A DNA stretch of 64,000 bases. Source: a virus (taxonomy: Duplodnaviria; Caudoviricetes). The stretch lies in the IMG/VR virus record IMGVR_UViG_3300032373_000001; one strand, 5' to 3'. Under the pieces are notes generated by a model, which was not told the origin of the DNA, made no database searches, and was given only the letters and a program-made list of their open reading frames with translations. Each line of letters begins with the position of its first letter. Positions within the stretch are counted from its first letter, which is position 1. Below are positions 1-64,000 of this stretch, one piece after another. Made by a program: the position numbers and the translations under genes.

Positions 1-178
1 GTTGGGTAACCGAGCGGTCCAAGTTGTCCAACTTGGCCGAGAAGTCCCTCCGCAGAGAAGAGACCTCCGAGCTCTGTTGGGTCACCAAGTGCTTCTGGGA
101 CTCCAAGAGCGCAGTGATCGAATCGGCCAAGTGAGACATAGAGGTGTCCAGCCGCACCAAAATGTCGCGCTCAGTCAT
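1..178 (-). CDS. Partial small coiled-coil hypothetical protein (runs off the window start)
   Basis: ATG at 178 on the minus strand reads MTERDILVRLDTSMSHLADSITALLESQKHLVTQQSSEVSSLRRDFSAKLDNLDRSVTQ with no stop before position 1. Heptad-like pattern. Confidence 0.6.
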   Translation of the reverse strand, partial: MTERDILVRLDTSMSHLADSITALLESQKHLVTQQSSEVSSLRRDFSAKLDNLDRSVTQ

Positions 179-233
179 CTGCGCTGTGCGATGCTCTTCC
201 AAGTCGGCCCCCTCAGAGGAGGCCGGCGATAGG

Positions 234-806
234 TCAGCGACCGGCGTAGAGCTCGACCCTCAAGAGGAACTGCTTGAAAGCCTCGTCCGGGACCCACCCA
301 GCGCCAGCGAACTCTTCCTGGGGCAGGGGGTCCGGGATATTCCCCCAGAGCTCTGGGATCGGCCTGCCTCGGAGGTACTCGCGCTCCGTGCTGAGCAGGA
401 GGTTGTCCACCCAGATCAAATCCTCGGTCATCCCCGGAGGCAACCCGCGCCACTCCCAGACCAGGTCCTGAACCTTGGCTTCCAGAGTGTAGTAGGCATC
501 CTTGATGCCCGGGAAGCGCTTCAGCGGTCGGGGGATGTCCACCAAGACATACTCAGACCCATCGTGGAACAGGAACTTGTGCGCCATCTCTTCATCGCCG
601 TAGCGCTGGAGGATGTAGTCGTGCCCTCGCACGGAGTGTTCCGCGACGGAGTAGAAGCGGTGCAGGTGACCGGCGAAGCGGCACTGGTTGCTCAGCGCGC
701 GAGCCATGCCGAAGAGGTCCAGCATCTCGATCCTCGGATCGAGAAAGTCGAAGGCAGTTGCATCGATGGTTTCGATGGTGCAGTGACTCGGTTCGATGTA
801 TGGCAA
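234..806 (-). CDS. HD-domain phosphohydrolase (YfbR-like 5'-deoxynucleotidase type)
   Basis: Motifs ALSNQCRFAGH, FYSVAEHSV and LFHDGSEYVLVDIPRPLK. TTG start with GGGAGG upstream. Confidence 0.8.
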   Translation of the reverse strand: MPYIEPSHCTIETIDATAFDFLDPRIEMLDLFGMARALSNQCRFAGHLHRFYSVAEHSVRGHDYILQRYGDEEMAHKFLFHDGSEYVLVDIPRPLKRFPGIKDAYYTLEAKVQDLVWEWRGLPPGMTEDLIWVDNLLLSTEREYLRGRPIPELWGNIPDPLPQEEFAGAGWVPDEAFKQFLLRVELYAGR

Positions 807-808
807 AG

Positions 809-838
809 GGTCCTCCCAGTCGGCCGACTGGGAGGACC
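809..838. repeat. Perfect 30-bp palindrome (terminator and/or RBS-sequestering hairpin)
   Basis: ggtcctcccagtcgg|ccgactgggaggacc, lying between the sheath stop and the HD gene start. Confidence 0.9.
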
Positions 839-869
839 GTACCCCTTAAACACACATCCAACCAAACAC

Positions 870-3800
870 TCAGGTCAGACTGCTCCGCAAAGAGAAGCGG
901 AGGATGACGTACAGAAGGGGAAGAACCGGCGCATAGGCAGCCTGCGCTTCCACCGCAGTAGGGTCGTCCGGGGAGGGATTCGCCTCGACCCCGGCGTAGC
1001 CCTGAATGATCTGAGCCTTCTGGAGGCTGTCCAGAGTCTTCTGGAGCTGACTGGCGATCTGGGAGGTGATCCCCGCCAGGAACTTGTTGCCGGTGAACCC
1101 ATCCAGGGTCGAACGGCTCTGGCGCTGGACCTCGTCAGCGATAGCGATGACCGTTGGCAGCTTGGTCAGGGGGCCGGACATGTCCGTCGTCAGGCCTTGG
1201 CGGCAGAAGATCCGGTTACGCTCTTGGGTCATGACCGTGACACCGCGAACCGCAACCTGGTTCTGCTGGACCGGGTCCAAGACCCGAGCGATCTCATCGA
1301 ACGCGAAGACCTGGCGGCGCGTCCAGGGAGTTGCGACGTCGATGGAAGGGTTCGCCCTGGCTCCTGCCCAGGCCGCTGCCATGTAGCCGCCATCCACCAG
1401 GTAGGAATCCGAAGTGCCGTCCCCATTGTCCAGGGTGAGCGTGTAGATGTCTGGGTAGAGGAAGCGGAAGCGGGACCGACCGATCGCCTCTGCAGAGTTC
1501 CCGGCCTCTTGGGGTTGGGTTCCAGCGCTGAACCCTGCGAGGGCAGTACGCTCCGCGCGGAAGCGGATCGAGCTCTGGACGTCGCAGTGCAGAGCCATCT
1601 GCTCGTACAGGGCCTGGGAATCCGTCTTGAGCGCCGTGATGTAGTTCAGGAAAGCGCCACCGGGCAGCGGACCCTCAACATCTCCCAGGGCAGTCAGGTA
1701 GGCTGCCGTCGAGGCAGAGTCATTGACGCCATCACCGTCGGTGTCGGTGTCCCGCTGGACCTGACGGAGAGCCAAGATGACCGCCCCATTGTTCAGCGCC
1801 AAGTAGGACGCGAGACTCAGGGGGTTCTGAGTCCCGATCGAACCGTAGGCTGCCACGATCGTTGCTTGGCGGGTGAATAGCTGGGTGGCGTAGACCTGCT
1901 TGGCGTAGTCGTAGGTGGCGTAGTAGAGGTCCCCGATGTCCGGCTCGTTGCCGCCCCGATCGTAGGTCTCCACGATCCCGGTGTCCCCATCAGTCACCCC
2001 CAGCGTGTTGCTGACGATGACCTCAGCACCCGGAACCACACGCGAGGGGAGGTTGGCATCAGCAGTAGCCGCCGCCCGCACGGTGAAGGTGAAGGTTGCC
2101 GCTGCCGGGTAGCTGGTGCCGCCTTCCCGCTCCAGGAGGGTGAAGGTGAGGCCAGTGACCGCATCGCGGTAGGTCTGGCCGACCTGACCATCCTGACCGG
2201 TGCCCGAGTTGAGCACCGAGGTGTTCGCAGTACCGGAGCCAGTCACGATGTCCGAGCTGGTGACGTAGAAGCCTTCGAGGGCATCCTCACCAGTGCCGCC
2301 CTCACCTCCTGTGACTCCCAGGCCCGTTCCCGGAAGGGTGACGGAGGCGGTCGCAGCAACAGCAATCGCGACCGAGGAGGAAGTCCCGGCCCCTGCTGTG
2401 CCCTGACTCTGGATGTAGAGGTACGCAGCGTTGGCCGAATCCCGCACCGTCTTGGCAAGCGCTTCTGCTGCGAAGTAGGTTGCCGTGGGGCTGCCCCAGC
2501 TCAAGAGCGAAGCAGAGAGCGTTGCTCCAGAATGGGCCATCAAGGCCGAGACCAAGACCTCGACGCTCACATCGGTACGCTGGAAGACATCACCGCCAGA
2601 AAGCCCCAGGACGCTGTTGGCCGAGCCCGTGCCGAGCACGATGGTAGCCGACGATGCTGAACTGGCTCCCCGAAGCCGGAAGCCTGCACCCTCTTGGGTC
2701 AGGGTAGCGGTGGAGCTCGCTGCGGTCAGCGCTGCCTGAACCTGGGCGAGGACCGTGTTGGCCACCCCGACAGGACCCAGCGGGACATCAGCAGAGCCCC
2801 CCGAAGCAATGGCGGTGCCCGTAGCATCCGCGAACTCAACGGTGATCGGGGTGCCCTCGATCGTGAGCTGGAGGACGTTGTTCTGGGCGGTGGTTCCGCC
2901 GGCAGCGTAGAAGGTGACCAGCGGCTGACCGTCCCGAGCATCACCGTAGGTAGCAGTCGGGACCTGACCGCCGCTGAGACCGACGAGGCCCCGAACGGTG
3001 GGAGACTTGATAGTGGCCTGGGTTCCGGCCTGACCCAGCTCGTTGGGGGTGAGCCCCGCCTGGGTAGCGCCAGTCCCGCCGAGAACCTCCAGTTGAGTCA
3101 GGTCGAGGATGTCCTGGCCGTCGAGCGAGCCGCCGTTGCCGGGAACCAGCCGGTTCCGCAGGACGAGCCGATCGTTCAAGGTCGGAGTGTCACCCAGCGT
3201 GTAGAGCCGGGCGACGTCGGAGTTGACCAACTTGGCCTGGGCACCCTGGGCCCCGGCCGTCGGGAGACCGGCCAAGACCGCGAAGTCAACCGCAGTGGAA
3301 GCCCCGGCGACGAACTCCAAGAAGCCGCCGCCAGTGTCGGTCGGGTCGACCGTCAGCGCGAAAGTGAGGCGACCAGAGGAATCCGACCCGACCGCCACTG
3401 CGATGTCGATACCAGCCGCAGTGATTGCGGCATCCATCGCAGTTTGAACAGCCGTCGCCAGGGCCGAGACCGAGGCGTAGGTGCCAGCAGCGATGACGTT
3501 GCCGGCCGTCAGGCTGACCGGGGTCGAAGCGACCGTCGTGCCCGTGTAGTTCAGGACCAAAGCATCGTACTCACCCGCCGTGATCGTGACCGGGGCCAGG
3601 AACCGGGTGGAAGACTTGATGACAGGAACAGCGTCGGGGTCGTGGATGTGGTAGGTGTCAGTGACGACAGGAGCACCACTGAAGTTGACTCCGACCGTCG
3701 CCACCTTGGTGGTACCATCGTAGTCGGTGATGGTGCGGACATCACCGTTGGCCAGACCCGCCGTCGGGCGAACGGTCCAACCGATGTAGTAATCATCGAT

Positions 3801-6059
3801 GTCCGAAGCAGTCGCTGCCAGGGTGATGCTTCCGAGGGCACCGCCCTGGGCCGCTGCGAACTCCCCGAGAGATGCCCGGTTGATCGCTCGAACATAGGAG
3901 GCAGCAGTCGCCGTCGCAGAAGAGTCTGCCTTGGCCTGGATCAAGACCCCATCGATCTCCAGGTCGATGTCCCGGTTGGTTGAGTCGATGTCGTAGGTGG
4001 TGCCGCCCGAGTCCGCATCGTAGGAGACCACGTCCCCTACCAACTGACCGCTGAAGCCTGTCCCCGTAGCAGCCGGGTTGCTGAGCTTGACGAAGCCGCC
4101 CGCCAACGCAGAGCCGTCCACCTCGATGTCGAAGTTCTCCGAGGCCCCGGAGACCATGTAGTAAGGTCCGGAGCTGGGAACCGTGTAGGCCCCCAGCGTG
4201 GCACCTTGACTGGCGAAGGTGACGGTGACATCTTCCTCGACACCACCCGTGAACACTGAGGCGCTGAACGGGCTTTCGAAGCGGGCGTCGGGGTCCGACT
4301 CGCTACCGGAGGGGAACTGAAGGGTGATGGTCGCCAGCGCCGCAGACTTGCTGCCGAAGCGAGGGGTGTAGAGGGTGTTGCCATCCTCATCCTGCACCGA
4401 ATAGGTTCCGACGCCGCTGCCACCCGCAGACTCCGACGTGAAGGTGTAGTCCGCGTCCTGGAGGGTGCTGTAGTAGAAGGTGGCGTAGACGCTCGCACCG
4501 ACCGGGACCGGCTCACTCAGGGTGATCTGGTTGGTGGCAGCTTCAACACGGGTGACAGCAACACGACCGCGATTGACCGCATCGCTGAGGCTGTAGCCCC
4601 AGTAGGCGAAGACGAGGTCCGGTCGGTTGGTCGGCAGGTCCACGCGACCGTTGCTGACCTCGCTGAAAGTAGTGGTGTCCAGCGGAGAGTTGCGACCGTT
4701 CCCGGTGGTGGCTGTCAGCGGGAGGGTGAACGTGGTGCGGCTCTCGACCGGAGGCGAGACCGTTTGGTTCACCACTGCCGCGCACTCAGCCAAGTACTGG
4801 CGAGCATCGACCAGCGTCGAGCTGATCTGGTTGGAGCCGAAGGCCGTCCCGCCGACCGTCAGCTCGCCCTGCTCGACCAGCGTTGCCGCACCCCAGAGGA
4901 TGCGGTCCTCCTTGAGGACGTAGTCGGTGCCGTTGATGTAGTCGGTGCGATCTGGAGTCAGACCCACACGGGTGATCTCAGTGACTCCGATGTTCTCCAG
5001 GTAGTCGAAGGTGTCCTGCCAGGAGTTGAAGAAGTACTGGATGGTAACCGTTGCGCCCACTTCCGGAGCGAAGGGGAGAGTGACGGCACGAGTCTGACCA
5101 TCGACCGCAGTCGGGATCACCTGGGTGCCGTTAACCTTCACGGTCACGTCCGCAGTGTCAGTCGTGGTCACACCACCGTTGCTGCCATCGACAATCGGGC
5201 CTTGGAAGGTGTAGAAGACCTTGTTGCGGCTGGTGCCGTTGCCCTGCGTCAGGCCAAGCGTGGTGTTCGCGGTGCCCGCACCCACATCGACGTCGCGGTC
5301 TGCCGTGAGAAGCAGGACCGTTTGGCCGAAGGAGTTCTCCGCCGAGGAAGCAACGAGGCTGGTCCCAGTCGCAGCGGCGTTGATGAACGCCGCCACCTGT
5401 GCAGCAGTCCACCCGCCCGAGGGGCTCTCGGAGATGGCGACCGAGACTGCGTCCGTCGAATCGACAGTGAGCAGGAGGGTGTCGTTGACGTCCGTGGTGA
5501 TGGTGTAGTTCTGACCGACCTCCCCATAGATCGTGGGGGCATCGGGGGCGACCTGATCGCTCACCGTGTCGGTGATCAGGGTGTCGGTGCGGTTGAAGAA
5601 GTAGGTGACCCGGACCTCATCGGTCGCCTCGGGGGTGACGCTGATGCGAAGAACACCGCTGGCACCATCGATGGACAGGACGGCAACAGGCGACCCGTTG
5701 ACGGTGACATTGACACTGCCGGCGGTGGTCGCAGTAACGCCTGCGCCAGTGCCAGTGACGATCGGATAGTTGCGGACCTGGAGGCGGTCCAAGGTCCCAT
5801 CAAAGTTGCCGAGCGTGGCCTGCCCTGCGTTCGAGATGGAGACGACTGCACGTCCGGTCTCGTCTTCCTGCACGACCCGCTGATCGACGTTCGAGGAAGA
5901 GCCCCGAACCAGCTCCAACGCATCCCGCGTGAGGCTCTCGACAGCTTCGCCCATGAACAGAGGAATCCTCAGCGCAGCGGCGATGCCCTGGAGCGGAGAC
6001 TCCTGATTCGTCTCGGTGTAGACGCCTGGAGGGGCGTAAATTTGTCCGGGAAAAGCCAT
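870..6059 (-). CDS. Contractile tail sheath protein, very large (1729 aa) with inserted beta-rich domains
   Basis: N-terminal YAPPGVYTET motif. C-terminal sheath-like region (ALAGFSAG...YPDIY...AAAWAG...TPWTRRQV...RQGLTT...IAIADEV...DDPTAVEAQAAYAPVLPLLYV). T/G/A/V-rich middle. Confidence 0.85.
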   Translation of the reverse strand: MAFPGQIYAPPGVYTETNQESPLQGIAAALRIPLFMGEAVESLTRDALELVRGSSSNVDQRVVQEDETGRAVVSISNAGQATLGNFDGTLDRLQVRNYPIVTGTGAGVTATTAGSVNVTVNGSPVAVLSIDGASGVLRISVTPEATDEVRVTYFFNRTDTLITDTVSDQVAPDAPTIYGEVGQNYTITTDVNDTLLLTVDSTDAVSVAISESPSGGWTAAQVAAFINAAATGTSLVASSAENSFGQTVLLLTADRDVDVGAGTANTTLGLTQGNGTSRNKVFYTFQGPIVDGSNGGVTTTDTADVTVKVNGTQVIPTAVDGQTRAVTLPFAPEVGATVTIQYFFNSWQDTFDYLENIGVTEITRVGLTPDRTDYINGTDYVLKEDRILWGAATLVEQGELTVGGTAFGSNQISSTLVDARQYLAECAAVVNQTVSPPVESRTTFTLPLTATTGNGRNSPLDTTTFSEVSNGRVDLPTNRPDLVFAYWGYSLSDAVNRGRVAVTRVEAATNQITLSEPVPVGASVYATFYYSTLQDADYTFTSESAGGSGVGTYSVQDEDGNTLYTPRFGSKSAALATITLQFPSGSESDPDARFESPFSASVFTGGVEEDVTVTFASQGATLGAYTVPSSGPYYMVSGASENFDIEVDGSALAGGFVKLSNPAATGTGFSGQLVGDVVSYDADSGGTTYDIDSTNRDIDLEIDGVLIQAKADSSATATAASYVRAINRASLGEFAAAQGGALGSITLAATASDIDDYYIGWTVRPTAGLANGDVRTITDYDGTTKVATVGVNFSGAPVVTDTYHIHDPDAVPVIKSSTRFLAPVTITAGEYDALVLNYTGTTVASTPVSLTAGNVIAAGTYASVSALATAVQTAMDAAITAAGIDIAVAVGSDSSGRLTFALTVDPTDTGGGFLEFVAGASTAVDFAVLAGLPTAGAQGAQAKLVNSDVARLYTLGDTPTLNDRLVLRNRLVPGNGGSLDGQDILDLTQLEVLGGTGATQAGLTPNELGQAGTQATIKSPTVRGLVGLSGGQVPTATYGDARDGQPLVTFYAAGGTTAQNNVLQLTIEGTPITVEFADATGTAIASGGSADVPLGPVGVANTVLAQVQAALTAASSTATLTQEGAGFRLRGASSASSATIVLGTGSANSVLGLSGGDVFQRTDVSVEVLVSALMAHSGATLSASLLSWGSPTATYFAAEALAKTVRDSANAAYLYIQSQGTAGAGTSSSVAIAVAATASVTLPGTGLGVTGGEGGTGEDALEGFYVTSSDIVTGSGTANTSVLNSGTGQDGQVGQTYRDAVTGLTFTLLEREGGTSYPAAATFTFTVRAAATADANLPSRVVPGAEVIVSNTLGVTDGDTGIVETYDRGGNEPDIGDLYYATYDYAKQVYATQLFTRQATIVAAYGSIGTQNPLSLASYLALNNGAVILALRQVQRDTDTDGDGVNDSASTAAYLTALGDVEGPLPGGAFLNYITALKTDSQALYEQMALHCDVQSSIRFRAERTALAGFSAGTQPQEAGNSAEAIGRSRFRFLYPDIYTLTLDNGDGTSDSYLVDGGYMAAAWAGARANPSIDVATPWTRRQVFAFDEIARVLDPVQQNQVAVRGVTVMTQERNRIFCRQGLTTDMSGPLTKLPTVIAIADEVQRQSRSTLDGFTGNKFLAGITSQIASQLQKTLDSLQKAQIIQGYAGVEANPSPDDPTAVEAQAAYAPVLPLLYVILRFSLRSSLT

Positions 6060-6157
6060 GATTCCTCAGTGACCTTGGAAGGTAGTTGAGATGCAGAATG
6101 TCTCCGCAGGGTAACCCCCACGGCACCTACTCCCGGCTATAAACCAGGCACCGGGAT

Positions 6158-6622
6158 CTATTGTCCAGAGGTCTTCGGTGCGGCCTTCTTGGCCTGGGCG
6201 ACCTTGAAGGCCGCATCCCGGTTCTGATTCACCCGGACGCGCTCTTTCTCGGTGATCACGCGATAGTCCCCTTCCTTGGTAGGGATGAGATGGTCCCGCG
6301 TCACAGCCCGCCCGGCCTCCCGCTCGTGGCGAACCCTACGGTCCTTGACCGCGTTCCGCTTTTCGATGTCGACCCACTTCTTCTCGGAATCCCGGCCGAC
6401 CGCCTTGTCGAAGTTCCAGTCATCTGAGGTTCCCGTGTTGGGGGGGAGTGCCCCGCGAACCCCAGCCTTGTGCTTGAATGCGAAAGAAGCCACCGAAGGG
6501 ACCTTCGGCATATCTTCCCCGCACTTCGGACACGGAATAGTAGGGGTCGCCCGAGAGGACAACTTCCAGAGCTTCTCTCGCTTGATTCGGCACTCTCGGC
6601 AGGCGTACTCATAGATCGGCAT
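6158..6622 (-). CDS. FmdB-family zinc-ribbon protein
   Basis: MPIYEYACRECR...CPKCGEDM pattern. Confidence 0.75.
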   Translation of the reverse strand: MPIYEYACRECRIKREKLWKLSSRATPTIPCPKCGEDMPKVPSVASFAFKHKAGVRGALPPNTGTSDDWNFDKAVGRDSEKKWVDIEKRNAVKDRRVRHEREAGRAVTRDHLIPTKEGDYRVITEKERVRVNQNRDAAFKVAQAKKAAPKTSGQ

Positions 6623-6631
6623 GCCCAGACC

Positions 6632-6883
6632 CTACCCGTTGTCCTGAACCCACTCGGCGGCTTCTTCGTAGTCCGTGGACTCGAACGTGGCTCCGGCCAT
6701 CAGCTCGCCGGTCCAGGTGCCCCAACCCATAGAGTAGAGGTAGCCCATGGGACGACCACGCCGGTCCTTGAGAACGTACTGATCACCGTCAACATCCCAG
6801 CGGGAATTGAGGCGCTTCAGGCGCTCGTACACGCTGGCGGTCCGGAGGTTCTCCGCACGAAGGATCTTGGAGAGCTTGTTCAT
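6632..6883 (-). CDS. Hypothetical protein (possible virion protein)
   Basis: 83-aa ORF whose start overlaps the upstream stop. Contains LRTAS. Confidence 0.7.
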   Translation of the reverse strand: MNKLSKILRAENLRTASVYERLKRLNSRWDVDGDQYVLKDRRGRPMGYLYSMGWGTWTGELMAGATFESTDYEEAAEWVQDNG

Positions 6884-7842
6884 GACATTTCCCGGTGAAG
6901 GTTGCGGGTGTACTCCTCAAGGGCTGCACGATACGCTCGACGCCAGCCCTTGTAGAGCGAGTATTCATCGAAGGTGTACCGACCCCGGCTCAGGTCCGAA
7001 ACGGAACCGTCTTGGCCGATACTGAGGAAGCCCAACTCTCCCGGCCAGTAGATGCGGGTGCCGACGCCAGGCTTGTGCCAGACCGTCAACCGATCGGGCC
7101 CCCCGTGCTTCTTGATCAGCCGAGAGAGATCTTCCGCCTTCTGCTTGGCCCCGGCCCGAGCCTCCTGCTCTTGCTGACGGGTTCGCTCCCTGCGCTCTCG
7201 GACCAGCTGCCTGCGAAGGTCATTCAGGCGCTGCTGCACTCGGGGCAGCAGCTTCTTGTGGAAGCCCAGCTCCGACGCTCCCAACCGCTCGATCTGAGCG
7301 ACCAGGGCCTCAATCTCCTCCCCCAAAGACTTTCCCGAAGCCTGGACTGTCTTGGGGGCAGCCAGTTGCTGGAGGAGATACTGATTCTCCTCGTGGGCGT
7401 TGGCGGTCGCCATGATCCAATCATCCAGGCCCAGCGTCATCGCCCCGGCTTCTTTGATGGCGTCGTAGGATTCCTGCAAGAGGTCCTGGAGGTCCTGCTC
7501 GCTCTGAAGTCCCCGGAGCACATGGTCCGCTTCTTGGGACCAACGCTCCATGCTGTACTGAATAAGCTGGCCCTGTAGGCTGAGGCCCACGCCCTCTGCT
7601 CCGAAGTAGCCGACGACCTTCTCTGCGATCTGATCGATCTGCACCTCGACGCTCTCGTAGAGCCTCTGGAACAAGAGGTGGTCGCCATAGAACGAAGGGC
7701 CGCGGACCTGCCAGTGACTGGTCTGGTAGGAGAGGTACATGGCACGGAGCATCCCCAGTATGCGACCGAGGCGTGCCTCGGTCACCGACCTCTGCTCAGG
7801 GGTCGCGCTGAGGTAGGCGCGCTTCTCTTGCTCGAAAGACAT
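6880..7842 (-). CDS. Dps/ferritin-like domain protein with C-terminal extension
   Basis: SHWQVRGPSFYGDHLLFQRLYESVEVQIDQIAEK matches the Dps HWxxxGxxFxxxHxxF...DxxAE ferroxidase pattern. ATG at 7842 follows GGAGG. Confidence 0.75.
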   Translation of the reverse strand: MSFEQEKRAYLSATPEQRSVTEARLGRILGMLRAMYLSYQTSHWQVRGPSFYGDHLLFQRLYESVEVQIDQIAEKVVGYFGAEGVGLSLQGQLIQYSMERWSQEADHVLRGLQSEQDLQDLLQESYDAIKEAGAMTLGLDDWIMATANAHEENQYLLQQLAAPKTVQASGKSLGEEIEALVAQIERLGASELGFHKKLLPRVQQRLNDLRRQLVRERRERTRQQEQEARAGAKQKAEDLSRLIKKHGGPDRLTVWHKPGVGTRIYWPGELGFLSIGQDGSVSDLSRGRYTFDEYSLYKGWRRAYRAALEEYTRNLHREMS

Positions 7843-9023
7843 CAGTCCTCCCAAACCAACTCGCCACCCGACAAAACCTCACCGCCTTTGAGTTCGCGCG
7901 GGAGGCCCACTTCCACAACCGCTGCGAACTTCTGGCGGGCCTGAGCCATGGCCGCAAAACGGTCGGTAGCTCGGACCAGCAGCCAACGGCTGGCCCTCTT
8001 GCCCTCTTCCTCCACCTTGACCTCGACCTCGTAGTTGGAGGTCTCGAGCTCTTGGAGCTCCGAGTTCTCTTCCTGGGTGAACTCGCTTTCCATCCAGGGC
8101 TCGTCAGCGTCTGATGCGTGGGGGCCTGGGACCTCGCTGCCGAGGTCGTTGGGGTCGAAGCCCTCCGCAGCCCCGACCTTCTCCTCGCGGAGGTTTGCCT
8201 TCTTGTCCAGGAAGTCGGGCTTCTTCTCGCCCTTCTCGCCGTCCTTGTCCTTGTCGTTCCCCTTGGGGTTGGGGTTGTCCTCGGAGGTGAACTGATGCTC
8301 CTTCAGGGCATCGGGCACCTTGCCGGCAACCTTCGGGGCGTCCGGATACAAGTCAAAGTAGTGCTTGCTGAACGCGCAGCGGCTGGTCTTCGAGTGTTCC
8401 TTGAGGAATCCCGTGATCCGTTCGTGTCGGTCCGTCTTCTTGGCGCTCAGGGCGAAGACCTGCTCCCCCATGTAGGCGCTGAGATCCGCGACCGAAGCCA
8501 TGCAGAGGCGGGCGGTGTCGGACGGAAAGCCGTACATGCCTCCCGCCAGCTTCTCCTTAGAGGCTTGACGGTGCTTGATATCCTCGGGGAGCTCCTGCAT
8601 GGCAGCGAGGAGGACCTTGGCCGCGAGACCCTTAGAACGCTTGGCGTGAGCCTTCATGAAGGGCAGGGATCGCGCATCCTTCTTGCAGGCATCCTTCGCG
8701 AGCTTCAGGGAGCGCTTCTGGGCACGCTTGACCAGCCGCTCGACGTCCGACTGGGTCTGCTTGGTGTAGCCGTAGAGGCCAGAGGCTGCTGCCTTGGAGG
8801 CGGGCTCAGCTTCCACCGGAGGACCCTCCTTGCGGTGCATCCCCTCTTCGTCGTCCCCGGCCTTCTTGAACTTGTCCTTGTATTCCTGGTTGTGCTGCTC
8901 CCAGGAATCTTGGACGGGCTGAGGCTGCTCGGCGAGCCAAGCCTCAAACTGCTTGCGCCCTTCAGGGCCGGACTCAAACCGCGCGAGGATCTGCTGGCGC
9001 TCGCTGGGGAGGAGAATGCTCAT
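7842..9023 (-). CDS. Hypothetical protein with an internal duplicated domain and an acidic linker
   Basis: 393-aa ORF with AAGGAG upstream. GLYGY...FMKAHAKRS is repeated as GMYGF...FLKEHSKTS. Confidence 0.8.
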   Translation of the reverse strand: MSILLPSERQQILARFESGPEGRKQFEAWLAEQPQPVQDSWEQHNQEYKDKFKKAGDDEEGMHRKEGPPVEAEPASKAAASGLYGYTKQTQSDVERLVKRAQKRSLKLAKDACKKDARSLPFMKAHAKRSKGLAAKVLLAAMQELPEDIKHRQASKEKLAGGMYGFPSDTARLCMASVADLSAYMGEQVFALSAKKTDRHERITGFLKEHSKTSRCAFSKHYFDLYPDAPKVAGKVPDALKEHQFTSEDNPNPKGNDKDKDGEKGEKKPDFLDKKANLREEKVGAAEGFDPNDLGSEVPGPHASDADEPWMESEFTQEENSELQELETSNYEVEVKVEEEGKRASRWLLVRATDRFAAMAQARQKFAAVVEVGLPRELKGGEVLSGGELVWED

Positions 9024-9075
9024 CTCAGGGACTCCTTTTATCAGAGCACCCCAAAGGATAGCCAGGATACTGAGG

Positions 9076-9501
9076 TCAGATCAGGACGTCGTAGCCCACA
9101 TCCCCCGTGATGGTTGCCCCGGCTTCGAGCGTGAATCCGCTGATGGTCTTGTTAGTGACCCGGAACGGGGCGAAGACTCCGGGACTCAGGGCCACACGGT
9201 ACGCGGTCGAGGCCAGAGGGGAGGAGAACGTGACCACCTTAGACGCCTCTGCCGCAAAGCTCAGGGTGCCGTTGATTGCTGTGGTAAGTGCCAAGAGCGT
9301 CTCCACTTGACCCATAGCGGTCGCGATGTCGTCGGCGACTGATTGGGGGATCTGGGTGTAGGGGCTGACCACGAACCCGTAGGGATTCTGGATGTCTCGG
9401 ACGGAGATCACGCCAGCCTGATTGCTCACGATGGTGAACCGATAGAGCTCGCTGGAGGGGCCAGAGTTGTAGGTGAACTCGCTCTGATACAGAGTAGGCA
9501 T
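9076..9501 (-). CDS. Hypothetical beta-rich protein (possibly structural)
   Basis: 141-aa ORF rich in S/T/V/G, coupled to the upstream gene. Confidence 0.7.
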   Translation of the reverse strand: MPTLYQSEFTYNSGPSSELYRFTIVSNQAGVISVRDIQNPYGFVVSPYTQIPQSVADDIATAMGQVETLLALTTAINGTLSFAAEASKVVTFSSPLASTAYRVALSPGVFAPFRVTNKTISGFTLEAGATITGDVGYDVLI

Positions 9502-9815
9502 CACCAGACTCCTGTGGTCTCGTAGCCCTTAGAGGTGAGCCATCGATCCAGCTGCACGAGACCCTCACGGTCCGAGGACCAAAGAGTCAAGCTGTCCCCG
9601 GCGAGGCGTATGCCGAGATCCGGCACCGGAGGCAAAGACGCGATGCGGTTCTTGCCGTCGCGGAAGGCTTTCAAGAACTGCGGGAGGTTCTTGACCCCAT
9701 GCCCGAAGTCATAAACGGCCACCCTCCACTCCGGTGAAGCTCTCGAAGCCACCCACTCACGGGCAATCCGGTAGGTCATCGCGACCCGCTGCTCCGACAA
9801 TTTCAATTTGCTCAT
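9501..9815 (-). CDS. Hypothetical protein
   Basis: 104-aa ORF with GGAG upstream. CCTATC motif 24 nt before the ATG. Confidence 0.7.
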   Translation of the reverse strand: MSKLKLSEQRVAMTYRIAREWVASRASPEWRVAVYDFGHGVKNLPQFLKAFRDGKNRIASLPPVPDLGIRLAGDSLTLWSSDREGLVQLDRWLTSKGYETTGVW

Positions 9816-9856
9816 GGAGGTCTCCTGCAGAACTAAGAGGATAGGGCTCCTACCGC

Positions 9857-10459
9857 TCAGAGCGCATAGATGACCTCATCCCCCCACTCCGAACGGCAAG
9901 TGTCCTTGAGGATGTTAAAGTTCTCTGCCACCTTCTCGAAGACCTCGACGTAAACCCTCATAGAGGGCAGAAGGCGGAGTCGATCGATGGTGCGGAAGAA
10001 CCGATAGCGAACATAGCCTTGAGTGACGCCCAGCTCACGGGCTACGTCGCTCTGGCAAGTGGTCGCCACCATCCGCTCCATGATGCGGGCATCCACATCT
10101 TCCTGAAGGACTCCCCGAAGGTCCCGACCCATTCTCACGGGGTCGAAGTCCGGCAGTTCCATCAAGAAGCGTATTCGAGCTGCTCCCCGCTGAAGCCTGT
10201 AGCACACCGTCGGCTGGGAGACGTTGAACATCTCCGCGATCGTGGTCTGACGCAGCCTCAAGAAGAAATAGAGCTCGATAAAGTCAGCCTCCCTTGCAGG
10301 GATGCGGTCCAGATAGGACCGCACCTCATCCAAACGCTCCTGACCCTCTTCGTGAAGTTCTTCCCAGACCGAAGGCATCTCGGCCAAGGAATCTTCTTCG
10401 CTGAACATTCGTTCAAGGTCGCTGGGGTCCAGGAGAACGTAACGTCCCCATCCGCTCAT
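9857..10459 (-). CDS. Sigma-70 region-4-like protein with two HTH motifs
   Basis: LDRIPAREADFIELYFF...QTTIAEMFNVSQPTVCYRL and CQSDVARELGVTQGYVRYRF. Confidence 0.6.
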   Translation of the reverse strand: MSGWGRYVLLDPSDLERMFSEEDSLAEMPSVWEELHEEGQERLDEVRSYLDRIPAREADFIELYFFLRLRQTTIAEMFNVSQPTVCYRLQRGAARIRFLMELPDFDPVRMGRDLRGVLQEDVDARIMERMVATTCQSDVARELGVTQGYVRYRFFRTIDRLRLLPSMRVYVEVFEKVAENFNILKDTCRSEWGDEVIYAL

Positions 10460-11256
10460 TCATCGCCTCCCGACGGGCGAAGGGCAAAGCGCGGAATTTC
10501 CTTGATTATCTTGAGGGTGCGAAGCCCGTCGAAGACGACTTGAGCCTGACTCCCCTCTGTGTGGACCACCTGACCACACATGTTCTTGTAGTCGCCCTCT
10601 GTGACGACTACAAGCATTCCTTCTGTGATCTCTTCTGCGACCATCTTGCCGAGGGAGCCCTTCAGCTCATCCACGGCGGCCTGAGACACAGTCTGGAGGA
10701 CCGTGACCGACCCTCCAGTGTAGTGCAAGACCCCCTTCAAGTTGGGGGAGCGGTGTACCGCGTTCAGGTACTCTTGCTCGGGGAGCCCCGACGCGCAAAA
10801 GGCGTACCCTTCCATGACGCTAAAGGTGTACGCCTTTCCGCCATACTGGTAGCTGACCGAGGGAATGAACACGGGGAGGTCCTTGCTCTTCAAGACCGCC
10901 CGTAAGTGCGGCTCCAACTCACCTTGAGAGGCCAGCTGGACCCCAGCATAACTCAGCTCGAAGACCACCCAGGTCTGGTCATCTCGGACGTCCCGGCTGA
11001 CTCGCTCTGGGCGAAGGACCAACATCCCCCCGGTCAAGGGTTTCGTCACCGGACACAAGCGGTCCAGGACCTCTCCCCTTGTAGCGGACCGGAACCCTGC
11101 CTCCCGAAGCAGACTGAAGAAGTCTGCTTCGCTGAAAGTCGTCAGCGAGCAGGACCTCATCTCACGCACCAAGGTGGATACAGCTTCCCCGAGGGAAGTG
11201 ATCTCCTCCCCCAGGACACTCAGGAGTTGTTCGAAGTTTTCCTCACTGAGTGTCAT
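10456..11256 (-). CDS. NusG-like transcription elongation/antitermination factor (NGN + KOW)
   Basis: WVVFEL, VFIP, VMEGYAFC and KGVL in the NGN part. ITEGMLVVVTEGDYKNMCGQV is KOW-like. Confidence 0.7.
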   Translation of the reverse strand: MTLSEENFEQLLSVLGEEITSLGEAVSTLVREMRSCSLTTFSEADFFSLLREAGFRSATRGEVLDRLCPVTKPLTGGMLVLRPERVSRDVRDDQTWVVFELSYAGVQLASQGELEPHLRAVLKSKDLPVFIPSVSYQYGGKAYTFSVMEGYAFCASGLPEQEYLNAVHRSPNLKGVLHYTGGSVTVLQTVSQAAVDELKGSLGKMVAEEITEGMLVVVTEGDYKNMCGQVVHTEGSQAQVVFDGLRTLKIIKEIPRFALRPSGGDE

Positions 11257-11273
11257 CTAATCCTCCAAGGGTT

Positions 11274-12620
11274 TCACCCTGCGGATAAGTGAAACTGTAC
11301 CAAGTTCCGGAACAACACTGGCTGCATCTTGCCAGTTTTCGGGGCCCGTGGTTGGGGGAGAGGGATCTCAGGTTCTTCTCGCAGGGTGTTGGAGGGACCC
11401 GGACCCACCCCCCGAGGATCGATAAACACTCCACCTTGAACGGTCGGTTCTTCGAAGGTCTCAGGGTCTGGGTCAGGCTCCTCTGTAATTTCAGTACCCG
11501 CAGGCGCCGCAGATGTGACCCCTAAAACAACTTGGGACATGCTCTGAATCCCAAGTTGACCCCGGAGAGCGAAGTGTACTGACCCGACATCCATCAGGAG
11601 CGTGTGGCGATTCACCCGGTGAGGAGGAGCAGCGAAGCGGGCAGCGATCCCTAAGAGGGTAGGACCCATCTTGCTGATGTTCCGGATTCGCTCGGGTTTC
11701 CAGTGGGAAGGGATTTTGCCGACGCCCAGGCTTTCCCGATAAGCGCACATCGATGCCTCGGCAAGACGCTCGTAGGCCGATGCGGGGCTGACCTCGTGCG
11801 CCATCTGGGTAGCGATGACGGTTGCCTTCTGAAGGTCGGTCGCCAGGTTCTCCAAGATATCCAGCGCGAGGTCATTGGCCCCCAGCCTCATGTACTGAGA
11901 GACGTTCGCCTTCGTCACCGCGCCCAACATGCTGACGCCCTCGACCGACTTCAACGCGTCCCGGATGTGACTCTCAGAAATCTCCGCGAGGGTCACCAGG
12001 GCATCGTGCTCGTACTCGATGCCCTCCTGCTGGCAGACCCAGGCGAGACGCTCTGCGATCTTCTCGGGGACGACCGAGCGAATGACGAAAGCTGGAGCAC
12101 AGCGACTGAAGATGGTGGAACGCATCCGCTCCGGCTCGGTCGTAGCAAAGATGCAGACGAGCTTCTTGTCCTGAGTGCCCTCGACGGAATCTTCCATCGG
12201 CTTCAAGAGGATGTCGAGGGCCTGCTTGGAGAGCTGGTGGCTCTCGTCGAAGAGGTAGATCTTCCGCTTGCCGCTGAAAGAGGAATAGCGGATCTCATCA
12301 ACGATCCGGGCCAGGTCCTCCTTCTTGGACTTGCTGGCAGCGTCCAGCTCCTCGAAGTTCTCGTGCGTCTTGCCTTCGAGGAGCGTGCGGCACGAGTGGC
12401 ACTCATTGCAGGGGTCCCCGTCGACAGGGTCGTCGCAAAGAAGCGCGCGGACCAAGATGCGGGCAGTGGTAGTCTTCCCGCTGCCGTGCTGACCGCAGAA
12501 CACATAGCTCTGCTGGAAGCCGCGACCCTCCTTGACGAACTGGCGGAGGACCGCGACGTGGGAATCTTGCCCCAGGACATCGTTGTAGTTTGCGGGGCGG
12601 TATTTGGTGTCGAGGGCCAA
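11274..12620 (-). CDS. dnaX: DNA polymerase III gamma/tau-like clamp-loader ATPase
   Basis: ALDTKYRP, VLGQ, Walker A GQHGSGKTTTARIL, CNECHSC zinc module, LFDESHQLS, LLKPMEDS, TIFSRC. Confidence 0.9.
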   Translation of the reverse strand: MALDTKYRPANYNDVLGQDSHVAVLRQFVKEGRGFQQSYVFCGQHGSGKTTTARILVRALLCDDPVDGDPCNECHSCRTLLEGKTHENFEELDAASKSKKEDLARIVDEIRYSSFSGKRKIYLFDESHQLSKQALDILLKPMEDSVEGTQDKKLVCIFATTEPERMRSTIFSRCAPAFVIRSVVPEKIAERLAWVCQQEGIEYEHDALVTLAEISESHIRDALKSVEGVSMLGAVTKANVSQYMRLGANDLALDILENLATDLQKATVIATQMAHEVSPASAYERLAEASMCAYRESLGVGKIPSHWKPERIRNISKMGPTLLGIAARFAAPPHRVNRHTLLMDVGSVHFALRGQLGIQSMSQVVLGVTSAAPAGTEITEEPDPDPETFEEPTVQGGVFIDPRGVGPGPSNTLREEPEIPLPQPRAPKTGKMQPVLFRNLVQFHLSAG

Positions 12621-12640
12621 GGGGAACTCCGTGCTTGCCG

Positions 12641-13057
12641 CTACTTACCGGAAGAGTTGCGCTTGTGCAGTAGCTCTTGAACACCCAAGAAGACCTCACC
12701 CAGTGAGGGCACCCACGGGTGAGGAACTGGGTGAGGGTCGTTGGGGTCCGCAAAGCGGAACTCAGTATGTACAGTCAGCTCAGGCTCCTCAGAAATCGAC
12801 ACCAAGAAGAAGTTGACCCTGTAAGGGATTCCGTTGCAGTCTTCGAGGTCCACCCAGAACTCGGGGTTCGGGCCGACCTCGGCGTTAACCCCAAGCTCCT
12901 CGGATAATTCGCGGGCGAGGGCTTGCCTGAGGGTCTCGCCGGGGTCCACCTTCCCCCCAGGCGTCTCCCAGCAGCCTGCGTAGCTGGGACCCTTGCGCTT
13001 CCCCACGAAGAGGTGACCGCTCTCATCGAGCCAAAGCCCCGAGACTACTTGAAGCAT
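12641..13057 (-). CDS. Nudix (MutT-like) hydrolase
   Basis: Nudix box GGKVDPGETLRQALARELSEELG. Start moved to the ATG at 13057. Confidence 0.85.
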   Translation of the reverse strand: MLQVVSGLWLDESGHLFVGKRKGPSYAGCWETPGGKVDPGETLRQALARELSEELGVNAEVGPNPEFWVDLEDCNGIPYRVNFFLVSISEEPELTVHTEFRFADPNDPHPVPHPWVPSLGEVFLGVQELLHKRNSSGK

Positions 13058-13521
13058 GATCCCAACCCCAGAGTCTCCATAGTGTCTTCGATGCTCCGGA
13101 CCTTCTCCAGGTAGCGGGAGCGCTCCGCTTCGAAGTGCTTCTGGGAGGTGCGGCCAATGTGGGCGCGGGAGCACTCAGGGAACAGCGTCAGATACTCCAC
13201 AGGAAACTCAGCGAAGGATCGCGTAGAGCCCCCATCGTTCTCCCAGTAGCCTGCGGTGAACCTCTTGATAGTAGGGTGCTCCCACCGGTGGGAGTAACTG
13301 CTGCCCATGTCCCAGAGGAATCTGTAGAGTTGCTCATCGTCGCAGCAGACCCGGATCTGGGCCGAATGCCTGGACCGCTGGGCGGTGTAGTCCTTGTAGA
13401 ACCACACCAATCCCGGACGGTACAGACCCTCCTCGCTGAAGATGGCGGCCAGAGTCAAGGACTGATCCCGCTCCTGCCGTTCTTTCTCTCCCTGGAGATG
13501 TTCGATGTACTGCTGCCCCAT
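13045..13521 (-). CDS. Hypothetical protein
   Basis: 158-aa ORF in the operon with normal codon bias. Confidence 0.65.
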   Translation of the reverse strand: MGQQYIEHLQGEKERQERDQSLTLAAIFSEEGLYRPGLVWFYKDYTAQRSRHSAQIRVCCDDEQLYRFLWDMGSSYSHRWEHPTIKRFTAGYWENDGGSTRSFAEFPVEYLTLFPECSRAHIGRTSQKHFEAERSRYLEKVRSIEDTMETLGLGSCFK

Positions 13522-13817
13522 CTTCCGGAGGCGGGCCTTCCGCTGAAGCGGGGGGCAGCGAGGTACTTCTCGAGCTCCTTCATCGGATAGGTCTCTTCGA
13601 TCGGAGTCCTGGATGAGGGGAAGCGGCCACTCATGTGGAAGAAGGTGCCCTCGAACCCAGCAGGGTCCTCAATGAAGAGGACCAGCCTCTTGCTCGATTG
13701 GAGGGTCGCCTTGAACCCTTCAGGCATTCGGAGGTTCAAGTAGTTCTGGACCTCCTCCGGAGTGTAGTTTTCGGGGGAGCCTGCCTTGACCTCCCGCCTC
13801 TCCTGAATCGTGCCCAT
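13455..13817 (-). CDS. Hypothetical protein
   Basis: 120-aa ORF coupled to the upstream gene. Its 3' end overlaps the next gene by 67 nt. Confidence 0.55.
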   Translation of the reverse strand: MGTIQERREVKAGSPENYTPEEVQNYLNLRMPEGFKATLQSSKRLVLFIEDPAGFEGTFFHMSGRFPSSRTPIEETYPMKELEKYLAAPRFSGRPASGRWGSSTSNISRERKNGRSGISP

Positions 13818-14128
13818 CAGAAATCCAGTCCTTGTAGATGTTGCTTCCAGGCCTCATCCCACTCGCTGCGAGAATAGTTGCTTCGCCGGTGGTTGACGTG
13901 GTCATCCCCAAACAAAGAGGACTCCCACCTCTCGGGGAGGGAGAGTCCTCTTTTCCGGATCTCCCTCAGAGCCCGGTGCGCCTTCCGTTGGGGAGAGCAA
14001 GTTGCAATGGCATCCCGCTCAAACCCGCAACGAGGGACATCGTCAAGACCTTCAGGATTGCAGAGGCAGACGAGTGCCTTGCTGGCGAAGGTCTTAAGGA
14101 GGGTGAGGTCTTCGGCGGAGAGCTTCAT
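13817..14128 (-). CDS. Hypothetical protein
   Basis: 103-aa ORF in the operon. Confidence 0.6.
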   Translation of the reverse strand: MKLSAEDLTLLKTFASKALVCLCNPEGLDDVPRCGFERDAIATCSPQRKAHRALREIRKRGLSLPERWESSLFGDDHVNHRRSNYSRSEWDEAWKQHLQGLDF

Positions 14129-14146
14129 GCCCCACCCTACCCTCTC

Positions 14147-14758
14147 TCAGTCGAGGGTGAGGTCAAAGACCGAGCTCGGGTCCTCCTCCGAAGCCGGAGC
14201 CTTCGGAGCGACGTGGGGGGCATCCTCAGCGTCCGGCATAGGCGCACCGGGCATCGGGACGAAGGGCTTGGTCTGCTCGCCGTTCTTGACCACGTCCTCG
14301 ATCAGGTCCGCGCCGTCCTGGGGGCCTCGGGAAGCCTCGTCCGGCATCGGCATCCACACGCCGAAGCGCTCAACGTTCTCCCGGAACATCATGACGTCGG
14401 GCGGGACCTTGTAGCACTTGTAGCCGCTCTGGCTCTCTTCGTCTTCGTCCTCGTCGCAGCGGCAGGAGCACAGGAGGGAGTCGAGGAGCGCCTTCCGCTG
14501 GCGGGAGGTCAGCTCGTGCTCCCAGCCGTCAGAGCCCAGCATGAGGATGAACTCCAGGGGCTCATCCCGGAGAGCGTTCATCGTGGGGTTGGGGCGCAGC
14601 ACCTTGCCGTAAATGCGACCGCCTCCGCGACGGTTCCACGCCTTTTCGCGGAACATCACCACGATCTTGTCGACGACCAGCGCGAGGTCCGGGTGGTACT
14701 GACCGACCAGATACTTCATCTGGTCCTGGATCTCATCGCGCGCCTTCCACTGTTCCAT
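14147..14758 (-). CDS. Phage putative-metallopeptidase-like protein lacking HExxH
   Basis: FILMLGSDGWEHELTSRQRKALLDSLLCSC resembles the W..L...QR.AL.DHELxH pattern. Ends with PPDVMMFRENVERFG. Confidence 0.55.
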   Translation of the reverse strand: MEQWKARDEIQDQMKYLVGQYHPDLALVVDKIVVMFREKAWNRRGGGRIYGKVLRPNPTMNALRDEPLEFILMLGSDGWEHELTSRQRKALLDSLLCSCRCDEDEDEESQSGYKCYKVPPDVMMFRENVERFGVWMPMPDEASRGPQDGADLIEDVVKNGEQTKPFVPMPGAPMPDAEDAPHVAPKAPASEEDPSSVFDLTLD

Positions 14759-14769
14759 GTAAGTCTCCG

Positions 14770-15522
14770 TCAGAGCTGAAACGCTCTCTTCAGTGCATGA
14801 ACCCCGCCCCGATCCCAGATCTCTCCGGGGTCCTTGCCTCCGGAGTACCGAACGGGGCGGGCTCGGAGGCCTGCCTTCTCAAGTCGGGCAGGCACCCCTG
14901 GGATCCATTTACCTGGGTCACGGTCTGAGGTGGCCTTGGACCGATCGTGGAAACCCGTGAGCTGCTTCTGGCCGGTCTCATCCATGTCGAACGCTACATG
15001 AACCATGGCGGTGCGCGCCAGGAACCTACGAAGGAAATGGAGCTGAAGCCGGCTCAACCTCGCGGTCCCACAAGCCAGAGCAACGTCCCCTTTCGGGAGG
15101 GCCTTGGAGATACACAGGTCGAAGGCCCCCTCCACCAACCACACGGACCCACCCGCCCAGATCTTCTGGAGCACAGAGGGGGCCATTCCGATGAAAGTGG
15201 GGTTGTGCTCACTGCGAGGCAAGCGGTAGTCTCGAACCTTCTTCTTCTCGTCGAAGGACCAAGTCCTGTACTCCACCCCCAAAACACGGCCGGAGGGGCT
15301 CCAATAAGGTAGGGTGAGCCACCCTGCCCTCCAGTCACCCCGCTCCCCATGCTGGGTCCGATACTTGCCTTCTGGGGCGGGCTCCGCCGGGGCCTGCCAC
15401 AGACCCACCTGCATCTCTTCCATCAGAGAGTAGGGAAGACCACGCCCCAGGACGTAGCCCTCCAAAGCCTCAGAACGGTTTGCGGCGGCCCGGAGCAGGC
15501 CAGCCTTGAGCCAGTTTTCCAT
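14770..15522 (-). CDS. DnaG-type primase catalytic (TOPRIM) core without a zinc-binding domain
   Basis: VWLVEGAFD, VAFDMDETG and KDPGE motifs. Confidence 0.8.
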   Translation of the reverse strand: MENWLKAGLLRAAANRSEALEGYVLGRGLPYSLMEEMQVGLWQAPAEPAPEGKYRTQHGERGDWRAGWLTLPYWSPSGRVLGVEYRTWSFDEKKKVRDYRLPRSEHNPTFIGMAPSVLQKIWAGGSVWLVEGAFDLCISKALPKGDVALACGTARLSRLQLHFLRRFLARTAMVHVAFDMDETGQKQLTGFHDRSKATSDRDPGKWIPGVPARLEKAGLRARPVRYSGGKDPGEIWDRGGVHALKRAFQL

Positions 15523-15665
15523 CAGAACGGATCGGAGACCAGGATGTAAGGGGTGAAGCCCGGGTCATCGCAGAGCACCCCAAGGGGCCGCGACGCAGGA
15601 TAAATCGAAAGGGCAAACCAGAGAACCCGTCGTCCAACCAGCTCACGTCTCGTCGGGCTTCTCAT
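15522..15665 (-). CDS. Possible 47-aa small protein
   Basis: MRSPTRRELVGRRVLWFALSIYPASRPLGVLCDDPGFTPYILVSDPF fills the gap. Its TGA overlaps the primase ATG. Confidence 0.35.
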   Translation of the reverse strand: MRSPTRRELVGRRVLWFALSIYPASRPLGVLCDDPGFTPYILVSDPF

Positions 15666-16215
15666 CGTCCGGCTCCGGGTCGGGTTCCACTGCCGAGGCC
15701 AGAATCACGATGCCTCGGGAGGGGTTGTGGAATGCAGCGGCCTTTACCCCTCCCGCAAAGTCGACCGTAGTGCCCAGATACCCGCGATCCTCGGGCAACA
15801 GAACGGCCCAGGTTGCCGGGACCCAGGCTTCCTCTCTCGCCGATATGGAGAGAGGAATTCCCACCAAAGGGAATTCGGAGCCGTGGATCAAGTGCCGTTC
15901 TCCAGGCACCTCATAAGACTCCAAGAAGTCCAAGGCAGACTTCAAGCCCTCTTTGGTGGGCGGGAGCACATTGCCCCACTCCTGCTCCAGAGACTTCGCC
16001 CAGATCAACTGGAGGGCATCCCGGAAGAGGAACCCCAGGGGGATTTTGCGAGGGGCAGCGCGGATCTCAGGACCGGGCATCGCCCGGTCAACCCACAAGA
16101 AGTCCCGCGAAGAGGTCACCAGGTACGGACCATCGAGCCCTGGTGAGATGGGGATCTTCAGGATAAGCGGGCGGCGCTTGTAGGAAGGGTAGGTGATCAT
16201 CTCCGTCAGAACCAT
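15643..16215 (-). CDS. Hypothetical protein
   Basis: ORF with GGAGG before the ATG at 16215. Confidence 0.65.
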   Translation of the reverse strand: MVLTEMITYPSYKRRPLILKIPISPGLDGPYLVTSSRDFLWVDRAMPGPEIRAAPRKIPLGFLFRDALQLIWAKSLEQEWGNVLPPTKEGLKSALDFLESYEVPGERHLIHGSEFPLVGIPLSISAREEAWVPATWAVLLPEDRGYLGTTVDFAGGVKAAAFHNPSRGIVILASAVEPDPEPDDEKPDET

Positions 16216-16979
16216 GACAGAAACCTCCGCCACCAAGAGGGGGGGTCTTGGTGGGCCGGAAGCTGGGCGGCACGGAAGTCTTCGAGTTCCCCTTGGAGGC
16301 GGGCGAGAGCTTCTGATTTGACCTGGGCAGCCCGGCGATGCTCCTCTGCGCGAGCATCAGCTTCGCGCAGAGCCTTCTCGGAAGCGGCCAGGGCTCGCTC
16401 TTGGCTGCGAATGATGCTGTCTTTTTGATCGGCTTGCTGCTGGATTTCTGCAGCAGCGTCCAGGTCTGCCTGGAGTCTCTCCGCCTTGGCCTGCGCAGCC
16501 TTCAGGGTGACCGCTCCTTCCAGGTAGGCCCCTTGAAGGGTCTGACGGTCTTCTGGGGTATCCGCCCAAGCCGCCACACCCCACAACTTCAAGGCAGGCT
16601 CCGCCTGTAGCATGAGGTGGCCTCGCTGGTCGTCATCATCCCCATTCGCCAAGACCCACAAGAGGGAGGCGATATCGGGAAAACGAGCAGCGAGGTCTTG
16701 CGGAGGGCGCGTCTTCAGAAACTCCCGCAGGCTCTTGCGGATCTGAGGCTCGGTCGCGCGGGGAGTATAGTCCGGGCACTCCGGGGCACGGTCATCCAAG
16801 ACCGGGTCGCACTTCTGGCAGTCCAAGGCGCAGACCCGGACTGCCCCCGTACCAAAGGTCACCTCTCGGTTATTGGTACAGCTGGGGCCGGTGCGGCGGG
16901 TGAGGTTGCGGACCTCCCGCTGGATGGCCCGGTGTACTGCCTGCTTCAACTTATGAGCAACCTGACCCTTGGACCTCAT
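16206..16979 (-). CDS. Hypothetical protein with Cys-rich N-terminus, coiled coil and amphipathic C-terminus
   Basis: CTNN...CALDCQKC...CP, then an Ala/Gln/Glu coil, ending PSWWRRFLSWF. Confidence 0.65.
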   Translation of the reverse strand: MRSKGQVAHKLKQAVHRAIQREVRNLTRRTGPSCTNNREVTFGTGAVRVCALDCQKCDPVLDDRAPECPDYTPRATEPQIRKSLREFLKTRPPQDLAARFPDIASLLWVLANGDDDDQRGHLMLQAEPALKLWGVAAWADTPEDRQTLQGAYLEGAVTLKAAQAKAERLQADLDAAAEIQQQADQKDSIIRSQERALAASEKALREADARAEEHRRAAQVKSEALARLQGELEDFRAAQLPAHQDPPSWWRRFLSWF

Positions 16980-16983
16980 GGCG

Positions 16984-17640
16984 TCACTTCTTCCTCCGAA
17001 GGGGCTTGAACACCGCCGCACCCTTCTGGGCTTGGATGCGGTAGGCAGTGTCCGCCTCTTCTACAAGAGTAGGATTGTGTGTTACCGCGAGGATGTCCAA
17101 ACCCAACCGATCGCTCAGCAGCGAAAGGAACCGGGCAACGCGGGGGATGTACTGCTCGTTGATGGCCGCCAGGCTCTCGTCCAGCAGCAAGATAGGTCGC
17201 AAACCCCTCCGCGTCAGAACTACGATGCGCAGCAAGACTGACTGGACAGTCGCCACGGCCCCACCGTAGGACTCCGTCACAGACCCTACAACCTCGACAC
17301 CATTCGCCTGCTTCTGGATGGTGTCGAATTGGACGCTGACCTTGCCCCGGTGGACCCCCACCTCCGCGCGGACGCTGATGGTCTGGTCATCGAAAATCAC
17401 CCCGAGCCCCTCGGTGAGGAGGGATTCGGCCGTCTTGGCGTTGCCGACGATCTCTTGGTCCAAGAGGTTTCGGAAAAGGTCAGCGACTTTCGCCAACACC
17501 TCACTCTCCTGCGTCAAGGACGCAACCAATTCCTCGGTTGCGTCCCGGCGTCGGACCAAAGAGTCCCGGTGATGGACCGCTTCCAAGAGGCGGGCTTCGA
17601 CCCCTTGGAAGCGGTCCGAAAGGTTGTTCAGTTCTTCCAC
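16984..17640 (-). CDS. Rad50/SbcC C-terminal half (ABC signature, Walker B, H-switch)
   Basis: SYGGAVA signature-like motif, ILLLDES, LAVTHN. No Walker A. Confidence 0.8.
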   Translation of the reverse strand: MEELNNLSDRFQGVEARLLEAVHHRDSLVRRRDATEELVASLTQESEVLAKVADLFRNLLDQEIVGNAKTAESLLTEGLGVIFDDQTISVRAEVGVHRGKVSVQFDTIQKQANGVEVVGSVTESYGGAVATVQSVLLRIVVLTRRGLRPILLLDESLAAINEQYIPRVARFLSLLSDRLGLDILAVTHNPTLVEEADTAYRIQAQKGAAVFKPLRRKK

Positions 17641-18800
17641 AGGATGATCGCGGTGTAGCGGTTGTCGTCCGGGAACTTGTTGCCGAACAACTCCTCCCCA
17701 TCCTCACCTTCGGGAGCGTTTACCCGGAACTCCACGTACCCGCCGCGCGCCTTCTTGTAGACGCCGAGAGAAAGGGTGTCGAGGCCAAAGGTGCTGGCGA
17801 CTCCCTCCAGGTAGCGAGTGCGGATGGTGAAGTCGGTCCAGTTATCCATGTCCCCCGCGAGGACCGACTTCTCCAGAGGGTACTCATCCAGCCCGCCCGC
17901 CTCGCAAGGCATGCTGGCGTAGACCTGACCGGAGTTGTAGCTGAAGGTGACATCGCTGTGACCCTTGGGGGCACCTGCGAGGAGGACACTGAGCGCCACT
18001 GCGAACTCTTCGCGGTCCAGAGTGAGCTGGACCGGCGGGTTCTGGTCGCTGGGGATCTTCAAATCCGGGAATTCCAGCACAGGGCGGGAGACGCCGAAGT
18101 AGCTGCCGTCCGACTTCCAGAAGGTGGTGCTGCCCCCACCGCCCACCGACAGGTCGCGGTCGCTGTTCTTGATCGTGATGGAGTCCTTGCCTCCGAGGAA
18201 GCGGGAGACCGTGTTTACATCCGAGGAGGGGATGCGGATGTCGAGCCCGGTCAGCGGCAGGTCGATCTTGAGGATCGACCTGCGGTCGCTGGCCCAGAGA
18301 ACACCAGCGCGGGACTCCACCTGAGCGATCTCCGGCTTGGTGGTGTCCTCATCGCTCATGAAGAACTTGCAGAGCGCCAGCGCCCTGTTGAGGGCAGCGC
18401 CGTCGATGGTGCCCATCTCCTCCGCCGACGCCATCAGGTTGTCGTTGGTGGGCCACTTGGTCGGGTCCAGGGAGCGGAGCCGGATGCGGGAGTGCGGCCC
18501 CTTGCACCTCACGTCACCATTGCCCTCGTACTCCAAAGTCAGCAGACCCTCGCCGACCGCTGCGACCCACTTCTCCAAACGCCACGCCTCCACGGTGAAG
18601 GCATCCCCGTCCTCAGCGTTGTCCACCTTCGAGATGATAGGGGCCGAAGCGAAGGTCTGGCGCGAGAAGGAGTTGACCTTGAGAACGCCGCCCGAGAGCC
18701 GGAAGAGGTAGTGGGAAGAGAGGTCTGCATCCTTGCCCACGGCAAAGCGTACAGTGCTGATCGCGGTCTCCAGGTCTTGCTGAGCCACCTGAATCTTCAT
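17628..18800 (-). CDS. dnaN: DNA polymerase III beta sliding-clamp-like protein
   Basis: 390 aa (beta-clamp size). N-terminus MKIQVAQQDLETAISTVRFAV. Three-domain helix/strand periodicity, with FPDL, LTLDREEFAVAL and IRTRYLEGV segments. Co-occurs with DnaX, HolA and HolB. Confidence 0.7.
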   Translation of the reverse strand: MKIQVAQQDLETAISTVRFAVGKDADLSSHYLFRLSGGVLKVNSFSRQTFASAPIISKVDNAEDGDAFTVEAWRLEKWVAAVGEGLLTLEYEGNGDVRCKGPHSRIRLRSLDPTKWPTNDNLMASAEEMGTIDGAALNRALALCKFFMSDEDTTKPEIAQVESRAGVLWASDRRSILKIDLPLTGLDIRIPSSDVNTVSRFLGGKDSITIKNSDRDLSVGGGGSTTFWKSDGSYFGVSRPVLEFPDLKIPSDQNPPVQLTLDREEFAVALSVLLAGAPKGHSDVTFSYNSGQVYASMPCEAGGLDEYPLEKSVLAGDMDNWTDFTIRTRYLEGVASTFGLDTLSLGVYKKARGGYVEFRVNAPEGEDGEELFGNKFPDDNRYTAIILWKN

Positions 18801-19066
18801 CGGATTTTCTCCGTGTAAGGCTTGAGATCAGCTTCCAGCTGATCCAAGTCGTTGTTGAACTTTTCGACCTCAGAGGCCAACGCCTCTTCGAGGGCCTTGA
18901 CCTTGGCACCCAACTCGGAGGGCTCGATGCCCATGGCCCGAATCTCATCCTCAACCGCCGCCACGTTGCGGTCAGCTGCCTCTTTCTGGCCCTGGATGCG
19001 CTGGGCCAAGGAAGAGAGTTTATCGCGGCGCTTCAGCGCCTCTTCCAACTTGTTGTCGATGTCCAT
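18797..19066 (-). CDS. Small coiled-coil protein
   Basis: 89 aa with continuous heptad repeats. Confidence 0.75.
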   Translation of the reverse strand: MDIDNKLEEALKRRDKLSSLAQRIQGQKEAADRNVAAVEDEIRAMGIEPSELGAKVKALEEALASEVEKFNNDLDQLEADLKPYTEKIR

Positions 19067-19075
19067 ACTGTGCCC

Positions 19076-20023
19076 CTACAGGGAAAAGTCTACGAAGCCG
19101 CCCTTAGAGCCCTCTGCCTCGGGGATCTCCGAAGGGCTGGGACCTCGGGAATTGCGCCGCTTCTGCCCCAGCCGCGCTTCACACGCCGACTGGAACTTAC
19201 AGTACTTGCAGGTCTTGGGGCTCGGGGTCGGCTCGAACTTTCGCTTTCGCATGCCGTTGCGGGCCTCGTTCGCCCGGACGGCAAGGCCGTGGATGTCTTC
19301 AGGATCAAACTCCACCCAGTGAACTCCCTCTTCCTCAAGGTCTTCCCCCGACTCTGGGTCTTTGGTGAGCATGCCCGCAGGGAAGCGATGCCACACGAAC
19401 CCCAATTTACCGGGGAGCTCTCGGTAGGTTCGCCAATAGGTCATGGCGTGCCAGCGCAGCTTGTCGGGATTGGCCCAACGCAGCTTGTACCGGGTGGAAG
19501 TGCCTTCAAGGATGATGGCGGGGGCCTTGTCAGAGCGAAGGAGGATGTCGGCGTAAGAGCCCACAGTCAGCCACTTGTTGAGCTGACCCAAGAGGTGAAC
19601 CTTGCTGCGGCTTTTCGATGTCAGGAGCCGGTGCCTCTTCATGGTCCGAACGTATCCCGCCGCCCCTTCCCTGACGACATCGAAAAGCTCTTGCGGGGAG
19701 CTTTTCGACGCTCGGACCGCGTGGGCGTTCTCGGGCTTGCGGAGGGCCTGGCGCCACTCACGCAGCGCAACCTTCTCCATGTTGGCGGTCAGCCTCTTGG
19801 GGTCCCGCCACAACTCGTTGTTGTAGAGTTGTGTCGTACAAGCGCGGATGACCTCCCCGATCAGGAGGCTCTCTCGGGGGTAAGGAGGCTCCGGGCGAGG
19901 TTTGGGCTGTCCGTAGCCTCCCCCGCAATCTACACCATCCCATCCATAGCCCCAGAGGAACATCTGCGGGCAGTGCTCGTAGGCTTCGAAGTGTTCGAAG
20001 TAGATTGCCGAATCTCGGTCCAT
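19076..20023 (-). CDS. PD-(D/E)XK nuclease, Cas4/AddB-like with predicted Fe-S cysteines; active site degenerate
   Basis: N-terminal YEHCPQ and C-terminal CKYCKFQSAC. The core reads YADILL...IILEGTS where D...(D/E)xK is expected. Confidence 0.7.
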   Translation of the reverse strand: MDRDSAIYFEHFEAYEHCPQMFLWGYGWDGVDCGGGYGQPKPRPEPPYPRESLLIGEVIRACTTQLYNNELWRDPKRLTANMEKVALREWRQALRKPENAHAVRASKSSPQELFDVVREGAAGYVRTMKRHRLLTSKSRSKVHLLGQLNKWLTVGSYADILLRSDKAPAIILEGTSTRYKLRWANPDKLRWHAMTYWRTYRELPGKLGFVWHRFPAGMLTKDPESGEDLEEEGVHWVEFDPEDIHGLAVRANEARNGMRKRKFEPTPSPKTCKYCKFQSACEARLGQKRRNSRGPSPSEIPEAEGSKGGFVDFSL

Positions 20024-20991
20024 TATTCCCCTGCTTCTTCGTAGTACCGAAGGGCGCGCTCGCGGACATCAACCAGCGTCTCATCGAGCTCCCGAATCTT
20101 GTCCTCGGGAGTACCCTCGGTCTGCTTCAAACCCTCCCGCAAGGAGGCTACGAAGCCGTCCATATTTACCTGACGCTCGACCTGAAGGCGGCGGCGATCC
20201 ACATCAAAGACCTCAGGAGCGGCTCGAACGGCAAGGCGGTGGGTAAGGGTCTCGATACCCTGGGGGGTGAACCGAAGGGCAACACACGCAGGTTGACGCT
20301 GCACCTCGTCTTGACTCAAGGAACCTCGGGTGAGGCTCCCCACGTTAACGAAGTGCTTCCCTTCGATGACCTCGACCCCCTGGTCCTTGTGCCAATGACC
20401 AAAGCAAAAGACGTCCGGAGCAGCATCGAGAAGGTCGTTATAGCGGACGATATCCTCCCCCTCGAACATGTTCCCGCCATGCCTTGAGGCAAGAACATGG
20501 GCGCAGCACACGAGGTAGTCCTCGTCCCTCTTCTCGAGGCTGAAGAAGCGGTCCATGTCGTAACGGTTGCCGTGGAAGGGGATGCCCACCACCCGCACCT
20601 TGACCCCACCCTCTATGAACACCACCTCGTGCTCGTCGTAGAGCCGCTTGAATATACCAGTGGAGTAGAGAACCCCCAGCGGCTGTTGCCCCAGGAACTG
20701 ATAGTTCCCATACACGCAGTCGTGGTTGCCCGGAACACAGTACACAGGGAAGGGGTACGCGGTGTGGTGATCCGCTACCATCCTCAGCGTCTCGTGGGTG
20801 TTCCGGCCTGGGCTCTTGATGTGGAAGAAGTCCCCGCCGTCCAAGATGGCCGAAGCACCCTCTCGGGCGGCAAAATCCCGGACTTGCCCCAGCTTGTCGA
20901 GGACCATAGCCCGCCAGTCATCAGTACGCGAGCTGGGACCGTGGTCCGCCATATGTACGTCTGTTCGCCATACCAGCGTAACCTTGGACAT
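20023..20991 (-). CDS. sbcD: Mre11/SbcD-like metallophosphoesterase nuclease
   Basis: TDVH, GGDFF, VPGNHD, AHV, GHWH and NVGSL motifs. Confidence 0.85.
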   Translation of the reverse strand: MSKVTLVWRTDVHMADHGPSSRTDDWRAMVLDKLGQVRDFAAREGASAILDGGDFFHIKSPGRNTHETLRMVADHHTAYPFPVYCVPGNHDCVYGNYQFLGQQPLGVLYSTGIFKRLYDEHEVVFIEGGVKVRVVGIPFHGNRYDMDRFFSLEKRDEDYLVCCAHVLASRHGGNMFEGEDIVRYNDLLDAAPDVFCFGHWHKDQGVEVIEGKHFVNVGSLTRGSLSQDEVQRQPACVALRFTPQGIETLTHRLAVRAAPEVFDVDRRRLQVERQVNMDGFVASLREGLKQTEGTPEDKIRELDETLVDVRERALRYYEEAGE

Positions 20992-22239
20992 TTAGGGGCT
21001 CCCGAACAGGTCTAAGGCATCAAGGTCCGTAGACCTCTCAGAAGGGCCTGCCTTATTACCGTGAAGACGGGCCATCGCCAGGGGGAGATAGTCAGGGTTG
21101 AGGTCAACCCCGACATAATCGCAACCCTCAGAAAGCGCCACCATCCCCGTCGTCGCAGACCCGCTAAACGGATCCAATACCACCGGGCGGGACACCGGGG
21201 CATCGCACTTACAGGGAGGAGCCCAACCTCCGGGACAGCGCTTCTGGCCCAAGGCATTTCCCCCCGAACCGGACCCCTCCCGGACCCGCGCTCCCCCGTC
21301 CCCCCGACCCGGATCGCCCCCCACCTTCGCAGCGGTGGGGCGGAGTGCGCGGGACTGCAAAGCCCTCCCCCAAGGCTTCCCGCAAGAAGAACAGACACCC
21401 TTGGAGGAAGCACCGAGCAGGATCAAGGGGCGGACCAGCTCTGCGGGCCAGGTGGCGAAATGCGCCCCCCTGTAAGGCTTCGGGTTCACTTGAAACCCGA
21501 GCGGGTGCCCGTCGTCCGATAGAAGGACGGGCGAGTCCGCGTTCAAGACCTCCAGGGAATACTCCCAAGAGTCAGAGTTCCTCCAATTCCGCTTCCTGCC
21601 GTAACGCTGGCGGACCTCGAAGGGGTCATAGAAGTAACGCCCCCCCGAGTCAGGGTGAGCCAGGAGGAAGACGTACTCGGTGGCCGTCGTGGGTCGGTCC
21701 AAGACCGACTCAGGCATTGGATTCCGCTTCACCCACGGAGCGGCAGACCTCAGATACCAACCGTCCTGCTGTAAGGCGAAAGCCACCCTCCAAGGGGCAC
21801 CGACCAGGTCCTTCGGCTTCAACCCTTCAGGGGTCGGGGGTCGGGCCGAGTTCCGCTGACCGTTAGACCCCCTGTTGGACTGCTGCTTGAACCCCACGCG
21901 AGTACCGTGCCCCTGCCGGCCCCCCGAAGCGTAGGAATCTCCCAAGTTCAGCCAGAGAACCCCGTCCGAGCGGAGAACGCGACGAACCTCTCGGAACACC
22001 CCCACTAAAGCCTGAACGTAACCCTCCAAAGAGTCTTCCAGACCAATCTGGTCTTCGGTCGCACCGTAATCCCGCAACCCCCAATAGGGAGGGCTCGTGC
22101 TTACGAGATGCACGCTGTTCTCGGGCAATCCGCGGAGGGTGGCACGAGCGTCTTCCCCGTAGTAGAGTTCCGCCTTCCCGCCTTGGGGGGAATAGAATAC
22201 GTCAGGACTCCTCAATGGACCGCCCCGCAGGTAGGACAC
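20992..22239 (-). CDS. DNA N4-cytosine/N6-adenine methyltransferase (beta class)
   Basis: Catalytic TSPPYWGLRDY precedes the SAM-binding VLDPFSGSATTG. CSSC...CKC insert. C-terminus DALDLFGSP. Confidence 0.85.
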   Translation of the reverse strand: MSYLRGGPLRSPDVFYSPQGGKAELYYGEDARATLRGLPENSVHLVSTSPPYWGLRDYGATEDQIGLEDSLEGYVQALVGVFREVRRVLRSDGVLWLNLGDSYASGGRQGHGTRVGFKQQSNRGSNGQRNSARPPTPEGLKPKDLVGAPWRVAFALQQDGWYLRSAAPWVKRNPMPESVLDRPTTATEYVFLLAHPDSGGRYFYDPFEVRQRYGRKRNWRNSDSWEYSLEVLNADSPVLLSDDGHPLGFQVNPKPYRGAHFATWPAELVRPLILLGASSKGVCSSCGKPWGRALQSRALRPTAAKVGGDPGRGDGGARVREGSGSGGNALGQKRCPGGWAPPCKCDAPVSRPVVLDPFSGSATTGMVALSEGCDYVGVDLNPDYLPLAMARLHGNKAGPSERSTDLDALDLFGSP

Positions 22240-23531
22240 TCACCGCGCTCCCCCAGCAGGGTGATGACTTCGGCCTTGACTTGAGCCAGCAGAAGGTCCA
22301 GGTGCTCCCTCTTGCTACCCAACTCCCGCTGACGTTCCAAGAGGGAGGAGCGGCGGTCGAGGGAAGCAGAGAGCTTCAAGATCCCCTTCTGGATGCGCTG
22401 CCCGCGGTCCCCCGAAGGCAGGGACACCGACTTGACCGAGGGCAACGCGCCCTGCTTCCGCAACGCCTCTTGCCTCCGACCGCTCAAGAGGCTCATCTGG
22501 CTCAGGAGCCGTACCAACGCGGGCAGCTTCGAAGGCTCCGCTACAGGAGGAGGGCAACCGGCCAAAAGCTGTTGCTTTTGGGCAGAGGTCTCATAGCGGG
22601 AACCTACTGCTCGGAGAGTCTTCCGCGAACGGGCCAACTTGACGACAGTCCCTGACTCAGGGACTGTCGTCCGGAAGCCCCGGAACCGAGCAGAGTCCTC
22701 CGATGCTCGAACCCAGCGGCGCTGGATCTGGTCGAGGCGGTGGATATCAGTCACGCGGGCCGGGGAGAGATGAGCATGCGACGGAACACGCCCCTCAAAC
22801 GCGCCCCAGTACTGGGCTTGGACTCGGGCCTCCCCCAAGCGCGCTTGGAGCGCGCGGAGCTTCTGCAGCTCCTGCTGCCTGGAGGCAAGGAAACTCCGGC
22901 AGCCCCTTAAAGAGTCGGACGCTTTTTGGAGATCCCCCAGACCCTCGAAGTACTCCAGGTCTTTGCTGAGAGTCCGCAGGTCTTTGCTGCGGACTCTCAG
23001 TTCTCCGTCCGTGGAGCGACGGTCCCTCTCGGTTAGGCGAAGGGCCTTGTTCAGCCTCCCCACCCGCTCTACGTCGCTAAGAGCCTCCGCTACGATCGCC
23101 CCCGACTTGTTCACCAGAAAGTAGTCACCCTCCTTCTGGCGGGCGATCTGGGGCCAGAGCTGTTGATTCCCTGCGGGGATGGAATCCACCCCCAAGGCAA
23201 GGACCTCTTTGGGTGCTCCGTGGCCTACAGACTCCAGCTTCACCCCGTTGAGCCAGTACTGATTGAGGGTTCCGCCCTTCTTGTGGGGCTTGGCCCAACC
23301 CTTCTCCCACTTGATGTGGGTGCCGTCGTCCAACCAGAGGTCGACGGTCAGGTGGGCGGTCCCATTACGGACCAGCGGGCCGGCAGTAGGGTTGGTGAAC
23401 ACCCCCCGCACGGCCCGCATCAGCGCACTCTTCCCGATGTTATTTGGGCCAGTGATGACCGTCAAACCTGAGAGGGTGACTTCCGCATCTTTGATAGATT
23501 GGAAGTTACGCACCCGAACTCGAACCGGCAT
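22212..23531 (-). CDS. Rad50/SbcC N-terminal half (Walker A, coiled coil, zinc hook)
   Basis: VRNFQSI, Walker A GPNNIGKS, Q-loop-like QIARQ. Ends ECPTCGAVH. Confidence 0.8.
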   Translation of the reverse strand: MPVRVRVRNFQSIKDAEVTLSGLTVITGPNNIGKSALMRAVRGVFTNPTAGPLVRNGTAHLTVDLWLDDGTHIKWEKGWAKPHKKGGTLNQYWLNGVKLESVGHGAPKEVLALGVDSIPAGNQQLWPQIARQKEGDYFLVNKSGAIVAEALSDVERVGRLNKALRLTERDRRSTDGELRVRSKDLRTLSKDLEYFEGLGDLQKASDSLRGCRSFLASRQQELQKLRALQARLGEARVQAQYWGAFEGRVPSHAHLSPARVTDIHRLDQIQRRWVRASEDSARFRGFRTTVPESGTVVKLARSRKTLRAVGSRYETSAQKQQLLAGCPPPVAEPSKLPALVRLLSQMSLLSGRRQEALRKQGALPSVKSVSLPSGDRGQRIQKGILKLSASLDRRSSLLERQRELGSKREHLDLLLAQVKAEVITLLGERGECPTCGAVH

Positions 23532-23570
23532 CAACGGCTCCTACGACGAAGATTACAGCCCTACATTACC

Positions 23571-24785
23571 CTACTTGTCGCCATCTTCGTCGAACATGCC
23601 GTCCAAGCCCTTCAGCTCCGCGCTGATCTCGTCATCCTCCTCCAGCGCCTCGTCCGAGAACTGCGCGGCGGCTCCCTGACCCAGGAGCGGTCGGACCGTA
23701 TCCCGGAGAGCATCCACCAACTCCGGGTTCTCCTTGAGGTGCTTGAGGAACTTCTCAGTCCCCTGAAGCATGAGGGACTTGCCCGGAGCACCTTCCCATT
23801 TGACCCAGGAGCCGGACTGCTTGATGATGCCATGAGCCTTGGCGATCTCCAGGAAGGAGCGGACATTGTCGATGCCCTCCCCCCAGCGGATGTAGAAGAT
23901 CTCCTCACGACCCTGGCTGCGGCTCATCTTGCACTTGATGGCGGTGACCTTGATGACACCACCGACCGTGCGCTCCTCGGTCTTGTGGGTCAGCTCGTTG
24001 AACTCCTTCGCCTTCTCGTTCTGGACACGACGGAGCTCCAGGCGAACCGAACTGTAGAACTTCCAGGCGTTGCCACCCTGCGGCTTGCTCTGCTTGCCCA
24101 TCCGGGCCATGGTGGCGCGGACCTGACTGATGCCGATGACCGCAGTGCCCGTCCGGGCAATGACACCCTTGAGCTTCGGCAGCTCCTGGGACCACACCGC
24201 CTGAAGCTCGCCGACCTTGCCCTGCTCAGCCGAGTCCAAGGCATCGCGCTCGGCCAGACGACGAGGCACCGCCGCACCGACCGAGTCGAAGACGATGACA
24301 TCGACGCCTGCGGTGGCATAAGCGATGGCGAACTTCACTCCGTCCTCGAGGGTCTCCGGCTGAAGCAGCTCGAAGCGGTCGGGGTCGGTGATCGGGATAC
24401 CCAAGCTGGCTGCGTAGTCTGGGACGATGTCGTTCTCCCAGTCGATGTAGACAGCGGTGCCCCCTGCGGCACAAACCGCAGCACAGCACTCCAGGGCCAG
24501 CGTGGTCTTACCAGCCGACTCGTGGCCCCAGATCTGGACGACGCGACCTCGCGGAAAGCCAGGGCAAGGGGGGACGCCGAAGGAGTTGGGCTCACCGCCG
24601 ATGAGGTAGTCGATCACCTCACACCCAGAAGTGAGGTGGGGGAGGCTCTGACGAAGGGCCTCCGGATCCAGCGCCACGCGGATGTCGGTGAACTTCTTCT
24701 TCAGCTTCTTTTCGAGGTAGCCGCGCGCTGCGGCCAGGGGGCTCTGCGCCCCGCTCAGGTCTTTTGAGGACTTAACGGTAGCCAT
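23571..24785 (-). CDS. recA: RecA recombinase
   Basis: GFPRGRVVQIWGHESAGKTT, VIVFDSVGA, IGISQVR, GGNAWKFYSSVRLEL, IIKQSGSW. Confidence 0.95.
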   Translation of the reverse strand: MATVKSSKDLSGAQSPLAAARGYLEKKLKKKFTDIRVALDPEALRQSLPHLTSGCEVIDYLIGGEPNSFGVPPCPGFPRGRVVQIWGHESAGKTTLALECCAAVCAAGGTAVYIDWENDIVPDYAASLGIPITDPDRFELLQPETLEDGVKFAIAYATAGVDVIVFDSVGAAVPRRLAERDALDSAEQGKVGELQAVWSQELPKLKGVIARTGTAVIGISQVRATMARMGKQSKPQGGNAWKFYSSVRLELRRVQNEKAKEFNELTHKTEERTVGGVIKVTAIKCKMSRSQGREEIFYIRWGEGIDNVRSFLEIAKAHGIIKQSGSWVKWEGAPGKSLMLQGTEKFLKHLKENPELVDALRDTVRPLLGQGAAAQFSDEALEEDDEISAELKGLDGMFDEDGDK

Positions 24786-25435
24786 CAGGACTCCAGGTTG
24801 GACCAAAGGAAGAAACGGTCGTCTTCCCGGTAGATTGTGCCGCGCTTGACCGTCTTGCCAGCCTTCTTGCCGCGCGTAAACACCTTCACCTCAGTGAAGA
24901 ACTTCCGCTCGACGGGGGAGAGGTCGGCTTGGGAGAGGGTGCCATCGTATAGCTCCCAGAACCGAGCGCTCAGTCTGGCGCAATGGTATGCGTCGGCTTC
25001 GTTGTGGTTCCAGCGGCCAGGTCCTGCATCGACCTTGACTGCCTCGACCATGTCTTTCTTGTCCATCTTCCACCCCTTGGGGCGGTTGACGAGCTCTCTT
25101 GCGTGCGCCTTCAACTGGAGCGGGGTCCAGAAGACGACATCACATCGGGTCTGGCGGAGGGCCTCGCACGTGAACAGGAACAGGCCGTACATTCCTTCCG
25201 ACCACAAGTTCCCGAAGACTGGGAACTCAACACCCACGGCGTCGGGCCGAAGTTCTTCGACCAGCTCCACCAAGCGCTGGCGTTGCAGCATGTAGCGGGT
25301 GATGAATTCTTGCTTGGACGAGGTCTGGAACCGACCTCGTTGCTCGCACCGCCGAGGATCTCCTCCCGGCATGGAGGTGTCGTGCAGCGCCCAACCGTAG
25401 TTGGTCAGGGAAGGGTCTACGCCCAAGACTCTCAT
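24785..25435 (-). CDS. ruvC: RuvC-like Holliday junction resolvase
   Basis: MRVLGVDPSLTNYGWAL, VGVEFP, NEADAY acidic residues. Adjacent to recA. Confidence 0.75.
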   Translation of the reverse strand: MRVLGVDPSLTNYGWALHDTSMPGGDPRRCEQRGRFQTSSKQEFITRYMLQRQRLVELVEELRPDAVGVEFPVFGNLWSEGMYGLFLFTCEALRQTRCDVVFWTPLQLKAHARELVNRPKGWKMDKKDMVEAVKVDAGPGRWNHNEADAYHCARLSARFWELYDGTLSQADLSPVERKFFTEVKVFTRGKKAGKTVKRGTIYREDDRFFLWSNLES

Positions 25436-25451
25436 TCAAGCACTCCAACGG

Positions 25452-25484
25452 AAAAGGGGCCAGGAGAACGCACCCCCTGGCCCC
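25452..25484 (-). terminator. Intrinsic terminator after the SSB-like gene
   Basis: The minus strand reads GGGGCCAGG-loop-CCTGGCCCC-TTTT. Confidence 0.65.
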
Positions 25485-25509
25485 GGCATCCCTCGCGGGT
25501 GAGGGATGC

Positions 25510-26298
25510 TCAGATCACGCCGTCCAGCATTCCATCGACGTCCGCAGCGATGTTCGCCGAGTTGTTGAGGGCGGTGGCGGGGTCCTTCCCATCACGCTTG
25601 GCGATGACCTCGGCCACAGTCATCTTCGTAGCCAGCTCGGCAGGAAGGCCGTCGACGATGGCCTTCACCTGGGAGAGGATCTTCCGAACGGTGGCCTTGG
25701 CCTGCGGCTTCTCGCTCGCCATGAGCGAGGCGAGAAGGTTGGCGGGGAGCTCGTCGCTCTCCTGCTCTGCGAGGAAGGTCAGCTTCTGGTACTCAGCACC
25801 GTTCTCCGGGCAGGAGAACAGCACGTCGTGCCGGCTGAGCGGGTTGCGCTTGTGGATCTTGGCGACCTGCTTGTACTTCTCGCTGTCGCCGTGGATCCAC
25901 GGGAGGACCTTCCAGCCCTTGCCCTTGGAGAACTTGTTCATGTCCAGGTCGCCCTCGTCGTTGGTCGGCCAGACGACAACGACGGTTGCAATGGCAGTCT
26001 TGGGCTTGCCGAACGTGTTGAACGCCGGACCATCGTGGAGAACGTAACCGGCCCCCTTGACGTAGTGGCGCTGGCAGCCGGTGAACCGGGGGACCGCCTT
26101 GGGGTTGAAGGTGCCGTCGGGCTGAATCAGGCCCTCTGTGGTCCAGGTAGGGTTGCCGTCATCGTCGGGCTCTCCGGGGATGCTGAACCAGGCGAAGGAG
26201 ATGCGGTCCGAGCAACCGTCCTTCGCACCGTACTTCTTCTCCTTGGTTCCGACGCCCTCGTCCTCAACGCCGATTCCGAAATCCATGAAGCCGTCCAT
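25510..26298 (-). CDS. Probable single-stranded DNA-binding protein
   Basis: About 262 aa, beta-rich with aromatic residues, acidic/hydrophobic tail (ADVDGMLDGVI), strong SD, own terminator, next to recA/ruvC. The function is inferred from context. Confidence 0.5.
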   Translation of the reverse strand: MDGFMDFGIGVEDEGVGTKEKKYGAKDGCSDRISFAWFSIPGEPDDDGNPTWTTEGLIQPDGTFNPKAVPRFTGCQRHYVKGAGYVLHDGPAFNTFGKPKTAIATVVVVWPTNDEGDLDMNKFSKGKGWKVLPWIHGDSEKYKQVAKIHKRNPLSRHDVLFSCPENGAEYQKLTFLAEQESDELPANLLASLMASEKPQAKATVRKILSQVKAIVDGLPAELATKMTVAEVIAKRDGKDPATALNNSANIAADVDGMLDGVI

Positions 26299-26380
26299 GG
26301 CTTCCTCCTTGTGTTGTTGTGCGCCCGTGGGTGGTAGTGTTGGCGCAGAACCTATTACCCTAACCTTAGACTTGCCAAGC

Positions 26381-27352
26381 CTACGAGAACAGCCCATCAA
26401 GTGCGTTTGCGATGTTCTGTTCCTCGGCAGTCATCCCCGGCTCCTGAGTCAGGACACCGGTGAGAAGGTCATCCAAGAAATCAGCTTCTGCAGTGGAACC
26501 CTCGACAGCCTTCTTAGGCTGGGGTTCTGGCTCAGGCTCGGTTGCGACCGGGACCGGAGGCACTGACGGGACCGGAGGCACGTCTGAGACTGTAGTAGCC
26601 CCCAGATGACCGTTCTCACAGAGGGACCCGTCCGGGGTCTGGTGCTGAGGCTCACCGCAGACGCTACACAACCCCAAGTATGGGTAGGAATGCAGCGGAG
26701 GGGCTTCCTCCTGCACCTGCTCCGCCAGCATCTCTTGCTCGACCTCTTGGACGGTCTTCCCGGTCTCTCGGGTCCGCTTGAACAGCTCCGTCAGGGACGC
26801 CGGGCTCAGGCCCGCAGCGGTTGGGTCCTCGACCTTTCGGGGGGCTGGCTTGGAGCCCCATCGCTGGCCCAGGCCAATCTGCTCTTGGCAGAGCTTGAGC
26901 TGGTCCCGCAGGCGTCCCTGAGCGTCCTTGAGGTCGGCCTTCTTGGACTTGACCGCGCTCATGATCATCACCAGATCATCTCTGGTTGAGGCCAGTCTCG
27001 ACGCCAACTCAACTTGGGGGCGGAGCTGGTAGGTGGCAAGCGCTTCCTGCGTAGACTGGTTGCGGGCGGAACGGATCTCCACGTTGTTGGCATAGAGATC
27101 CATCTTCTCCAGGTCCAGGGTCAGCTCTGCCGTGCGGTGAGCTGCTTTGTACTGCTGGATGAGCGAAGAGATCTTGAGGTAGACTGCCTCGGTCTGACTC
27201 AAGAACCCGCGCGTGGCGGAGATCTTCTTGTTCAGCCTGCCGGGACCGTATCGAAGAGGGTCCGGATCAAGGAGCACCTCCATCGAGGTGAGCGCGGCAT
27301 ACAGCCTGTTGACCGCATCTTGAGAAACCTGGGGGAGGTCTTCAGCCTTCAT
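26381..27352 (-). CDS. Coiled-coil protein with a Zn finger (possible UvsY-like mediator)
   Basis: Long N-terminal helices, CSVC...CENGH, Pro/acidic tail ending ALDGLFS. Confidence 0.65.
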   Translation of the reverse strand: MKAEDLPQVSQDAVNRLYAALTSMEVLLDPDPLRYGPGRLNKKISATRGFLSQTEAVYLKISSLIQQYKAAHRTAELTLDLEKMDLYANNVEIRSARNQSTQEALATYQLRPQVELASRLASTRDDLVMIMSAVKSKKADLKDAQGRLRDQLKLCQEQIGLGQRWGSKPAPRKVEDPTAAGLSPASLTELFKRTRETGKTVQEVEQEMLAEQVQEEAPPLHSYPYLGLCSVCGEPQHQTPDGSLCENGHLGATTVSDVPPVPSVPPVPVATEPEPEPQPKKAVEGSTAEADFLDDLLTGVLTQEPGMTAEEQNIANALDGLFS

Positions 27353-27358
27353 GTTTCC

Positions 27359-28018
27359 TCACAGGGCTGGGTACAGCACCCGGAAGACATCTCGAACTTG
27401 TATGACATCTTCATAAAGGTGCTCGTATACACCTTCAGCATTACCTTCCAGATAGGCTTGGTAGACGCCCGAGCCCATGACGCCATCCTGCACGGGCAGT
27501 CCCAGGAGGCGGCAGATGGTGTCGAGCTTCTTGAGGCCAAACCCCTTGGGGTAGCCTCGGCTGGAGTCCGGCCACAGTTCCTGGGTGTCGAGGACACGCT
27601 TGTCCCAGGGCTTCTGGAGCGGGGAGCCCAGGAACTTTGCCAAGGCTGGCATCCCAGCCTTGAGCGCGCGGACCTGAAGGAAGGGGAGGTCAAAGCGCCT
27701 GATGTTGTGGCCGACGAACCAGGGGTTCCGGTAGTTCTGGACGTGCCTCCAGAACTCTTCCAGCACCAGCTTTTCCGAAGAGGGGGAACCATCGCCCCAA
27801 CAGAGGACAGGATCCCCAGGCCCGACTGCGAAGCCGATCATCCAGGTGCGACCCAGTGCAGGCCAGAGACTGGTGCTGCGGCGCACCTTGCCCTGGTCCT
27901 CGACCGTCAGGTCGCTCTTCGAAGCAAGGTGCTGCCAGAGGGTATCTTCCTCCTCGGCAGGCAGCGTCTCGATGTCGAGATAGAGGACGGTATCGTTGCG
28001 GGAAGGCTTGGTGCTCAT
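27359..28018 (-). CDS. DEDD (DnaQ/PolB-like) 3'-5' exonuclease
   Basis: LYLDIETL, VGHNIRRFDLPFL, EHLYEDV. Confidence 0.8.
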   Translation of the reverse strand: MSTKPSRNDTVLYLDIETLPAEEEDTLWQHLASKSDLTVEDQGKVRRSTSLWPALGRTWMIGFAVGPGDPVLCWGDGSPSSEKLVLEEFWRHVQNYRNPWFVGHNIRRFDLPFLQVRALKAGMPALAKFLGSPLQKPWDKRVLDTQELWPDSSRGYPKGFGLKKLDTICRLLGLPVQDGVMGSGVYQAYLEGNAEGVYEHLYEDVIQVRDVFRVLYPAL

Positions 28019-28063
28019 GAGGGCCTCTAAGTCAGCTTAGAGGATACCCCCAAAGACTCAAAG

Positions 28064-28363
28064 TCACTCGAACACGGGAAATCTCGTCTCCGGGGAACCG
28101 CCCCCGGAGACGAGATTTCCCACCGCATCCTTGCGGGAACGAAAGCGAAAACCCCTCTTCTGGCTGTTGTACCACTTCCGGTCCATGCCCTGCCAGACCT
28201 TCCCGAGATTCTTGGGTCCTTGGTAGACCCAAATGATCCCGATAAGTCGGTCCGGGTCTCTCACCAGACGAACCGACTTATCGGATGCAGATTTGTCGGC
28301 CATGTTCTTCAGCTTCTCCAGCCCCCGCAGAAGCTTCTTCTCGGTGACGGAGGCCCTCTTCAC
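28064..28363 (-). CDS. Hypothetical basic protein
   Basis: 99 aa, GTG start with GAGG upstream. Contains KRAS and KSAS. Confidence 0.6.
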   Translation of the reverse strand: MKRASVTEKKLLRGLEKLKNMADKSASDKSVRLVRDPDRLIGIIWVYQGPKNLGKVWQGMDRKWYNSQKRGFRFRSRKDAVGNLVSGGGSPETRFPVFE

Positions 28364-28379
28364 CTCAAGGATAGGCCCT

Positions 28380-30815
28380 CTATACCAAGTTGGCCAGTCT
28401 CATTGACAGCCCGGAGCTCCGCTCCTGGGCCTTGTTGTTCCGGATGGCCTTCATCACCGCCGAGCGGGTGCCTACCAGGTAGACGCGCTTCTTGGCTCGG
28501 GTGATGGCCGTGTAGAACAGGTTCCGCTGAAGCTGGCGTCCGAAGGCGTCCAAGACAGGCAGTACGATGACATCGTACTCCTGACCCTGGCTCTTGTGAA
28601 CAGTCTGCGCATAAGCCAGCCGAAGGACCTTGACGGCATCCGAGTACTTGTAGCGGATGACCCGGTCCGGGACGCCGGGACCTTCGAAGACCTTGACCTC
28701 GATCTCCTTGGCGCGCTTGTCGATGCGGCTGACCTTACCTACATCCCCGTTGTAGACTCGGTTGTCGTAGTCGTTCTTGATGACCATGACGCGGTCACCC
28801 TCGCGGATCACGTCGTTGCCCAGGCGAACCTCAACAAGGCCCGACACCTGGGGATTCAGGGCTTGGCGGAGACGGTGGTTGAGGACTGTCACCCCGGAGT
28901 CCCCGCCGTGGCGGGGACTCAAGATCTGGAAGTTGGCGCGCTGGTGGTAGAGGGTCCGGGCCAGGGCCACGACCTGATCGCTGGCGTCGGTCTCATCGGG
29001 GGCCTCCTTCAGAACGAAATCCTTCTGGTCGATCTGAGGGAACTTCCCGGCGTGAACGGCGTGGGCTGCCAGGACGATGCCCGAGGTGTCTGCTTGGCGG
29101 AAGATCTTGTCCAGGTGAGTGTGCGGGAAGACCCCCGACTTCACCATGTCGCGGAGCACGTCACCGGAACCTACAGAGGGCAGCTGGTACGGGTCCCCGA
29201 CGAAGAGGAAGCGGCAGTCCTCCCGCGTGGAGATCACGAGCCGATACAGCATGTAGAGGTCGAGCATCGAGCTCTCATCTACGATGACCAGCTTTGCCGG
29301 GTGAGGGTTGTCAGGACCATAACCCCACTCCTGGCTGCCCCGCGCGTTGGGGTCGCGGCCTTCAGAAGACCCAGTCACTCCAACGTAGGTGGCCTCCCGG
29401 TCCTCTTGATCCTTGCGGAAGCCCTTCGCTCCGAAAGCACGGTGAACGGTGTGGGCCTCTACCCCAGTGACGCTGGCCATGCGCTTGGCGGCGATGCCTG
29501 TGGGGGCTACAAGCAACAGGGGGATGCCTGCATCCCGCGCCACACTGACGATGGCCTTCAAGGTCGTGGTCTTGCCCGTGCCGGGAAGGCCCGTGAGGAG
29601 GCTCACCGGAGAGATCAGGGCAAGGGTCGCGGCCTTCATCTGATCCTGCGTGAGGTTGACCTTCTTGGCGCTGGCCCAGCTCTGGAGAGCAGAGCGCGCG
29701 GCAACGTCCAGCGTGCGCCCAAATCGGACCAAGGCGGTCTCCACATGCCCGCTGGACATCGCCAACATGTCCAGCAACTCGTCTTCTTCCAGGGGCCGCT
29801 TCAGCTTCAACGCGAGGGCTTCTGCCGACCCCACCTCGACCTTGTAGTGCCACGCATCATACAAGAGCTTGTTGCCGGGGTCTGTATCCCGGTCCACGAT
29901 GAGCTGGCCGCTCTTGACCAGGGCTCCGATGGCTTCAGCGATCTTGCGCGCTGGGGGTTGCCCCGAAGGGACCAACCGGGTGACCCGGTTGACCGCCCCG
30001 ACCACAGAGCAGTACACGTTGCCTTCTCGGACCACATCCTTGACGGCGCTGAGCACTGCCCCCTGAAGGCGTCCGGGATGGTCGAGGCCGACGCCCATGC
30101 CTTGGGCCAATGCGTCTGCTTCCTTGAACGTGATGCCAGGAACCTGGGTGATGACCCACGGGTTGCGAGTCAAGATCTCTTGAAGGTCCCCACCAAACTT
30201 CTTCCGGATCCGGCCGATCGCACGGGCGTTGAGCCCTGCCCGGATCAGGAAGGCCGCGCCGTCGATGTAGGTCCGAAGCGACTTCCAGTTGGTCAAGACG
30301 TGGGCAGCGGCGACCTCATCCATCCCCGGAGCCCCGTCGAGGTCCTCGGCTTCCAGGACCTCGAACATCGTTTTGCCCAGCTGCCGGGCATGGCGCTCCA
30401 CGGCGTACCGCATCGAAGGCCCGACGCCGCGGGAAGTCAGTGCCCCCTTGACCCGCTCGTTGGTCCAGTTGTTGAGGCTGACAGGCGACCGAACGCTCTG
30501 GAGCTGCTTGCCGTATTGAGGGTGGTTGATCCAGCGGCCCTCAAAGGTGAACCAGGTCCCCGGTTTCATCGCCATTCCGGGGAAGTCCCCCTTGACGGTC
30601 ACCGGGGCAGCGGTGCTCGCGAACAGGCCCATCGGGTCGTTGGGGTCGTTGACGGGGCTGACGTCCGGGCGGATCTTTAAGATGAAGAAGTCGTCGTTGG
30701 AGTAAACCACGTTCAGCACACTTCCGCTGAACGCTTGAGTCTTACTTTTGGGCTTGGGCACCCGCATCTCCTCTTGGGTTTTTTCGCGATGGCTCCATAG
30801 GAGCGCCTGCGTCAC
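28380..30815 (-). CDS. recD2: RecD2-like SF1B helicase
   Basis: HhH region (NPWVITQVPGITFKEADALA), GLPGTGKTT, VDESSM, GDPYQLPSVG, IFRQ, YAQTVHKSQGQE, FYTAITRAK. The start may instead be the ATG at 30767. Confidence 0.92.
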   Translation of the reverse strand: MTQALLWSHREKTQEEMRVPKPKSKTQAFSGSVLNVVYSNDDFFILKIRPDVSPVNDPNDPMGLFASTAAPVTVKGDFPGMAMKPGTWFTFEGRWINHPQYGKQLQSVRSPVSLNNWTNERVKGALTSRGVGPSMRYAVERHARQLGKTMFEVLEAEDLDGAPGMDEVAAAHVLTNWKSLRTYIDGAAFLIRAGLNARAIGRIRKKFGGDLQEILTRNPWVITQVPGITFKEADALAQGMGVGLDHPGRLQGAVLSAVKDVVREGNVYCSVVGAVNRVTRLVPSGQPPARKIAEAIGALVKSGQLIVDRDTDPGNKLLYDAWHYKVEVGSAEALALKLKRPLEEDELLDMLAMSSGHVETALVRFGRTLDVAARSALQSWASAKKVNLTQDQMKAATLALISPVSLLTGLPGTGKTTTLKAIVSVARDAGIPLLLVAPTGIAAKRMASVTGVEAHTVHRAFGAKGFRKDQEDREATYVGVTGSSEGRDPNARGSQEWGYGPDNPHPAKLVIVDESSMLDLYMLYRLVISTREDCRFLFVGDPYQLPSVGSGDVLRDMVKSGVFPHTHLDKIFRQADTSGIVLAAHAVHAGKFPQIDQKDFVLKEAPDETDASDQVVALARTLYHQRANFQILSPRHGGDSGVTVLNHRLRQALNPQVSGLVEVRLGNDVIREGDRVMVIKNDYDNRVYNGDVGKVSRIDKRAKEIEVKVFEGPGVPDRVIRYKYSDAVKVLRLAYAQTVHKSQGQEYDVIVLPVLDAFGRQLQRNLFYTAITRAKKRVYLVGTRSAVMKAIRNNKAQERSSGLSMRLANLV

Positions 30816-30841
30816 GAGGTCGTACTTACCGGCAAAGGAAG

Positions 30842-30870
30842 CGGGGAGTAGTCCATCGGACTACTCCCCG
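30842..30870 (-). terminator. 13-bp hairpin, probable terminator of the 30904-32355 gene
   Basis: cggggagtagtcc-atc-ggactactccccg, with only a weak U tract. Confidence 0.55.
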
Positions 30871-30903
30871 GCCAGTGCTTGTAATCCCGCCTTGCGGGGC
30901 GGA

Positions 30904-32355
30904 TTACTTGTCTTGTTTCTTCTGCTCCAGGTAGCGGTGCGCGATGCGCTCTGCTGCCCGGTGGCCCCGGTAGTTGGGGTCGATCAGGTGCTGGTCGCTG
31001 ACCGCCCGATCGAAGGTCTCGCCGAAGTCCCGCTTCATACGCAGGTGGCGCTGCTCCTGCTCGCGCTCCAACCGAAGCTGCTTGCGGAGCTTCTTGAATC
31101 CGGGAACCTTCTTGAGACGGCGCAGGGCCTTCTCCATCTGGTCGTCGAACACGTCCTGGTCCCAGTCCATGACGTCACGGCGGGTGGGCCCGCGATAGGG
31201 CTCCGGACCCTCACCCGCAGGGTAGATGGGGCCGACTTGGCCGGTCCCACCCGGCCCCGGACGGCGCTGGCTCTCGGTGAGGAACTCCATCAGGTCCTGA
31301 CGCCCCATGATGAGGCCCGCGATCTCGGAGCTGCGGAGGGCATCCTCCATCCTCGGCTTGACACCCTTCCGCCACTCGGTGTTGAACAGGACTTCCTTCT
31401 TGCGGAGAGCCTCGGAGTCGTTCGGGTCCAGGTCCAGTTGGCCGCTGCGGATCAGCATCTTCACCGCAGCGCGGGCGTTCAGCGCGACTTGACCGTTCCG
31501 GGAGAACTTGAGGAGGGAGGGGTCCTGACGAACGAGGTCCCAGATCAACTTCTGGGTCCTCCCGGTCATCCGAGGACGGACCGCAGCGTCCACCAACGCA
31601 GCAACCTCCGGGTCCTTGTAGAGGAACTCCGTGAGCTGTTGCCAGTTGGCGTCTTCGAGGCTGCGAGGGTCAGCCACAGTCTCCTGAACCGAAAGGCCCT
31701 CGCCGACTGGGATGTCCAGCGGCATCATGAAGACCTCTTCCTTGGGCGCGGAGCGGGCCACGTCCATGCCGAACTGTCGGCCCGACTTCTGGGCGATGGC
31801 GTTGAGCCCTCCCAGGGTGGGGGCCTTCTTGGCCCGCGTTCCCAGCCAGTCGAAGACGCCTCGCCGGTTGAGCTTCGACAGCGGGGTGCCCGTGAGGGGG
31901 CTGTATCCCAGGAGAAGGCTCGAAGCGACGTCCGCCGGCATCAGACCGCGAACAGCATCCTGACCTTGAAAGGCTCCTCGGATACCCTTCAGGAAGCTCG
32001 CGAAGACCCCCTGGTTCTTCATGCTGATGAACTTCCGGACCTCGCTGGCGCTCATCCCCCTCTCGACCATCATGACCTCAAGGAGGCGATTGGGGGTGCC
32101 ATCCTTGAGGGCCTGCTGAAGCCGGGAGAAGGTGTATCGGGGCTTCTTGCTGAGGGTGTTGGAAGGTTCCCCAGTCAGGCCCTCAAGGTAGCTCGCGCGG
32201 GCGAACAGGTCGAGGTCGAGACTGGCCCGACGGTACAGGGACGCCTGAACCCCCCTCACCGGGTCAAAGCTGGCCTCAGCGGAGGCCAGCTTCCGGCGGG
32301 AGTCGAATTGGGGCAGGGCCTTGAGGATGAAGTTGGCGACCAAAACGCGGTTCAT
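30904..32355 (-). CDS. Hypothetical protein, possibly a divergent sigma-like factor
   Basis: ATG at 32355 with GGAG. The segment PLDIPVGEGLSVQETVADP resembles the sigma region 3.2 linker. Confidence 0.7.
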   Translation of the reverse strand: MNRVLVANFILKALPQFDSRRKLASAEASFDPVRGVQASLYRRASLDLDLFARASYLEGLTGEPSNTLSKKPRYTFSRLQQALKDGTPNRLLEVMMVERGMSASEVRKFISMKNQGVFASFLKGIRGAFQGQDAVRGLMPADVASSLLLGYSPLTGTPLSKLNRRGVFDWLGTRAKKAPTLGGLNAIAQKSGRQFGMDVARSAPKEEVFMMPLDIPVGEGLSVQETVADPRSLEDANWQQLTEFLYKDPEVAALVDAAVRPRMTGRTQKLIWDLVRQDPSLLKFSRNGQVALNARAAVKMLIRSGQLDLDPNDSEALRKKEVLFNTEWRKGVKPRMEDALRSSEIAGLIMGRQDLMEFLTESQRRPGPGGTGQVGPIYPAGEGPEPYRGPTRRDVMDWDQDVFDDQMEKALRRLKKVPGFKKLRKQLRLEREQEQRHLRMKRDFGETFDRAVSDQHLIDPNYRGHRAAERIAHRYLEQKKQDK

Positions 32356-32456
32356 GTGTGGCTCCGTGGGCTCGCTACGGATATCCGTAGATAAGCTGCT
32401 GATTGAACACCCGAAAACCCTGGCTCTGAGCGAATCGATGAATTTTCCCACGATTT

Positions 32457-32487
32457 CTGATTTCCTGATCGCTCGCGTGCCGTAATG
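32457..32487 (+). promoter_or_regulatory. Early promoter CTGATTTCC-N14-CCGTAATG
   Basis: Both boxes and the 14-nt spacer are identical to the copy at 60213. Lies upstream of the 32625 gene. Confidence 0.65.
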
Positions 32488-32624
32488 ATTTTGTGGCGTG
32501 ACCCGTACTCGGTTCGCTGACCGGGTCAGCCACACGGAGCCCCACCCGCAACGGGAACACTCTCGCTCCGTTCTTCCCACAACGTGACACCAGCCCCCTC
32601 CTGAGGGGAAAGGTTTAAAACCAG

Positions 32625-34274
32625 ATGAAGCTCCAGCTCACCGAAGCTCAGGCATGCGCGTTCGCCGACGACTCAGGCGTGCCCGCCCTCCTCCCGGCTG
32701 ACCTCACGAAGGCTTTCACACAGCGCTGCGCAGTCCGCGTTCTGGCAGCTTTCTGTGCGGGCGGGCACGACACCATCACCCGCCGCGACATCATGGGAAC
32801 CCTGGTTGCCGCCGGATTCCCCGCCAAGCAGAACCCCAACGGCAAGGTGGTCCGAGGCAAGCTGGGCATCCCCGGCGTCCCCTTCGGCGGCTCCGACTGG
32901 GTCGGCGACGTGATGAAGAAGCACTGCTCGCCCAGCGACCGCCGCAGCTACTGGGACATCACCGGAAAGGTGGAGGTTCCCTCCGAGCCCGAACCTCAGG
33001 CAGCCATGGAAGAGGCGTCGGCGGATGAGGTGATGGCAGCCTTTGCCCTCCTCGACCAGCCCAGCCCGGCCTACCGGGAGCCGCCGACCGCCCAGGAGCA
33101 GGACGCCTTCGAGCAGCTGTTCGACCAGGGCACCCCGCTGCCGTCCGCCGCTGGGGCCAGCGTGCCCTCCCTGACCGGCGACATCGCCTCCCCGACCACC
33201 ACCCAGGACTACCTGAACCTGCTGGTGGCGGAGGAGTCCCTCGCTGCGATGGCCGCCATGCCCATCATCACCCCGGCAGCGCGGGCCATCCTGACCTCGA
33301 CCCTCAAGCAGGTCCGGACGGCACTGCCCTCCGAAGACCTCGTCAGCGAGTGGGTCACCGACATGCCGCTGGCGGAACTCAAGCGGCGGGTCGCCAAGGG
33401 CGAGACGCTCACCTCAATCTGGTTCGAGATGGAGATCCGCTACGGAGCGCTCCAGCAGAAGGCAGTCACCCTGATGCGGAAGACCTTCACCATCGAGAAC
33501 GAGGAAGACCTCGAAGGGGACTTCCGGCTGGCTCTGGCGAAGTGGTCGGTCTGCGAGCCCCGCAAGAACCTCAGCCCCGGCGGCACCCCCCAGGACCAGT
33601 GGAAGGCGGGAGGTTACTGCGACAAGTTCATCCTGCAGGGCCAGCCCCCCACCCTCAACAAGCTGATCTACTGGCTGAAGCACAAGGTCACCAGCCGCCT
33701 CCAGCGGGAGGGGCAGATCCCGGAACTGCGGCAGGCCAAGGGCGTCCGCACCCAGCTGGAGCTGACCGAGATCAACGTGAGCGGGGACGCTGGGTTCATG
33801 CACCCCGACGCACTGCTCGGCGACCCCAACTCCCCCCGAGCGGTCTGGGTCGGTGACATCGAAGACGGCACCCGCCGTCAGGAGTTCGTCGCCCCGGAGA
33901 ACACCCGCAGCAGCGACTCCCCCCTGGAAGAGGGGGAGGTCGATGCCCTCATCATCGCCATGAAGATGGCCGGGGTCGAGTGCGCTGAGGCGGTAGTCAC
34001 CGGCATCCAAGAAGGCAACACCACCGCCGATACCCAGGTGGCGCTCCAGGCCGTGGCGGTGCTGGTGGCCAACTCCACCGCCGTCCTGCGGCTGGTGGTC
34101 GAAGAGCCCTACAGCACCACCGAAGACCTCTCCGGAGAGGTCGAGATGGCCCCCGACCAGCTGGCCCTGGCCCTGGACTTCCTCCGGGTCAAGGGCTACC
34201 TTGAGGCGCAGGGGGCCTGCTACATCGCCAGCGATGCGGGTCGGGCAGCGGATCAGATCCAGCTGGTCGCCTGA
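32625..34274 (+). CDS. Large early hypothetical protein (sigma-like middle, winged-helix C-terminus)
   Basis: 549 aa with very strong C/G third-position bias. C-terminal STTEDLSGEVEMAPDQLALALDFLRVKGYL is wHTH-like. Confidence 0.85.
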   Translation: MKLQLTEAQACAFADDSGVPALLPADLTKAFTQRCAVRVLAAFCAGGHDTITRRDIMGTLVAAGFPAKQNPNGKVVRGKLGIPGVPFGGSDWVGDVMKKHCSPSDRRSYWDITGKVEVPSEPEPQAAMEEASADEVMAAFALLDQPSPAYREPPTAQEQDAFEQLFDQGTPLPSAAGASVPSLTGDIASPTTTQDYLNLLVAEESLAAMAAMPIITPAARAILTSTLKQVRTALPSEDLVSEWVTDMPLAELKRRVAKGETLTSIWFEMEIRYGALQQKAVTLMRKTFTIENEEDLEGDFRLALAKWSVCEPRKNLSPGGTPQDQWKAGGYCDKFILQGQPPTLNKLIYWLKHKVTSRLQREGQIPELRQAKGVRTQLELTEINVSGDAGFMHPDALLGDPNSPRAVWVGDIEDGTRRQEFVAPENTRSSDSPLEEGEVDALIIAMKMAGVECAEAVVTGIQEGNTTADTQVALQAVAVLVANSTAVLRLVVEEPYSTTEDLSGEVEMAPDQLALALDFLRVKGYLEAQGACYIASDAGRAADQIQLVA

Positions 34275-34314
34275 CCCCTTGTAGGGTGGCAACCCACCCC
34301 CCGACTTCGAACCG

Positions 34315-34347
34315 AATCCCCCAGCCGTCACGGCTGGGGGATTTTTT
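34315..34347 (+). terminator. Intrinsic terminator
   Basis: aatcccccagccg-tca-cggctgggggatt followed by tttt. Confidence 0.85.
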
Positions 34348-34934
34348 GATTCTGCGTTCGACCCCCACCCTGCAAGGGGTTCCCTCTGTAATGCCCCCAG
34401 GAAACGCCTCCTTGGCGTTTCCCTTCCGGGGCCCATCGGGTATAGGGTGGACGGGCCTCTCTATTTCCCGAAGGGAAGGGAGAGTGTCCTCGGGCCTCCA
34501 GCGGGGTTGACGGTTGCTCCAAACCATCTTCGCTCAGTCTGTAGGGTGCCGAGGCAGGGGAAACCCTGGTGGCAAGGAACTCCACCGCCCACCCTCAATG
34601 AGAGTGATCGGCCTCATTGAGCAAAACGGGAACTAACCAAGGCTCCACCCAAGTGAACCCCGCAGAACAACTCACTCCCCACTACTCCCGACGCCGCGCA
34701 GCGGCGAGCGGACGAGTGGGAGTGCTGCCAGGCTCATGGGTGTCGGGGCTGTCTTGTCAAGGGTGCCCTCCGACCCTCCCTACGCCGTCAGGCGTAGGGA
34801 ACCAGCTCAAGGTGTTGAGCCGGTCGGAGATAAACAGGCCCCCGGCAGGACGTCTTGTCTTCCTGACCGCCGAATCCCAGGAGTCCCCTGCTCTTGCCCC
34901 CCTGGCCGAAGGCCAAGCGGCAGTGAGCAGGTGG

Positions 34935-35372
34935 ATGGATGCCGGAGCCCTCGGAAGAGGGGAATACATTCTTGTTGATTCTGATTCCAACCCTTCAGGG
35001 GAAGGAATTGGGTATCAAGAAGAATTGGTTCAAGGTTTATGCATGGAAGATACCGACTCTAACAACAAGAACCAGATCCTTACTAAGAAGCCTACATCCA
35101 AGAACCCTACAACCAATACCAAGAAGCTGAGTGAGCATAAGCATCTGAGCCCTAAGCAGAACAACAAGAACCCTAAGAAGACAACCAACAAGAAGCTGAA
35201 CAAGAGTCTGAGTCGTGAGATACTTGCAGCGATTGAAGTCAGTCGAGAGAGAACTGCTCTGAGTCCGAGAACTGCTCTGAGTCCTGAGAGTGAGAAGAAT
35301 CTGAGAAGAGATTCTGTCTGTGTCTGGAAGAAGAGTTCCAGCTACCTGAGTCTTGGAGGGCTTCCAAGATGA
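34935..35372 (+). CDS. Low-complexity Lys/Asn-rich ORF overlapping the candidate origin
   Basis: NNKNQILTKKPTSKNPTTNTKK...RTALSPRTALSP. The stop overlaps the next start (ATGA). The true start is uncertain (open from 34617). Confidence 0.4.
   Translation: MDAGALGRGEYILVDSDSNPSGEGIGYQEELVQGLCMEDTDSNNKNQILTKKPTSKNPTTNTKKLSEHKHLSPKQNNKNPKKTTNKKLNKSLSREILAAIEVSRERTALSPRTALSPESEKNLRRDSVCVWKKSSSYLSLGGLPR
35249..35284 (+). repeat. 18-bp direct tandem repeat (2 copies)
   Basis: gagaactgctctgagtcc at 35249-35266 and 35267-35284. Confidence 0.95.
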
Positions 35373-35908
35373 ACAAGAAGAGATCGAACAACCTTGCCCC
35401 CTATCGGACTGCCTTGGAGCTTAGTCGGGACTGTAGCGTCCCCTTGATGCTCCTGGTTGAAGGCTATGCAGAGGTTCTGTTCCCCGAAGGGGACAAGAGG
35501 TCTGCACCGAGCAAGTGGGTGAAGATCCAACAAGTGGGAACCAAGACCGGGGAGCCAGGCTCCTACCAAGCTGTGCCAATCTACATTCTGGCTGAGCAAT
35601 GGAATCGAGTCTTCGTGCCCTTGTTGAATGAGAATGGGTCTCGTCCAGCTACTTGGAGAGGGATCCTACCTGGACTGAACAATAGGGATGTCCAGCTATT
35701 GGACTCCATTGTAGGTCCAGGAGGGTCGGTGCCTTCTGGCTTCGCCGAAGGCGACCTGATCGGGCAGAGTGCTCTGCCGACAGAGAGTCTGGGTCTGCTA
35801 TACGGCTGTGACCAGTCGATCTTGGATCGAACTACGGGCAAGACAGTGGACTACTTGAGCCAAGTCACTGCCTTGATCTACAACCAAGCAACCAGCCAGG
35901 GCTATTAG
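35369..35908 (+). CDS. Hypothetical protein with AT-richer codon usage
   Basis: 179-aa ORF coupled to the upstream ORF. Confidence 0.7.
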   Translation: MNKKRSNNLAPYRTALELSRDCSVPLMLLVEGYAEVLFPEGDKRSAPSKWVKIQQVGTKTGEPGSYQAVPIYILAEQWNRVFVPLLNENGSRPATWRGILPGLNNRDVQLLDSIVGPGGSVPSGFAEGDLIGQSALPTESLGLLYGCDQSILDRTTGKTVDYLSQVTALIYNQATSQGY

Positions 35909-36020
35909 GTCTCCCAGCAAGGGGGTCCCCCCAACTACCGAGCTTGATGTGTGCCCTGCCCACGAAGTGGGCAAAAGCAAGTCACCTTCGGGGGTAGGGC
36001 ATTCCAAGGAGGAGAGACCC

Positions 36021-36245
36021 ATGAGCCAAGACGACAACCAAAAGCCACGCAAGCGGCCACCCCCTCCCAGGAGGAAAGTCGAACGGCAGAAGGTGTGGAT
36101 GCGCTGCCGCGCAAAACACGGGTGCGATGGTAACTACGCTTGGAAGGGGTTGGAGTTCCGTCTCAATGAAGGCGGCAAGGCTCTCCGCTATCAGTGCGAC
36201 CTCTGCAAGGGAAGCTGGCACGTGACGATTGGCGGGGCCTTCTGA
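36021..36245 (+). CDS. Small zinc-ribbon protein
   Basis: AAGGAGG SD. CRAKHGC...RYQCDLCKGSW. Confidence 0.7.
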   Translation: MSQDDNQKPRKRPPPPRRKVERQKVWMRCRAKHGCDGNYAWKGLEFRLNEGGKALRYQCDLCKGSWHVTIGGAF

Positions 36246-36302
36246 GCCCCTGCCCGCTACCAGGTAAGTTTGGGTCGTTCTACGACCTGGAGTCCTTGAT
36301 AG

Positions 36303-36947
36303 ATGAGCCTGCTTTTCCATGGCCCCCTGGCGCGAGACGCAGCAGTGGCCGAAGGCCAGAAGCTGGGTCGGCCGCAAGACCCGCTTGGCGACAAAGGACT
36401 CAAGATCGCTGACAGTCGGGCCATCGCCAAGATGGCCCTCCTGCCGGGAATCGGAGACCACCCCCCTTCCTTGGTGGTGGGTCCGCTGGACTCGGCAACG
36501 CCCGAAGCGGCCGATGCCCTCCTCAAGACGATCGAGGAAATCTCCAACAAGCCCCTCCAGCTCATCTTTTGGGCCAATGACATCCGAGGGGTCATCAAGA
36601 CGATCCGGTCTCGATGCTTCACCCGATGGTGCCCCGCGCCCCTCAGTGGGCGCGGCTACCAAGACCCCCTGGCCCACCTAAAGGGACACGCCAACTCTTT
36701 GATGAGGGCTGCCCTGGAAGGCGACGTAGGTCGCCTTCTGTCCTCCTTGGAGGAGGCTGGGGCGGCTACCCCCTCGGTGGTGTTTAAGGGGGTGGAGGAC
36801 CTTGCTGGGAGCTTAGATGGGGCCTCTGCCCTGCGGGCAGTGAAGCTCTGGGAGCGGATCCGTAAGTCTCGCGTCTTGCATCCCCGTGCCAACCTGGGGC
36901 CGGTCAGCTATGCGGCTGTCCTCCTGCCTTTTGAGGAGGACGCATGA
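36303..36947 (+). CDS. holB: DNA polymerase III delta-prime-like clamp-loader subunit
   Basis: EAADALLKTIEE and KTIRSRC (SRC arginine finger). No Walker A. Confidence 0.8.
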   Translation: MSLLFHGPLARDAAVAEGQKLGRPQDPLGDKGLKIADSRAIAKMALLPGIGDHPPSLVVGPLDSATPEAADALLKTIEEISNKPLQLIFWANDIRGVIKTIRSRCFTRWCPAPLSGRGYQDPLAHLKGHANSLMRAALEGDVGRLLSSLEEAGAATPSVVFKGVEDLAGSLDGASALRAVKLWERIRKSRVLHPRANLGPVSYAAVLLPFEEDA

Positions 36948-37975
36948 TCAGCTGGCGCAACCCGCCTCCGGTGTTCGTGGTCGGAGGGAACCTCCACTTC
37001 TTGATCGCCAGGTTTCGAGAGCAGTCCAGCATCGCAGCGAAGGCTGCGGGCTTCCAGATTCAGCGGGCGTCTTCCCAGGAGGAGGTGTTCGACGCTCTGG
37101 ACTTCGCAGCCAGTTTTGGGGAAAAGACCTTGGTCTACCTGCCCCTGAAGGAGATAGACGTCGAGCTGCTCCAGCACGTCCAAGAAGAGGCCGGAGGTAG
37201 CTTCTGCCTGATCTGCCACACGGATCAGCCCCTCACTTCTTCCAAGATCAAGAAGGGCCAGAAAGCGGTCTTGGAGGAGCTGCATGCGAGCCTCCAGGTC
37301 TCCTTCGTGAACCCCACGTCCAAGAAGGACCTCGAAGCCTTCGCTACGCGGTTCCTGAAGGTAGAGGTCGAACAGCTCATGGGCTGGACCCCCGAGAAGA
37401 AGAGGGCGGAGGGCGAAGTCATCCCTAAGCGACTCCTCGCTGCTGCCGTCAAGGCCGTGGGGACCGACGTAGGGCGGCTGAGCTTCGAGGCCCGCAAGTT
37501 CTGTGCCCTGGCCCGCAGTCAGGGGGCTTCGAAGATCGTCCCTGCTCACATCACTGCGGTTGCAAGAGGCTCCGGGGAGATCAACCTGGACCCCTTGCGC
37601 ACAGCCCTCCGCACCAAGGATGTCAAGAAGTGCGCTGCTGCGCTCTACAAGATCCGCATCCAGGCCGGCAAGCAACCTCCCACGCTCCTCCTACTGCGAG
37701 GCAAGGGCTCTCCTCCAGACCTCAGCATGAGGTGGCTGCGTGCTGCTGCTTTGGGCAAGAACACTGCCCCGACGGAGCTGGCCTCAAGGTTAGGGATTCC
37801 TCGGTGGATCCTGGATCGAGACATCTTGCCCGCGTTGAGGAAGTGGTCGGCCGAAGACCTGAAAAAATTAATTCGGAACCTTAGCCGGGCCGATTCCGGG
37901 GTAGGGCGAGGAGACCCATCCCCATGGGTGATGCTCGAAGCAGCATTGCTGATCGGCTGCTCCGGTAGCGCCTAA
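36944..37975 (+). CDS. DNA polymerase III delta-like clamp-loader subunit
   Basis: 343 aa, coupled to the holB-like gene. VGTDVGRLSFEARKF resembles the HolA G.D...L..EL.KL pattern. C-terminal LSRADSGVGRG...LEAALL. Confidence 0.6.
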   Translation: MISWRNPPPVFVVGGNLHFLIARFREQSSIAAKAAGFQIQRASSQEEVFDALDFAASFGEKTLVYLPLKEIDVELLQHVQEEAGGSFCLICHTDQPLTSSKIKKGQKAVLEELHASLQVSFVNPTSKKDLEAFATRFLKVEVEQLMGWTPEKKRAEGEVIPKRLLAAAVKAVGTDVGRLSFEARKFCALARSQGASKIVPAHITAVARGSGEINLDPLRTALRTKDVKKCAAALYKIRIQAGKQPPTLLLLRGKGSPPDLSMRWLRAAALGKNTAPTELASRLGIPRWILDRDILPALRKWSAEDLKKLIRNLSRADSGVGRGDPSPWVMLEAALLIGCSGSA

Positions 37976-38062
37976 ATACCCCACCCCTACTTGCCGCCTG
38001 GGATCAACGACAGTGAAGATCGCCCCCGGCAAGAAACACCACACGCCCCAACGGAGACCTGG

Positions 38063-40333
38063 ATGAGCCTCTCCCCTTCGCAGCTTACGGTCCTTCCCGC
38101 CCCGCTGCAGACCCTGGAAGGACCGGAGCGGAAGCGCTCGGTGTTCCCCAACGCCCTGAGCCAGTTCGTCTACACCCGCACCTACCCTCGCTGGAAGGAA
38201 GATGAGGGACGCCGCGAACGCTACGAAGAGTCGGTCTCCCGCTACGTGGGCTTCCTCCGCGAGGAGCGTGAGGTCCCCGAGGATGTCTTGAACGACATCA
38301 AGATTGGCATGCTGGACATGGGCGTGCTCCCCAGCATGCGGGCCTTCTGGTCAGCAGGCGAGGGTGCACGCCGCGACAACACGATGTTCTACAACTGCAG
38401 CTTCATCCCGCTGGACTCGCTCCCGAGCTTCAGTGAGCTGCTGTACATCCTGATGATGGGCACCGGCGTCGGCTACTCGGTTGAGTCCCGCTTCGTGAAC
38501 AACCTCCCAGTCGTCGCTTACCAGAACGGCAAGGTGGTCCGGTACCAGATCCCCGACAGCACCGAGGGGTGGCAGGATTCCCTCCTCGACTGCCTGAAGT
38601 ATCTGTTCCAGGGGTTCGATGTTGATTTCGATTACTCCCTCATCAGGCTGGCGGGTGCTCGGTGCAAGACCAAGGGCGGGCGGGCCAGCGGGCCGGATCC
38701 GCTCCGCAACCTGCTCGACTTCGTCCGGAAGACTCTCAAGGGTGCTCAGGGCCGCAAGCTGACCGACGAAGAGGTCAGCGACATCGCATGCATGATCGGG
38801 GAGATCGTGATGGCAGGGGGCGTCCGTAGGTCGGCCCTCATCTGCTTCTGCGACCCTGAGTCGGACCTGATGCGTCACTACAAGAAGTTCCCCACCTGCA
38901 AGGAGTGCGGGTTCAGCTGGGCCACCCATCTCAGCCGCCATGCCGACACCGGCGAGGCGGACCATGCCGAGAGCCACCTCAGGAAGGAGCACGGCATGAC
39001 CGAGGCAGAGTACCTCGCCAAGCACGGCAAGGACTCCTACCTCGGATTCCCGGCCCTCCGGTTCATGGCCAACATCTCCAGCTTCTGGAGCGGCAAGCCC
39101 TCCGAAGAGGAGTTCTGGGTCGAGTGGACCGCACTCCGCAACTCTGGTTCGGGCGAGCGCGGTTTCTACACGGTGCCTCCCAAGAAGCGGGCAGAGCGCC
39201 GAGGCGAGCTTCGCTCCAACCCCTGCGGCGAAATTCTGCTGCGCTTCGCAGAGAGCACCGACCCCTGGACCGGTGAGGGCGGCGGCGGGCAATTCTGCAA
39301 TTTGAGCGCTGCTGTCATGCGCTCCCACGACACCCGCGCGACCTTTGCCCGGAAGATCCGTACTGCCACCTGGATCGGCGTCATCCAGTCCACGTTCACT
39401 TACTTCCCGCGCCTGCGACCGGCCTGGAAGCAGCACTGCGATGAGGACCGCTTGATCGGGGTGGACATCACGGGCCACTGCGATAACCCTGCCCTGAGCA
39501 ACGACCCCGAGGCGATGCTCTACTTCAACCAGGTCGCCCGCGAGACTGCTGCCGAAGCCGCTGCCCACTTCGGCATCCCGGTCCCGGCAAGCATCACCTG
39601 CGGCAAGCCCAGCGGCAACTCCTCGCAACTGGTCGACTGCGCCAGTGGCTTTCATACCCGCTATGCCCCCTTCTACCTTCGGCGCGTCCGCGTTGCGTCC
39701 ACCGACCCGCTCTTGCAACTGATCCGCGATGAGGGTGTCCCGGTCCACAAGGACAACAAGTACCAGAACACCCCCGACGCTGAGTGCCCCACCTGGGTAG
39801 CCGAGTTCCCGGTCAAGTCCCCGGAGGGTGCGATCACCCGCAGCGATGAGACGGCGCTGGGTCAGCTCAATCGCTATCTCCACATCATGCGCACCTACAT
39901 CGGCGACCGGGGCCACAACCAGTCGGCCACGGTGTACGTCCGCGATGAAGAGTGGGATGCCGTCGGTGAGTGGTTGTACTACCACTGGGAAGAGGTCACC
40001 GGCCTGAGTTTCCTGCCCTACTCCGGTGGCAAGTACCGGCTGGCACCCTACGAAGAAATCACCGAGGACGAGTACAACCGCCTGATGGAGACCTTCCCCT
40101 CCATCGACTGGGACGCGCTCCAGTACTACGAGACCGAGGACATGGGCACGGGCGCGAAGGAGCTGGCCTGCGTTGGCGGGGCATGCGAGATCGACTTCAG
40201 CAAGGATGAGATGGAGCAGTTCGGCAAGGAAGAGGAGGCAGAGAAGAAGCCTTCCTTCGACAGCATCCCCTTCTGCGCCAGCCAAGGCAGCTGCACCTTC
40301 GACTGCAACCAGTGCCTGGGCCGCGACGACTGA
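38063..40333 (+). CDS. nrdJ: Class II (adenosylcobalamin-dependent) ribonucleotide reductase, monomeric type
   Basis: FVYTRTY, YNCSF, GTGVGYSV, GGVRRSALI, NPCGEIL, QFCNL, TCGKPSGNSSQL, HNQSATV, ELACVGGACEI. Confidence 0.93.
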   Translation: MSLSPSQLTVLPAPLQTLEGPERKRSVFPNALSQFVYTRTYPRWKEDEGRRERYEESVSRYVGFLREEREVPEDVLNDIKIGMLDMGVLPSMRAFWSAGEGARRDNTMFYNCSFIPLDSLPSFSELLYILMMGTGVGYSVESRFVNNLPVVAYQNGKVVRYQIPDSTEGWQDSLLDCLKYLFQGFDVDFDYSLIRLAGARCKTKGGRASGPDPLRNLLDFVRKTLKGAQGRKLTDEEVSDIACMIGEIVMAGGVRRSALICFCDPESDLMRHYKKFPTCKECGFSWATHLSRHADTGEADHAESHLRKEHGMTEAEYLAKHGKDSYLGFPALRFMANISSFWSGKPSEEEFWVEWTALRNSGSGERGFYTVPPKKRAERRGELRSNPCGEILLRFAESTDPWTGEGGGGQFCNLSAAVMRSHDTRATFARKIRTATWIGVIQSTFTYFPRLRPAWKQHCDEDRLIGVDITGHCDNPALSNDPEAMLYFNQVARETAAEAAAHFGIPVPASITCGKPSGNSSQLVDCASGFHTRYAPFYLRRVRVASTDPLLQLIRDEGVPVHKDNKYQNTPDAECPTWVAEFPVKSPEGAITRSDETALGQLNRYLHIMRTYIGDRGHNQSATVYVRDEEWDAVGEWLYYHWEEVTGLSFLPYSGGKYRLAPYEEITEDEYNRLMETFPSIDWDALQYYETEDMGTGAKELACVGGACEIDFSKDEMEQFGKEEEAEKKPSFDSIPFCASQGSCTFDCNQCLGRDD

Positions 40334-40352
40334 CGGGGTCCTTTTCGTGGTC

Positions 40353-40382
40353 AAAGAGGGGGCCATAGGCCCCCTCTTTTAA
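40353..40382 (+). terminator. Intrinsic terminator after nrdJ (bidirectional-looking)
   Basis: aaagagggggcc-ata-ggccccctctttt. Confidence 0.85.
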
Positions 40383-40546
40383 TTCTACCTTCCCCGCTTC
40401 GGGGGTATGGTTCAGTTGAGGACCGTACCGCCCTCTGAATAGGAGAGCGAGGCCCGCTGAAGCTCATTCAGCTGCACCTTCCACCAGGAAGCGACCCCCG
40501 GCCCTCAAGTCGCGAGATGTACGAACATAGCACAGGAAGGTGCAGC

Positions 40547-42190
40547 GTGAGTAAGAGCGTGAAGATGGTCGCCGTGATCGGCGACGAAGAGGTCGTGGTC
40601 GGTCGGTGCCACCCAGGCCAAGCGAGGATCCTCCGTCAGGCGGGCATGGCCGACTGGAAGAAGAACCGACTGCTCTTGAAGAGCGCCCCTGGTGCGGATG
40701 CGGTACAGGACATCGAGAAGATCCTGGGCCTGGATTCCAACCTTGAGCGGCAGAAGATGCTCAAGGACCAGGCCCTCAAGAAGGTTCTCGGGGAGAACCT
40801 GGACGAGTCCTGGACTCCCGACCGCTGGAGGCAAGCGGGTCCGTTCGGAAAGGCCGATGACCTCAGCAGCAAGTGGACGGAGTCCCTGAAGGACATCCTC
40901 GGGAATGCGGACGCAGAGGAGGTCATCGACGTCTTCTCGGGGGCAGCGCGGCGCCAGCTTGGTCCCACTCATCGCTGTGACACTCTCCTCGCGTGGGGGA
41001 TGCGCTGCCTGGAGCTCCGTGCGGCAGGTCACGACCTGTATGCCTACGATGACCCGAGGAGGCTGGCCCTGGGCTTCGTGGACGCCAGCGATGGGAACAC
41101 CTGCTACGAGTTCTCGGTCCGTCGCCTGAGATCGACCCCCGACAGCGTCTTTGAGACGCTGGGGACCACCCGGAAGCAGCTTGCCTCCATAGAGGGGCGC
41201 TTGGAGTTCATCCGGGGAGGCAAGGTTCCTGAGTTCGAAGAACCTACGGACGAAGAGTGTGAGCAGCTCCAGGATATCTTCCACAGAGGGGTTGGGCACC
41301 GACTCCGCAAGTTCCAAGATAAGGAGTATCTGGACGAGATCATGCCCTCCACCGCCGAGACGGTCCGTGCTGCGTTGGGGCTCAAGTCGCGGGCGGATCA
41401 GCTCATCGCGTGGACTCACGTCGTCCAAGAGCAGCTGGGGAAGAGGACGGTCTCCCAAGAGGTGTTCCTCCAAGATTTCTTCCAGGAGTGCCGCCGGTCA
41501 GGCCACACTACGGAGATGCTCCTTGAGGCAGTGGCGTTTGCCCTTCAGGGTCGTCCGGTCTTGATCCGTGCCCACGCCTACACGCAGAGTGTTGCTGTAG
41601 TCCGGAGGGGCCTGGAAATGATCCGGCAGGTCAACCCGGCATGGGAAGGCTTCTTCGAAGAGTGGCGTCCTGAGAAGGCAGGGATGAAGCCTGGCGGAAT
41701 GGCTCCTCGGGTCTTCTGGGACAAGCAACACACCGGCGCTTCCGGGGATCCTCTGAACAGCCATGCGGGTCTGCGCTTCCGCGCTACGCGCAGCAACCCC
41801 AGCGAGGCCATTCGCGATTTCCGTTCCTACTTGGCGGGGCTGAGGGGTCCGAACTACACCTCGGTTCCCTCAAGCGGGAACCCGGACCTCACCCTCGAAG
41901 AGGTGCAAGAGGTCTTCGTGCAAGGTCCTAATGAGGACGACCACTACCTCCGAATGTGTCACGCACTGGTCCACCTGAGCCAAGGCGGAGTGGTCTGGTT
42001 CTTCTCTCTGGGGTCGCACCAGCTGCGATTGCTCTATCCGCTGCGGAAACAGGCCATCCGCATGGGACTCCCGCTGGAGATCTACGGCGGAGAGTCGGCC
42101 CCCGACAAGGACCTGAGCAAGATCCGAGTCTGGAGGACAGAAGAGCCCGCGGAAGGCATCCTGTTCCTGGACCACCCCTTCGAGGAATGA
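40547..42190 (+). CDS. Hypothetical protein with an RRXRR/PLMP-like N-terminal domain
   Basis: VIGDEEVVVGRCHPGQARILRQAGMADWKK. GTG start with AGGAAGG upstream. Confidence 0.75.
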   Translation: MSKSVKMVAVIGDEEVVVGRCHPGQARILRQAGMADWKKNRLLLKSAPGADAVQDIEKILGLDSNLERQKMLKDQALKKVLGENLDESWTPDRWRQAGPFGKADDLSSKWTESLKDILGNADAEEVIDVFSGAARRQLGPTHRCDTLLAWGMRCLELRAAGHDLYAYDDPRRLALGFVDASDGNTCYEFSVRRLRSTPDSVFETLGTTRKQLASIEGRLEFIRGGKVPEFEEPTDEECEQLQDIFHRGVGHRLRKFQDKEYLDEIMPSTAETVRAALGLKSRADQLIAWTHVVQEQLGKRTVSQEVFLQDFFQECRRSGHTTEMLLEAVAFALQGRPVLIRAHAYTQSVAVVRRGLEMIRQVNPAWEGFFEEWRPEKAGMKPGGMAPRVFWDKQHTGASGDPLNSHAGLRFRATRSNPSEAIRDFRSYLAGLRGPNYTSVPSSGNPDLTLEEVQEVFVQGPNEDDHYLRMCHALVHLSQGGVVWFFSLGSHQLRLLYPLRKQAIRMGLPLEIYGGESAPDKDLSKIRVWRTEEPAEGILFLDHPFEE

Positions 42191-42205
42191 CGGTAGAGCA
42201 GGCTC

Positions 42206-42559
42206 ATGAAAGAAGTGAACCTGCTGATCCGAGTACTCCTGAATGAGCAGGGGGCGGTGAAAAGCTCGCACCGCCCCCTCACCTCTCAAGACGCCGAGGA
42301 AGCCAAGACCTGGCCCAGCGGCGGCTTGGTGCACCTGAGCCAAGCCCTGTTCGTGGAGGCCCTGCGTCGGGATGCGTACCTCATGGTGGTCTCGATGCTG
42401 AGCCAGGGGACGAAGCACGAAGACCTGACGCCTCAGCAGGTAGCGGAGACTGTTCGGGTCCACTGGATGGAGCAGCTGGGCCGCTTCGGGGAGCAGGCGG
42501 CAGTCGAGGCTTTACAGAATACTTCTCCTATCGAGGAGCCCGGGCAAGGAGGTTCCTGA
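42206..42559 (+). CDS. Hypothetical protein
   Basis: 117-aa ORF coupled to the next gene. Confidence 0.7.
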   Translation: MKEVNLLIRVLLNEQGAVKSSHRPLTSQDAEEAKTWPSGGLVHLSQALFVEALRRDAYLMVVSMLSQGTKHEDLTPQQVAETVRVHWMEQLGRFGEQAAVEALQNTSPIEEPGQGGS

Positions 42560-43044
42560 TGAAAAAGCTCTCTTCGCTCACCCGCCTCAAGCTCCTGAAG
42601 ATGGCCCAGGCCATGCCCAAGGGCGACGAGACCCGTCGCGCCATCCTCAGCGCACTCAAGAAGGTCGTCCCCCAGCGCGACAAGACTGCGTCTGGGAAGC
42701 TGAGGGGCAAGATCACCTTGATCATCAACGGTCGGTACTCGAATATTGCCCGCGTCCGCAACTTCGACATGAAAGACTGGCCCAAGTTCGTCGAGATGAT
42801 GAACGACGCCTATATGTGGTTCGACTCCAACGACATCGACTCGATCGACCGGGAGGTTCAGGAACTGAAGGATCAGATCAAGGAGCTCGAGAAGCAAAAG
42901 GCAGGCGGCAAGAAGTACGTGGACTTCTTCAAGAAGTGGCGCCTCGACCCCACAGACTTCCTGGGCGGTATCGACATTCAGGGTGAGGACTCCGAAGGCA
43001 CCCTCTGGGAAGAAGAGATGGGCGACTGGTACAAGCAGGCCTGA
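42559..43044 (+). CDS. Hypothetical protein with a basic helical leader (possible virion protein)
   Basis: MKKLSSLTRLKLLKMAQAMPKGDETRRAILSALKK...KTASG. CCTATC 26 nt upstream. Confidence 0.75.
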   Translation: MKKLSSLTRLKLLKMAQAMPKGDETRRAILSALKKVVPQRDKTASGKLRGKITLIINGRYSNIARVRNFDMKDWPKFVEMMNDAYMWFDSNDIDSIDREVQELKDQIKELEKQKAGGKKYVDFFKKWRLDPTDFLGGIDIQGEDSEGTLWEEEMGDWYKQA

Positions 43045-43047
43045 GCC

Positions 43048-44211
43048 CTATTCGACTCCGAAGTCGTCCATGAAAGAAGCATCCTTGGCCTGTTCGCTGA
43101 GGTGCTTCTTTTTGCGGTATGCGTGCTGCTCTTGGGGCGAGCGATGCTTGGCCCGCCACTTCTGGTACTTGGCGAACTCCTCCTCCTGAGTGCCCGCTCC
43201 CGCCAGGTCTTCTCGGAGATACATGACGAGCGAGATGCGCTCGTAGTTCTCTTCGCCTTCCACTGCGGGCTCGATCGGGGTGTTGCCGTGGAAGTGGTGC
43301 GCGACATCCATCCCGACGAAGTCCCCCTGCCGGCAGTCGAAGGCCACCCGGAACTGGGGGAAGACTGTGTAGCCGCCCTTGTAGGTGTGCTCCCCAGCTT
43401 CCAGGACACTGAAGTTTTCCAGCCCCGCCTTGAAGTCCCCCGCGTCCTGGTGACAGGCGGTCTGGAAGTTCTTGTTGACGGTGATGGTCGAGTACACGGT
43501 GCCCGGAACAACCCACTCCCGCTTGTCGAGCTCGTGCTGCTCCACGAATTCCCGCTGGGTCTGGTAGCGGTCGGGGTGTAGCTCTTCGAAGAGCTCGGTG
43601 CACCGTCGGAGGAACGGCCACGCCTGCTTGAACTTGTCCCAGTTGTCGCGGGTGTATGCGGTCTTGCGGACGTAGGGGTTCCGGGCGGTCGGGGGGAAGA
43701 AGCCTGCAATTCCGCCCATGGTCATGTTGGCTTCGACTGTGTCGGAGATGAGCCCATCCTTGGTGACGTACTTGGCGCGAGTGCCGTCGCCCACAGGGAT
43801 GACACGTGCAACGTCTCGACCGAAGCGGGTGGGGTCCACCTTGCCTCCGGCCACCCCCCGGTTCTTGGAAGGGCGGGCAGCCCCCTTCAGCCCGATATAG
43901 GCCCCCTCACACTCTTCCGGAGTGAAGACCCCCTTGCGGAAGACCAGAAACAACCGCTCGGCCAACCCCTCTTCCTCGGTCTTCTCGTCGCCGAACATGT
44001 CGAACACGCTCTCTTGGTGCGGCGCGTAGACGTTGGTGTCGCCGTTGACCAGGACCTCGAAGGAGTCCACGTCGATGAACTCTGCCTTGAGCTTGGCGGT
44101 CTCCTCGTCTGTGAGGAAGCCCTCTCCCGTCAGTTCTACGCAGAGGACCCCGTCCTCTCGGGTCCACTCGTACCAGACCAGTCCGTTGCTCTCTTTCCGC
44201 TGTTTGTCCAC
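43048..44211 (-). CDS. TET/JBP-family 2-oxoglutarate/Fe(II) dioxygenase
   Basis: YSTITVNKNFQTACHQDAGD (HxD), FPQFRVAFDCRQGDFVGMD, HGNT (distal His), ERISLVMYLRE (2OG Arg). GTG at 44211 with AGGAGG. Confidence 0.85.
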   Translation of the reverse strand: MDKQRKESNGLVWYEWTREDGVLCVELTGEGFLTDEETAKLKAEFIDVDSFEVLVNGDTNVYAPHQESVFDMFGDEKTEEEGLAERLFLVFRKGVFTPEECEGAYIGLKGAARPSKNRGVAGGKVDPTRFGRDVARVIPVGDGTRAKYVTKDGLISDTVEANMTMGGIAGFFPPTARNPYVRKTAYTRDNWDKFKQAWPFLRRCTELFEELHPDRYQTQREFVEQHELDKREWVVPGTVYSTITVNKNFQTACHQDAGDFKAGLENFSVLEAGEHTYKGGYTVFPQFRVAFDCRQGDFVGMDVAHHFHGNTPIEPAVEGEENYERISLVMYLREDLAGAGTQEEEFAKYQKWRAKHRSPQEQHAYRKKKHLSEQAKDASFMDDFGVE

Positions 44212-44302
44212 CCAGCACCTCCTGTTCACTCGACTAAAAACGAAGCCGACCCCTCTACTTACCGTGAGAGGGGTCGGCAGGCCACAACCTTAATGTTCGA
44301 GG

Positions 44303-45325
44303 TTACCCGCCGAACATGTCGAAGGCGTCGTCGGGTCGGGGGGCGATTTCCACGGGCTTGCCTTGGATGCGTCGGAGGTGCGGGAAGATGTCCTTGGAGG
44401 AGACCCCAGCGATGTCCTCGATGTCGATCAGCTCTCGCAGCTGGTTGTGGCGCGCTGCCACAACCTTGCGCGGGTTCTTGTCGAAGTTGGTCCACTGGTA
44501 GAGCTGCTCGGTCTCGAACTCGTAAGGTTCGAACTCCGGGAATTTGAACGGGCCTTCCTCTCGGAGGAACAACTCCGGGGACTTCTGCTCAGCGCTCAAG
44601 GCATGCCTCAAGAAGGCGCGGCACCAGCGGATGGCGGAGAGCATCTCGTCCATGTTCAGGGTGCCAGGGAAATGGCGGAACTCGATGGTCTCGGTCTCTT
44701 CCCACATCTGGCGGAGGTTGATGCCGGCACGTGGGCTGAAGTACCACATGCGACCCTTCTCGGTCGCCGGTGCGTGCTCCTCGTAGAAGCCTTGGGTGGT
44801 CGTGGCTGCGAGCATCGCCGCAACTCGTTTCTTGGGCATCTTGTACTGGTGGGACTTGTGCCGCCTCTTTTCCCGCTTCCGTTCCCACTCATACACCTCG
44901 GGAGGCAGGCTGGGGTCCGTCTTGGGGATGCGTTCCACGATGCTGAAGGCGTCTTGCTGGTGCTGGTCGATGTACCGCAGCAACCTCTTGCAGCCCTCCA
45001 GGTCGTCCTTCAGCCCCGGAACCCGCACGTGGATGTGAAGGTTGGAGCGGTAGTTGACGATGGGTGCAGGACCCCCCTTCGGGAGGGCAGCGTTGATTCG
45101 AGCGATGTGCTCGACCTGCTGTTCCGGGGTGGAGGTCGGCCTCGTGTTGATCTCACCCCCGTACCGATACAGCTTGCCGACAGGGTCGTTGGCGATGCCC
45201 GTTGAAGAAACGCAGGTGTTGTCCTTGTCGTTCCACTGAGCGCCGTCGGGAAGCTCAGCGAAGCGGAAGCAGTTGCCGTACTCCAGCTCTGCACCGTAGG
45301 TGAAGCTGTCTACATCGTATTTCAT
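44303..45325 (-). CDS. Putative amidoligase (COOH-NH2 ligase, glutamine-synthetase-like fold)
   Basis: TYGAELEYG, GGEINTRPT, NLHIHV, TIEFRHFPGT. Coupled to the GATase gene. Confidence 0.75.
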   Translation of the reverse strand: MKYDVDSFTYGAELEYGNCFRFAELPDGAQWNDKDNTCVSSTGIANDPVGKLYRYGGEINTRPTSTPEQQVEHIARINAALPKGGPAPIVNYRSNLHIHVRVPGLKDDLEGCKRLLRYIDQHQQDAFSIVERIPKTDPSLPPEVYEWERKREKRRHKSHQYKMPKKRVAAMLAATTTQGFYEEHAPATEKGRMWYFSPRAGINLRQMWEETETIEFRHFPGTLNMDEMLSAIRWCRAFLRHALSAEQKSPELFLREEGPFKFPEFEPYEFETEQLYQWTNFDKNPRKVVAARHNQLRELIDIEDIAGVSSKDIFPHLRRIQGKPVEIAPRPDDAFDMFGG

Positions 45326-46032
45326 GGGGTCGGGGAAGCCTTGGGCTGGAGGTCCTGTTGGGACTGAGGAGAGCCGACGCTCAGCAGGCTGAGGACCCTG
45401 GCTCCGGGGGTGAGCTGCGTCTTGTAGTGCATCTTGAGCTGCATGGGGTCGTTCTCGACTCCTGACCTCAACGCGATGTCCCGCGTTGAAGTGATCAGTT
45501 GACCGTTGTTTACCTTGGTGAGGTAAAGGGGGCGCTTGCCGTTGCGGTAGGCGATCATCGTCCGGTTGGCGTGAAGCTCTACCGCCGCGATGCTGGAGTC
45601 CAGCCAATCCTGGAACGGGTTGCCTCGCTTCCGAAGGAGGAGTTCTGTGTCGTTCTTGGTCTCGCAGGCGACCCCGTAGAGACCCTCCCAGTTCTCGGGG
45701 AGCTCCTGGGAGATGACCCCGTTGTGGACCAGCGCGGTGTCCTCAGTAGAGAGCGGCTGGTTGTACTCCAGGTCGCTGGTCGAGTACCTGCAGTGGCCGA
45801 GGAGGTACAGGTTCCCGTCTTCGTTGAGGTACTGCGAGGGGTCCTGGAGGTGACGCTCAACGAAGACCTCAGCGGGAACAGGTTCCTTGATCGTGTGCAG
45901 GTTCCCCCCTTGGAGCCATGTCATGCCCGTGGCATGCTTGCCACGGATTTGGCTCTGAAGGAACACTTCTACCAGCAGGTCAAGCTCTGCCGGCTTGGGG
46001 GCCGCGAAGTATGCCCCGATTACTCCACACAT
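45322..46032 (-). CDS. Class II (Ntn) glutamine amidotransferase
   Basis: N-terminal MCGVIG, RGKHATG, GHCRYST, NQP, VHNGVI, NDTE. Confidence 0.85.
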   Translation of the reverse strand: MCGVIGAYFAAPKPAELDLLVEVFLQSQIRGKHATGMTWLQGGNLHTIKEPVPAEVFVERHLQDPSQYLNEDGNLYLLGHCRYSTSDLEYNQPLSTEDTALVHNGVISQELPENWEGLYGVACETKNDTELLLRKRGNPFQDWLDSSIAAVELHANRTMIAYRNGKRPLYLTKVNNGQLITSTRDIALRSGVENDPMQLKMHYKTQLTPGARVLSLLSVGSPQSQQDLQPKASPTP

Positions 46033-47510
46033 CACTCACCCCCAAAGAGGTCGAACACATCATCGCGGGTGTCGGCCTTGATCGTATCGCCTTTGAACAT
46101 CCACCCCATCCGGGCAAACTTCCCTGAGTCCAGGAAGGTGTAGCCTGCGGGATTGATGCCGGTGCGGTGCGTCAGCCGGTAGTCCAGCTGCTCAGTGCGG
46201 GACTGCCAGAGCACGTCCCAGTCGATCCCATGCCAGCCGTCGCCCTCGCACCGTTGAATCTCCCCCGCCTGCCGGTCCAGATAGTATCCGAGGTAGCGAC
46301 TGTGCTTCGGTCGCCAGATCTTCTTGAACGAGCAGAGGCACGTCTCCATGCTGAAGAAGTCGGCGTCCTTCTTCAGGCGGGGGAAGCGGGCGTGCACCTC
46401 TGCCAAGATGGAGGCCCCCTCCTCTTCCAGCCGCTGGTACTCTCCCGCAGTCAGCTTAGTGTCGACCTCGGACTCCCGCCCCAGTGCCCAGAGCAGTCCG
46501 TTCCGGTGAGAGCGGCTGCCGCTGTAGTCCTTCAACATGAGGGAGGTGGCTTCCACCGGAACACCTGCCGTGTGCTTCAGGTGCTGGAGGAAGAACCACG
46601 TAGAATAGCGACCAAACTTGTAGAGCCCGCTGAGCTGCCCCCACAGGTTCTCGAAGGTTTCTTCCTCGGTCTCCCCGTAGAACTGAGCGAAGCGGTCGTG
46701 CTGGAGCCCGTTGCCCACCCACTCAGCATAGCTGGCGTACATGGCCGGCAGGTGACCCTTGTTCCATTTGGTGTCGGTCTGGTAGCGGAGCCTGGAGTAG
46801 TTGGCATTGTTCCAGAGCGTCAGCCGGTCGTGCGTTGCCAGCTCGAAGTCGGGGAACTCGTTGATGATGATCCAGCTCGTCGGGAGGTAGTAGGTGTTCC
46901 CGTACAGCCAGCTCAGCCACAGTCTCTGTTCCGAGTTGTGCTCGTACCGCTCGTGGAGGTAGTTGGTCATCCACAGGGCCGGGTCACAGTCCCGGAATTG
47001 AAGGGACCATGCATACCACCGGATGAAGGCTTCCCTCCGGTTCTCCGTAAGCCTGTAGTCCCCTGGGGGAGGGGCATGGGTAGGCAGGCCGCATCGGAAC
47101 AGGCGCATGGCGGAGCGGATCTGGTCGACCACTCGCTTGTGGTCCTTGGTACCCTTGGAGTAGTTGGGGTCCGGAATCCGCGTCTCACCGATGAGGTCGC
47201 TGACCCGAACAGACTTCCCGAAGACCTCGTCGCCGAACTGCTCTCGCAGCCGACGCTCGTTGCCGTTGTCCATGTAGAAGATGACGTCGGCCCAGTCGAT
47301 GAGGTCTTGGCGGACGGCGGTGGACCGGATGCCCAGACCATCCAGGCCCCGGCTCCTCAAGGCTGTGCGCATCTTCTTCGTGGTCCGGACCCCGTCCTTG
47401 CCTTTGAGGGCAGCGGAGCGGATGTCCCAGTGAGGCTCCATTGCTTGGAGCATGATGTGCCCGGCCGGGGAACGGTTGATGTTCCCGTGGCACAAAAACA
47501 AGACGCGCAC
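46032..47510 (-). CDS. Fusion: LMW phosphotyrosine-phosphatase-like domain + alpha-glutamyl/putrescinyl-thymine pyrophosphorylase (clade-3-like amino acid:DNA transferase)
   Basis: N-terminal LFLCHGNINRS (CX5R), WADVIFYMD, IPDP. C-terminal RREAFIRWY, DCDP, WLYGNTY, RYQTDTKW, KFGRYSTWFFLQHL, ETCLCSFKK, YLGYYLDRQ. One uninterrupted ORF. Confidence 0.8.
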   Translation of the reverse strand: MRVLFLCHGNINRSPAGHIMLQAMEPHWDIRSAALKGKDGVRTTKKMRTALRSRGLDGLGIRSTAVRQDLIDWADVIFYMDNGNERRLREQFGDEVFGKSVRVSDLIGETRIPDPNYSKGTKDHKRVVDQIRSAMRLFRCGLPTHAPPPGDYRLTENRREAFIRWYAWSLQFRDCDPALWMTNYLHERYEHNSEQRLWLSWLYGNTYYLPTSWIIINEFPDFELATHDRLTLWNNANYSRLRYQTDTKWNKGHLPAMYASYAEWVGNGLQHDRFAQFYGETEEETFENLWGQLSGLYKFGRYSTWFFLQHLKHTAGVPVEATSLMLKDYSGSRSHRNGLLWALGRESEVDTKLTAGEYQRLEEEGASILAEVHARFPRLKKDADFFSMETCLCSFKKIWRPKHSRYLGYYLDRQAGEIQRCEGDGWHGIDWDVLWQSRTEQLDYRLTHRTGINPAGYTFLDSGKFARMGWMFKGDTIKADTRDDVFDLFGGE

Positions 47511-47519
47511 GGGCGCCTC

Positions 47520-48137
47520 CTACTCGAAGGAGTGGATGAAGTCCAGGATCTGCTGTGCCACCTCGGATGGGGTGACGCCCTCCACCGTGATGTTGAGCAG
47601 TCGGTTCTCTTCGTCCGTCGGATCGCCCCCGTCGCCGAACATGTCGAAGAGGGAGTTGTCCTGGGGCAGGAAGCGGTCAGCGAAGCGTCGGGCCTTGCTG
47701 ACGCGCCCCTTGAGCCAAGTGGGGTTTTGGTCGCTGCCCCGCTCCTTGCGGCGCGCATCCATCACTTCGTCGCTGGCCCCCAGGTGAGCGCAGAGCACCT
47801 TGACGCCTCGGTCTTCCAGGAACTTCTTCGCATTGGCGTGACTGAAGCGGTCGCCGTCGAACACCGTGTACTTGTAGGTGGCGTCGGGGAGGATCTCCTC
47901 CTCCCAGTGCTCCACGCAGGGGACCCAGCCATCGTTGGGGACCGTGTCTGCGCCGTCGAAGGTTCCGGTCCCGTAGTGGCCTGCGAACACGTAGGGGCCT
48001 CCATTCTGAAGGCACCACTTGATCTTCTTGGTCTCGTCGTGGGTGAAGTTGGTGTAGTCCTTCCCGAGGATGATACGGGCGGTGGTTGTTTTGCCGACGC
48101 CTGGAGGGCCGACGAGGAACAGCGCGATGTGGGCCAT
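47520..48137 (-). CDS. P-loop kinase of hypermodification loci (5-hydroxymethyluracil-DNA-kinase-like)
   Basis: GPPGVGKT, GHYGTGTFDGADT, FDGDRF, RRKERGSDQNPTWLKGR. Directly upstream of the aGPT gene. Confidence 0.8.
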   Translation of the reverse strand: MAHIALFLVGPPGVGKTTTARIILGKDYTNFTHDETKKIKWCLQNGGPYVFAGHYGTGTFDGADTVPNDGWVPCVEHWEEEILPDATYKYTVFDGDRFSHANAKKFLEDRGVKVLCAHLGASDEVMDARRKERGSDQNPTWLKGRVSKARRFADRFLPQDNSLFDMFGDGGDPTDEENRLLNITVEGVTPSEVAQQILDFIHSFE

Positions 48138-48140
48138 TTT

Positions 48141-48683
48141 CTATCCTTCCTGGGCGATCTTTACGAGCCAAGGATACAGGTTCTTGTGGTTGGGTTCGGC
48201 GTAGAGGAAGCCCCTCCCGCCTGCGTCGTGGAACTCTCGGGTGTTCCGGTCGTAGTCATCCACGAGGTAGCTCTCGGGGGTCGCGTAGAACTGCTTCTGG
48301 CGAGAGGTCGCTACGCAGTTGAACCTCCGCAGCGCTTTCAGGTCGATCAAGTCCCCGTAGTGTTTGCGGAGGAACTCTACCTTCCCGGCGTGAGCCGCCT
48401 CTCCCATGTCCCCATCGTAGGAGCCCAGCGAGGTGAGGATCTCCACGTTCCAGCCGTTCTCGTGAGCTGCCTCCATCAGGACCTTCCAGTCCTTCAGGTG
48501 GAGGGGTGCGGCTTCGCTGAAGAACTTCCTCTTGCCTACCGTCTTCCACGCCTTCACGTAGTGGGCGTGCTTTTCTCGGTCGGGGAGATGGCCGTAGGAG
48601 CCAGGCTCCCATCCGAGGAGCTGATCGCATCGTCCGACGAAGTCCACGAGGACCCCGTCCATGTCAAGGTACAAGGTCTTCAT
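48141..48683 (-). CDS. HAD-superfamily 5'(3')-deoxyribonucleotidase
   Basis: LYLDMDGVLVDF, ILTS, GK, LVDDY...N. Confidence 0.8.
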   Translation of the reverse strand: MKTLYLDMDGVLVDFVGRCDQLLGWEPGSYGHLPDREKHAHYVKAWKTVGKRKFFSEAAPLHLKDWKVLMEAAHENGWNVEILTSLGSYDGDMGEAAHAGKVEFLRKHYGDLIDLKALRRFNCVATSRQKQFYATPESYLVDDYDRNTREFHDAGGRGFLYAEPNHKNLYPWLVKIAQEG

Positions 48684-48690
48684 AGGCTTG

Positions 48691-48927
48691 TTACTCCGTG
48701 TCGACGGTCAACTGGGTCTCGACCCAGCAGGTCGCGCCGCAGCTCAGGGGGTTGCCTGGACGGTACACTACCCTGGCGACCTCTTTTCCCGAAGAGTCTC
48801 GGAGGATGGCGGTGGAGGCACGGCGATTGCGGCTGTAGTCCTTCACCGTCAAGGGGGCTTCTTGCTCTCCGCACTTCTTGTTGCGCTTGATGATGTGCTG
48901 ATTGACGTGGATGCGCGTGGTCTTCAA
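48691..48927 (-). CDS. Small conserved-looking phage protein
   Basis: IHVNQHIIKRN...PLTVK...VVYRPGNPLSCGATCWVET. The TTG start overlaps the upstream stop. Confidence 0.65.
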   Translation of the reverse strand: MKTTRIHVNQHIIKRNKKCGEQEAPLTVKDYSRNRRASTAILRDSSGKEVARVVYRPGNPLSCGATCWVETQLTVDTE

Positions 48928-49181
48928 GGCTCGTTCCCCAAGGTCAGCCCCGCCTTCCGCCGCTTCTCGTTGTAGTGGGCGTTCTTGTTGCTGCACCGCC
49001 GGGAGCAGTACTTGCTCTTCTGGCGGCTTGGCTTGTGACAATCCATCCAGGAGCACTCTTTGGCTCCTGGATGGATTGTACCGCTTGCGGGCTTCTTGGT
49101 GTTGGTCGGGCCTCGCATTCCCATCAGGAATTCCGCGATGGATGCCATGCGCTTGAGGTCTTCTTGGGTCGTGTCTGCCAT
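48924..49181 (-). CDS. Small CGNR-like zinc-finger protein
   Basis: CSWMDC...YCSRRCSNK followed by a basic tail. Confidence 0.6.
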   Translation of the reverse strand: MADTTQEDLKRMASIAEFLMGMRGPTNTKKPASGTIHPGAKECSWMDCHKPSRQKSKYCSRRCSNKNAHYNEKRRKAGLTLGNEP

Positions 49182-49221
49182 TGGCGTAGGAATTCCTCCT
49201 GAGTGAAGGCAGTGACCCTTA

Positions 49222-49725
49222 TTACCGGCCCCGGTTCTTCCTCTTCTTGCCGTTGATGCGGGTGTCTTCGTCGGCTTGTTGGATGTCGACATCCAACCCG
49301 GTGACTTGGGACCGTAAAGATTTGCCTACCCGGACATCCACCCCGCCGACTTCGGAGTCAATCAGCTCCCCCACCTCGATGCCCAGGCCGAAGATCTTGC
49401 AGTTGGTGGCCTTAGCGATCTTGATGTCAGTGCCCGTGATGGTCTGGTCTCGAACCACTCCGAATTCCTGCCCTCGGAACAGCGATCCGAATCCCGTCTT
49501 CTTTCTCGCAGGCTCCTTTGGCGGAGGCTTCTGCCAGCCCGCTGCTGGCTTCGAGTGGTCGTAGGGCTCGAAGGTGTAGCCTGTGGTCCCGCACCCGCAG
49601 ACCATCATAGACCACCCATTCTCCAGCGCCTGGGTTCCCCACTGCGGTGCAGGTCCCCGATTACAACGGGAACACTCTACAGCCTGCTTGAAGTCCACGG
49701 GGTGTTCGATCTTGGTCGGGTTCAT
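49222..49725 (-). CDS. Hypothetical protein with a Cys-rich N-terminus
   Basis: CSRC...CGC, then beta-helix-like I/V/G repeats. Confidence 0.65.
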   Translation of the reverse strand: MNPTKIEHPVDFKQAVECSRCNRGPAPQWGTQALENGWSMMVCGCGTTGYTFEPYDHSKPAAGWQKPPPKEPARKKTGFGSLFRGQEFGVVRDQTITGTDIKIAKATNCKIFGLGIEVGELIDSEVGGVDVRVGKSLRSQVTGLDVDIQQADEDTRINGKKRKNRGR

Positions 49726-49749
49726 GGATCCTCCGACCAAGATTACGTC

Positions 49750-50160
49750 CTACTCCCAAGTTCCTTTCATGAAGTCGTACAGCATGTTGAAGTGGGCCAG
49801 CCCCTCGCGCATCCAGAGGTGAAGCCGGAACCACTCATTGGAGGAGCGCAGGAGGAAGGCTGCCTGATCCCGTGTGGGGAAGGCGGCGAACCCGTAACGG
49901 TTCGGGTTCGCGCAGACGATCGCGAGCGCCCGGTACAGCGCATCCCCGAGATCGATGTCTCCGGGGATGTACTCCAGTCCTTGCATCCAGGGGGAACCTG
50001 CGGGCTTGCACGGCAGCCGGGTCCCCAGAATCTTGCACTCTGGGTAGAAGGTCAGGTCCCCCTGAAGGAGTGCGGGGTAGTTTGGGTCCCCGGCAGCGGC
50101 CGGGATTTCAAGGAAGTACGGGTTAAATTGCATCAGACTCTTCAGCAGAGGGTTCTTCAC
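49750..50160 (-). CDS. Hypothetical protein
   Basis: 136-aa ORF in the operon. Confidence 0.65.
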   Translation of the reverse strand: MKNPLLKSLMQFNPYFLEIPAAAGDPNYPALLQGDLTFYPECKILGTRLPCKPAGSPWMQGLEYIPGDIDLGDALYRALAIVCANPNRYGFAAFPTRDQAAFLLRSSNEWFRLHLWMREGLAHFNMLYDFMKGTWE

Positions 50161-50557
50161 GCACCCTGCCGCGAGCTGCTGCCAGGGCGCGCTCGTACTT
50201 ACTATCCGCCTCAGCTCGCTCTGACTCGTACCTCTTGTGGAGCCGCGCCTCCCACATTTCCAATCCCTTGGAAGTGAGATAGTAGCGGTCCTCTTCCCTC
50301 GTGCGAGAAGCCATTGCCCGAGGGTTCAGATTCCCTCGCATGTAGGCTTCTTGGTAGATGTAGCGCATGCCTCCGATGCCCGTTGAGGCTCCCATCAAAG
50401 GGTGCGCGGTCACCTTGACGCGCACCCTCACGATCAGGCCGTGCTTGATCAAGGAAGGCACCGTGCGGCCCAGGAGGTAGCCGTACATCTTGCCGCCTTC
50501 GGCAGCAGTCTTCATGGCTTCCCACTGCTGGGACGTGAGTCGGGGCTTCTTGGGCAT
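50123..50557 (-). CDS. Hypothetical protein, winged-helix-like
   Basis: SLIKHGLIV...YYLTSKGLE. Confidence 0.65.
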   Translation of the reverse strand: MPKKPRLTSQQWEAMKTAAEGGKMYGYLLGRTVPSLIKHGLIVRVRVKVTAHPLMGASTGIGGMRYIYQEAYMRGNLNPRAMASRTREEDRYYLTSKGLEMWEARLHKRYESERAEADSKYERALAAARGRVREEPSAEESDAI

Positions 50558-50560
50558 GGC

Positions 50561-50836
50561 CTACCTCTGGGTGTTTTCGTCCGCGCGGAGGATGTCTTGC
50601 AAGTATTTCTTGTGGACTGCTGCCGCCTCCGCAGCAGCTTGCTCTTCCCGCTGCTCGGTGTATACCTGTAGTCCGTTTGGAGTCAGGGCAAGCCGCCCTT
50701 CACCAGGGGTGACCACCAGACCCTTCTTCATCAGGCGTTCGATTGCGCCTGCGTAGAGGTGGGCCTTGGGACCGCCGCGAGGAGCCTCGCCCCAGGCAGC
50801 GACCCAGCTGAGGATATGGTGCTCAGTCTCCCTCAC
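50561..50836 (-). CDS. Small winged-helix-like protein
   Basis: AIERLMKKGLVV...LALTPNG. Confidence 0.6.
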   Translation of the reverse strand: MRETEHHILSWVAAWGEAPRGGPKAHLYAGAIERLMKKGLVVTPGEGRLALTPNGLQVYTEQREEQAAAEAAAVHKKYLQDILRADENTQR

Positions 50837-52410
50837 TTGAGGCCCATACGCCTCAGGGCATCCTGGCGGCTGAAGAACCCATAGCCGTCGATCTTCTCAA
50901 TCAGCTGGCGGAGAGCTTCTCGTGCCTGAGCCTCGTACTCGAAGTTGGCACCGTGCGCGTTGGCCCGAAGCTCGATGATGTACACCGCATCGCGTAGCCC
51001 CGCTTGACCCGCCAGCTCGACCTGAGTCCCCATCGGCAGGCAGAGCATCGCCAGGCCCTTCAGGCCGTTGTTGTGGAACCAGAGGTAATGCTCGCGGCTC
51101 TTCTGCATCGCCTGAGTCAGCAGCGACTTCCCCCGCTCGCTCATACAGGGATAGCTGGGGTGGATGCGGAAGGAATCGCCCTTCCCCCACAGGATGCTCA
51201 TGACCCAAGGGAACGCCGTTCGGTGACGGTGCCAGTCACGAGCAACCGCGAGGCTACACCGGAAGGTGATGTCTACGTCCGCAAGGTGGTTGTAGTAGGG
51301 GTCCAGGTAGGACCGGGCACCGACCTCACGGTCGGGGACGCTGCCTGGGATGTGGTCCCGCTTGGCGTGGAGCTTGACTCGGACCTCGGACCCCGGAGTC
51401 CCCAAGAGCTTGAAGTCCCAGTTGTACTGGCTGGGACGAGCGGCTTCTCCGAAGCCGTCGCTCTGGTCGATGACGGCTTCTCGGAGGCCCATTCCCTTGA
51501 GTCCCGGCAGGGCCTGCTGGTACAGCTCGTGGGCGCGCTGCCAAGTGTCGAGGGACCCCGCCTCCTGGAGGAGTCTGGCGCGGTTGGCTCCCTCCTTGAT
51601 GATGCGGGACCGCTCGCGCAGGTCGCCGGTGTGGGCGCAGCCCGTAGCGAAGGTGCCGGGGATTGCCCATCGAGCACGGTCCAGGGCAGGGCGGAACGGC
51701 TCCTTGTCCTTGATGCCAAACTTGGCCCGGTTCTCGGCGTCCTTGAAGTGTTCCCTCCACCAGCTGACCTCCGCATCGAAGACCTCGAACCACAGTCCGT
51801 GGATCTCCTTCAGCTGGGGCCAGACCTCCCAAGTCTCGCGGGAGGTCTCATCGGCGATAAGCACCCCCGGATCTTGGGGGTTGAGCGGGTTGTGGACGCG
51901 CTTCACGTCCCGTTCCTGGCTCTTCAAGTAGTAGCACTCGCGGGCCATGGGCCAGTCCTTCCTGCGGACTGCCCTCGTCGAGAACTCCTGCCCCGAGCAC
52001 AGAGGGCTGTCGAACAGCTGGTATGCCGCGAGCCAGGAGATGCCCTCTGTGAAGCATGCCGGGGAGCCGGTCAGTTCCATGATCGAGCTGTGGCCGTAGT
52101 GCTGGACGAACTTGGCGAAGAACTCCCCCACCTTTGGGTGAATGGGATACTGCGTCAATGCATCTTCTGCCAGGCCCCGCCAATCGACGGTCTCTGGGGC
52201 GATCTCTTCGAGATTGTCCCTCAATGTTTCTTGGACGGCCTCGACCACCTCAGCGTAGCGGGCACGGATGCCTCCGACCGGCATGCGGGAAGACATCGCC
52301 GCAAACATGGCTCGAACTTCGGGTGTGAGACGGTGGTCCAGCCAGTAGAAGCCTTCGCCCATGGGGTGCTGCGAAGCGGACCGGCTTGCGTGGAGGTATT
52401 TGAACGTCAT
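50833..52410 (-). CDS. thyX: FAD-dependent thymidylate synthase, tandem-domain type
   Basis: YGHSSIMEL, QEFSTRAV, LDRARWAIP, SLAVARDWHRHR, LPMG...YIIELR. Confidence 0.8.
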   Translation of the reverse strand: MTFKYLHASRSASQHPMGEGFYWLDHRLTPEVRAMFAAMSSRMPVGGIRARYAEVVEAVQETLRDNLEEIAPETVDWRGLAEDALTQYPIHPKVGEFFAKFVQHYGHSSIMELTGSPACFTEGISWLAAYQLFDSPLCSGQEFSTRAVRRKDWPMARECYYLKSQERDVKRVHNPLNPQDPGVLIADETSRETWEVWPQLKEIHGLWFEVFDAEVSWWREHFKDAENRAKFGIKDKEPFRPALDRARWAIPGTFATGCAHTGDLRERSRIIKEGANRARLLQEAGSLDTWQRAHELYQQALPGLKGMGLREAVIDQSDGFGEAARPSQYNWDFKLLGTPGSEVRVKLHAKRDHIPGSVPDREVGARSYLDPYYNHLADVDITFRCSLAVARDWHRHRTAFPWVMSILWGKGDSFRIHPSYPCMSERGKSLLTQAMQKSREHYLWFHNNGLKGLAMLCLPMGTQVELAGQAGLRDAVYIIELRANAHGANFEYEAQAREALRQLIEKIDGYGFFSRQDALRRMGLK

Positions 52411-52486
52411 GCGGGGGACTCCTTTTGAGGTCCTTTTTACCCGATGGACTGCCTATCAACCTGTCGAGGTCAGCAGGAGGAATTCG

Positions 52487-53518
52487 ATGCTGTCCATCCA
52501 AGCCCGTGCGTGGCGTGTATTGGCCCGTTTCCGCCAGAAGAATGCGGGTCCCCTCACAGACGTAAGCAAGCTCCGCCACCAAGCGGTGTTCCTCATGGGA
52601 GCCGGAGGCTCGGGCAAGGGTTATGTCTCCCATCGCTGGTTGAAGTACATGCCAGGGATCGGTGCCGCAGGTGCCTCTCGCAAGGAGTGGGGCGAGCGTG
52701 CCCTGCAAGAGATGAGCGAGCAGATGCGCGGCCTCTCCAACATGAGCTTCGAGAAGGCAAAGGCTGCCCTGGAGAAGAAGGGCATCCGTATCGAGCTGGT
52801 CGAAGGCGGGCGTGCCTCACTCCCCTTTCGCCTCTACACCTACGACAGCAGGGGCCAAGAGCACTTGGTGGCCCCTGCTCGCTGGGAAGAAGATCTCCCT
52901 CCTCAGATCTACGAAGAGGTCCAAGGACTGAAGGAGGTCGTCTTCGGCACCCCGGTCCATGAGCTTCCTTCCTACTGGAGACAGGTGAACCCTGACATCT
53001 ACAAGGAGGAACTGGCCGGGTACATGGAGAGTCAGCCTGGGTATGTCCACGAGATGTCCTCGGAGATGTCTAAGGCATACTTCGAGGCGGCTTTGGAGAC
53101 CGGTGACCCCCTCTTCGTCGACGGGACCGGCAGTAACCTCCGGAAGATGAATGCCCAGATCCAGGCGGCGAAGGCCGCTGGTTACAGGGTCTCGTTGGTC
53201 TTCGTGTTCGTGCCTCTCGCGGTGAACCAGATCCGAAACGCCACTCGCGCGCGTAAGGTCAACCCGATGGAGGTCACCCGTCAGTGGAAGCTGATCTCCA
53301 AGAACTACGCTGCCCTGCGGAACGTCGCCGACAAAGCCACTGTCGTCATCAACCGGAACGACCCTTCGGACCGCAAGAAGTACATCCAGAACGCGGACTT
53401 CATCAACGAGTTTATCCGCCGAGGGACGCGCGGCCAGTACGATGACCTGTACGCGCTGGTCGCAGCTCAGAGCCCCAACGAGTTGAGGGACTGGGGCGCG
53501 TTGCTCAAGGGGGAGTGA
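52487..53518 (+). CDS. Zeta-toxin-like P-loop kinase
   Basis: FLMGAGGSGKG, VNPDIYK, FVDGTGSN, GYRVSLVFV, RNATRARKV. AGGAGG SD. Confidence 0.75.
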   Translation: MLSIQARAWRVLARFRQKNAGPLTDVSKLRHQAVFLMGAGGSGKGYVSHRWLKYMPGIGAAGASRKEWGERALQEMSEQMRGLSNMSFEKAKAALEKKGIRIELVEGGRASLPFRLYTYDSRGQEHLVAPARWEEDLPPQIYEEVQGLKEVVFGTPVHELPSYWRQVNPDIYKEELAGYMESQPGYVHEMSSEMSKAYFEAALETGDPLFVDGTGSNLRKMNAQIQAAKAAGYRVSLVFVFVPLAVNQIRNATRARKVNPMEVTRQWKLISKNYAALRNVADKATVVINRNDPSDRKKYIQNADFINEFIRRGTRGQYDDLYALVAAQSPNELRDWGALLKGE

Positions 53519-53750
53519 GCCCTTCGTACAAATCCGTAGGGTAGAGGGCTCCCGGCCGCTCCTCGACGCCGGTCTCCCGTATCAATCCCGGGAGGAGCAG
53601 GTCTACCTGCTCCTCGAAGTCATCGGGCAGCCCGGCAGCCTCGCGCACTGCTTCCCTGGCCGCATCCCTGAGCTGCCCGATGACCTCTTCCGTTAGGCTC
53701 AGCGGGTCCGCCCGCAGGCACAATTCGTCAGTCAGGATTTCGACGAGCAT
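53505..53750 (-). CDS. Hypothetical protein
   Basis: 81 aa with GGAGGAAGGAG upstream. Confidence 0.6.
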   Translation of the reverse strand: MLVEILTDELCLRADPLSLTEEVIGQLRDAAREAVREAAGLPDDFEEQVDLLLPGLIRETGVEERPGALYPTDLYEGLTPP

Positions 53751-53793
53751 CTCCTTCCTCCGAGAATTGCTGTTCGTTCTGGCAGGCGTTTTA

Positions 53794-53936
53794 TTACCAC
53801 CGCTCGGTGGGGTCGCTCTGGAGTCGCTCCAGCTGCGGCCTCCACAACCGGCCTTCTGTACGCGACCCCGCTTCTCGTCGAGCTCCCAGTAGAAGCCGAA
53901 CTGGCGGCCCTTGTGCGTGATGATGCTACCGGGCAG
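53794..53936 (-). pseudogene. Coding-like remnant after an in-frame TGA, with an apparent 1-nt frameshift
   Basis: After PDEE* the frame continues LPGSIITHKGRQFGFYWELDEKRGRVQKAG with strong C/G3 codons. Another frame then continues LWRPQLERLQSDPTERW**. Confidence 0.3.
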
Positions 53937-54812
53937 TCACTCTTCGTCAGGGATGACTTCACCGAACCCACGGCAGATCTTGGAGGGACCCGCAAGGATC
54001 TCCCCGCAGGGGTTCGGCTGGTTCCTCACCCGGTAGTTCTTGAGCCGTCCAAACTCTTCTTCCGCCTTCTTGTCGATGGCCTCCGCCTCGCTCGCGTACA
54101 ACGGGGGGGACCTGACCGCCCACGCGGTGAGGAACCTGTTGAGGTCGCAGTCCGGGAACCTCGTGAGCACGCTCTGTCGGAAGAGGTCAAGTAGCTCGGC
54201 ACGCATGCTGTCGTTGCCTGCTGCGTAGAGCCATGTGAGTCGGGCCTGTGCATCCCCGCCCCCCAGGTAGGGGCCACCGTAGGAATCGGTCAGGGCGTAG
54301 TCTTCTCGGCCCGTGTCGTAGAAGATACTGGGAGTCATGCCCCCGTTCGTGCCGTGCAGCCAGGGCCTGTAGTCCTTGTTGAGCTTGAACGGGTTGGTGC
54401 CCCTCGGAGTGGTTCGGCCGAACATCAGTGGCCACTCTCGGAACATGTCCACACCCACGTCGTAGAGGAGGATGCGGCCCATGGTGCTGTCGTACAGATA
54501 CCATCCCCGCACGTCATCCACAGGGAACTTGCGGTCCATCCTCTTGTAGAAGCGGTCGAGGAACGCTTTGCCCTTAGAAGTCAGAGTGTAGGTGATGGTC
54601 AGCAGGGTCTCCCGCCCCTGGTTCTCTCGCGTCCGTTCCTCTCTCAGCAGTCGCTCCTGCACATACTCGACGGGCTCGGGTTCCTTCTTAGCGGGGGTCA
54701 CCCCTCCGTAGAGGTAGTTCCGCCCCTGGGGGGCGAGCTTGTGTTTCTGCACCGGAGTTTGAACGTAGCCCTGCAGGCCCGCCACGTCCCAAGTGTACCA
54801 GTCTTCTCGCAC
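53937..54812 (-). CDS. Hypothetical protein
   Basis: 291-aa ORF containing YTLTSKG and NPCGEIL. Confidence 0.7.
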   Translation of the reverse strand: MREDWYTWDVAGLQGYVQTPVQKHKLAPQGRNYLYGGVTPAKKEPEPVEYVQERLLREERTRENQGRETLLTITYTLTSKGKAFLDRFYKRMDRKFPVDDVRGWYLYDSTMGRILLYDVGVDMFREWPLMFGRTTPRGTNPFKLNKDYRPWLHGTNGGMTPSIFYDTGREDYALTDSYGGPYLGGGDAQARLTWLYAAGNDSMRAELLDLFRQSVLTRFPDCDLNRFLTAWAVRSPPLYASEAEAIDKKAEEEFGRLKNYRVRNQPNPCGEILAGPSKICRGFGEVIPDEE

Positions 54813-54879
54813 GGTTTCTCCAATTAGAAAAGTCCCCCAGAGCAGGACCTCTGGGGGACTTTTACGGGGCGGGCAGGTC

Positions 54880-55539
54880 TCAGACCAATCGCTTCTTCTC
54901 CAGCTGCTGGTCGGCCAAGTAGGCTTCCTTGTACCGCTGGTCCTTGCTGGTCTTCTGGACGATGACGTAGGTGGTCAGGATGCCTCCGGCGACTGCCAAC
55001 ACCACCAAGAGGATGACGATTTTGGCCTTGCCGCTGTCCTTGCTGTCGCCGCCGAAGAAGTTGCCGAGGTTGCTCATGATGCCGGGGGCTTCTCGCAGGA
55101 AGCTGGCGGTGTTGTGGACCTGAGCGAAGGTGTTCCAGCCAGTCACGGCGTAGTCTCCGAAGTTGGCCTCCCCGCGTGCTCGCCGCATCGCCAGCTGCCG
55201 CCAGCTCTGGACCGTGATGGCCAGGCCGCTGCCGAGGATGGGCAGGATGATGACCATGTACCCCAGCTCGAAGAACGCCTGGAGTGAGGCGGGGTCCAGG
55301 ATCATGCCCGTCAGGGTCTCCCCCTCGCTGGCGAAGACCTGCATTGGGGTGGCCGAGGCGATCAGGCCCAGCACCAGCAGGTAGCACCAGGTGAAGCCGC
55401 TGGCACTCATCACCGCACCCATCCAGGTCATGAAGTGGGCCGCGCCTCCTTTGGCTTTGGATGCGTCCCAGACCTTGCCTACGCTGACGGCGTTGAACCA
55501 GCTGATGGCGAAATTGAGAATGAACACGAGGTAGATCAC
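54880..55539 (-). CDS. Multi-pass membrane protein
   Basis: At least four hydrophobic segments. GTG start with AAGGAG. Confidence 0.8.
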   Translation of the reverse strand: MIYLVFILNFAISWFNAVSVGKVWDASKAKGGAAHFMTWMGAVMSASGFTWCYLLVLGLIASATPMQVFASEGETLTGMILDPASLQAFFELGYMVIILPILGSGLAITVQSWRQLAMRRARGEANFGDYAVTGWNTFAQVHNTASFLREAPGIMSNLGNFFGGDSKDSGKAKIVILLVVLAVAGGILTTYVIVQKTSKDQRYKEAYLADQQLEKKRLV

Positions 55540-55606
55540 GGAGGTCTCCTTGGGAGGGGTCAATTCCCCCTTACGGCTCCCAGAGCCGGAATATTTCTCG
55601 AACGTG

Positions 55607-55633
55607 AAAGGCCCCCCGGTGTGGGGGGCCTTT
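55607..55633. terminator. GC-rich hairpin, probable terminator
   Basis: aaaggcccccc-ggtgt-ggggggccttt. Confidence 0.55.
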
Positions 55634-55834
55634 GTTCAGGGGGTCCGTTGAGATCAGGCAGGAACTGAGTCCGTCCCCAAGTCCCCTTCGGTCTCGGGCT
55701 GGTTGCGGAAGATGTAGGCTTCCAGACCCCCACTCGAAATCCTTTTGGGGTTTCCTGCCCTTATGTGGGCCGTCCCCCGGTGGATTTCCGCCGCGCTTCC
55801 TTGACGGCCTGGATTGCGCGGTCGAGGACCTCTC

Positions 55835-55951
55835 TCAGTTCTCCCAGCCCACATTCCAGCTCAACCAAAGCTGCTGCGGAGTCCGCCCCCCATCCTGCGC
55901 GAGTCGTTCGAACAGCTGTTCCAGGATCGTCTGCTGAAGGGTCCCCGTCAT
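55835..55951 (-). CDS. Possible 38-aa protein
   Basis: MTGTLQQTILEQLFERLAQDGGRTPQQLWLSWNVGWEN. The ATG overlaps the upstream TGA. Confidence 0.4.
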   Translation of the reverse strand: MTGTLQQTILEQLFERLAQDGGRTPQQLWLSWNVGWEN

Positions 55952-56256
55952 GTGCAGCTGACAGCGGATCGCAGCGCTGGCCTCTTGGTTGAGGGGGTAG
56001 CCGCCCCGTCGAGCCCGACCAGCTGTCGGATCTGGCGGACCCGAGGCATCACCACTTCGAGGGTCTCGCCCGCCTCGACGTTGAGCCAATAGCGGATGGC
56101 TTCCGCACCCTCCGGGGGAGTCTTCGCTCGGAGAATTTCTCGGACGTCGAAGGCGATGGCAGGGTCCGGGAACTCGTGGTTGCCGGGGTCTTCCCACCCC
56201 ACCTTCAGGTAGAGGTGCAGGCAGTCTTCGTCGGTCAGGTTGTCGATGTCGATCAT
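55948..56256 (-). CDS. Hypothetical protein
   Basis: 102 aa, ATGA coupling on both sides. Confidence 0.65.
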   Translation of the reverse strand: MIDIDNLTDEDCLHLYLKVGWEDPGNHEFPDPAIAFDVREILRAKTPPEGAEAIRYWLNVEAGETLEVVMPRVRQIRQLVGLDGAATPSTKRPALRSAVSCT

Positions 56257-56627
56257 GTTGCCCTCAACGGTCGCATGGGGATGGAGTGGATCAGGATCTC
56301 ACTGAGGTTGTGGGGGTCCTCACAGTCGAGGTTCTCGCAGCGCAATTCCCCCAGCGGCGGGTCGGACTCCCAACAATCCCAGTCGGCCATGTCTTCGGGG
56401 TCTGGGGGGTGCTCCAGGTGCTCCCGGACGATGGAGTTTCGCCGGGATTCGCGGGGGACCCATATGCGGATGGAGTCGACCAAGAGCTGTTCGCATTCGG
56501 AACACATGACGGGGACGTCCGCCCCTTCCATGACCCCCAAGAGCCGCTCTTCGATCAAGGCTTCCCGCACAGACTTCTTAGCCGTCCGGAGAGCTTCCTC
56601 GGCTACCTTCTTGAGGGGTCGGTCCAT
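56253..56627 (-). CDS. Hypothetical protein with CxxC motifs
   Basis: CSEC and CENLDC. GGAGG SD. Confidence 0.65.
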   Translation of the reverse strand: MDRPLKKVAEEALRTAKKSVREALIEERLLGVMEGADVPVMCSECEQLLVDSIRIWVPRESRRNSIVREHLEHPPDPEDMADWDCWESDPPLGELRCENLDCEDPHNLSEILIHSIPMRPLRAT

Positions 56628-56639
56628 CGATGGCCTCCT

Positions 56640-56846
56640 TCATCTTCGTCGAGCCTTGTAGGCCAGGAGCCGCCAGGCATCCTGGCACCCCAGCTGGTTA
56701 CTGACGGCCAAGGCTTCCCCCAAGCACTCCGGCAGCGGGCCTCTGTTCTCCACCCAGGCCATGAGGGCTGCCCCTTTCTTTTCTCCGAGAGCTTCCACGA
56801 CGGAGTTGAGCTGGCCCGTCGTGGAGTCCTGACGCTGCCACATCAT
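56640..56846 (-). CDS. Small hypothetical protein
   Basis: 68 aa, coupled to the upstream gene. Confidence 0.55.
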   Translation of the reverse strand: MMWQRQDSTTGQLNSVVEALGEKKGAALMAWVENRGPLPECLGEALAVSNQLGCQDAWRLLAYKARRR

Positions 56847-57664
56847 TCCCCCCAAGCCTCATCTTCCCAGTCGTATCGACGACGGGAGAACCGGCGGTAC
56901 AGAGGTTCCGGCTCCGTCTTGGTCGGCAGGCGGAGGTAGTCTCTGTTAGGCCTCAGGTCAGCTTCGGGGACCAGGGCCAGCGCCTCGAACGGAGCAGCGA
57001 CGTCGGCCCAGTATGCCAGGAGTTCTTCGGGTCGCGTTTCGAAGATGTTCGGTCCGAATAAGAATCCCCCGCCGTTTCCGGGGCGGAAGAAGCCTGAGTC
57101 CTGCCGCACCCGGTGGATCAGTCGCCTAATCTCGGTGTGCTTCACCTCGTAGCCTTGGCCTACAAGGACGTTCCGGACAGCGGTGGGGTGGTTGAACAGG
57201 AACTTCCACTGCCCCAGGAGCAGCGAGAGGTGCGACCACAAGGCATCCTTCTGGGCCTCTCGGCCCTCGGGCAGCTGGTACTCCAGGGCGCGTCGGTCCT
57301 GGGTCTGGGTCCAGTGCCAGAAGCGGCGGGAAGAGATGAGGGGCATCACTCCCTTGGCCCAAGGCTGGGGCATGTGCATCCGGTCCAGGTCGCTGTGTAT
57401 CTTCCAGTAGAAGGAGGCCGGGTCTCCGCTTCGGCTCTTCTGGTAACGGAGAACGCTGGCCGTCTTGCAGATGCCGATGCCCACCGACGACCACTCAGGC
57501 TCACCCTTCGGACGCCGCCGCCGCTCTTCGTGGAGTCGCTCGTTGAGCCCGAAACCCCGTCCCCCCTCAGGTCGGACGACGCGGAAGCTGCAGCTTCCAT
57601 CCCCGCACATCTCCAGGCAGATGCCGTCCTTGTTGATGGTCGTGCGTCGGTGGGTGTCGGCCAT
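56843..57664 (-). CDS. Hypothetical protein
   Basis: 273 aa with GAGGAG SD. Downstream of a promoter-like motif. Confidence 0.7.
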   Translation of the reverse strand: MADTHRRTTINKDGICLEMCGDGSCSFRVVRPEGGRGFGLNERLHEERRRRPKGEPEWSSVGIGICKTASVLRYQKSRSGDPASFYWKIHSDLDRMHMPQPWAKGVMPLISSRRFWHWTQTQDRRALEYQLPEGREAQKDALWSHLSLLLGQWKFLFNHPTAVRNVLVGQGYEVKHTEIRRLIHRVRQDSGFFRPGNGGGFLFGPNIFETRPEELLAYWADVAAPFEALALVPEADLRPNRDYLRLPTKTEPEPLYRRFSRRRYDWEDEAWGE

Positions 57665-57689
57665 GTCGGCTCCTCTCGGGTCAGGGGTC

Positions 57690-57720
57690 CATTACGGGCA
57701 TGCGAAGGGACGGCAACAAG
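57690..57720 (-). promoter_or_regulatory. Early promoter variant CTTGTTGCC-N14-CCGTAATG
   Basis: Exact -10 box and spacing, degenerate upstream box. Confidence 0.4.
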
Positions 57721-57757
57721 CCGTCCCTTCGCTCCCTTGTGGAATTCAGAAATTAGT

Positions 57758-58012
57758 TCACTCTTCGTACCCCCCCTCCAAATGAGAGGAGATGATGGCT
57801 CCGGCCTTGTCGTATTCGTCGGTGAACGTCGGGTGGGTGTAGCGGACCCAGAAGGCGATGGAAGAGGGGTCTGGCACAAACCCCTCTTTGAGGAGTGACC
57901 TGTAGCAGGCGTCGGCCCACTCCTGGATCTGCGGTGTGGACGGGAAGGCCCCGTTCTCCCCCGAGGGGAACGGGGTTGGAGGATGACCTGCGGGCACGAT
58001 GAGCTTGAACAT
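57758..58012 (-). CDS. Hypothetical protein
   Basis: 84-aa ORF. Confidence 0.6.
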   Translation of the reverse strand: MFKLIVPAGHPPTPFPSGENGAFPSTPQIQEWADACYRSLLKEGFVPDPSSIAFWVRYTHPTFTDEYDKAGAIISSHLEGGYEE

Positions 58013-58031
58013 GCCCGCAGATTACCCGTCT

Positions 58032-58394
58032 TCAGGGCAATCCGTTGTGCTTCAGCTGGTGCCGGGTCCACTCCACGCGGCACCAGCGGAGGTCACCGTC
58101 GTCTCTCCAGCAGATGACCGGGTACTTCCGGCGAGACAGGTCCCAGCCGATGATCCTGTGAACCTTCCCGTCGCAGTAGAACTCTCGCAGATACCACGAG
58201 GAGTCACCCCCCTTGAGGAGGGCACCTCGATGAAACTCCGAGGGAGCCTCCTCGCCCTCGGCGAAGAACTGGAACTGCACCGTGAGGGTTCCGCTCTCAT
58301 GGCGACTAAAGAGTTCCCGGACCTCGTAGCCGAAGGAGCTGGCGATGGCCTGCATGGCGCTCCGGGCGACCGTGGCAAGACCCTCCCAGTTCAC
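58032..58394 (-). CDS. Hypothetical protein
   Basis: 120 aa, GTGA coupling, high C/G3. Confidence 0.65.
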   Translation of the reverse strand: MNWEGLATVARSAMQAIASSFGYEVRELFSRHESGTLTVQFQFFAEGEEAPSEFHRGALLKGGDSSWYLREFYCDGKVHRIIGWDLSRRKYPVICWRDDGDLRWCRVEWTRHQLKHNGLP

Positions 58395-58555
58395 GGCAGG
58401 ACCACGGCGAGGGCATACTCCGGGTTGCTGAGGAGGTCCTGGGCGATCATGGCGAACAGGAAGAGGTATGCCATCATGAGGATGCCGAAGGGGTAGTTCT
58501 GCTTCTCTTTGTCCAGGACGGTCTCCTGCGGGAAGGTGGTGGCCGTCGTCTTCAT
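58391..58555 (-). CDS. Small single-pass membrane protein (54 aa)
   Basis: MKTTATTFPQETVLDKEKQNYPFGILMMAYLFLFAMIAQDLLSNPEYALAVVLP, read from the sequence. Confidence 0.55.
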   Translation of the reverse strand: MKTTATTFPQETVLDKEKQNYPFGILMMAYLFLFAMIAQDLLSNPEYALAVVLP

Positions 58556-58556
58556 G

Positions 58557-58769
58557 TCAAGCCTCGCGGTGGGGGTTGTGCTCGTCGCTGTTGTGCTCGC
58601 GGACCAGGTCTCGCGCCCATTTCTTCAGTGCCGGCGGGAGCTCCCCATACTCGGGGAGCCTGGTGAAGTTCTCTCCGTTGAAGCCCGATGAGACGACCGT
58701 GCCGAAGAGGTCAGCCAGCCGGGGGTCCTTGATGCAGTGGTTCTCGTCGATGTAGTATCCGTAGCCCAT
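58557..58769 (-). CDS. Small hypothetical protein
   Basis: MGYGYYIDENHC..., 70 aa. Confidence 0.65.
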   Translation of the reverse strand: MGYGYYIDENHCIKDPRLADLFGTVVSSGFNGENFTRLPEYGELPPALKKWARDLVREHNSDEHNPHREA

Positions 58770-58773
58770 GAGG

Positions 58774-59109
58774 TCACCCCTTGCGGCGGTTGAAGAATGG
58801 GGGGATGCGGCCAGCCGTGATGCTCCGCGCGACGTTCTTGGCGGCGGTGGTGGCCATCTCGGCGAAGTCGGCGAAGTCGACATCCCAGCGGAAGGTGTTG
58901 ACTTCATCACCTTCGTTCGGGTCCAGGCGCACGAATTCGATGCGCAGGCCGGTTGCCTCAGCGATGACCTCGACGAAGTCGTTCTTTCTCCCGCTCGGGA
59001 GGAGCATGTCGGAGTTGATGACCGTGAAGTTCTGGGCGGGGGAACCGTCGCTGAAGGGTGCTGCCACCACGTCAGACATGTTCTCCGGGCCGATGACAAA
59101 ACCGCTCAT
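58774..59109 (-). CDS. Hypothetical early protein
   Basis: 111 aa with GAGGAG SD and strong codon bias. Confidence 0.75.
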   Translation of the reverse strand: MSGFVIGPENMSDVVAAPFSDGSPAQNFTVINSDMLLPSGRKNDFVEVIAEATGLRIEFVRLDPNEGDEVNTFRWDVDFADFAEMATTAAKNVARSITAGRIPPFFNRRKG

Positions 59110-59112
59110 GGC

Positions 59113-59412
59113 TCACTCCTCGCCGGTGTAGGGTGCGTAGCAGATGATGACCTCGTCATAGGTCACGGTCCCCTCGCCGACCTTCAGGTCCGAGGGGTGC
59201 TTCTTGACCCAGCTGGTCTTCTCGTTGAGCTGCTTCCAGTCCTGGCCGATGCGGGCCACGCCGGACTTGACCGCCTCGAAGTTCTCGGCCTGCTCCGGGG
59301 TGGGGTCAGCCCAGTCGCTGGAGGCGAACTGGATGCCGCTGTGCTGGTCATCGACGCCCATCCAGGACAGTGCGCCGCTGATGTCGTAGGTGTCGAACGC
59401 GCGAAGGGTCAT
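59113..59412 (-). CDS. Hypothetical early protein
   Basis: 99 aa with GGAG SD, directly downstream of a promoter motif. Confidence 0.75.
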   Translation of the reverse strand: MTLRAFDTYDISGALSWMGVDDQHSGIQFASSDWADPTPEQAENFEAVKSGVARIGQDWKQLNEKTSWVKKHPSDLKVGEGTVTYDEVIICYAPYTGEE

Positions 59413-59442
59413 GGTAGGCTCCATGGGAGGGGGATTCACAGT

Positions 59443-59473
59443 CGTTACGGGCAAAAGCAGAATCAGAAATCAA
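59443..59473 (-). promoter_or_regulatory. Early promoter TTGATTTCT-N14-CCGTAACG
   Basis: Same architecture and spacing as the other copies. Confidence 0.6.
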
Positions 59474-59509
59474 TGGGGGGCAGGGCAGAAAATCCCCGCC
59501 CCCGGAGGC

Positions 59510-60040
59510 TCAGGTCAGGCCCATCAGCTGGGCGCAGTCGGGGCCGATGCCCCGGTCGACCGACGAGGGCACGGTCAGGGCACGACCGCAGCGAGCACAG
59601 TGCCCGTGGTGCAGCACCCGGATGGTGTGCAGGCGGTCGTGCTGCGCCGCGCCGATGGTCCAGGTGAGAACGACCTCGCTGAGGTGTTTCTTCTGGACTT
59701 CCACCTTGCTCTTGCTGCTGGGGCGGTAGGTGCCATCTTCGCCGAGGGTGCCGACGAACTGGTAGTCGCCCGAGTGGGGCGAGTTGTCCCCACCGACGAG
59801 CACGTCGACCATGTGGCGGTCGAAGCCCTTCGGCTTGCGCGTGCGGAAGGTCACCCGCGTGCCGGTCTTGTCGTTGACGATGGTGAAGACGGCCTTCTTG
59901 CCGGGTTTTTTCTTGATCCAGGGCTTGTACGCCTTCTGGGACTCGGGGGGGGCGGTCATGTACGCGAGGACCGCGTTGGCGGCCAGCTCGCCAGCGTTGA
60001 AGTCGAACTGAACGATCTCGACAGCGTTTTCGGTGTTCAC
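59510..60040 (-). CDS. DUF6011-like phage protein with a C-terminal zinc finger
   Basis: FTIVN...GTRVTF...GGDN...DYQFVG...HGHCARCGRALTVPSSVDRGIGPDCA. Confidence 0.75.
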   Translation of the reverse strand: MNTENAVEIVQFDFNAGELAANAVLAYMTAPPESQKAYKPWIKKKPGKKAVFTIVNDKTGTRVTFRTRKPKGFDRHMVDVLVGGDNSPHSGDYQFVGTLGEDGTYRPSSKSKVEVQKKHLSEVVLTWTIGAAQHDRLHTIRVLHHGHCARCGRALTVPSSVDRGIGPDCAQLMGLT

Positions 60041-60108
60041 AGCAGCTCCTTGCGCGCTCAGCGCGGCGGGATTGGCGGTTAATGCGGCATCTCAGCCGCT
60101 CTCATCGT

Positions 60109-60139
60109 CATTACGGTCAAAATCGACGGCGGAAATCAA
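60109..60139 (-). promoter_or_regulatory. Leftward early promoter TTGATTTCC-N14-CCGTAATG
   Basis: Reverse complement of cattacgg-N14-ggaaatcaa. Confidence 0.65.
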
Positions 60140-60212
60140 ACGGCCACCCCAAAATCGCCAAATTTGCGGCGATGGCGTATCCGCCGCAATTCTGCTGAAT
60201 TTCAACCGCTGG

Positions 60213-60243
60213 CTGATTTCCGTCGTTGAATTCTCCCGTAATG
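60213..60243 (+). promoter_or_regulatory. Rightward early promoter CTGATTTCC-N14-CCGTAATG
   Basis: Back-to-back with the leftward copy, at the strand switch. Confidence 0.65.
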
Positions 60244-60273
60244 TGGGTGACCCCCTCCTCTCGGAGCTTAACG

Positions 60274-60738
60274 ATGACCCTCTTGCCCACTCCCTACGGA
60301 ATCAACGTCGTTGACGTTGAGCGTCCTGGCGTGACGTACCTGCGGAACGTGAAGTGCGAGGACGAGGCCGAGATCAACGGCCTCCTGTTCGTTCGCTTGA
60401 GCGACACCGAGACGCTCGTCCAGAACGTGTTCTCGGCTCCTGAGTACATGCGCGACCCGATCGTCATGCCCCGCCAGGACGCGATCCGCCTCTTCCGCGA
60501 CACTCTCAAGAGCGGCTATGGCCGCATCGGCAGCGTGCGGGACCTCCGCAAGGTCCTGCCTCTGTTCTTCTTCCCGGACGTCGAGGGCGCGTACTCGGAT
60601 GCGGTCCGGCGCCTTCGTCAGCGGGATGGCGGCATCCCCAACCACAACACGCGGCGGCAGCTGCGCTCCCACCTCCGCACCTGGGAGTCAGGCCAGCGCA
60701 GCGGCGCGGAGATCATCCCCGTCCTCCGGAGATTCTGA
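60274..60738 (+). CDS. Hypothetical early protein
   Basis: ATG at 60274 with GGAG. Strong C/G3 bias. Confidence 0.75.
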   Translation: MTLLPTPYGINVVDVERPGVTYLRNVKCEDEAEINGLLFVRLSDTETLVQNVFSAPEYMRDPIVMPRQDAIRLFRDTLKSGYGRIGSVRDLRKVLPLFFFPDVEGAYSDAVRRLRQRDGGIPNHNTRRQLRSHLRTWESGQRSGAEIIPVLRRF

Positions 60739-60789
60739 GTCCCCGGCCCCCCGACCCCTGACTGTTCGTAACGACCCCCGGAGACCTCA

Positions 60790-61131
60790 ATGAAGACCCT
60801 GACTGTCGAAGTCACCCGCGAAATCACCATCAAAATTCGCCGGTTCGACAAGAATGACTGGCGGTTCTACTCCAGCTGCCCCCCGTTCGGCGACGGCAGC
60901 GCCCCGTTCCTCGCTGAGGTCGAGGACGTCGGTACAGTCCTCGCCGACAAGTCAGGCTTGTTCTTCGAGCTGCTGGACCCCGGAGCCCTCAACGGCGTCA
61001 CCCAGTACGGCTACAACATGACCCTCAACCCCTCCGAGGCAGAGCACGCGGTGGAGATCTTCGCGCAGTTTGTCGCGCAGGGTCAGCGCCCTGAGTCCTT
61101 CTTCGGGACCCCCCGAAGGACCATCACCTAA
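60790..61131 (+). CDS. Hypothetical early protein
   Basis: 113 aa with GGAG SD. Confidence 0.75.
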   Translation: MKTLTVEVTREITIKIRRFDKNDWRFYSSCPPFGDGSAPFLAEVEDVGTVLADKSGLFFELLDPGALNGVTQYGYNMTLNPSEAEHAVEIFAQFVAQGQRPESFFGTPRRTIT

Positions 61132-61185
61132 GACATTCCCCGTACGAGGCTTTGAGCGCCGCGTGCTGTCCCCGCTGAAGGGGCG

Positions 61186-61623
61186 TTGGCGCTCAAAGCC
61201 TCTCACCGCTATTCAGTACACCACCGCCTTGGGAGCACTGTGAACACCGTCTGGCAAACCGCAACCGTCGTTGGGTCCCTCGTTGACCCCGCCCAGCACC
61301 AGGGAGAACTGTCCCCCATCCTGGGCACCTTCCCGGACGACCGGCCCCTCCACGAGACCTGGCTGGCTCGCTACAAGAACGGGCAGGGACGGCCCGTCAA
61401 CCAGCGGCTGAACCTCTATCTCTTCATGGAAGAGGGCAACCCTGTGTGGGTCCTCGGTGTCCGCCTCACCTGCCTCGACCAGCGCGGGGACCAGGGGATG
61501 AGCCGGAGCTATTTCGAAGTCCGGGATACCTTCAACCTCTTCCGGAAGCTGACCTACAAGACCTGTTTCCGGGATATCCACCCGCGCCTGACCCACTTCC
61601 TGTACCGCACGGAGGTCGCGTGA
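61186..61623 (+). CDS. Hypothetical protein
   Basis: The start may be the GTG at 61240. Coupled downstream. Confidence 0.65.
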   Translation: MALKASHRYSVHHRLGSTVNTVWQTATVVGSLVDPAQHQGELSPILGTFPDDRPLHETWLARYKNGQGRPVNQRLNLYLFMEEGNPVWVLGVRLTCLDQRGDQGMSRSYFEVRDTFNLFRKLTYKTCFRDIHPRLTHFLYRTEVA

Positions 61624-61754
61624 CCCTCTTCGAGACCCTGGCTTCCCTGCAAGACTGGCAGATTATGACCCTCGGGAGCGGGGCTCTGGTCCGGCCCCGC
61701 TCCCCCTGTATGGTCTGGGGGTTCCAGCACTTGCCCGACCGTAAGCAAGACTGA
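61620..61754 (+). CDS. Possible 44-aa protein
   Basis: GTGA coupling after GGAGG. The stop overlaps the next ATG. Confidence 0.4.
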   Translation: MTLFETLASLQDWQIMTLGSGALVRPRSPCMVWGFQHLPDRKQD

Positions 61755-61933
61755 TGATCGCACTCACCACCACCAACCTCCTCCTCTGCACCGTCGGTGC
61801 CGGAGTCAGCCTCGGTGCTGCCGTCACCCAGATCGTTATCGGTCGCCGGGGAGGCCCGTTCTACCTCACGGGCTACCTGGCTTCGGTCTTCGGTGCCCTC
61901 CTCTTCGCCCTCCTCGCTTTTGGAGCAACCTGA
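61754..61933 (+). CDS. Small two-helix membrane protein (59 aa)
   Basis: MIALTTTNLLLCTVGAGVSLGAAVTQIVIGRRGGPFYLTGYLASVFGALLFALLAFGAT. TGATG coupling on both sides. Confidence 0.6.
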   Translation: MIALTTTNLLLCTVGAGVSLGAAVTQIVIGRRGGPFYLTGYLASVFGALLFALLAFGAT

Positions 61934-62256
61934 TGGGCAACAAGAACGACGATGCCAGCAGCACCCTCGCTCAGTGGAGCGATGCCATCGCCTTGACGGG
62001 CCGGGAATCTGCAACCAAGACCGCACGGGGTCGGGAGGTGCGAGAAGCGCTCGAAGCCCGAACCCCGCTCAGCGAGAACGCGAAAGCGCTGATGCACGCG
62101 GTCTTCGACCACCACAGCGAGATGGAGAACCTGCGCTGGCACGGCGTCGCGGAAGGGGCGGAAGAAGCCGTCTTCCAGCGCCTGACCCAGGCGCGCATCC
62201 TCCTCAACGAGCTGGCTGACCTCTCCGCAGCCCTCCTCAACACTGACGCCGAGTAG
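61933..62256 (+). CDS. Hypothetical helical protein
   Basis: 107 aa with strong codon bias. Confidence 0.75.
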   Translation: MGNKNDDASSTLAQWSDAIALTGRESATKTARGREVREALEARTPLSENAKALMHAVFDHHSEMENLRWHGVAEGAEEAVFQRLTQARILLNELADLSAALLNTDAE

Positions 62257-62265
62257 GACACCGCT

Positions 62266-62799
62266 ATGATCCACGACTACGACGTGGAAGATCACCTCCA
62301 CTTCCTCAGCAAGACGGAGTTCGAGGACCTCTGCGACAAGCTCCAGGAGAACCCTCGCAGCTACAGCCGCCAGCGGGGACTGGTCTGCGACTACGACGAG
62401 CGCCTGATCGCCTATATCCTGGTCTCCCAGCGGGGAGGTTTCGCGGCAGTCATGGGTGGCTTCTCCCCCTCCCAGAAGGCGCGCCTCCTGAAGCGCTTCG
62501 AGCACTGGGCGGTCGCCTTCGACCGCCTCCCCGAGTATGTGGAGGAATGTGACCTGGCCTTGGCCATCCTGGGGATCCTCCCGCTCGACAAGGAGCCGAC
62601 CATCTACGACATCCCCCTGACGATGGCCCCTTGGTTCGAGGACCTGGACCACCTCATCCGGTTCCACAACGAGGCTGTGGACCGTTGGACCGCCCGCTGC
62701 CCCCAAATCCGGAGTGGGGGGCATCTCCACCCTGCAACCCACCCCCATTGGGCACAAGAAGGCGTGTTCACTCCTGAGGACTTGCTCCGCCACTTCTGA
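62266..62799 (+). CDS. Hypothetical protein
   Basis: 177 aa with AGGA SD. Confidence 0.75.
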   Translation: MIHDYDVEDHLHFLSKTEFEDLCDKLQENPRSYSRQRGLVCDYDERLIAYILVSQRGGFAAVMGGFSPSQKARLLKRFEHWAVAFDRLPEYVEECDLALAILGILPLDKEPTIYDIPLTMAPWFEDLDHLIRFHNEAVDRWTARCPQIRSGGHLHPATHPHWAQEGVFTPEDLLRHF

Positions 62800-62822
62800 T
62801 CGGGTGCCCCGTAAGGGGGGGT

Positions 62823-63830
62823 ATGCATTTGACCTCTCTTCAAGCCGTTCCGCTCCGCTACCGGGAGATGCTCTGCAACCAAGAGCCGGGATATCTCCGC
62901 ACAGCCGCCCATGAGAAAGTCATGAGGATGCTGTTCCCCTCCACCTTCGAGAAGGCAGAGAGCGCCGACTACCGTCCGGACTCCCCCCAGTATGCTCGCA
63001 TTCGTGCCGAGATGCGCGACTGCTTGATCCTGCTGGAGGGGGTTCGCCAGTTTTACATGCGCGGCGGCAAGATCTATGAGTACGATGAAGCGGATGCCAC
63101 CAAGGTGATGAACCACTTCATCGAGCCTCGCGCCTTTGAGCTGGCCCCGCCACCCAGTCCCCTCTACATCCGCAACGGGGACTTCGGTGCACTCCTCTTC
63201 GGCTTCTGCCGCCGTAACGGGGAGCTCGGCTTCGCTGTGGGCCTCGAAGGGGAGGCTGGGTGGAGCTGGGGCATGTTCGCCGTGGTTCCTGGAGCACCCT
63301 TGCATCACCTGACTTGGTGCAGTGAGGGTGCTTCTGCTTTGATTCGCACGGTCTTCAAGCAGACCGCCATGTCCTTTCTGTACTTGTACTATCCGCTGCA
63401 GCAGGAGGTCATCGACTTTTACGTCCCCAAGAAGCGGAAGAAGAAGGTCCGCAGCGGCCGTCATGCCAAGCGGTTGAGGGCCTTCCACACGCAGCCCCGC
63501 AAGGTGGTCCGGGTGGACTTTGGCCGCTTGGCCACCATCAAGCGGAAGCCCTTCCCTGGCACCAAGCCGCCTTCAAAGAAGAACCCCTCGGGGGGAGGGG
63601 GGAGTGCCGCTTTCCGGGGCAGTTACTTCGTCGGCCCACACTACAAAGACGTCTGGGTCACTGAGGAGAACCTGACGGAAGATGAGAAGCAGACTGCTTC
63701 CGACATCAAGGAAGGGAAGCGGAACAACTACCTCTACAAGGTTAAACGGCTGGCCAACAGAGAAGGCTACCACGTGGGGGAGTACTTCACATCCACCGCT
63801 CAAGTGCGCCCTGCGGACAAGCTGCTCTGA
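62823..63830 (+). CDS. Hypothetical protein with a basic C-terminal region
   Basis: 335 aa with KKRKKKVRSGRHAKR and FRGSYFVGPHYKDVW. Confidence 0.75.
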   Translation: MHLTSLQAVPLRYREMLCNQEPGYLRTAAHEKVMRMLFPSTFEKAESADYRPDSPQYARIRAEMRDCLILLEGVRQFYMRGGKIYEYDEADATKVMNHFIEPRAFELAPPPSPLYIRNGDFGALLFGFCRRNGELGFAVGLEGEAGWSWGMFAVVPGAPLHHLTWCSEGASALIRTVFKQTAMSFLYLYYPLQQEVIDFYVPKKRKKKVRSGRHAKRLRAFHTQPRKVVRVDFGRLATIKRKPFPGTKPPSKKNPSGGGGSAAFRGSYFVGPHYKDVWVTEENLTEDEKQTASDIKEGKRNNYLYKVKRLANREGYHVGEYFTSTAQVRPADKLL

Positions 63831-63882
63831 TTTCGGGGCCTTGGTCCCCCCGTAACTCAAGTGCCCCCTGCTGGAGTCTGAC

Positions 63883-64000
63883 CATGGACCCGTTGACCGC
63901 TGCCTATTCGACCGACGAGCTGACCTGGGATGGTCAGCTGCGGCTGTTCACCTCGTCGGGCAGCAAGCTCCGGTGGCAGCCTGGACCCGAAGGCTTCATC
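63883..64000 (+). CDS. Partial hypothetical protein (runs off the window end)
   Basis: GGAG SD, then MDPLTAAYSTDELTWDGQLRLFTSSGSKLRWQPGPEGFI. Confidence 0.5.

Follow-up and report, generated by a model that had tools for sequence, protein, structure and literature searches.

Gene content and organization of the cluster

The DNA analyzed here is a window of 64,000 nt, about a quarter of a contig of ~271 kb, and scans of open reading frames (ORFs) were confined to this window. The replicon that carries the cluster is a large phage of at least 270 kb, a member of a jumbo-phage lineage. Six minus-strand genes at positions 43048-48683 are co-oriented and closely packed, with intergenic gaps of 3 nt and 9 nt (the latter between the kinase and transferase genes) and two overlaps (Table 1). 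A sister phage (L020), with 87% nucleotide identity, retains all six genes, and their order is unchanged. A first-pass annotation of this DNA had described six tightly spaced genes with intact catalytic motifs; their coordinates, the profile matches and our reading of the motifs agree with that description, and the family proposed for each gene held in every case. When each ORF was searched against profiles, Tet_JBP, ADDT, LMWPc, GATase_6 and Amidoligase_2 scored above the family cut-offs, whereas Ploopntkinase3 and NT5C fell below theirs.

Table 1. Features of the cluster and of replication and modification genes in the same window
Feature	Position	Strand	Match or basis
HAD 5'(3')-deoxyribonucleotidase-like protein, 180 aa	48141-48683	-	phrog_2643, 2e-24
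P-loop kinase, 205 aa, candidate 5-hydroxymethyluracil-DNA kinase	47520-48137	-	Ploopntkinase3, 2e-5
LMWPc::ADDT fusion	46032-47510	-	ADDT, 3.3e-23; LMWPc, 1.3e-13
LMW phosphotyrosine-phosphatase/ArsC-fold domain (PF01451), fusion residues 1-140	47091-47510	-	LMWPc, 51.9 bits (cut-off 23.2)
Amino-acid:DNA transferase (AADT) domain (clade 2 aGPT-Pplase, PF18724), fusion residues ~151-472	46095-47060	-	ADDT
AADT C-terminal tail ending FDLFGGE	46035-46094	-	Motif scan and structure model
Stand-alone class II (Ntn) glutamine amidotransferase (GATase) domain, 236 aa	45322-46032	-	GATase_6, 5.9e-10; GATase_7, 6.9e-6
Amidoligase_2 (glutamine-synthetase-like COOH-NH2 ligase), 340 aa	44303-45325	-	PF12224, 4.5e-5
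Terminator-like hairpin and U-tract	44236-44278	-	12-bp GC-rich stem between amidoligase and TET
TET/JBP Fe(II)/2OG 5-methylpyrimidine dioxygenase, 387 aa	43048-44211	-	Tet_JBP (PF12851), 5.2e-20, 71.8 bits (cut-off 34.9)
N6/N4 DNA methyltransferase, 415 aa, ending LDLFGSP	20992-22239	-	N6_N4_Mtase, 2.5e-33
Phage beta-type sliding clamp, 390 aa	17628-18800	-	phrog_947, 2.1e-24
DnaX-like clamp-loader gene	11274-12620
Delta-prime-like clamp-loader gene	36303-36947

The HAD protein retains its DMDG motif, and its match to Pfam NT5C (0.024) is below the family cut-off. Its gene travels with that of the kinase: it is kept in the sister phage, and in two further loci (L016 and L018) HAD genes that are 36% identical adjoin the kinase. 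The kinase has an intact Walker A motif (GPPGVGKT) and scores 24.6 bits against Ploopntkinase3 (PF18751; cut-off 27). It is 64-71% identical to the kinases of related TET/AADT clusters and 26-29% identical to T4-like kinases, which do match PF18751; the relatives in locus L015 are among those matching. Kinase and AADT lie in one cluster in all related loci in which both ends are present.

In the phosphatase domain of the fusion protein, both the C-x5-R-S loop and the DP acid motif are present. This domain is 51% identical to a stand-alone LMWPc protein of 143 aa, whose gene lies directly upstream of AADT in a T4-like locus (L012), and here it is joined to the AADT domain by a linker (residues 142-146) that is disordered in the structure model. 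The aGPT-like domain recognized in the first-pass annotation matched its family profile well above the threshold (83.1 bits; cut-off 26.2) and has more than 1300 homologues. Its E-T-x-L-C motif, E389 to C393, is invariant in 35 homologues. In Cba120 orf248 (ViI gp247 type), the position of C393 is also a Cys; identity to this protein is only 27% over 327 residues. C393 and E389 would correspond to the essential Cys and neighboring Glu that Lee 2021 describes for these transferases.

The GATase (39.7 bits against GATase_6; cut-off 27) begins with Met-Cys-Gly, which places the nucleophilic Cys right behind the initiator Met. The amidoligase scores 23.9 bits against PF12224 (cut-off 22), a match that covers the last 40 model positions only. 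It has 719 homologues, and PF12224 was found in most of 120 among the matches listed; no solved relative was detected by sequence profile.

The TET/JBP protein has the HxD...H...R residues (H254, D256, H308 and R325), none of which varies among 52 homologues. Its structure model (pLDDT 94.8) has the double-stranded beta-helix of TET enzymes and gave CMD1, human TET2, CcTet and NgTET1 as the best solved folds in Foldseek (E 1e-9 to 1e-11). Translation most likely starts at the GTG at 44211; AGGAGG precedes this codon, and the resulting 387 aa equal the length called in sister contigs. The strong terminator-like hairpin that parts the amidoligase from TET (fold of 44205-44310, -43.1 kcal/mol, z -2.4) means that expression of TET may differ from that of the remaining five genes. 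This hairpin was read directly from the sequence and was not listed by a simple pattern scan.

A proposed route from thymine to a bulky base

Clusters of this kind have already been published: Lee 2021 and O'Toole 2026 together cover clusters that are led by TET and include kinase and AADT genes along with GATase and amidoligase. We consider it likely that the present cluster encodes a post-replicative route from thymine in finished DNA to a bulky base. From homology to characterized enzymes, we infer three core steps. The TET/JBP enzyme would hydroxylate thymine in DNA to 5-hydroxymethyluracil (5hmU), the P-loop kinase would phosphorylate 5hmU, and the Cys and Glu of AADT would expel the phosphate, generating an exocyclic C5-methylene that captures a nucleophile. 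The first-pass annotation had proposed the same sequence of thymine, 5hmU, phospho-5hmU and adduct, and both homology and context (an N6/N4 methyltransferase only, ThyX nearby) favor it; Lee 2021 draws the same thymine-first inference for TET-led clusters (PMC8989533).

The core steps resemble those of phages M6, ViI and PaMx11 (PMC5889632, PMC8989533), in which tailoring comes after the action of a 5-hmdU DNA kinase and then of a clade 2 AADT that has the conserved Cys and Glu. In that chemistry, the kinase acts first and AADT then works via a C5-methylene, which exogenous thiol or hydride can also trap (PMC8989533). The two systems differ in the source of 5hmU, which in M6, ViI and PaMx11 is made by a dUMP hydroxymethylase before replication and here would be supplied by TET. 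They also differ in tailoring: PLP, radical-SAM, FAD or GNAT enzymes carry it out in those phages, and the candidates here are the glutaminase, the amidoligase and the phosphatase domain.

Related loci provide information on the later steps. The GATase adjoins the AADT subfamily in each of the 13 related loci examined that carry it (13/13), and one type of cluster (L002) consists only of TET, GATase, GNAT, AADT and kinase, with no other ammonia user. Many T4-like relatives keep the GATase with the AADT subfamily but lack the amidoligase and have a GNAT at its place. This alternation of GNAT and amidoligase at one position, beside a constant GATase-AADT pair, suggests glutamine-fed amination followed by N-acylation. 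We tentatively propose that the glutaminase could supply ammonia to AADT, yielding 5-aminomethyluracil, and that the ATP-dependent amidoligase could N-acylate the amine of this base with some carboxylic acid. Class II glutaminases usually work fused to their synthase, and we know of no precedent for ammonia transfer to an AADT. The end of the proposed route has a parallel in PaMx11, whose pathway ends in N-acylation of 5-aminomethyl-dU (PMC8989533). The LMW phosphatase, which co-varies with the amidoligase, may strip unreacted base phosphate, and the HAD enzyme likely has an accessory role, in the nucleotide pool or in phosphate editing.

The first-pass annotation had tentatively assigned to the GATase and the amidoligase the extension or amidation of an amino-acid adduct; the families were confirmed, and the alternation with GNAT suggests that the roles may differ. 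A developed form of that idea keeps the core steps, has AADT install a free amino acid (such as glycine or serine), has the amidoligase activate its carboxylate and uses ammonia from the glutaminase to amidate it. A negative charge would thereby be lost, as it is by decarboxylation in other phages. All characterized clade 2 AADTs do use amino acids (PMC8989533), the GATase and amidoligase genes are adjacent with overlapping frames, and the literature describes the same two families co-occurring in other phage groups. This scheme nevertheless seems doubtful, given the many T4-like relatives that retain the GATase next to AADT with a GNAT in place of the amidoligase; the characterized PaMx11 GNAT requires a free primary amine, acetylating 5-aminomethyl-dU only and not the glycine adduct (PMC8989533). 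Amination followed by acylation is the order that we carry forward. Taken together, the core steps, these late steps and recruitment to a sliding clamp, considered below, probably make up the best explanation of the cluster as a whole.

A peptide shared by several enzymes and its possible docking on the sliding clamp

A motif scan revealed a peptide, [FL]D[ML]FG, in TET, the kinase, AADT and the amidoligase and also in the N6/N4 methyltransferase. The pattern, which was defined post hoc, has 6 matches in 19,208 aa, where 0.055 would be expected, and 4 of the 6 copies are inside the operon. In AADT, the motif lies in a tail (residues 473-492) modeled with pLDDT under 50 and a short helix at 482-487, so that a motif common to five DNA enzymes is located here in a disordered segment. 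The amidoligase ends in FDMFGG, and among its homologues the tail is present only in the jumbo-phage lineage with a beta clamp. The kinase copy (FDMFG) is internal, at residues 164-168. TET has two motifs, FDMFG at residues 70-74 and FMDDFG near its C-terminus, both kept in about 40 close homologues; the internal copy is modeled as a structured short helix (pLDDT ~90) and may belong to the fold. In a related locus (L008), the motif is retained at the same sites.

The form of the tail follows the type of replisome and not the enzyme family. In T4-like relatives, the gp43 polymerase, TET, GNAT and AADT all end in LE[DE]F[FM], and in Cba120 the polymerase, the P-loop kinase (ViI gp243 position) and AADT have a VNL[LM]x[LM][LM] tail in common. 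The C-terminus of T4 gp43 reads SLDFLFG, and in T4 and RB69 this end of the polymerase is the gp45-binding element. Such sharing of one tail by the modifying enzymes and the DNA polymerase of a relative suggests tethering to a sliding clamp. Bacterial beta-binding motifs include QL[SD]LF and, in Pol III alpha, QADMF, and we take the tail form in the present phage to resemble these.

The phage has its own beta-type clamp, for which a profile of 70 homologues matched solved beta clamps over the full length (E 6e-17). Complex prediction with the AADT tail and this clamp (partner pLDDT of at least 40, run agreement of at least 37% of contacts) gave a score of 0.58, compared with 0.01 for the best control, which weakly favors binding; the model may have memorized solved complexes of clamps with peptides. 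In calibration, 58 of 80 solved complexes and 2 of 110 mismatched pairs attained this mark, but only 7 of the 80, along with both of these mismatches, attained it with a score of 0.60 or under. We lean towards a model in which the motif peptides would dock TET, the kinase, AADT, the amidoligase and the N6/N4 methyltransferase on the phage beta clamp, such that modification would follow the replication fork. A post-replicative DNA-modifying enzyme on a sliding clamp is also described in PMC13216743 (citing Sommer 2004), for T4 alpha-glucosyltransferase, which binds gp45. Only one enzyme is involved in that case and no shared tail is defined, whereas here several enzymes of one pathway and a methyltransferase have the tail and clamp binding is predicted.

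The peptide could instead dock the enzymes elsewhere, on the polymerase, SSB or a multi-enzyme scaffold, or it could be a degradation or regulatory signal. The level of the clamp complex score, the structured appearance of one motif copy in TET and the lack of a detectable replicative polymerase, the partner of the clamp, in the 64-kb window would fit such explanations. We regard them as rather unlikely in view of the identity of the T4-like tails with that of gp43, the resemblance to beta-binding motifs and the change of tail with the replisome. The clamp, as the preferred partner, may also take the role that a ParB activator has for related T-dioxygenases.

Probable origin of 5hmU and relationship to known systems

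Phage TET/JBP enzymes act as T-dioxygenases and are linked to GATase, kinase and AADT, according to O'Toole 2026 (PMC13229309). Clade C1 dioxygenase neighborhoods (PMC13229309; PMC8256090) likewise combine TET/JBP with GATase, P-loop kinase and AADT, lack an adjacent C5-methyltransferase and have been proposed to use T-to-5hmU conversion as the priming step. Unlike these, the present cluster has the clamp-type tail, the amidoligase, the fused LMW phosphatase and HAD; O'Toole 2026 makes no mention of amidoligases or LMW-type phosphatases and lists HAD among co-occurring domains in Fig. 9 (PMC13229309). A further difference is that no ParB domain (Pfam, E up to 0.01) was detected in ORFs within ~7 kb on either side of the cluster, nor was one found in the related loci examined. 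The claim that the operon is self-contained is not established; the TET clade with such neighborhoods often needs a ParB activator, and clade C1 TETs without ParB, assayed earlier, were inactive on T and 5mC in E. coli (PMC13229309).

The first-pass annotation had also noted ThyX nearby and no dUMP hydroxymethylase; a divergent ThyX was indeed matched a few kb from the cluster, and neither a ThyA-type hydroxymethylase nor a C5-methyltransferase was present among the scanned ORFs of the 64-kb window. ThyX is kept in the sister phage, and its conservation beside the cluster points to dTTP supply. It is improbable that a hydroxymethylase encoded elsewhere makes 5hmU before replication, leaving TET to mop up residual T or to oxidize to 5fU/5caU: cultured kinase/AADT phages all use such an enzyme (PMC8989533), the window is about a quarter of the genome and phage T-dioxygenases 5mYOX97 and 176 support iterative oxidation in vitro, but ThyX is conserved and all lineages examined have TET in a fixed place at one end of the cluster. 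Equally improbable is oxidation of 5-methylcytosine with cytosine hypermodification via 5hmC, for which one may cite clade A and B phage TETs that oxidize 5mC, some in contigs with P-loop kinases, and the 64 kb covered of a ~271-kb contig; against it, the sole methyltransferase found in the window is of N6/N4 type, the AADT and kinase families are characterized on 5hmU (PMC8989533) and only 6% of phage TET neighborhoods have a C5-methyltransferase (PMC13229309).

With thymine as the preferred substrate, the ancestry of the cluster can be considered. Its families are also found together in clusters of L008, L012 and L015. Uncultured T4-like clusters known from genes alone (UFOVP1666 type, L012) have TET, GATase, Amidoligase_2, LMWPc, ADDT and kinase; identity to them is 65% for AADT, 62% for the amidoligase and 51% for the phosphatase but only 26-33% for TET and the kinase. 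They differ in reversed gene order, a separate phosphatase gene, the absence of HAD, tails of the gp43/gp45 type and an amidoligase without a tail. TET and the kinase have been passed down inside the jumbo-phage lineage, and the cassette of AADT, GATase, amidoligase and phosphatase is closer to T4-like phages. To our knowledge, no base product has been determined for any clade C1 TET/GATase/kinase/AADT cluster. The new aspects of the present cluster are the tail shared by several pathway enzymes, the lineage split between TET plus kinase and the cassette, the alternation of GNAT and amidoligase, and ParB not being detected. The N6/N4 methyltransferase that carries the tail is encoded outside the operon.

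The gene cluster and its published counterparts

The first-pass annotation had described six co-oriented genes with intact catalytic motifs, and profile searches together with motif reading confirmed this arrangement. The genes are tightly packed, with junctions that include gaps of 3 nt and 9 nt and two overlaps. The iron triad and Arg of the TET dioxygenase are invariant in the 52 homologues compared, as is the E-T-x-L-C block of the amino-acid:DNA transferase (AADT) in 35, and the Cys of this block is aligned to one in the enzyme of phage Cba120, which is of ViI type. The TET structure model is confident (pLDDT 94.8), its closest solved folds being CMD1, TET2, CcTet, and NgTET1. Sequence searches against solved structures yielded one spurious match for TET and nothing useful for the amidoligase profile, the ThyX-like protein, or two uncharacterised proteins adjoining an exonuclease. 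The likeliest start codon of TET is the GTG at 44211, with AGGAGG upstream. Direct folding of the stretch between the amidoligase and TET genes revealed a strong hairpin with a U-tract, which was absent from a simple terminator scan.

Features of the window (LMWPc, LMW phosphatase domain; ADDT, Pfam name of the AADT domain)
Feature	Coordinates	Strand	Support or observation
Six-gene cluster	43048-48683	-	
HAD 5'(3')-deoxyribonucleotidase-like	48141-48683	-	phrog_2643, 2e-24; Pfam NT5C under cut-off
P-loop kinase	47520-48137	-	Ploopntkinase3, 2e-5, slightly under cut-off
LMWPc::ADDT fusion	46032-47510	-	LMWPc, 1.3e-13; ADDT, 3.3e-23
Ntn glutaminase (GATase)	45322-46032	-	GATase_6, 5.9e-10
Amidoligase_2	44303-45325	-	4.5e-5, slightly over cut-off
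Tet_JBP dioxygenase	43048-44211	-	5.2e-20
Beta-type sliding clamp	17628-18800	-	
N6/N4 DNA methyltransferase	20992-22239	-	Terminal LDLFGSP
YfbR-like HD-domain 5'-deoxynucleotidase candidate	234-806	-	LDLFG at residue 29
UvsX-like recombinase	23571-24806	-	End near LDGMFDE
323-aa protein adjoining DEDD exonuclease	26381-27352	-	Terminal ALDGLFS
ThyX-like protein, 525 aa	50833-52410	-	Long insertion between N-terminal GHSS block and C-terminal RHR; Phe replaces usual Ser after RHR; kept in sister phage (L019, L020)
385-aa protein adjoining ThyX	52361-53518	+	Zeta-toxin/AAA_33 kinase domain in C-terminal half; kept in sister phage
Stretch of lower G+C	34274-35949		0.58 in 34001-36000 composition bin; no confident ORF; directly before clamp-loader genes

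At about 62% G+C, the window is phage DNA from a contig of about 271 kb; it has no near match in the phage collection, and a search of viral contigs for an exact 35-mer found nothing. It encodes a UvsX-like recombinase, a Dda-like helicase, a Mre11/Rad50-like pair, a class II ribonucleotide reductase, a divergent ThyX, and a beta clamp of bacterial type, with loader subunits resembling DnaX and delta-prime. The N6/N4 type is the sole DNA methyltransferase found in it, and no ThyA-like, C5-methyltransferase, or ParB domain occurred among the window ORFs scanned. A ParB activator was also sought near TET and not found, and the replicative polymerase of the phage was not found within the 64-kb window.

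Kinase-AADT chemistry has been reconstituted by Lee et al. 2021 (PMC8989533), who also reported metagenomic contigs where dUMP hydroxymethylase is replaced by a TET_JBP gene and which hold amidoligase and amidotransferase genes without an assigned role. T-dioxygenase activity was shown for phage TET/JBP enzymes in clades C1 and C2, and those of C1 are "consistently linked" with GATases, P-loop kinases, and AADTs (O'Toole et al. 2026, PMC13229309). The pathway proposed in the first-pass annotation, i.e., T to 5hmU to phospho-5hmU to an adduct, is supported, and is therefore the reading already published for such clusters. Our cluster is a variant within this kind, not a kind of its own. TET-led thymine hypermodification clusters are known through gene neighbourhoods alone, and the locus, taken together with the sister and cousin loci, provides a compact, conserved six-gene set for reconstitution.

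Related clusters in other phages

In a sister phage (87% nucleotide identity), all six genes are retained and ThyX and the ribonucleotide reductase are syntenic. L008, a locus of the same jumbo-phage lineage (50% G+C), carries the kinase, GATase, amidoligase, and likewise the phosphatase::AADT fusion, with a TAGT-like glycosyltransferase, a SAM methyltransferase, and an epimerase ahead of TET. The kinase, HAD, and TET genes persist in two cousin loci, L016 and L018, and enclose a dissimilar AADT (30% identity) together with a PIG-L deacetylase, a glycosyltransferase, a methyltransferase, and inositol-1-phosphate synthase. Their kinase-TET cassettes (L016, 2208-11161; L018, 1890-11167) both include the myo-inositol-1-phosphate synthase, accompanied by an NAD epimerase in the former and by an ATP-grasp enzyme and a PS decarboxylase in the latter, and hint at thymine adducts that carry a sugar or inositol. 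T4-like marine and freshwater phages have the order TET-GATase-GNAT-AADT-kinase or TET-GATase-amidoligase-LMWPc-AADT-kinase, adjoining gp43, UvsX, and gp41.

Identity of cluster proteins to those of the window
Protein	Own lineage	T4-like phages
TET	59-67% (L008, L016, L018)	33-41% (L012, L015)
Kinase	64-71% (L008, L016, L018)	26-29% (L012, L015)
AADT	59% (L008), 30% (L016)	65-67% (L012, L015)
Amidoligase	57% (L008)	62%
Phosphatase	47% (L008)	51%
GATase	49% (L008)	49-54%

This pattern of identities argues for a lineage-bound frame (TET, kinase, HAD) that encloses an exchangeable cassette setting the adduct. Uniqueness of the phosphatase fusion was considered and ruled out, the domain being fused in L008 and encoded by a neighbouring gene in T4-like L012.

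A C-terminal tail and the sliding clamp

A six-frame scan of the window found FD[ML]FG only four times, always within operon genes, and LDLFG as the C-terminal motif of the N6/N4 methyltransferase, which shares its tail with the hypermodification enzymes. The combined motif, [FL]D[ML]FG, matched six times against 0.055 expected from composition, for a pattern defined after the fact. Its sites are retained in L008, the sister phage, and about 40 TET homologues, and the structure model shows disorder in the AADT tail. In the YfbR-like candidate, LDLFG may be due to chance or part of the fold. The ends of the UvsX-like recombinase and the 323-aa protein could represent another version of this docking tail; atlas look-ups placed neither the 323-aa protein nor a 557-aa protein in a family.

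In the T4-like relatives, gp43 polymerase, TET, GNAT, and AADT share an LE[DE]F[FM] ending, and GLExF ends nearly all 120 AADT homologues. T4 gp43 itself terminates in SLDFLFG, a tail described in the T4 and RB69 literature as the gp45-binding element. In Cba120 (ViI type; scan covering 62 kb of the 157-kb genome), a VNL[LM]x[LM][LM] tail is common to the polymerase, the P-loop kinase at the ViI gp243 position, and AADT. Among amidoligase homologues, the tail is confined to the beta-clamp lineage. The tail thus tracks replisome type, not enzyme family. In a more speculative reading, it would be rewritten whenever the cassette of enzymes is transferred from one replisome type to another (gp45, ViI, or beta) among phages. 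In Cba120, a 70-aa protein bears the VNL[LM]x[LM][LM] tail as well, the carriers lying in L011 (Cba120 145308-152403) and at L021 28731-28943.

Complex prediction for the beta clamp and the AADT tail scored 0.58 (best control, 0.01). Of 80 solved complexes, 58 reached this mark, as did 2 of 110 mismatched pairs; just 7 of the 80, and both of the mismatches that passed, did so at 0.60 or below. Partner pLDDT was at least 40, and at least 37% of contacts were common between runs. The prediction gives a slight indication that the tail may bind the clamp. The N6/N4 methyltransferase may likewise be clamp-tethered. Binding of T4 alpha-glucosyltransferase to gp45 is a precedent (PMC13216743). A clamp-binding motif on hypermodification enzymes is not mentioned in O'Toole et al. 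2026 (PMC13229309) and did not emerge from a full-text literature search.

Many C1 enzymes require a ParB-like activator; the ParB-less C1 members tested so far showed no activity when expressed alone (O'Toole et al. 2026, PMC13229309). It is plausible that the replicative clamp is the missing activator, taking the place of ParB, which would account for the inactivity of these enzymes alone in E. coli. The locus accordingly offers the sliding clamp of the phage, together with the clamp loader, as a concrete candidate for the missing factor. If the tail is a clamp handle, it would explain how several enzymes act sequentially on freshly made DNA, and would serve as an easy sequence marker when phage genomes are searched for DNA-modifying enzymes.

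Proposed late steps of the pathway

Each of the 13 related loci with this AADT subfamily also has GATase, even where TET, GNAT, and kinase are the sole further members of the cluster. The GNAT of PaMx11 acetylates 5-aminomethyl-dU and does not accept the glycine adduct, exposure of the amine in that phage depends on an FAD lyase, and the AADT intermediate also captures other nucleophiles (Lee et al. 2021, PMC8989533). A PaMx11-type FAD lyase is not present in the window cluster. On these grounds, the simplest reading is that the AADT nucleophile is glutamine-derived ammonia and the product 5-aminomethyluracil; amidation of an amino-acid adduct, as the first-pass annotation proposed, is a possible alternative. 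Under the ammonia reading, the glutaminase-AADT pair would aminate DNA directly, and the new amine would be N-acylated, a task of GNAT in some phages and of the ATP-dependent amidoligase in the window phage, giving an undescribed base. The locus thereby suggests a testable chemical route, glutamine-dependent amination followed by ATP-dependent acylation. That all parts hold together, with the clamp recruiting the entire pathway and an unrelated methyltransferase through a portable tail, replacing ParB, and direct amination preceding acylation, we consider rather doubtful. The phosphatase co-varies with the amidoligase in the window, L008, and L012.

Follow-up and report, generated by a model that had tools for sequence, protein, structure and literature searches.

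A recurrent FD[LM]FG-type peptide on DNA-modifying enzymes of a giant marine phage as a candidate sliding-clamp docking motif

Why do five unrelated DNA-modifying enzymes of one phage carry nearly the same short peptide? The window analysed here, the whole stretch under study, comprises 64,000 nucleotides of a virus of the Caudoviricetes (IMG/VR record IMGVR_UViG_3300032373_000001). It contains a hypermodification cluster. According to their Pfam domains, the consecutive genes at 43048-48137 encode TET/JBP, P-loop kinase 3 and ADDT/aGPT-Pplase proteins, together with tailoring enzymes. By gene content the cluster meets the thymidine hypermodification type (5mYOX, 5-HMUDK and AADT), a family described previously (PMC8989533, PMC13229309); the chemistry of its product can only be inferred. 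The enzymes considered, including one methyltransferase outside the cluster, are as follows.

43048-44229, minus strand: TET/JBP-type 5-methylpyrimidine dioxygenase, 393 aa (Pfam Tet_JBP, 5.2e-20), aligned with its orthologues; it has two candidate docking peptides.
44303-45334, minus strand: amidoligase-like enzyme (Pfam Amidoligase_2, 4.7e-5), with a likely start near 45334.
45322-46035, minus strand: glutamine amidotransferase without the motif (Pfam GATase_6, 6e-10).
46032-47510, minus strand: fusion of an LMW phosphatase and an amino-acid:DNA transferase (ADDT/aGPT-Pplase), 492 aa (Pfam LMWPc, 1.3e-13; ADDT, 3.3e-23).
47520-48137, minus strand: P-loop kinase of the 5-hmU DNA kinase type, 205 aa (Pfam Ploopntkinase3, 2e-5; AF2 mean pLDDT 89.9).
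48141-48683, minus strand: HAD-like 5'-3' deoxyribonucleotidase without the motif (phrog_2643, 2e-24).
20992-22239, minus strand: N6/N4 DNA methyltransferase, 415 aa, within the replication/recombination module (Pfam N6_N4_Mtase, 2.5e-33).

The first-pass annotation had reported an [FL]D[LM]FG peptide in five of these enzymes, and a six-frame scan recovered all five copies exactly. The Pfam domains bear out the five enzyme identities and the claim that the carriers have unrelated folds, with the qualification that the kinase match (24.6 bits) falls below the Pfam cut-off of 27 bits. The copies, together with a variant in the TET tail, are listed below.

43990-44004, minus strand: internal motif FDMFG of the TET enzyme, residues 76-80 (QESVFDMFGDEK, in the context SVFDMFGDEKTEEE).
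43057-43074, minus strand: C-terminal variant FMDDFG of the TET enzyme (tail SFMDDFGVE), from the sequence.
44309-44323, minus strand: C-terminal motif FDMFG of the amidoligase (DDAFDMFGG), from the six-frame scan.
46041-46055, minus strand: C-terminal motif FDLFG of the transferase (DDVFDLFGGE), from the six-frame scan.
47634-47648, minus strand: internal motif FDMFG of the kinase, residues 164-168, in an acidic insert (DNSLFDMFGDGG, NSLFDMFGDGGDP).
21001-21015, minus strand: C-terminal motif LDLFG of the methyltransferase (DALDLFGSP), from the six-frame scan.
708-722, minus strand: sixth strict match, LDLFG, at residue 29 of a YfbR-like HD protein (IEMLDLFGMARA; gene 234-806, weak Pfam YfbR-like match).

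As had been proposed, the five enzyme copies lie outside the catalytic cores: three are 1-3 residues from a C-terminus and two are in flexible acidic linkers. The tails of the GATase and HAD enzymes lack the motif, again as claimed, and serve as internal negatives. The tail motif is likewise absent from the GATase orthologues in the related locus L066 and the T4-like loci.

Chance or composition was considered as the source of this recurrence. An acidic, hydrophobic tail might arise easily in a GC-rich genome without any common function, and the motif-coding stretches merely use preferred codons. However, six matches were counted in the 71 called proteins (19,190 aa), with 0.054 expected (Poisson 3e-11), and none of 300 per-protein shuffles gave more than one. 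The P value is optimistic, since the pattern was defined after being seen. All six matches are on the minus strand. The match at 708-722, which is absent from the first-pass list, has hydrophobic, non-acidic flanks and is inferred to sit near the start of the HD fold. It is probably a chance or structural match in a folded helix and not a docking peptide, which leaves some room for coincidence. A looser pattern, [FLIMVA][DE][LMI]F[GS], is about 15 times denser at the C-terminal end than elsewhere. A repeated DNA cassette was ruled out as the source, because the motif-coding segments have only 15-16 nt in common, the amount expected from codon bias, and are embedded in unrelated flanks.

Conservation in homologues provides an independent test of the motif, and this test was passed. 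Among 32 close kinase homologues, M166 and F167 are invariant (32/32) and D165 is kept in 30, amid acidic flanks that vary and contain indels. These homologues are not near-identical strains, as they share 51-74% identity with the window kinase. Below 50% identity the insert is absent, as it also is in T4-like and distant kinases. In the AF2 model of the kinase the motif forms a 4-residue turn in a coil, where model confidence is lowest within the C-terminal half (block 161-170, average pLDDT 68). An invariant motif within drifting flanks is the signature of a functional short linear motif.

The TET enzyme has kept its internal motif in position as well. The peptide occupies a 6-residue insertion relative to the T4-like orthologues and is followed by EKTEEE; the corresponding segments are SVFDMFS in L066, SVLDLFS in L071 and LLDLFGE in P0255. 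The tail SFMDDFGVE matches, column for column, the T4-like TET tails ([ST]L[ED]xFF[GA]) and those of L066 (DFMSEFGG) and L071 (EFMQEFGGS). The amidoligase orthologue in L066 ends in VLAMFSGG, and P0122, the only other fusion homologue among those listed, ends in TIFSMFGV. The N6_N4 methyltransferases of three relatives end in IFDLFGG (L014), VFDLFGDS (L026) and AFDLFSGG (L029).

Related clusters of different composition repeat the distribution. In L066 (GC 50%) the motif is found on the kinase, transferase, amidoligase, a 368-aa protein and TET; in L071 (GC 56%), on the kinase, a 265-aa protein, a PLP enzyme (at the N-terminus), a radical SAM enzyme and TET. In pathways of this sort, polymeric DNA is the substrate of the PLP, radical SAM, kinase and AADT enzymes (PMC8989533). 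The Asp decarboxylase, GlnS-like enzyme and dCMP deaminase of L071 lack the motif. The L071 contig is 222,049 bp long, and the longest contig listed for the clamp homologue P0030 has the same length. Not every enzyme is tagged: the motif is missing from the L071 ADDT and from the T4-like kinases, and the near-complete relatives G001 and G002 have very few such tails, and both observations count against docking. Taken on the sequence evidence, the peptide is under selection. Its retention in every close kinase homologue and its recurrence at GC 50% and 56% make a purely compositional origin barely credible.

A selected peptide could also be a turnover or sorting signal, such as a protease degron or a packaging or compartment address, setting the timing or place of the enzymes. 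The three C-terminal copies are hydrophobic, like many degrons, and a giant phage with a genome of ~400 kb might sort its proteins. The best conserved copies are, however, the internal ones in the kinase and TET, an N-terminal copy occurs in one relative, and no protease or sorting partner is indicated. The polymerase tails described below correspond to a clamp epitope and not to a degron (PMC2988020). A signal of this kind is considered very unlikely.

The form of the peptide points to sliding clamps. The bacterial clamp-binding consensus is QL[SD]LF, or Q-phi-x-[L/M]-[F/L], with Asp preferred at position 3; the motifs have acidic flanks and occur at termini or in internal loops (PMC11139829). 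The FDMF, FDLF and LDLF of the five carriers fit positions 2-5, so the published consensus agrees with the comparison to QL[SD]LF-type motifs made at first pass. The internal site of E. coli Pol III alpha is IGQADMFGV (PMC11139829). Placement in a disordered terminus or exposed loop is met by the three C-terminal copies, the kinase coil linker and the TET insertion. Gln at position 1 is absent from all five carriers (V, A, V, L, A), and the kinase homologues have L, M, I or A. This Gln accounts for a large share of the binding strength towards E. coli beta and is important but not essential, as in delta (AMSLF) (PMC11139829).

The window also encodes a candidate partner and its loader.

17628-18800, minus strand: phage beta-type sliding clamp (DnaN family), 390 aa, the proposed docking partner (phrog_947, 2e-24).
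11274-12620, minus strand: DnaX-like clamp-loader ATPase (Pfam DNA_pol3_delta2, 3.8e-25; DNAX_ATPase_lid).
36303-36947, plus strand: second clamp-loader-like (delta-prime-like) subunit (Pfam DNA_pol3_delta2, 3e-7; phrog_5846, 5e-4).

The single clamp sequence had no match in Pfam. Its family profile matched PDB beta clamps over positions 2-351 (E 2e-10), and the top 50 Foldseek hits of its AF2 model (pLDDT 91.9) were all bacterial beta clamps (TM 0.72-0.84, E ~1e-21). The earlier designation of this ORF as beta-like is thus confirmed: by profile and predicted fold it is a beta clamp, with ring formation and loading inferred. The segment WATDRRAL was among the most conserved stretches, from which the related-locus search patterns were built. 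In the alignment it falls on the TDGHRL pocket loop of bacterial beta, whose pocket residues are known (PMC11139829); T171, R173, R174 and A175 vary little or not at all.

The proposed co-folding check gave a mixed outcome. The last 40 residues of the transferase with the clamp dimer scored 0.60, above the best of three controls (0.22). The result was graded as weak support and no contacts were reported. In calibration, 58 of the 80 solved complexes reached the mark, as did 2 of the 110 mismatched pairs, and only 7 of the 80 solved complexes scored 0.60 or less. Contact agreement between runs was at least 59%, and partner pLDDT was at least 43. The score may stem from solved beta-peptide complexes that the model had learned in training.

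The weakness of this result leaves space for a different hub, such as an SSB-like protein, a recombinase, or an unrecognised scaffold of the modification complex that replaces ParB-like activators. Clamp binding has not been demonstrated, and no motif-bearing canonical clamp client was found in the lineage. Pfam gave no DnaE or PolB match for five relatives, and the motif is lacking in the G002 PolA; because the replicative polymerase of the lineage was not identified, a canonical-client positive control is missing. Direction of phage 5mYOX enzymes by ParB-type activators has been documented (PMC13229309), and no ParB-like gene was detectable beside the window TET. Several conserved proteins of unknown function in the replication module have conserved tails of their own. 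On the other side stand the close fit to the beta-clamp consensus and the E. coli alpha site (PMC11139829), and the identity of the equivalent T4-like tail with the clamp-binding tail of the polymerase (PMC2988020). A pathway-specific scaffold is further opposed by the presence of the motif, in relatives, on methyltransferases and small proteins outside the hypermodification cluster. Another hub is therefore possible but unlikely.

The T4-like marine phages provide the strongest support for clamp docking, by analogy from an independent lineage with another clamp type. In their loci (L001-L007), an L[DE]xF ending is found on 11 of the 46 ORFs, with 0.1 expected, and the carriers are exactly the family B polymerase, TET, ADDT and GNAT. 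The gp43-like polymerases end in [ST]LEDFF[VG], TET in SLEEFFA, GNAT in TLEEFMV and ADDT in GLEKFF. The acidic-hydrophobic C-termini of gp43, gp33 and gp55 are established, interchangeable gp45-binding epitopes (PMC2988020), and T4 DNA ligase has an internal LDFLF loop (PMC6212786). The ADDT domain of the window transferase is 62-70% identical to the T4-like ADDTs, and each has a tail suiting the resident clamp type. GL[ED]xF lies within the last eight residues in all but two of 118 listed T4-like ADDT homologue clusters.

The first-pass annotation had also named four looser variants in other replication proteins. All four are present in the sequence, and two are conserved in relatives.

19079-19099, minus strand: tail GFVDFSL of the Cas4-like PD-(D/E)XK nuclease (gene 19076-20023; Pfam PDDEXK_1), a possible six-residue variant.
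14153-14170, minus strand: tail VFDLTL (SSVFDLTLD) of the PhageMetallopep-like protein (gene 14147-14758; Pfam PhageMetallopep, 4e-10), a possible six-residue variant.

The Cas4-like tail GFxD[LF]xL is kept in 12/12 sequences (the window and 11 relatives), and in 9/10 relatives the metallopeptidase-like protein has VE[EQD][MLI]F[GAS] with an acidic tail near the C-terminus. The other two are not of the clamp type: conservation of the RecA-like tail was not found in relatives, and the tail of the 26381 ORF belongs to another conserved tail class.

Taken together, the first-pass interpretation is supported, while physical binding, the choice between phage and host clamp, and replication-coupled modification remain inferred. 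The preferred reading, with a probability of roughly 0.7, is that phi-[DS]-[LM]-F-[GS], usually acidic-flanked, docks DNA-acting modification enzymes onto a beta-type sliding clamp; binding, pocket, clamp choice and effect on modification are inferences. The partner is most likely the phage's own DnaN homologue, although there are no binding data and the host clamp is not excluded. This clamp would be loaded by the DnaX-like loader. Since clamps stay behind the fork on the newly made duplex, tethering would concentrate the enzymes on nascent DNA. The tethered set would comprise the thymine/5-methylpyrimidine dioxygenase, the 5-hmU-phosphorylating kinase, the amino-acid:DNA transferase, the amidoligase and the methyltransferase, which might alternate on the two pockets of the ring as on a clamp "tool-belt". 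Enzymes acting only on small molecules (GATase, nucleotidase) would need no tag. In this giant marine phage, chemical DNA protection is probably coupled to the clamp that remains on freshly replicated DNA. The kind of motif is known already; the novelty lies in the new clients and in the pathway-wide use.

A broader proposal, on which opinion is evenly balanced, is that sliding clamps are a general platform for post-replicative phage hypermodification, and that genes moving between phages are re-fitted with the peptide of the new phage (FD[LM]FG for beta-type clamps, [ST]LE[DE]FF for gp45-type clamps). If so, the window TET, with its inserted internal motif and T4-like-homologous tail, would record such a re-fitting. 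The ParB-less clade C1 thymine dioxygenases are inactive when expressed alone in E. coli (PMC13229309). The proposal would explain this inactivity, and these enzymes should switch on when co-expressed with cognate clamp and loader and free of C-terminal tags.

Several known systems invite comparison. The motifs of Pol II, Pol III alpha, Pol IV, Pol V, Hda, MutS and delta likewise have phi-D-[LM]-F followed by Gly, Asp at position 3 and acidic flanks. Such bacterial motifs, like the window-type motif, may be C-terminal, N-terminal or placed in an internal loop, and the window genome also encodes a beta-type clamp. The window motif differs in lacking Gln at position 1 and in having no binding data. 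The carriers are polymerases and repair proteins in bacteria, whereas in the window they are a dioxygenase, a base kinase, an amino-acid:DNA transferase, an amidoligase and a methyltransferase. The gp45 epitopes of T4 and RB69 similarly place one peptide on unrelated proteins, at a terminus or in an inserted loop (PMC2988020, PMC6212786), and the T4-like marine relatives have the gp45-type tail on TET, ADDT and GNAT as well as on gp43. These phages use a gp45 trimer with [ST]LE[DE]FF, whereas the window has a dimeric beta-type clamp with FD[LM]FG.

T4 alpha-glucosyltransferase is likewise a clamp-binding hypermodification enzyme. It co-purifies with gp45, an interaction confirmed in a later study, and is proposed to modify DNA during replication (PMC13216743, citing Sommer 2004). 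Only one enzyme is involved there, and the passages of PMC13216743 considered describe no linear motif, whereas the window has a multi-step pathway and a methyltransferase with a defined motif. The same study attributes the level of alpha-glucosylation mostly to promoter strength and not to gp45 binding (PMC13216743, 2026); by analogy, the benefit of tethering may be small. The ParB-dependent phage thymine dioxygenases are also TET/JBP enzymes accompanied by kinase, GATase and AADT genes, and these 5mYOX seemingly depend on a DNA-bound accessory protein for activity on duplex DNA (PMC13229309). They have a C-terminal extension domain, whereas a clamp and a short peptide are proposed for the window. 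In eukaryotes, DNMT1 binds PCNA through a PIP box, and modification follows replication. This is again a DNA-modifying enzyme on a sliding clamp, which differs in the clamp, the motif, the involvement of one enzyme only, and the purpose, maintenance methylation versus anti-restriction hypermodification.

The [FL]D[LM]FG peptide, which the first-pass annotation had read in five DNA-modifying enzymes, was recovered in all five by a six-frame scan, every copy on the minus strand. The Pfam identities of the carriers agree with its claim of five unrelated folds:

43048-44229, minus strand, TET/JBP-type dioxygenase (TET; Tet_JBP)
44303-45334, minus strand, amidoligase (Amidoligase_2)
46032-47510, minus strand, transferase (LMWPc fused to ADDT/aGPT-Pplase; ADDT, amino-acid:DNA transferase)
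47520-48137, minus strand, kinase (Ploopntkinase3; 24.6 bits, below the Pfam 27-bit cut-off)
20992-22239, minus strand, methyltransferase (N6_N4_Mtase)

Three copies finish 1-3 residues ahead of the stop codon, and two more are found in acidic linkers. No copy is present in the GATase (45322-46035) or in the HAD-like deoxyribonucleotidase (48141-48683), as had been noted. Among the 71 proteins called by third-position GC (19,190 aa in total), six matches were observed vs 0.054 expected (Poisson 3e-11), and per-protein shuffles gave one match at most. The sixth match (708-722, minus strand) falls in a non-acidic context of an HD-domain protein (residue 29); it was set aside as a chance match, probably structural and not a docking peptide. 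A repeated DNA cassette was ruled out as the source of the motif, since the flanks of the coding segments are unrelated and the segments are no more similar than codon bias predicts.

The motif is also conserved in homologues. In 32 kinase homologue clusters (51-74% identity to the kinase of the window), M166 and F167 are unchanged in all 32, and 30 retain D165; positions 159-162 and 169-176 are variable, with indels. The motif-bearing insert is absent from kinase homologues below 50% identity and from the kinases of T4-like phages. AlphaFold modelling of the kinase (pLDDT 89.9) renders the motif as a four-residue turn within a coil linker, and this stretch is the least confident part of the C-terminal half. 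The clamp-adjoining methyltransferases of three relatives end in IFDLFGG, VFDLFGDS, and AFDLFSGG. In the related locus L066 (GC 50%; transferase 55% identical), the peptide is kept at the same places: GLFDMFGG in the kinase, SVFDMFS in the TET, and the C-termini TIFSMFGV in the transferase and VLAMFSGG in the amidoligase. A further 368-aa protein of this locus ends in LFGELFGG; the GATase does not carry the peptide.

A second related locus, L071, lies on a 222,049-bp contig and encodes a different tailoring pathway. In its cluster (5927-16169), which probably makes a different thymidine adduct, genes for a kinase and an ADDT are grouped with genes for a PLP enzyme, a radical SAM enzyme, an aspartate decarboxylase, and a glutamine-synthetase-like protein. 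A Cas12f/TnpB-like gene lies directly upstream. The peptide is carried by the kinase, a 265-aa protein, the PLP enzyme (at the N-terminus), the radical SAM enzyme (terminal SVLNLFGEASE), and the TET. It is not carried by the aspartate decarboxylase, the glutamine-synthetase-like enzyme, or the dCMP deaminase. In such pathways, polymeric DNA is the substrate of the kinase, amino-acid:DNA transferase, PLP, and radical SAM enzymes (PMC8989533), so the division between carriers and non-carriers tracks DNA contact. This agrees with the proposal of the first-pass annotation, with the L071 ADDT as an exception. Two 174-aa proteins of unknown function in related phage records (L030:2042-2566 and G001 219696-220220) carry the peptide at the N-terminus (QPSLFDLFGA and MFDMLGMFGS), as E. 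coli Hda does.

The proposed docking partner, the ORF at 17628-18800, matches phrog_947, annotated as DNA polymerase processivity factor. A profile of 40 homologues matches beta clamps in the PDB along the whole length (E 2e-10), and the AlphaFold model (pLDDT 91.9) aligns structurally with bacterial beta clamps (TM 0.72-0.84). The segment WATDRRAL, among the most conserved stretches chosen for the related-locus search patterns, aligns in the profile alignment with the bacterial beta TDGHRL loop, which is part of the peptide-binding pocket (pocket residues: PMC11139829). The clamp gene was located on a contig of 410,989 bp, and contigs of 200-350 kb carry its relatives; the lineage is therefore one of giant marine phages. 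A clamp-profile search of the genome contigs gave no match, and neither did a megablast search of window 40000-50000 against GenBank phages. A low-confidence loop near the C-terminus of the clamp (residues 366-376; window 17673-17705) reads EDGEELFGNKF, and its E-L-F-G peptide resembles the tails of the proposed clients. This peptide is not conserved among relatives, and may thus be chance or a lineage-specific self-ligand.

Bacterial beta-clamp ligands follow QL(S/D)LF, or Q-phi-x-[L/M]-[F/L], with a slight Asp preference at position 3 and mostly acidic flanks, and occur C-terminally, N-terminally, or within internal loops (PMC11139829). The phage motif matches positions 2-5 and the Gly that follows, and Gln is never found at position 1. 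This Gln is important but not essential, and the internal clamp site of E. coli Pol III alpha is IGQADMFGV (PMC11139829). When the clamp dimer was co-folded with the final 40 residues of the transferase, the score was 0.60 vs 0.22 for the best control. Among 80 solved complexes, 58 attained the co-fold mark and only 7 scored 0.60 or lower; the mark was also attained by 2 of 110 mismatched pairs. Contact agreement between runs was at least 59% and partner pLDDT at least 43; no contacts were reported. The prediction may simply reproduce beta-peptide complexes that have already been solved. This result was graded as weak support only, and is accordingly reported with its control and counts and not as proof.

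The giant-phage lineage (G001-G005; window 24785-28018) encodes a clamp, a loader, an exonuclease subunit, a RecD2-like helicase, and a Toprim protein. The window genes considered here are:

11274-12620, DnaX-like loader
36303-36947, second loader-like gene
14147-14758, minus strand, PhageMetallopep-like protein, flanked by the Toprim protein and the clamp loader
19076-20023, minus strand, Cas4-like PD-(D/E)XK nuclease, adjoining the clamp
24785-25435, 216-aa ORF, 62-67% identity across relatives, no family assignment
25510-26400, minus strand, conserved 296-aa ORF, function unknown
26381-27352, minus strand, conserved 323-aa ORF, function unknown
27359-28018, polymerase exonuclease-type subunit

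The looser variants listed by the first-pass annotation fared unevenly in relatives. In 9 of 10 relatives, the PhageMetallopep-like protein has VE[EQD][MLI]F[GAS] with acidic residues near the C-terminus. GFxD[LF]xL forms the end of the Cas4-like nuclease in the window and all 11 relatives (12/12); judged by its residues alone, this tail looks like a six-residue variant of the clamp motif. These two tails come closest to a positive control. Eukaryotic SPRTN binds PCNA, and a clamp-tethered metalloprotease, if the PhageMetallopep-like protein docks, would recall it. In the RecA-like protein, LDGMFDE did not hold up as a conserved motif: its relatives have unrelated tails. The LDGLFS end of the 26381-27352 ORF was reassigned, together with the neighbouring 25510-26400 ORF, to another tail class. 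The 296-aa ORF ends in VDxLLDD[VI][LI] in the window and in 7 of the 7 relatives found, and the 323-aa ORF has related acidic-hydrophobic ends (LLDDLDI, LLGDLDL); relatives for this class were L017, L022, L024, L028, L029, L033, G001, and G002. This class may be an SSB-kind hub tail. An L066 ORF ends in LLDGVL.

The replicative polymerase was not identified. No Pfam match to DnaE, PolB, or divergent PolB was found in five related phage records, and no polymerase was found in the 20 kb past the window end. PolA is present as one full gene without the motif in G002, and as a fragment-like match in G001. These two genomes (297 and 288 kb, respectively) lack TET and have few such tails. Candidates for the polymerase are the conserved ORFs of unknown function that follow the exonuclease subunit; a protein atlas search with 26381-27352 gave no lead.

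A parallel case was found in uncultured T4-like marine phages, where a very abundant family is 62-70% identical to the ADDT domain of the window. The lineages are otherwise unrelated (GC 62% in the window phage vs about 40%), which suggests gene transfer. The LMW phosphatase fusion at the N-terminus recurs only in P0122 among the best 120 of 1305 ADDT homologue clusters. A tblastn search of cultured phages with the T4-like ADDT gave only matches below 60% identity. The T4-like gene order is family B polymerase, Dam-type methylase, TET, GATase, GNAT, ADDT, and kinase. The polymerase ends in [ST]LEDFF[VG], the TET in SLEEFFA, LDSFFG, or LDEFFG, the GNAT in TLEEFMV, and the ADDT in GLEKFF. An L[DE]xF end is present in 11 of 46 distinct T4-like ORFs vs 0.1 expected, and these 11 are exactly the polymerase, TET, GNAT, and ADDT families. 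GL[ED]xF occurs in the last eight residues of all but two of the 118 T4-like ADDT clusters listed; among the 150 most similar TET cluster representatives, about 20 have a tail of this kind. In the TET alignment, the internal motif of the window lies in a six-residue insertion absent from the T4-like orthologues, and its C-terminal SFMDDFGVE aligns with the T4-like [ST]L[ED]xFF tail. Another recurrent terminal peptide, G[DE]PL[YWF] (GDPLY, GGPLWDD, ETPLFDQD), ends about 15-18 of the 150 nearest TET representatives (P0247-P0366), mostly short proteins of about 300 aa.

Phage DNA hypermodification takes place after replication and is carried out on the polymer by several enzymes in succession. 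The motif observation is real and selected. Docking on the clamp is the best supported explanation (probability roughly 0.7); binding and functional coupling have not been shown. A shared clamp-docking peptide would be a concrete, testable answer to how these enzymes reach nascent DNA ahead of host nucleases and coordinate their steps. For metagenomic enzymes that show no apparent activity in E. coli, the cognate clamp and loader may be required, and C-terminal His tags (as in PMC8256090) would mask the tail. Some phage thymine dioxygenases require a ParB-like activator, and the inactivity of ParB-less clade C1 enzymes in E. coli was left unexplained (PMC13229309); no ParB-like gene was detectable next to the window TET. 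The tail type could be used to predict the clamp partner of a phage enzyme, and such tails could help to pick out new DNA-acting enzymes from ORFs of unknown function. The peptides might be natural ligands of phage clamps, and perhaps of host clamps.

The acidic-hydrophobic C-termini of T4/RB69 gp43, gp33, and gp55 are freely exchangeable gp45-binding epitopes (PMC2988020). The T4 motif is LDFLF, and it may also be located in an inserted loop, as in ligase (PMC6212786). No recognisable common motif was seen in the tails of gp33 and gp55 from a characterised hypermodifying phage, Salmonella phage ViI (first 100 kb of FQ312032). The T4-like tails are of the gp45-epitope kind, which suggests that two lineages with different clamp types have each fitted their own peptide to orthologous enzymes. 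The thymidine and cytosine hypermodification literature searched does not mention clamp-binding motifs on these enzyme families. The only published precedent found is the T4 alpha-glucosyltransferase with gp45, proposed in 2004 and confirmed by pull-down (PMC13216743); the same paper attributes the alpha-glucosylation level mostly to promoter strength, not clamp binding. On the clamp-docking reading, the phage peptide represents a motif of established type on new client classes, with pathway-wide use.

What the first reader, a model, noticed from the sequence alone, without database searches (positions are those of the whole stretch)
46032..47510. LMW phosphatase fused to an amino acid:DNA transferase
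Seen: one ORF joins an about 150-aa CX5R domain (CHGNINRS, general acid in IPDP; Asn where LMW-PTPs usually have a second Cys) to an aGPT-pyrophosphorylase domain. Established: aGPT enzymes consume phosphorylated hmU in DNA, and LMW-PTP folds hydrolyse phosphomonoesters through a phospho-Cys. Inference: the phosphatase may trim a pyrophosphoryl to a phosphoryl intermediate, proofread unreacted phospho-hmU back to hmU (setting the fraction of modified bases), or dephosphorylate a donor. I do not know of this fusion in the characterised hypermodification pathways.
Basis: partly seen in the sequence, partly recalled or inferred. Interest (0 to 1): 0.75.

Follow-up and report, generated by a model that had tools for sequence, protein, structure and literature searches.

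The report
Phosphatase fused to phage DNA-base transferase
A huge uncultured phage really does fuse a small cysteine phosphatase to the enzyme that attaches amino acids to its DNA. The same phosphatase is a separate gene, almost always next to an amide-forming ligase, in many other uncultured phages, which points to an undescribed phosphate-removal step in making modified DNA bases.

Summary
It joins a complete LMW-PTP domain (P-loop C7-HGNIN-R13-S14, acid D114 in IPDP) through an 11-residue proline-rich linker to a complete amino acid:DNA transferase (ADDT).

Contigs from three microbial-mat runs cover the junction with no differences. A 55%-identical protein from another sample has the same architecture. 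Among 1.84 billion representative proteins only that one spans both domains, so the fusion is real and very rare.

It is the fused form of a widespread, apparently undescribed arrangement. A phage-specific LMW-PTP subfamily (CHGN[IV]NRS invariant in 88 of 88 sequences that cover the motif) sits in thymidine hypermodification clusters of two unrelated types.

Its strict partner is one Amidoligase_2 subfamily, not the kinase or ADDT: 71 of 73 loci one way, 74 of 76 the other. Sister phages run near-identical kinase and ADDT without it. Two complete phage genomes carry the pair with no detectable ADDT.

No chemistry is shown.

The scan had noted TET/JBP cassettes on other DNA, but not this phosphatase.

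The parts
46032..47510 (-). Fused LMW-PTP::ADDT gene (492 aa, 57.6 kDa, GTG start)
   Evidence: ORF, translation, Pfam, mass. Contigs of three runs are identical across it.
47094..47510 (-). N-terminal LMW-PTP domain (residues 1-139). Basic: pI 10.3, net charge +9.
   Evidence: Pfam LMWPc 51.9 bits. The clade profile hits solved LMW-PTPs at E 1e-22 over their full length. Foldseek TM 0.65-0.78 by target to Wzb, YwlE, YfkJ and TT1001. pI.
47469..47492 (-). Phosphate-binding loop C7-H-G-N-I-N-R13-S14 (nucleophile Cys7, Arg13)
   Evidence: C, H, G, N, N, R and S are invariant in 88 of 88 clade members that cover the motif.
47166..47171 (-). D114-P115, the general-acid position of LMW-PTPs
   Evidence: D and P are invariant in the clade and align with the DP of solved LMW-PTPs.
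47061..47093 (-). Proline-rich inter-domain linker (residues 140-150)
   Evidence: The alignment with split homologues shows it is extra sequence between two complete proteins. P0002 has a similar PPSPPPHG linker. The model has no secondary structure at residues 140-154 and pLDDT about 61.
46077..47060 (-). C-terminal amino acid:DNA transferase (ADDT/AADT, formerly aGPT-Pplase2) domain, residues 151-478, all-helical
   Evidence: Pfam ADDT 83.1 bits. 64-70% identical to hundreds of stand-alone ~339-aa ADDTs. Model pLDDT 96-98. The family's invariant residues are kept.
46035..46076 (-). Disordered C-terminal tail ending FDLFGGE
   Evidence: pLDDT below 50 at residues 482-492. Similar tails end the ADDTs of L088 and L001. 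Similar tails also end the amidoligases of the window, L088 and L001.
47520..48137 (-). P-loop kinase (Ploopntkinase3-like), presumed 5-hmU DNA kinase. Its stop overlaps the Shine-Dalgarno of the fused gene.
   Evidence: Pfam E 2e-05, 24.6 bits, below the 27-bit cut-off. Same position as kinases in L001 and L088. Sequence.
45322..46032 (-). Class II (Ntn) glutamine amidotransferase. Its true start is the ATG at 46032 (MCGVIG), which shares one base with the TGA of the fused gene.
   Evidence: Pfam GATase_6/7. Sequence.
44303..45325 (-). Amidoligase_2 of the subfamily that is paired with this phosphatase in other phages
   Evidence: Pfam 23.5 bits, cut-off 22. 63% identical to the L002 ligase, with 72 invariant columns. 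Co-occurrence.
43048..44229 (-). Tet_JBP 2OG/Fe dioxygenase, presumed thymine-to-5hmU oxidase on DNA
   Evidence: Pfam 71.8 bits. This cluster type is described in PMC8989533 and PMC13229309.

Best explanation
The ORF is a genuine bifunctional enzyme of a post-replicative thymine hypermodification pathway.

Shown by sequence:
- The C-domain is a full ADDT.
- The N-domain is a full LMW-PTP-fold domain with nucleophile Cys7, Arg13/Ser14 and Asp114 intact.
- It belongs to a phage-only subfamily marked by CHGN[IV]NRS...MDxxN...IPDP.
- The fusion arose once, from neighbouring genes in a kinase-LMWPc-ADDT-GATase-amidoligase operon.

Inferred pathway: Tet_JBP makes 5-hmU in DNA. The kinase phosphorylates it. 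ADDT, possibly helped by the GATase, replaces the phosphate with an amino acid or amine.

Inferred role of the phosphatase: it works with the cluster's Amidoligase_2, not with the kinase. Most likely the ATP-dependent ligase joins a phosphorylated co-substrate to the group already on the base, and the phosphatase then hydrolyses that phosphomonoester through a phospho-Cys7 intermediate. This two-step logic is proven for Campylobacter jejuni Cj1438C with Cj1435, acting on a polymer-bound carboxylate.

Fusing it to ADDT simply keeps the last-step enzyme on the DNA with the rest of the pathway, as other ADDT fusions do.
For: The fusion is real.

A single origin: window and L001 ADDTs are sisters (96/91), and the split L088, with the same gene order, lies next to them.

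The domain looks catalytically competent and is an LMW-PTP proper:
- C, R, S, D and P are invariant in the clade.
- The clade profile hits LMW-PTPs at 1e-22, against ArsC at about 3e-06 over partial length.
- The fold matches.

Pathway membership:
- Every sampled context of the subfamily lies in hypermodification clusters. Type A has Tet_JBP, GATase and kinase3.
- Type B has a ThyA-like gene, HMUDK and DAO, and includes phage Simon PQ683277.
- ADDT also fuses to other pathway enzymes: GATase, two kinase families, a PLP enzyme and Tet_JBP.

Coupling to the ligase:
- The amidoligase lies immediately upstream of the LMWPc in 71 of 73 IMG/VR loci found through the LMWPc.
- 74 of 76 assessable loci found through the ligase carry the LMWPc.
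- The pairing holds across both cluster types and down to about 30-40% identity.
- Loci without the LMWPc have a different ligase paralogue or none.

Independence from the kinase/ADDT core:
- 76 of the 80 closest ADDT loci lack the LMWPc.
- They nest with LMWPc-bearing ones in one starred clade.
- Their kinases are 74-87% identical to the reference kinase.
- G002 and G003, complete genomes with terminal repeats, carry the pair with no detectable ADDT or either kinase family.

Precedent: PMC11800397.
Against: - No phosphorylated co-substrate, and no gene for making one, is identified in the window.
- LMW-PTPs classically prefer aryl phosphates (my own knowledge), so an alkyl phosphomonoester would be unusual for the fold.
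- In the window, L001 and L088 the phosphatase sits beside the kinase and ADDT, with the ligase one or two genes away.
- In type B clusters it abuts the kinase. This also fits a phospho-hmU substrate.
- Many of the counted loci are close relatives, and the two scans share contigs, so the independent sample is smaller than the raw counts suggest.
- The Amidoligase_2 match is weak in Pfam (23.5 bits against a cut-off of 22) and the family has no characterised member that I know of.
- Absence of ADDT and kinase in G002/G003 rests on profile searches. Only PF18724 had a positive control.
Confidence: 0.4

Rival explanations
1. The phosphatase acts on the activated base itself. It hydrolyses 5-phosphomethyl-U (or trims 5-pyrophosphomethyl-U) that the kinase made and ADDT did not use, resetting it to 5-hmU and setting the modified fraction.
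For: - The domain is fused to the enzyme that consumes phospho-hmU.
- It is always near a kinase: directly after the kinase in the window, L001 and L088, and directly before HMUDK in type B clusters.
- It occurs with two unrelated kinase families.
- The domain is basic, pI 10.3, which fits DNA contact.
Against: - It does not explain the near-obligate pairing with one amidoligase subfamily.
- Sister phages with near-identical kinase and ADDT lack it.
- M6, ViI and mycobacteriophage clusters lack it.
- The pair occurs in two complete genomes with no detectable ADDT or either kinase family.
- A kinase and a phosphatase acting on one substrate would form a futile cycle that competes with the fused transferase.
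Confidence: 0.25
2. The domain is a protein or intermediate phosphatase with a control role. It might dephosphorylate a phage or host protein, for example the kinase or a host defence kinase target. Or it might hydrolyse a mis-formed acyl-phosphate of the ligase, as an editing step.
For: - The closest solved relatives are protein Tyr and Arg phosphatases.
- P-loop kinase and LMW-PTP gene pairs are common in bacteria, e.g. Wzc/Wzb (my own knowledge).
- One homologue, P0338, is fused to an unrelated 190-aa domain next to the large terminase gene.
- The pair can exist without ADDT.
Against: - About 95% of occurrences are embedded inside base-modification operons, translationally coupled to the ligase, ADDT or kinase.
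- Fusion to ADDT argues for a role on the same substrate.
- No protein target is suggested by any data.
Confidence: 0.15
3. The N-domain no longer catalyses anything. It serves as a phosphate- or DNA-binding module that positions ADDT on phospho-hmU.
For: - The domain is basic.
- The second P-loop Cys is replaced by Asn.
- Model confidence for this domain is modest, pLDDT 53-80.
Against: - Cys7, Arg13, Ser14 and Asp114 are invariant across 88 sequences down to about 27% identity, as expected under selection for catalysis.
- The Asn is itself invariant, so it is a subfamily feature and not decay.
- Most homologues are free-standing proteins, not tethers.
Confidence: 0.05
4. The fusion is an assembly or sequencing artefact: a lost stop codon or a frameshift between two overlapping genes.
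For: In split relatives the two genes overlap by 17-20 nt in different frames, so a single indel could in principle join them.
Against: - Three runs' contigs agree base for base across the junction.
- A 55%-identical homologue from another sample is fused in the same way.
- The junction holds an 11-residue Pro-rich linker that split forms lack, not an overlap read-through.
Confidence: 0.02

Closest known systems
Thymidine hypermodification pathways of phages M6 and ViI (5-HMUDK kinase + amino acid:DNA transferase; Lee et al., NAR 2022, PMC8989533)
   Same: The same core logic and the same transferase family (PF18724): 5-hmU in DNA, a kinase, then displacement of the phosphate by an amino acid. 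That paper also notes metavirome clusters with TET_JBP, amidoligase and glutaminotransferase domains, and multi-domain fusions.
   Different: No phosphatase is part of those pathways or mentioned in the paper's cluster survey. tblastn with the LMWPc domain found no M6, ViI or mycobacteriophage record. Here the 5-hmU source is a Tet_JBP dioxygenase, not a dUMP hydroxymethylase.
Phage T-dioxygenase (5mYOX clade C1) clusters (PNAS 2026, PMC13229309)
   Same: Tet_JBP-type thymine oxidase linked to GATase, P-loop kinase and AADT genes.
   Different: That paper mentions neither a phosphatase nor an amidoligase. I did not check for a ParB partner in the window.
Low-molecular-weight protein tyrosine/arginine phosphatases (Wzb, YwlE, YfkJ, Entamoeba LMW-PTP; Pfam PF01451)
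   Same: Same fold, an N-terminal CX5R(S) loop and a DP general acid.
   Different: The P-loop reads C-H-G-N-[IV]-N-R-S, with invariant His and Asn where cellular enzymes have other residues and usually a second Cys. It is phage-only and sits in DNA-modification operons. The substrate is unknown and probably not a protein.
Campylobacter jejuni capsule amidation: Cj1438 C-domain (ATP-dependent amidoligase using serinol-phosphate or ethanolamine-phosphate) followed by Cj1435 phosphatase (PMC11800397)
   Same: A ligase plus a phosphatase acting in turn on a polymer-bound carboxylate. This is the functional analogy behind the favoured mechanism.
   Different: The protein families are unrelated: Cj1435 is a HAD phosphatase and Cj1438C is, from my own knowledge, an ATP-grasp enzyme. 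The polymer is a polysaccharide, not DNA. The analogy is inference only.
Other multi-domain ADDT proteins in metagenomes
   Same: ADDT is repeatedly fused to its pathway partners: GATase-ADDT, HMUD2 kinase...ADDT, PLP enzyme-ADDT, ADDT-Ploopntkinase3 and Tet_JBP-ADDT. Kinase and PLP fusions are reported in PMC8989533.
   Different: Among the 150 best of 942 hits in 1.84 billion representatives, LMWPc-ADDT is seen only in P0002, besides the window's own protein.

Membership tests
LMW-PTP (Pfam PF01451 LMWPc) | Profile match above the curated threshold over the whole domain | tested here: met
   51.9 bits against a cut-off of 23.2, residues 3-136 on profile positions 1-141 of 144. The clade profile hits solved LMW-PTPs at E 1e-22.
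LMW-PTP (Pfam PF01451 LMWPc) | N-terminal C-X5-R-(S/T) phosphate-binding loop after strand 1 | tested here: met
   C7...R13-S14, invariant in 88 of 88 sequences that cover it.
LMW-PTP (Pfam PF01451 LMWPc) | Asp-Pro general acid near the C-terminus | tested here: met
   D114-P115, invariant in the clade, aligned with the DP of 3jvi.
LMW-PTP (Pfam PF01451 LMWPc) | Four-stranded alpha/beta fold of LMW-PTPs | tested here: met
   Foldseek against the PDB: the 50 listed hits are all LMW-PTPs, TM by target 0.64-0.78, although the domain's pLDDT is only 53-80.
LMW-PTP (Pfam PF01451 LMWPc) | Second P-loop cysteine (CxGNxCRS). Common but not essential. | tested here: not met
   Asn12 in its place, invariant in the phage subfamily.
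LMW-PTP (Pfam PF01451 LMWPc) | Phosphomonoesterase activity through a phospho-Cys intermediate | not testable with these tools
   Needs an enzyme assay (pNPP, phospho-substrates, Cys7-to-Ser mutant).
LMW-PTP-type arsenate reductase (ArsC, S. aureus pI258 / B. subtilis type) | Two further cysteines (Cys82/Cys89 equivalents) forming the redox relay | tested here: not met
   The domain has only Cys7. Cys140 lies in the linker and is not conserved. ArsC structures match the clade profile only partially, at best about E 3e-06.
Amino acid:DNA transferase (ADDT/AADT, PF18724; formerly aGPT-Pplase2) | Profile match above threshold and retention of the family's invariant residues | tested here: met
   83.1 bits against a cut-off of 26.2. 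The window's domain is one of the 41 sequences that share the invariant columns P71, E241, C245, Y258, G260, Y262 and D264, in P0117 numbering.
Amino acid:DNA transferase (ADDT/AADT, PF18724; formerly aGPT-Pplase2) | Genomic linkage to a 5-hmU source and a 5-hmU DNA kinase | tested here: met
   Tet_JBP at 43048-44229 (71.8 bits). A P-loop kinase at 47520-48137 (Ploopntkinase3 at 24.6 bits, just under the 27-bit cut-off), in the same position as kinases of related clusters.
Amino acid:DNA transferase (ADDT/AADT, PF18724; formerly aGPT-Pplase2) | Transfer of an amino acid onto 5-phosphomethyl-dU in DNA | not testable with these tools
   Needs in vitro reconstitution as in PMC8989533.
Amidoligase-phosphatase module (proposed here, not a published family) | An LMWPc with the CHGN[IV]NRS loop next to an Amidoligase_2 of the L002 type | tested here: met
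   The window has both, one gene apart (44303-45325 and 47094-47510). Adjacency holds in 71 of 73 and 74 of 76 loci elsewhere.

The most novel reading that the evidence does not exclude
The amidoligase-LMW-PTP pair is an undescribed, mobile two-enzyme tailoring module for DNA bases. The ligase adds a phosphorylated building block to an amino-acid or aminomethyl group on thymine. A dedicated cysteine phosphatase, the first LMW-PTP-fold enzyme with a nucleic-acid-borne substrate, then removes the phosphate. The result would be a new class of hypermodified thymidine, present in well over a hundred uncultured phage contigs and in this huge phage. A variant of the same reading is that the phosphatase is a true DNA 5-phosphomethyluracil phosphatase, which would make base phosphorylation reversible.
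Probability: 0.35. Interest if true: 0.75.

Novelty: new variant of a known kind. Interest (0 to 1): 0.58.

Why it matters
Phage thymidine hypermodifications protect DNA from restriction enzymes. They are also a source of new DNA chemistry and enzymes.

The published pathways consist of a kinase, a transferase and tailoring enzymes. None includes a phosphatase, and the amidoligases seen in metavirome clusters have no assigned reaction.

The fusion marks the phosphatase as a pathway member, and the comparative data tie it to the amidoligase. This gives a concrete and cheap experiment: five proteins, ATP, glutamine and candidate co-substrates, followed by LC-MS. That experiment could reveal a new modified base and a new substrate class for the LMW-PTP fold.

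A sequenced record, phage Simon (PQ683277), carries the split module. If that phage is available in culture, its virion DNA could be analysed directly.

Tried and rejected
- Complex prediction on the split pair (ADDT alignment A3 with LMWPc alignment A2) gave no answer, score 0.00. It is not evidence either way.
- Megablast of 6 kb around the gene against 50,697 phage records found no match.
- No whole genome is held for the window, so I could not look for a second LMWPc or ADDT copy elsewhere in the phage.
- The ADDT domain has no sequence match in the PDB, and the 50 Foldseek matches listed are all to the LMW-PTP domain. Its fold therefore stayed unexplained.
- The 178-192-aa gene that takes the LMWPc's place before ADDT in most T4-like relatives has no Pfam hit. 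The Atlas gave only viral hypothetical proteins and weak HNH-like structural neighbours. I could not show that it is an analogous phosphatase.
- The arsenate-reductase reading was rejected: there are no relay cysteines and only a weak partial ArsC match.
- Iyer et al. 2013 (NAR), the paper that, as I recall, defined the aGPT-Pplase families, could not be opened. I cannot exclude that it mentions a phosphatase neighbour.
- From memory, the RNA polymerase CTD phosphatase Ssu72 also has Asn at the second-Cys position. Ssu72 did not appear among the 60 profile hits shown, of 64, so this remains an untested recollection.
- L141 and L143 are LMWPc loci without the ligase. Their neighbours (helicase, methyltransferase, class II tRNA-synthetase-like gene) gave no clear reading.
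- In G002 and G003, searches for TGT, ThyA, Tet_JBP and aGPT-Pplase3 found nothing. What the ligase-phosphatase pair acts on there is unknown.
Full report
**The object.** The window has a 492-codon ORF at 46032-47510 on the minus strand, with a GTG start. The plus-strand reading of these coordinates contains a stop. The product (P0001) has two Pfam domains above threshold. LMWPc covers residues 3-136 (51.9 bits, cut-off 23.2). ADDT, the amino acid:DNA transferase formerly called aGPT-Pplase2, covers residues 182-401 (83.1 bits, cut-off 26.2). PHROGs also splits the protein into two unrelated families at residue ~150.

- C7-H-G-N-I-N12-R13-S14.
- I112-P-D114-P115.
- Asn12 stands where a solved LMW-PTP has Cys (alignment with 3jvi).

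A GGAGG sits 6 nt before the GTG and overlaps the stop of the upstream kinase gene. The TGA stop shares a base with the ATG of the next gene. That gene begins MCGVIG, the usual N-terminus of a class II amidotransferase. The gene is therefore one link in a tightly coupled operon.

**Is the fusion real?** Contigs assembled independently from three microbial-mat runs cover 46821-47700 or more with no substitution and no indel. Two of the runs may be the source of this DNA, and the third is not flagged as such. These are contigs, not raw reads.

P0002 is a 487-aa protein from an unrelated run, 55% identical, with the same two domains. An alignment with split homologues shows three parts. First comes the whole phosphatase up to its last helix. 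Then comes an 11-residue proline-rich linker (residues 140-150), and P0002 has a similar one. Then the transferase starts at what is residue 2 of stand-alone proteins.

This is not a read-through of the 17-20-nt out-of-frame overlap seen in split relatives. In an ADDT tree the two fused proteins are sisters (96/91). The split L088, with the same gene order (kinase, LMWPc, ADDT, GATase, amidoligase), lies next to them. The simplest reading is one fusion event that has since been kept while the proteins diverged to 55% identity.

**How rare is it?**
- None of 383 matching phage records in GenBank covers 80% or more of the protein.
- Among the 120 best of 1305 hits in a 5.8-billion-protein collection, only P0001 and P0002 have both domains.
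- An exhaustive HMMER pass over 1.84 billion representatives gave 942 hits. Of the 150 listed, only P0002 spans both domains.

ADDT is otherwise a frequent fusion partner. It is found as GATase-ADDT, HMUD2 kinase...ADDT, PLP enzyme-ADDT, ADDT-Ploopntkinase3 and Tet_JBP-ADDT, and one ADDT carries an intein. Fusions of pathway enzymes are reported in PMC8989533. The LMWPc fusion follows that pattern with a partner not reported there.

**Context in the window.** All genes are on the minus strand. In order of transcription:
- a P-loop kinase (47520-48137);
- the fused gene;
- a class II GATase (45322-46032);
- an Amidoligase_2 (44303-45325);
- a Tet_JBP dioxygenase (43048-44229).

This is the TET_JBP type of thymidine hypermodification cluster noted in PMC8989533 and PMC13229309. 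Earlier notes of this scan describe the genome as a ~411-kb uncultured phage from microbial mats. The mat origin agrees.

**The phosphatase is a phage subfamily.** The domain was 37% identical to a gene in the unannotated record of phage Simon. A search with a stand-alone homologue (P0121) returned 85 stand-alone proteins of 102-182 aa.

Across 89 sequences the residues C, H, G, N, N, R and S of the loop are invariant in all 88 that cover it. So are the D and P of IPDP, an MDxxN motif and several basic residues. This holds for members only ~27-33% identical to P0121.

The clade profile matches solved LMW-PTPs over their full length at E 1e-22. It matches ArsC arsenate reductases only partially, at about 3e-06. 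The domain has no relay cysteines. An AlphaFold model (mean pLDDT 85, pTM 0.76) gives the ADDT domain 96-98 and the phosphatase domain 53-80. All 50 listed Foldseek PDB matches are to LMW-PTPs, with TM 0.64-0.78 by target. I read this as a catalytically competent LMW-PTP and not a decayed or redox variant.

**What it travels with.** Every sampled context lies in a hypermodification cluster, of two unrelated types.
- Type A, in T4-like and other phages: Tet_JBP, GATase, amidoligase, LMWPc, ADDT and a P-loop kinase.
- Type B, M6-like and including phage Simon: ADDT, a DAO flavoenzyme, a 305-317-aa gene, LMWPc, HMUDK, a ThyA-like gene and PolA.

The decisive result came from tblastn of all cassette proteins against all loci. 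The phosphatase coincides one-to-one with one amidoligase subfamily, and the "unknown" 305-317-aa gene of type B clusters is that ligase.

Two IMG/VR scans confirmed this:
- Of 73 loci found through the phosphatase motif, 71 have the ligase immediately upstream, mostly overlapping by 0-33 nt.
- Of 76 assessable loci found through a ligase profile, down to 37% identity, 74 have the phosphatase just downstream.

The two sets share contigs and include many close relatives, so the independent sample is smaller than these counts.

By contrast, 76 of the 80 ADDT loci closest to the window's lack the phosphatase. Some of them carry a different ligase paralogue with a GNAT and an unknown gene, and others have no ligase. 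Their ADDTs interleave with phosphatase-bearing ones inside one starred clade. Their kinases are 74-87% identical to the reference kinase.

Two complete phage genomes with terminal repeats (G002, 111 kb; G003, 109 kb) carry the ligase-phosphatase pair. Neither has a detectable ADDT, by profile or by sequence, nor HMUDK_hel nor Ploopntkinase3. The ADDT profile did find its target in three sister records in the same search.

**Mechanism.** Three things are shown: two intact domains, operon membership and the conserved pairing. The rest is inferred.

Following published chemistry (PMC8989533), Tet_JBP would make 5-hmU in DNA. The kinase would phosphorylate it. ADDT would then displace the phosphate with an amino acid or amine. 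The recurrent GATase-ADDT fusions hint that the GATase serves ADDT directly.

They predict linkage to the kinase/ADDT core regardless of tailoring enzymes. What is observed is the opposite, together with an almost obligate link to one ligase.

I therefore favour a role in the ligase step. The ligase would join a phosphorylated co-substrate to the group on the base, and the phosphatase would then remove the phosphate. This logic is proven for a polymer-bound carboxylate in C. jejuni (PMC11800397). There the Cj1438 C-domain uses serinol-phosphate or ethanolamine-phosphate, and Cj1435 then hydrolyses the phosphate.

The weak points are these:
- No phosphorylated co-substrate or gene for making one was found.
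- LMW-PTPs usually prefer aryl phosphates (my own knowledge).
- The phosphatase also always lies near a kinase.

I give the ligase-coupled reading 0.40, the phospho-hmU reading 0.25, a regulatory or editing role 0.15, a non-catalytic module 0.05 and an artefact 0.02. The remainder is something not considered here.

**Novelty.** In the searchable library, no paper links a phosphatase to aGPT-Pplase/AADT clusters. The main pathway paper uses the word "phosphatase" once, for sample preparation. The 2026 T-dioxygenase paper mentions neither a phosphatase nor an amidoligase. Iyer et al. 2013 could not be read.

I class the finding as a new variant of a known kind of system. It combines a very rare fused architecture with a widespread ligase-phosphatase module that appears to be undescribed.

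Earlier notes of this scan had flagged TET/JBP cassettes on other DNA. They did not flag this phosphatase or its pairing.

Noticed in passing
window 46035-46076 (-) and 44303-44335 (-); L088 and L001 homologues: The fused protein ends in ...FDLFGGE and the amidoligase in ...FDMFGG. The ADDTs and amidoligases of L088 and L001 end in similar [FL]xMF[GS] tails. T4-like relatives end their ADDTs in GLEEFL-type tails instead. This looks like a lineage-specific docking peptide, possibly for the sliding clamp. The tail is disordered in the model.
   Followed up: partly
window 46030-46035 (-): The GATase ORF listed from GTG 46035 more likely starts at the ATG at 46032, giving the canonical Ntn N-terminus MCGVIG. 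The ATG shares one base with the TGA of the fused gene.
   Followed up: yes
P0215, P0235, P0240, P0254, P0260, P0209, P0275, P0332 (metagenomic proteins): ADDT is a fusion hub: GATase-ADDT (three examples), HMUD2 kinase...ADDT (1278 aa), PLP enzyme-ADDT, ADDT-Ploopntkinase3 and Tet_JBP-ADDT. One ADDT is interrupted by an intein with an HNH endonuclease. The recurrent GATase-ADDT fusion suggests that the amidotransferase feeds ADDT directly.
   Followed up: partly
L093 430-1443 (protein P0338): A CHGNINRS phosphatase is fused to an unrelated ~190-aa C-terminal domain with no Pfam match, two genes upstream of a large terminase gene. The contig ends just upstream, so its wider context is unknown.
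   Followed up: partly
L218 (record G002, 111 kb) and L223 (record G003, 109 kb): Two complete phage genomes with terminal repeats carry the amidoligase-phosphatase pair. None of the following was detected: ADDT, aGPT-Pplase3, HMUDK_hel, Ploopntkinase3, Tet_JBP, ThyA or TGT. Neighbours include an RlaP-like nucleotidyltransferase, a radical-SAM/Fer4_12 protein and a GIY-YIG endonuclease. What the pair modifies there is open.
   Followed up: partly
L085 6944-8001, L086 6818-8001 and similar loci: In many T4-like relatives the amidoligase-phosphatase slot before ADDT holds a different amidoligase-like paralogue, a GNAT acetyltransferase and a 178-192-aa gene of unknown function. A third variant has no ligase at all. 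These are modular swaps of tailoring genes around a constant Tet_JBP/GATase/ADDT/kinase core.
   Followed up: partly
L089 (phage Simon, PQ683277.1, 6588-23004): An unannotated 60.9-kb phage record holds a complete type B cluster: SF1 helicase, ADDT, DAO flavoenzyme, amidoligase, LMW-PTP, 5-hmdU DNA kinase, ThyA-like gene and PolA. It is a possible culturable model for the module.
   Followed up: yes
window 50833-52410 (-): A 525-aa ORF has a ThyX (Thy1) match only in residues 380-505. The N-terminal ~380 residues have no family match.
   Followed up: no
window 48141-48683 (-): The gene just upstream of the kinase matches a PHROG annotated as 5'-3' deoxyribonucleotidase (E 2e-24). It may belong to nucleotide-pool control for the same pathway.
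   Followed up: no
L141 6001-6459 and L143 3781-4239: These are the only two phosphatase loci without the ligase. L141 sits between a T5orf172/MUG113 gene and a methyltransferase. L143 sits near a class II tRNA-synthetase-like (AsnA-like?) 280-aa gene.
   Followed up: partly
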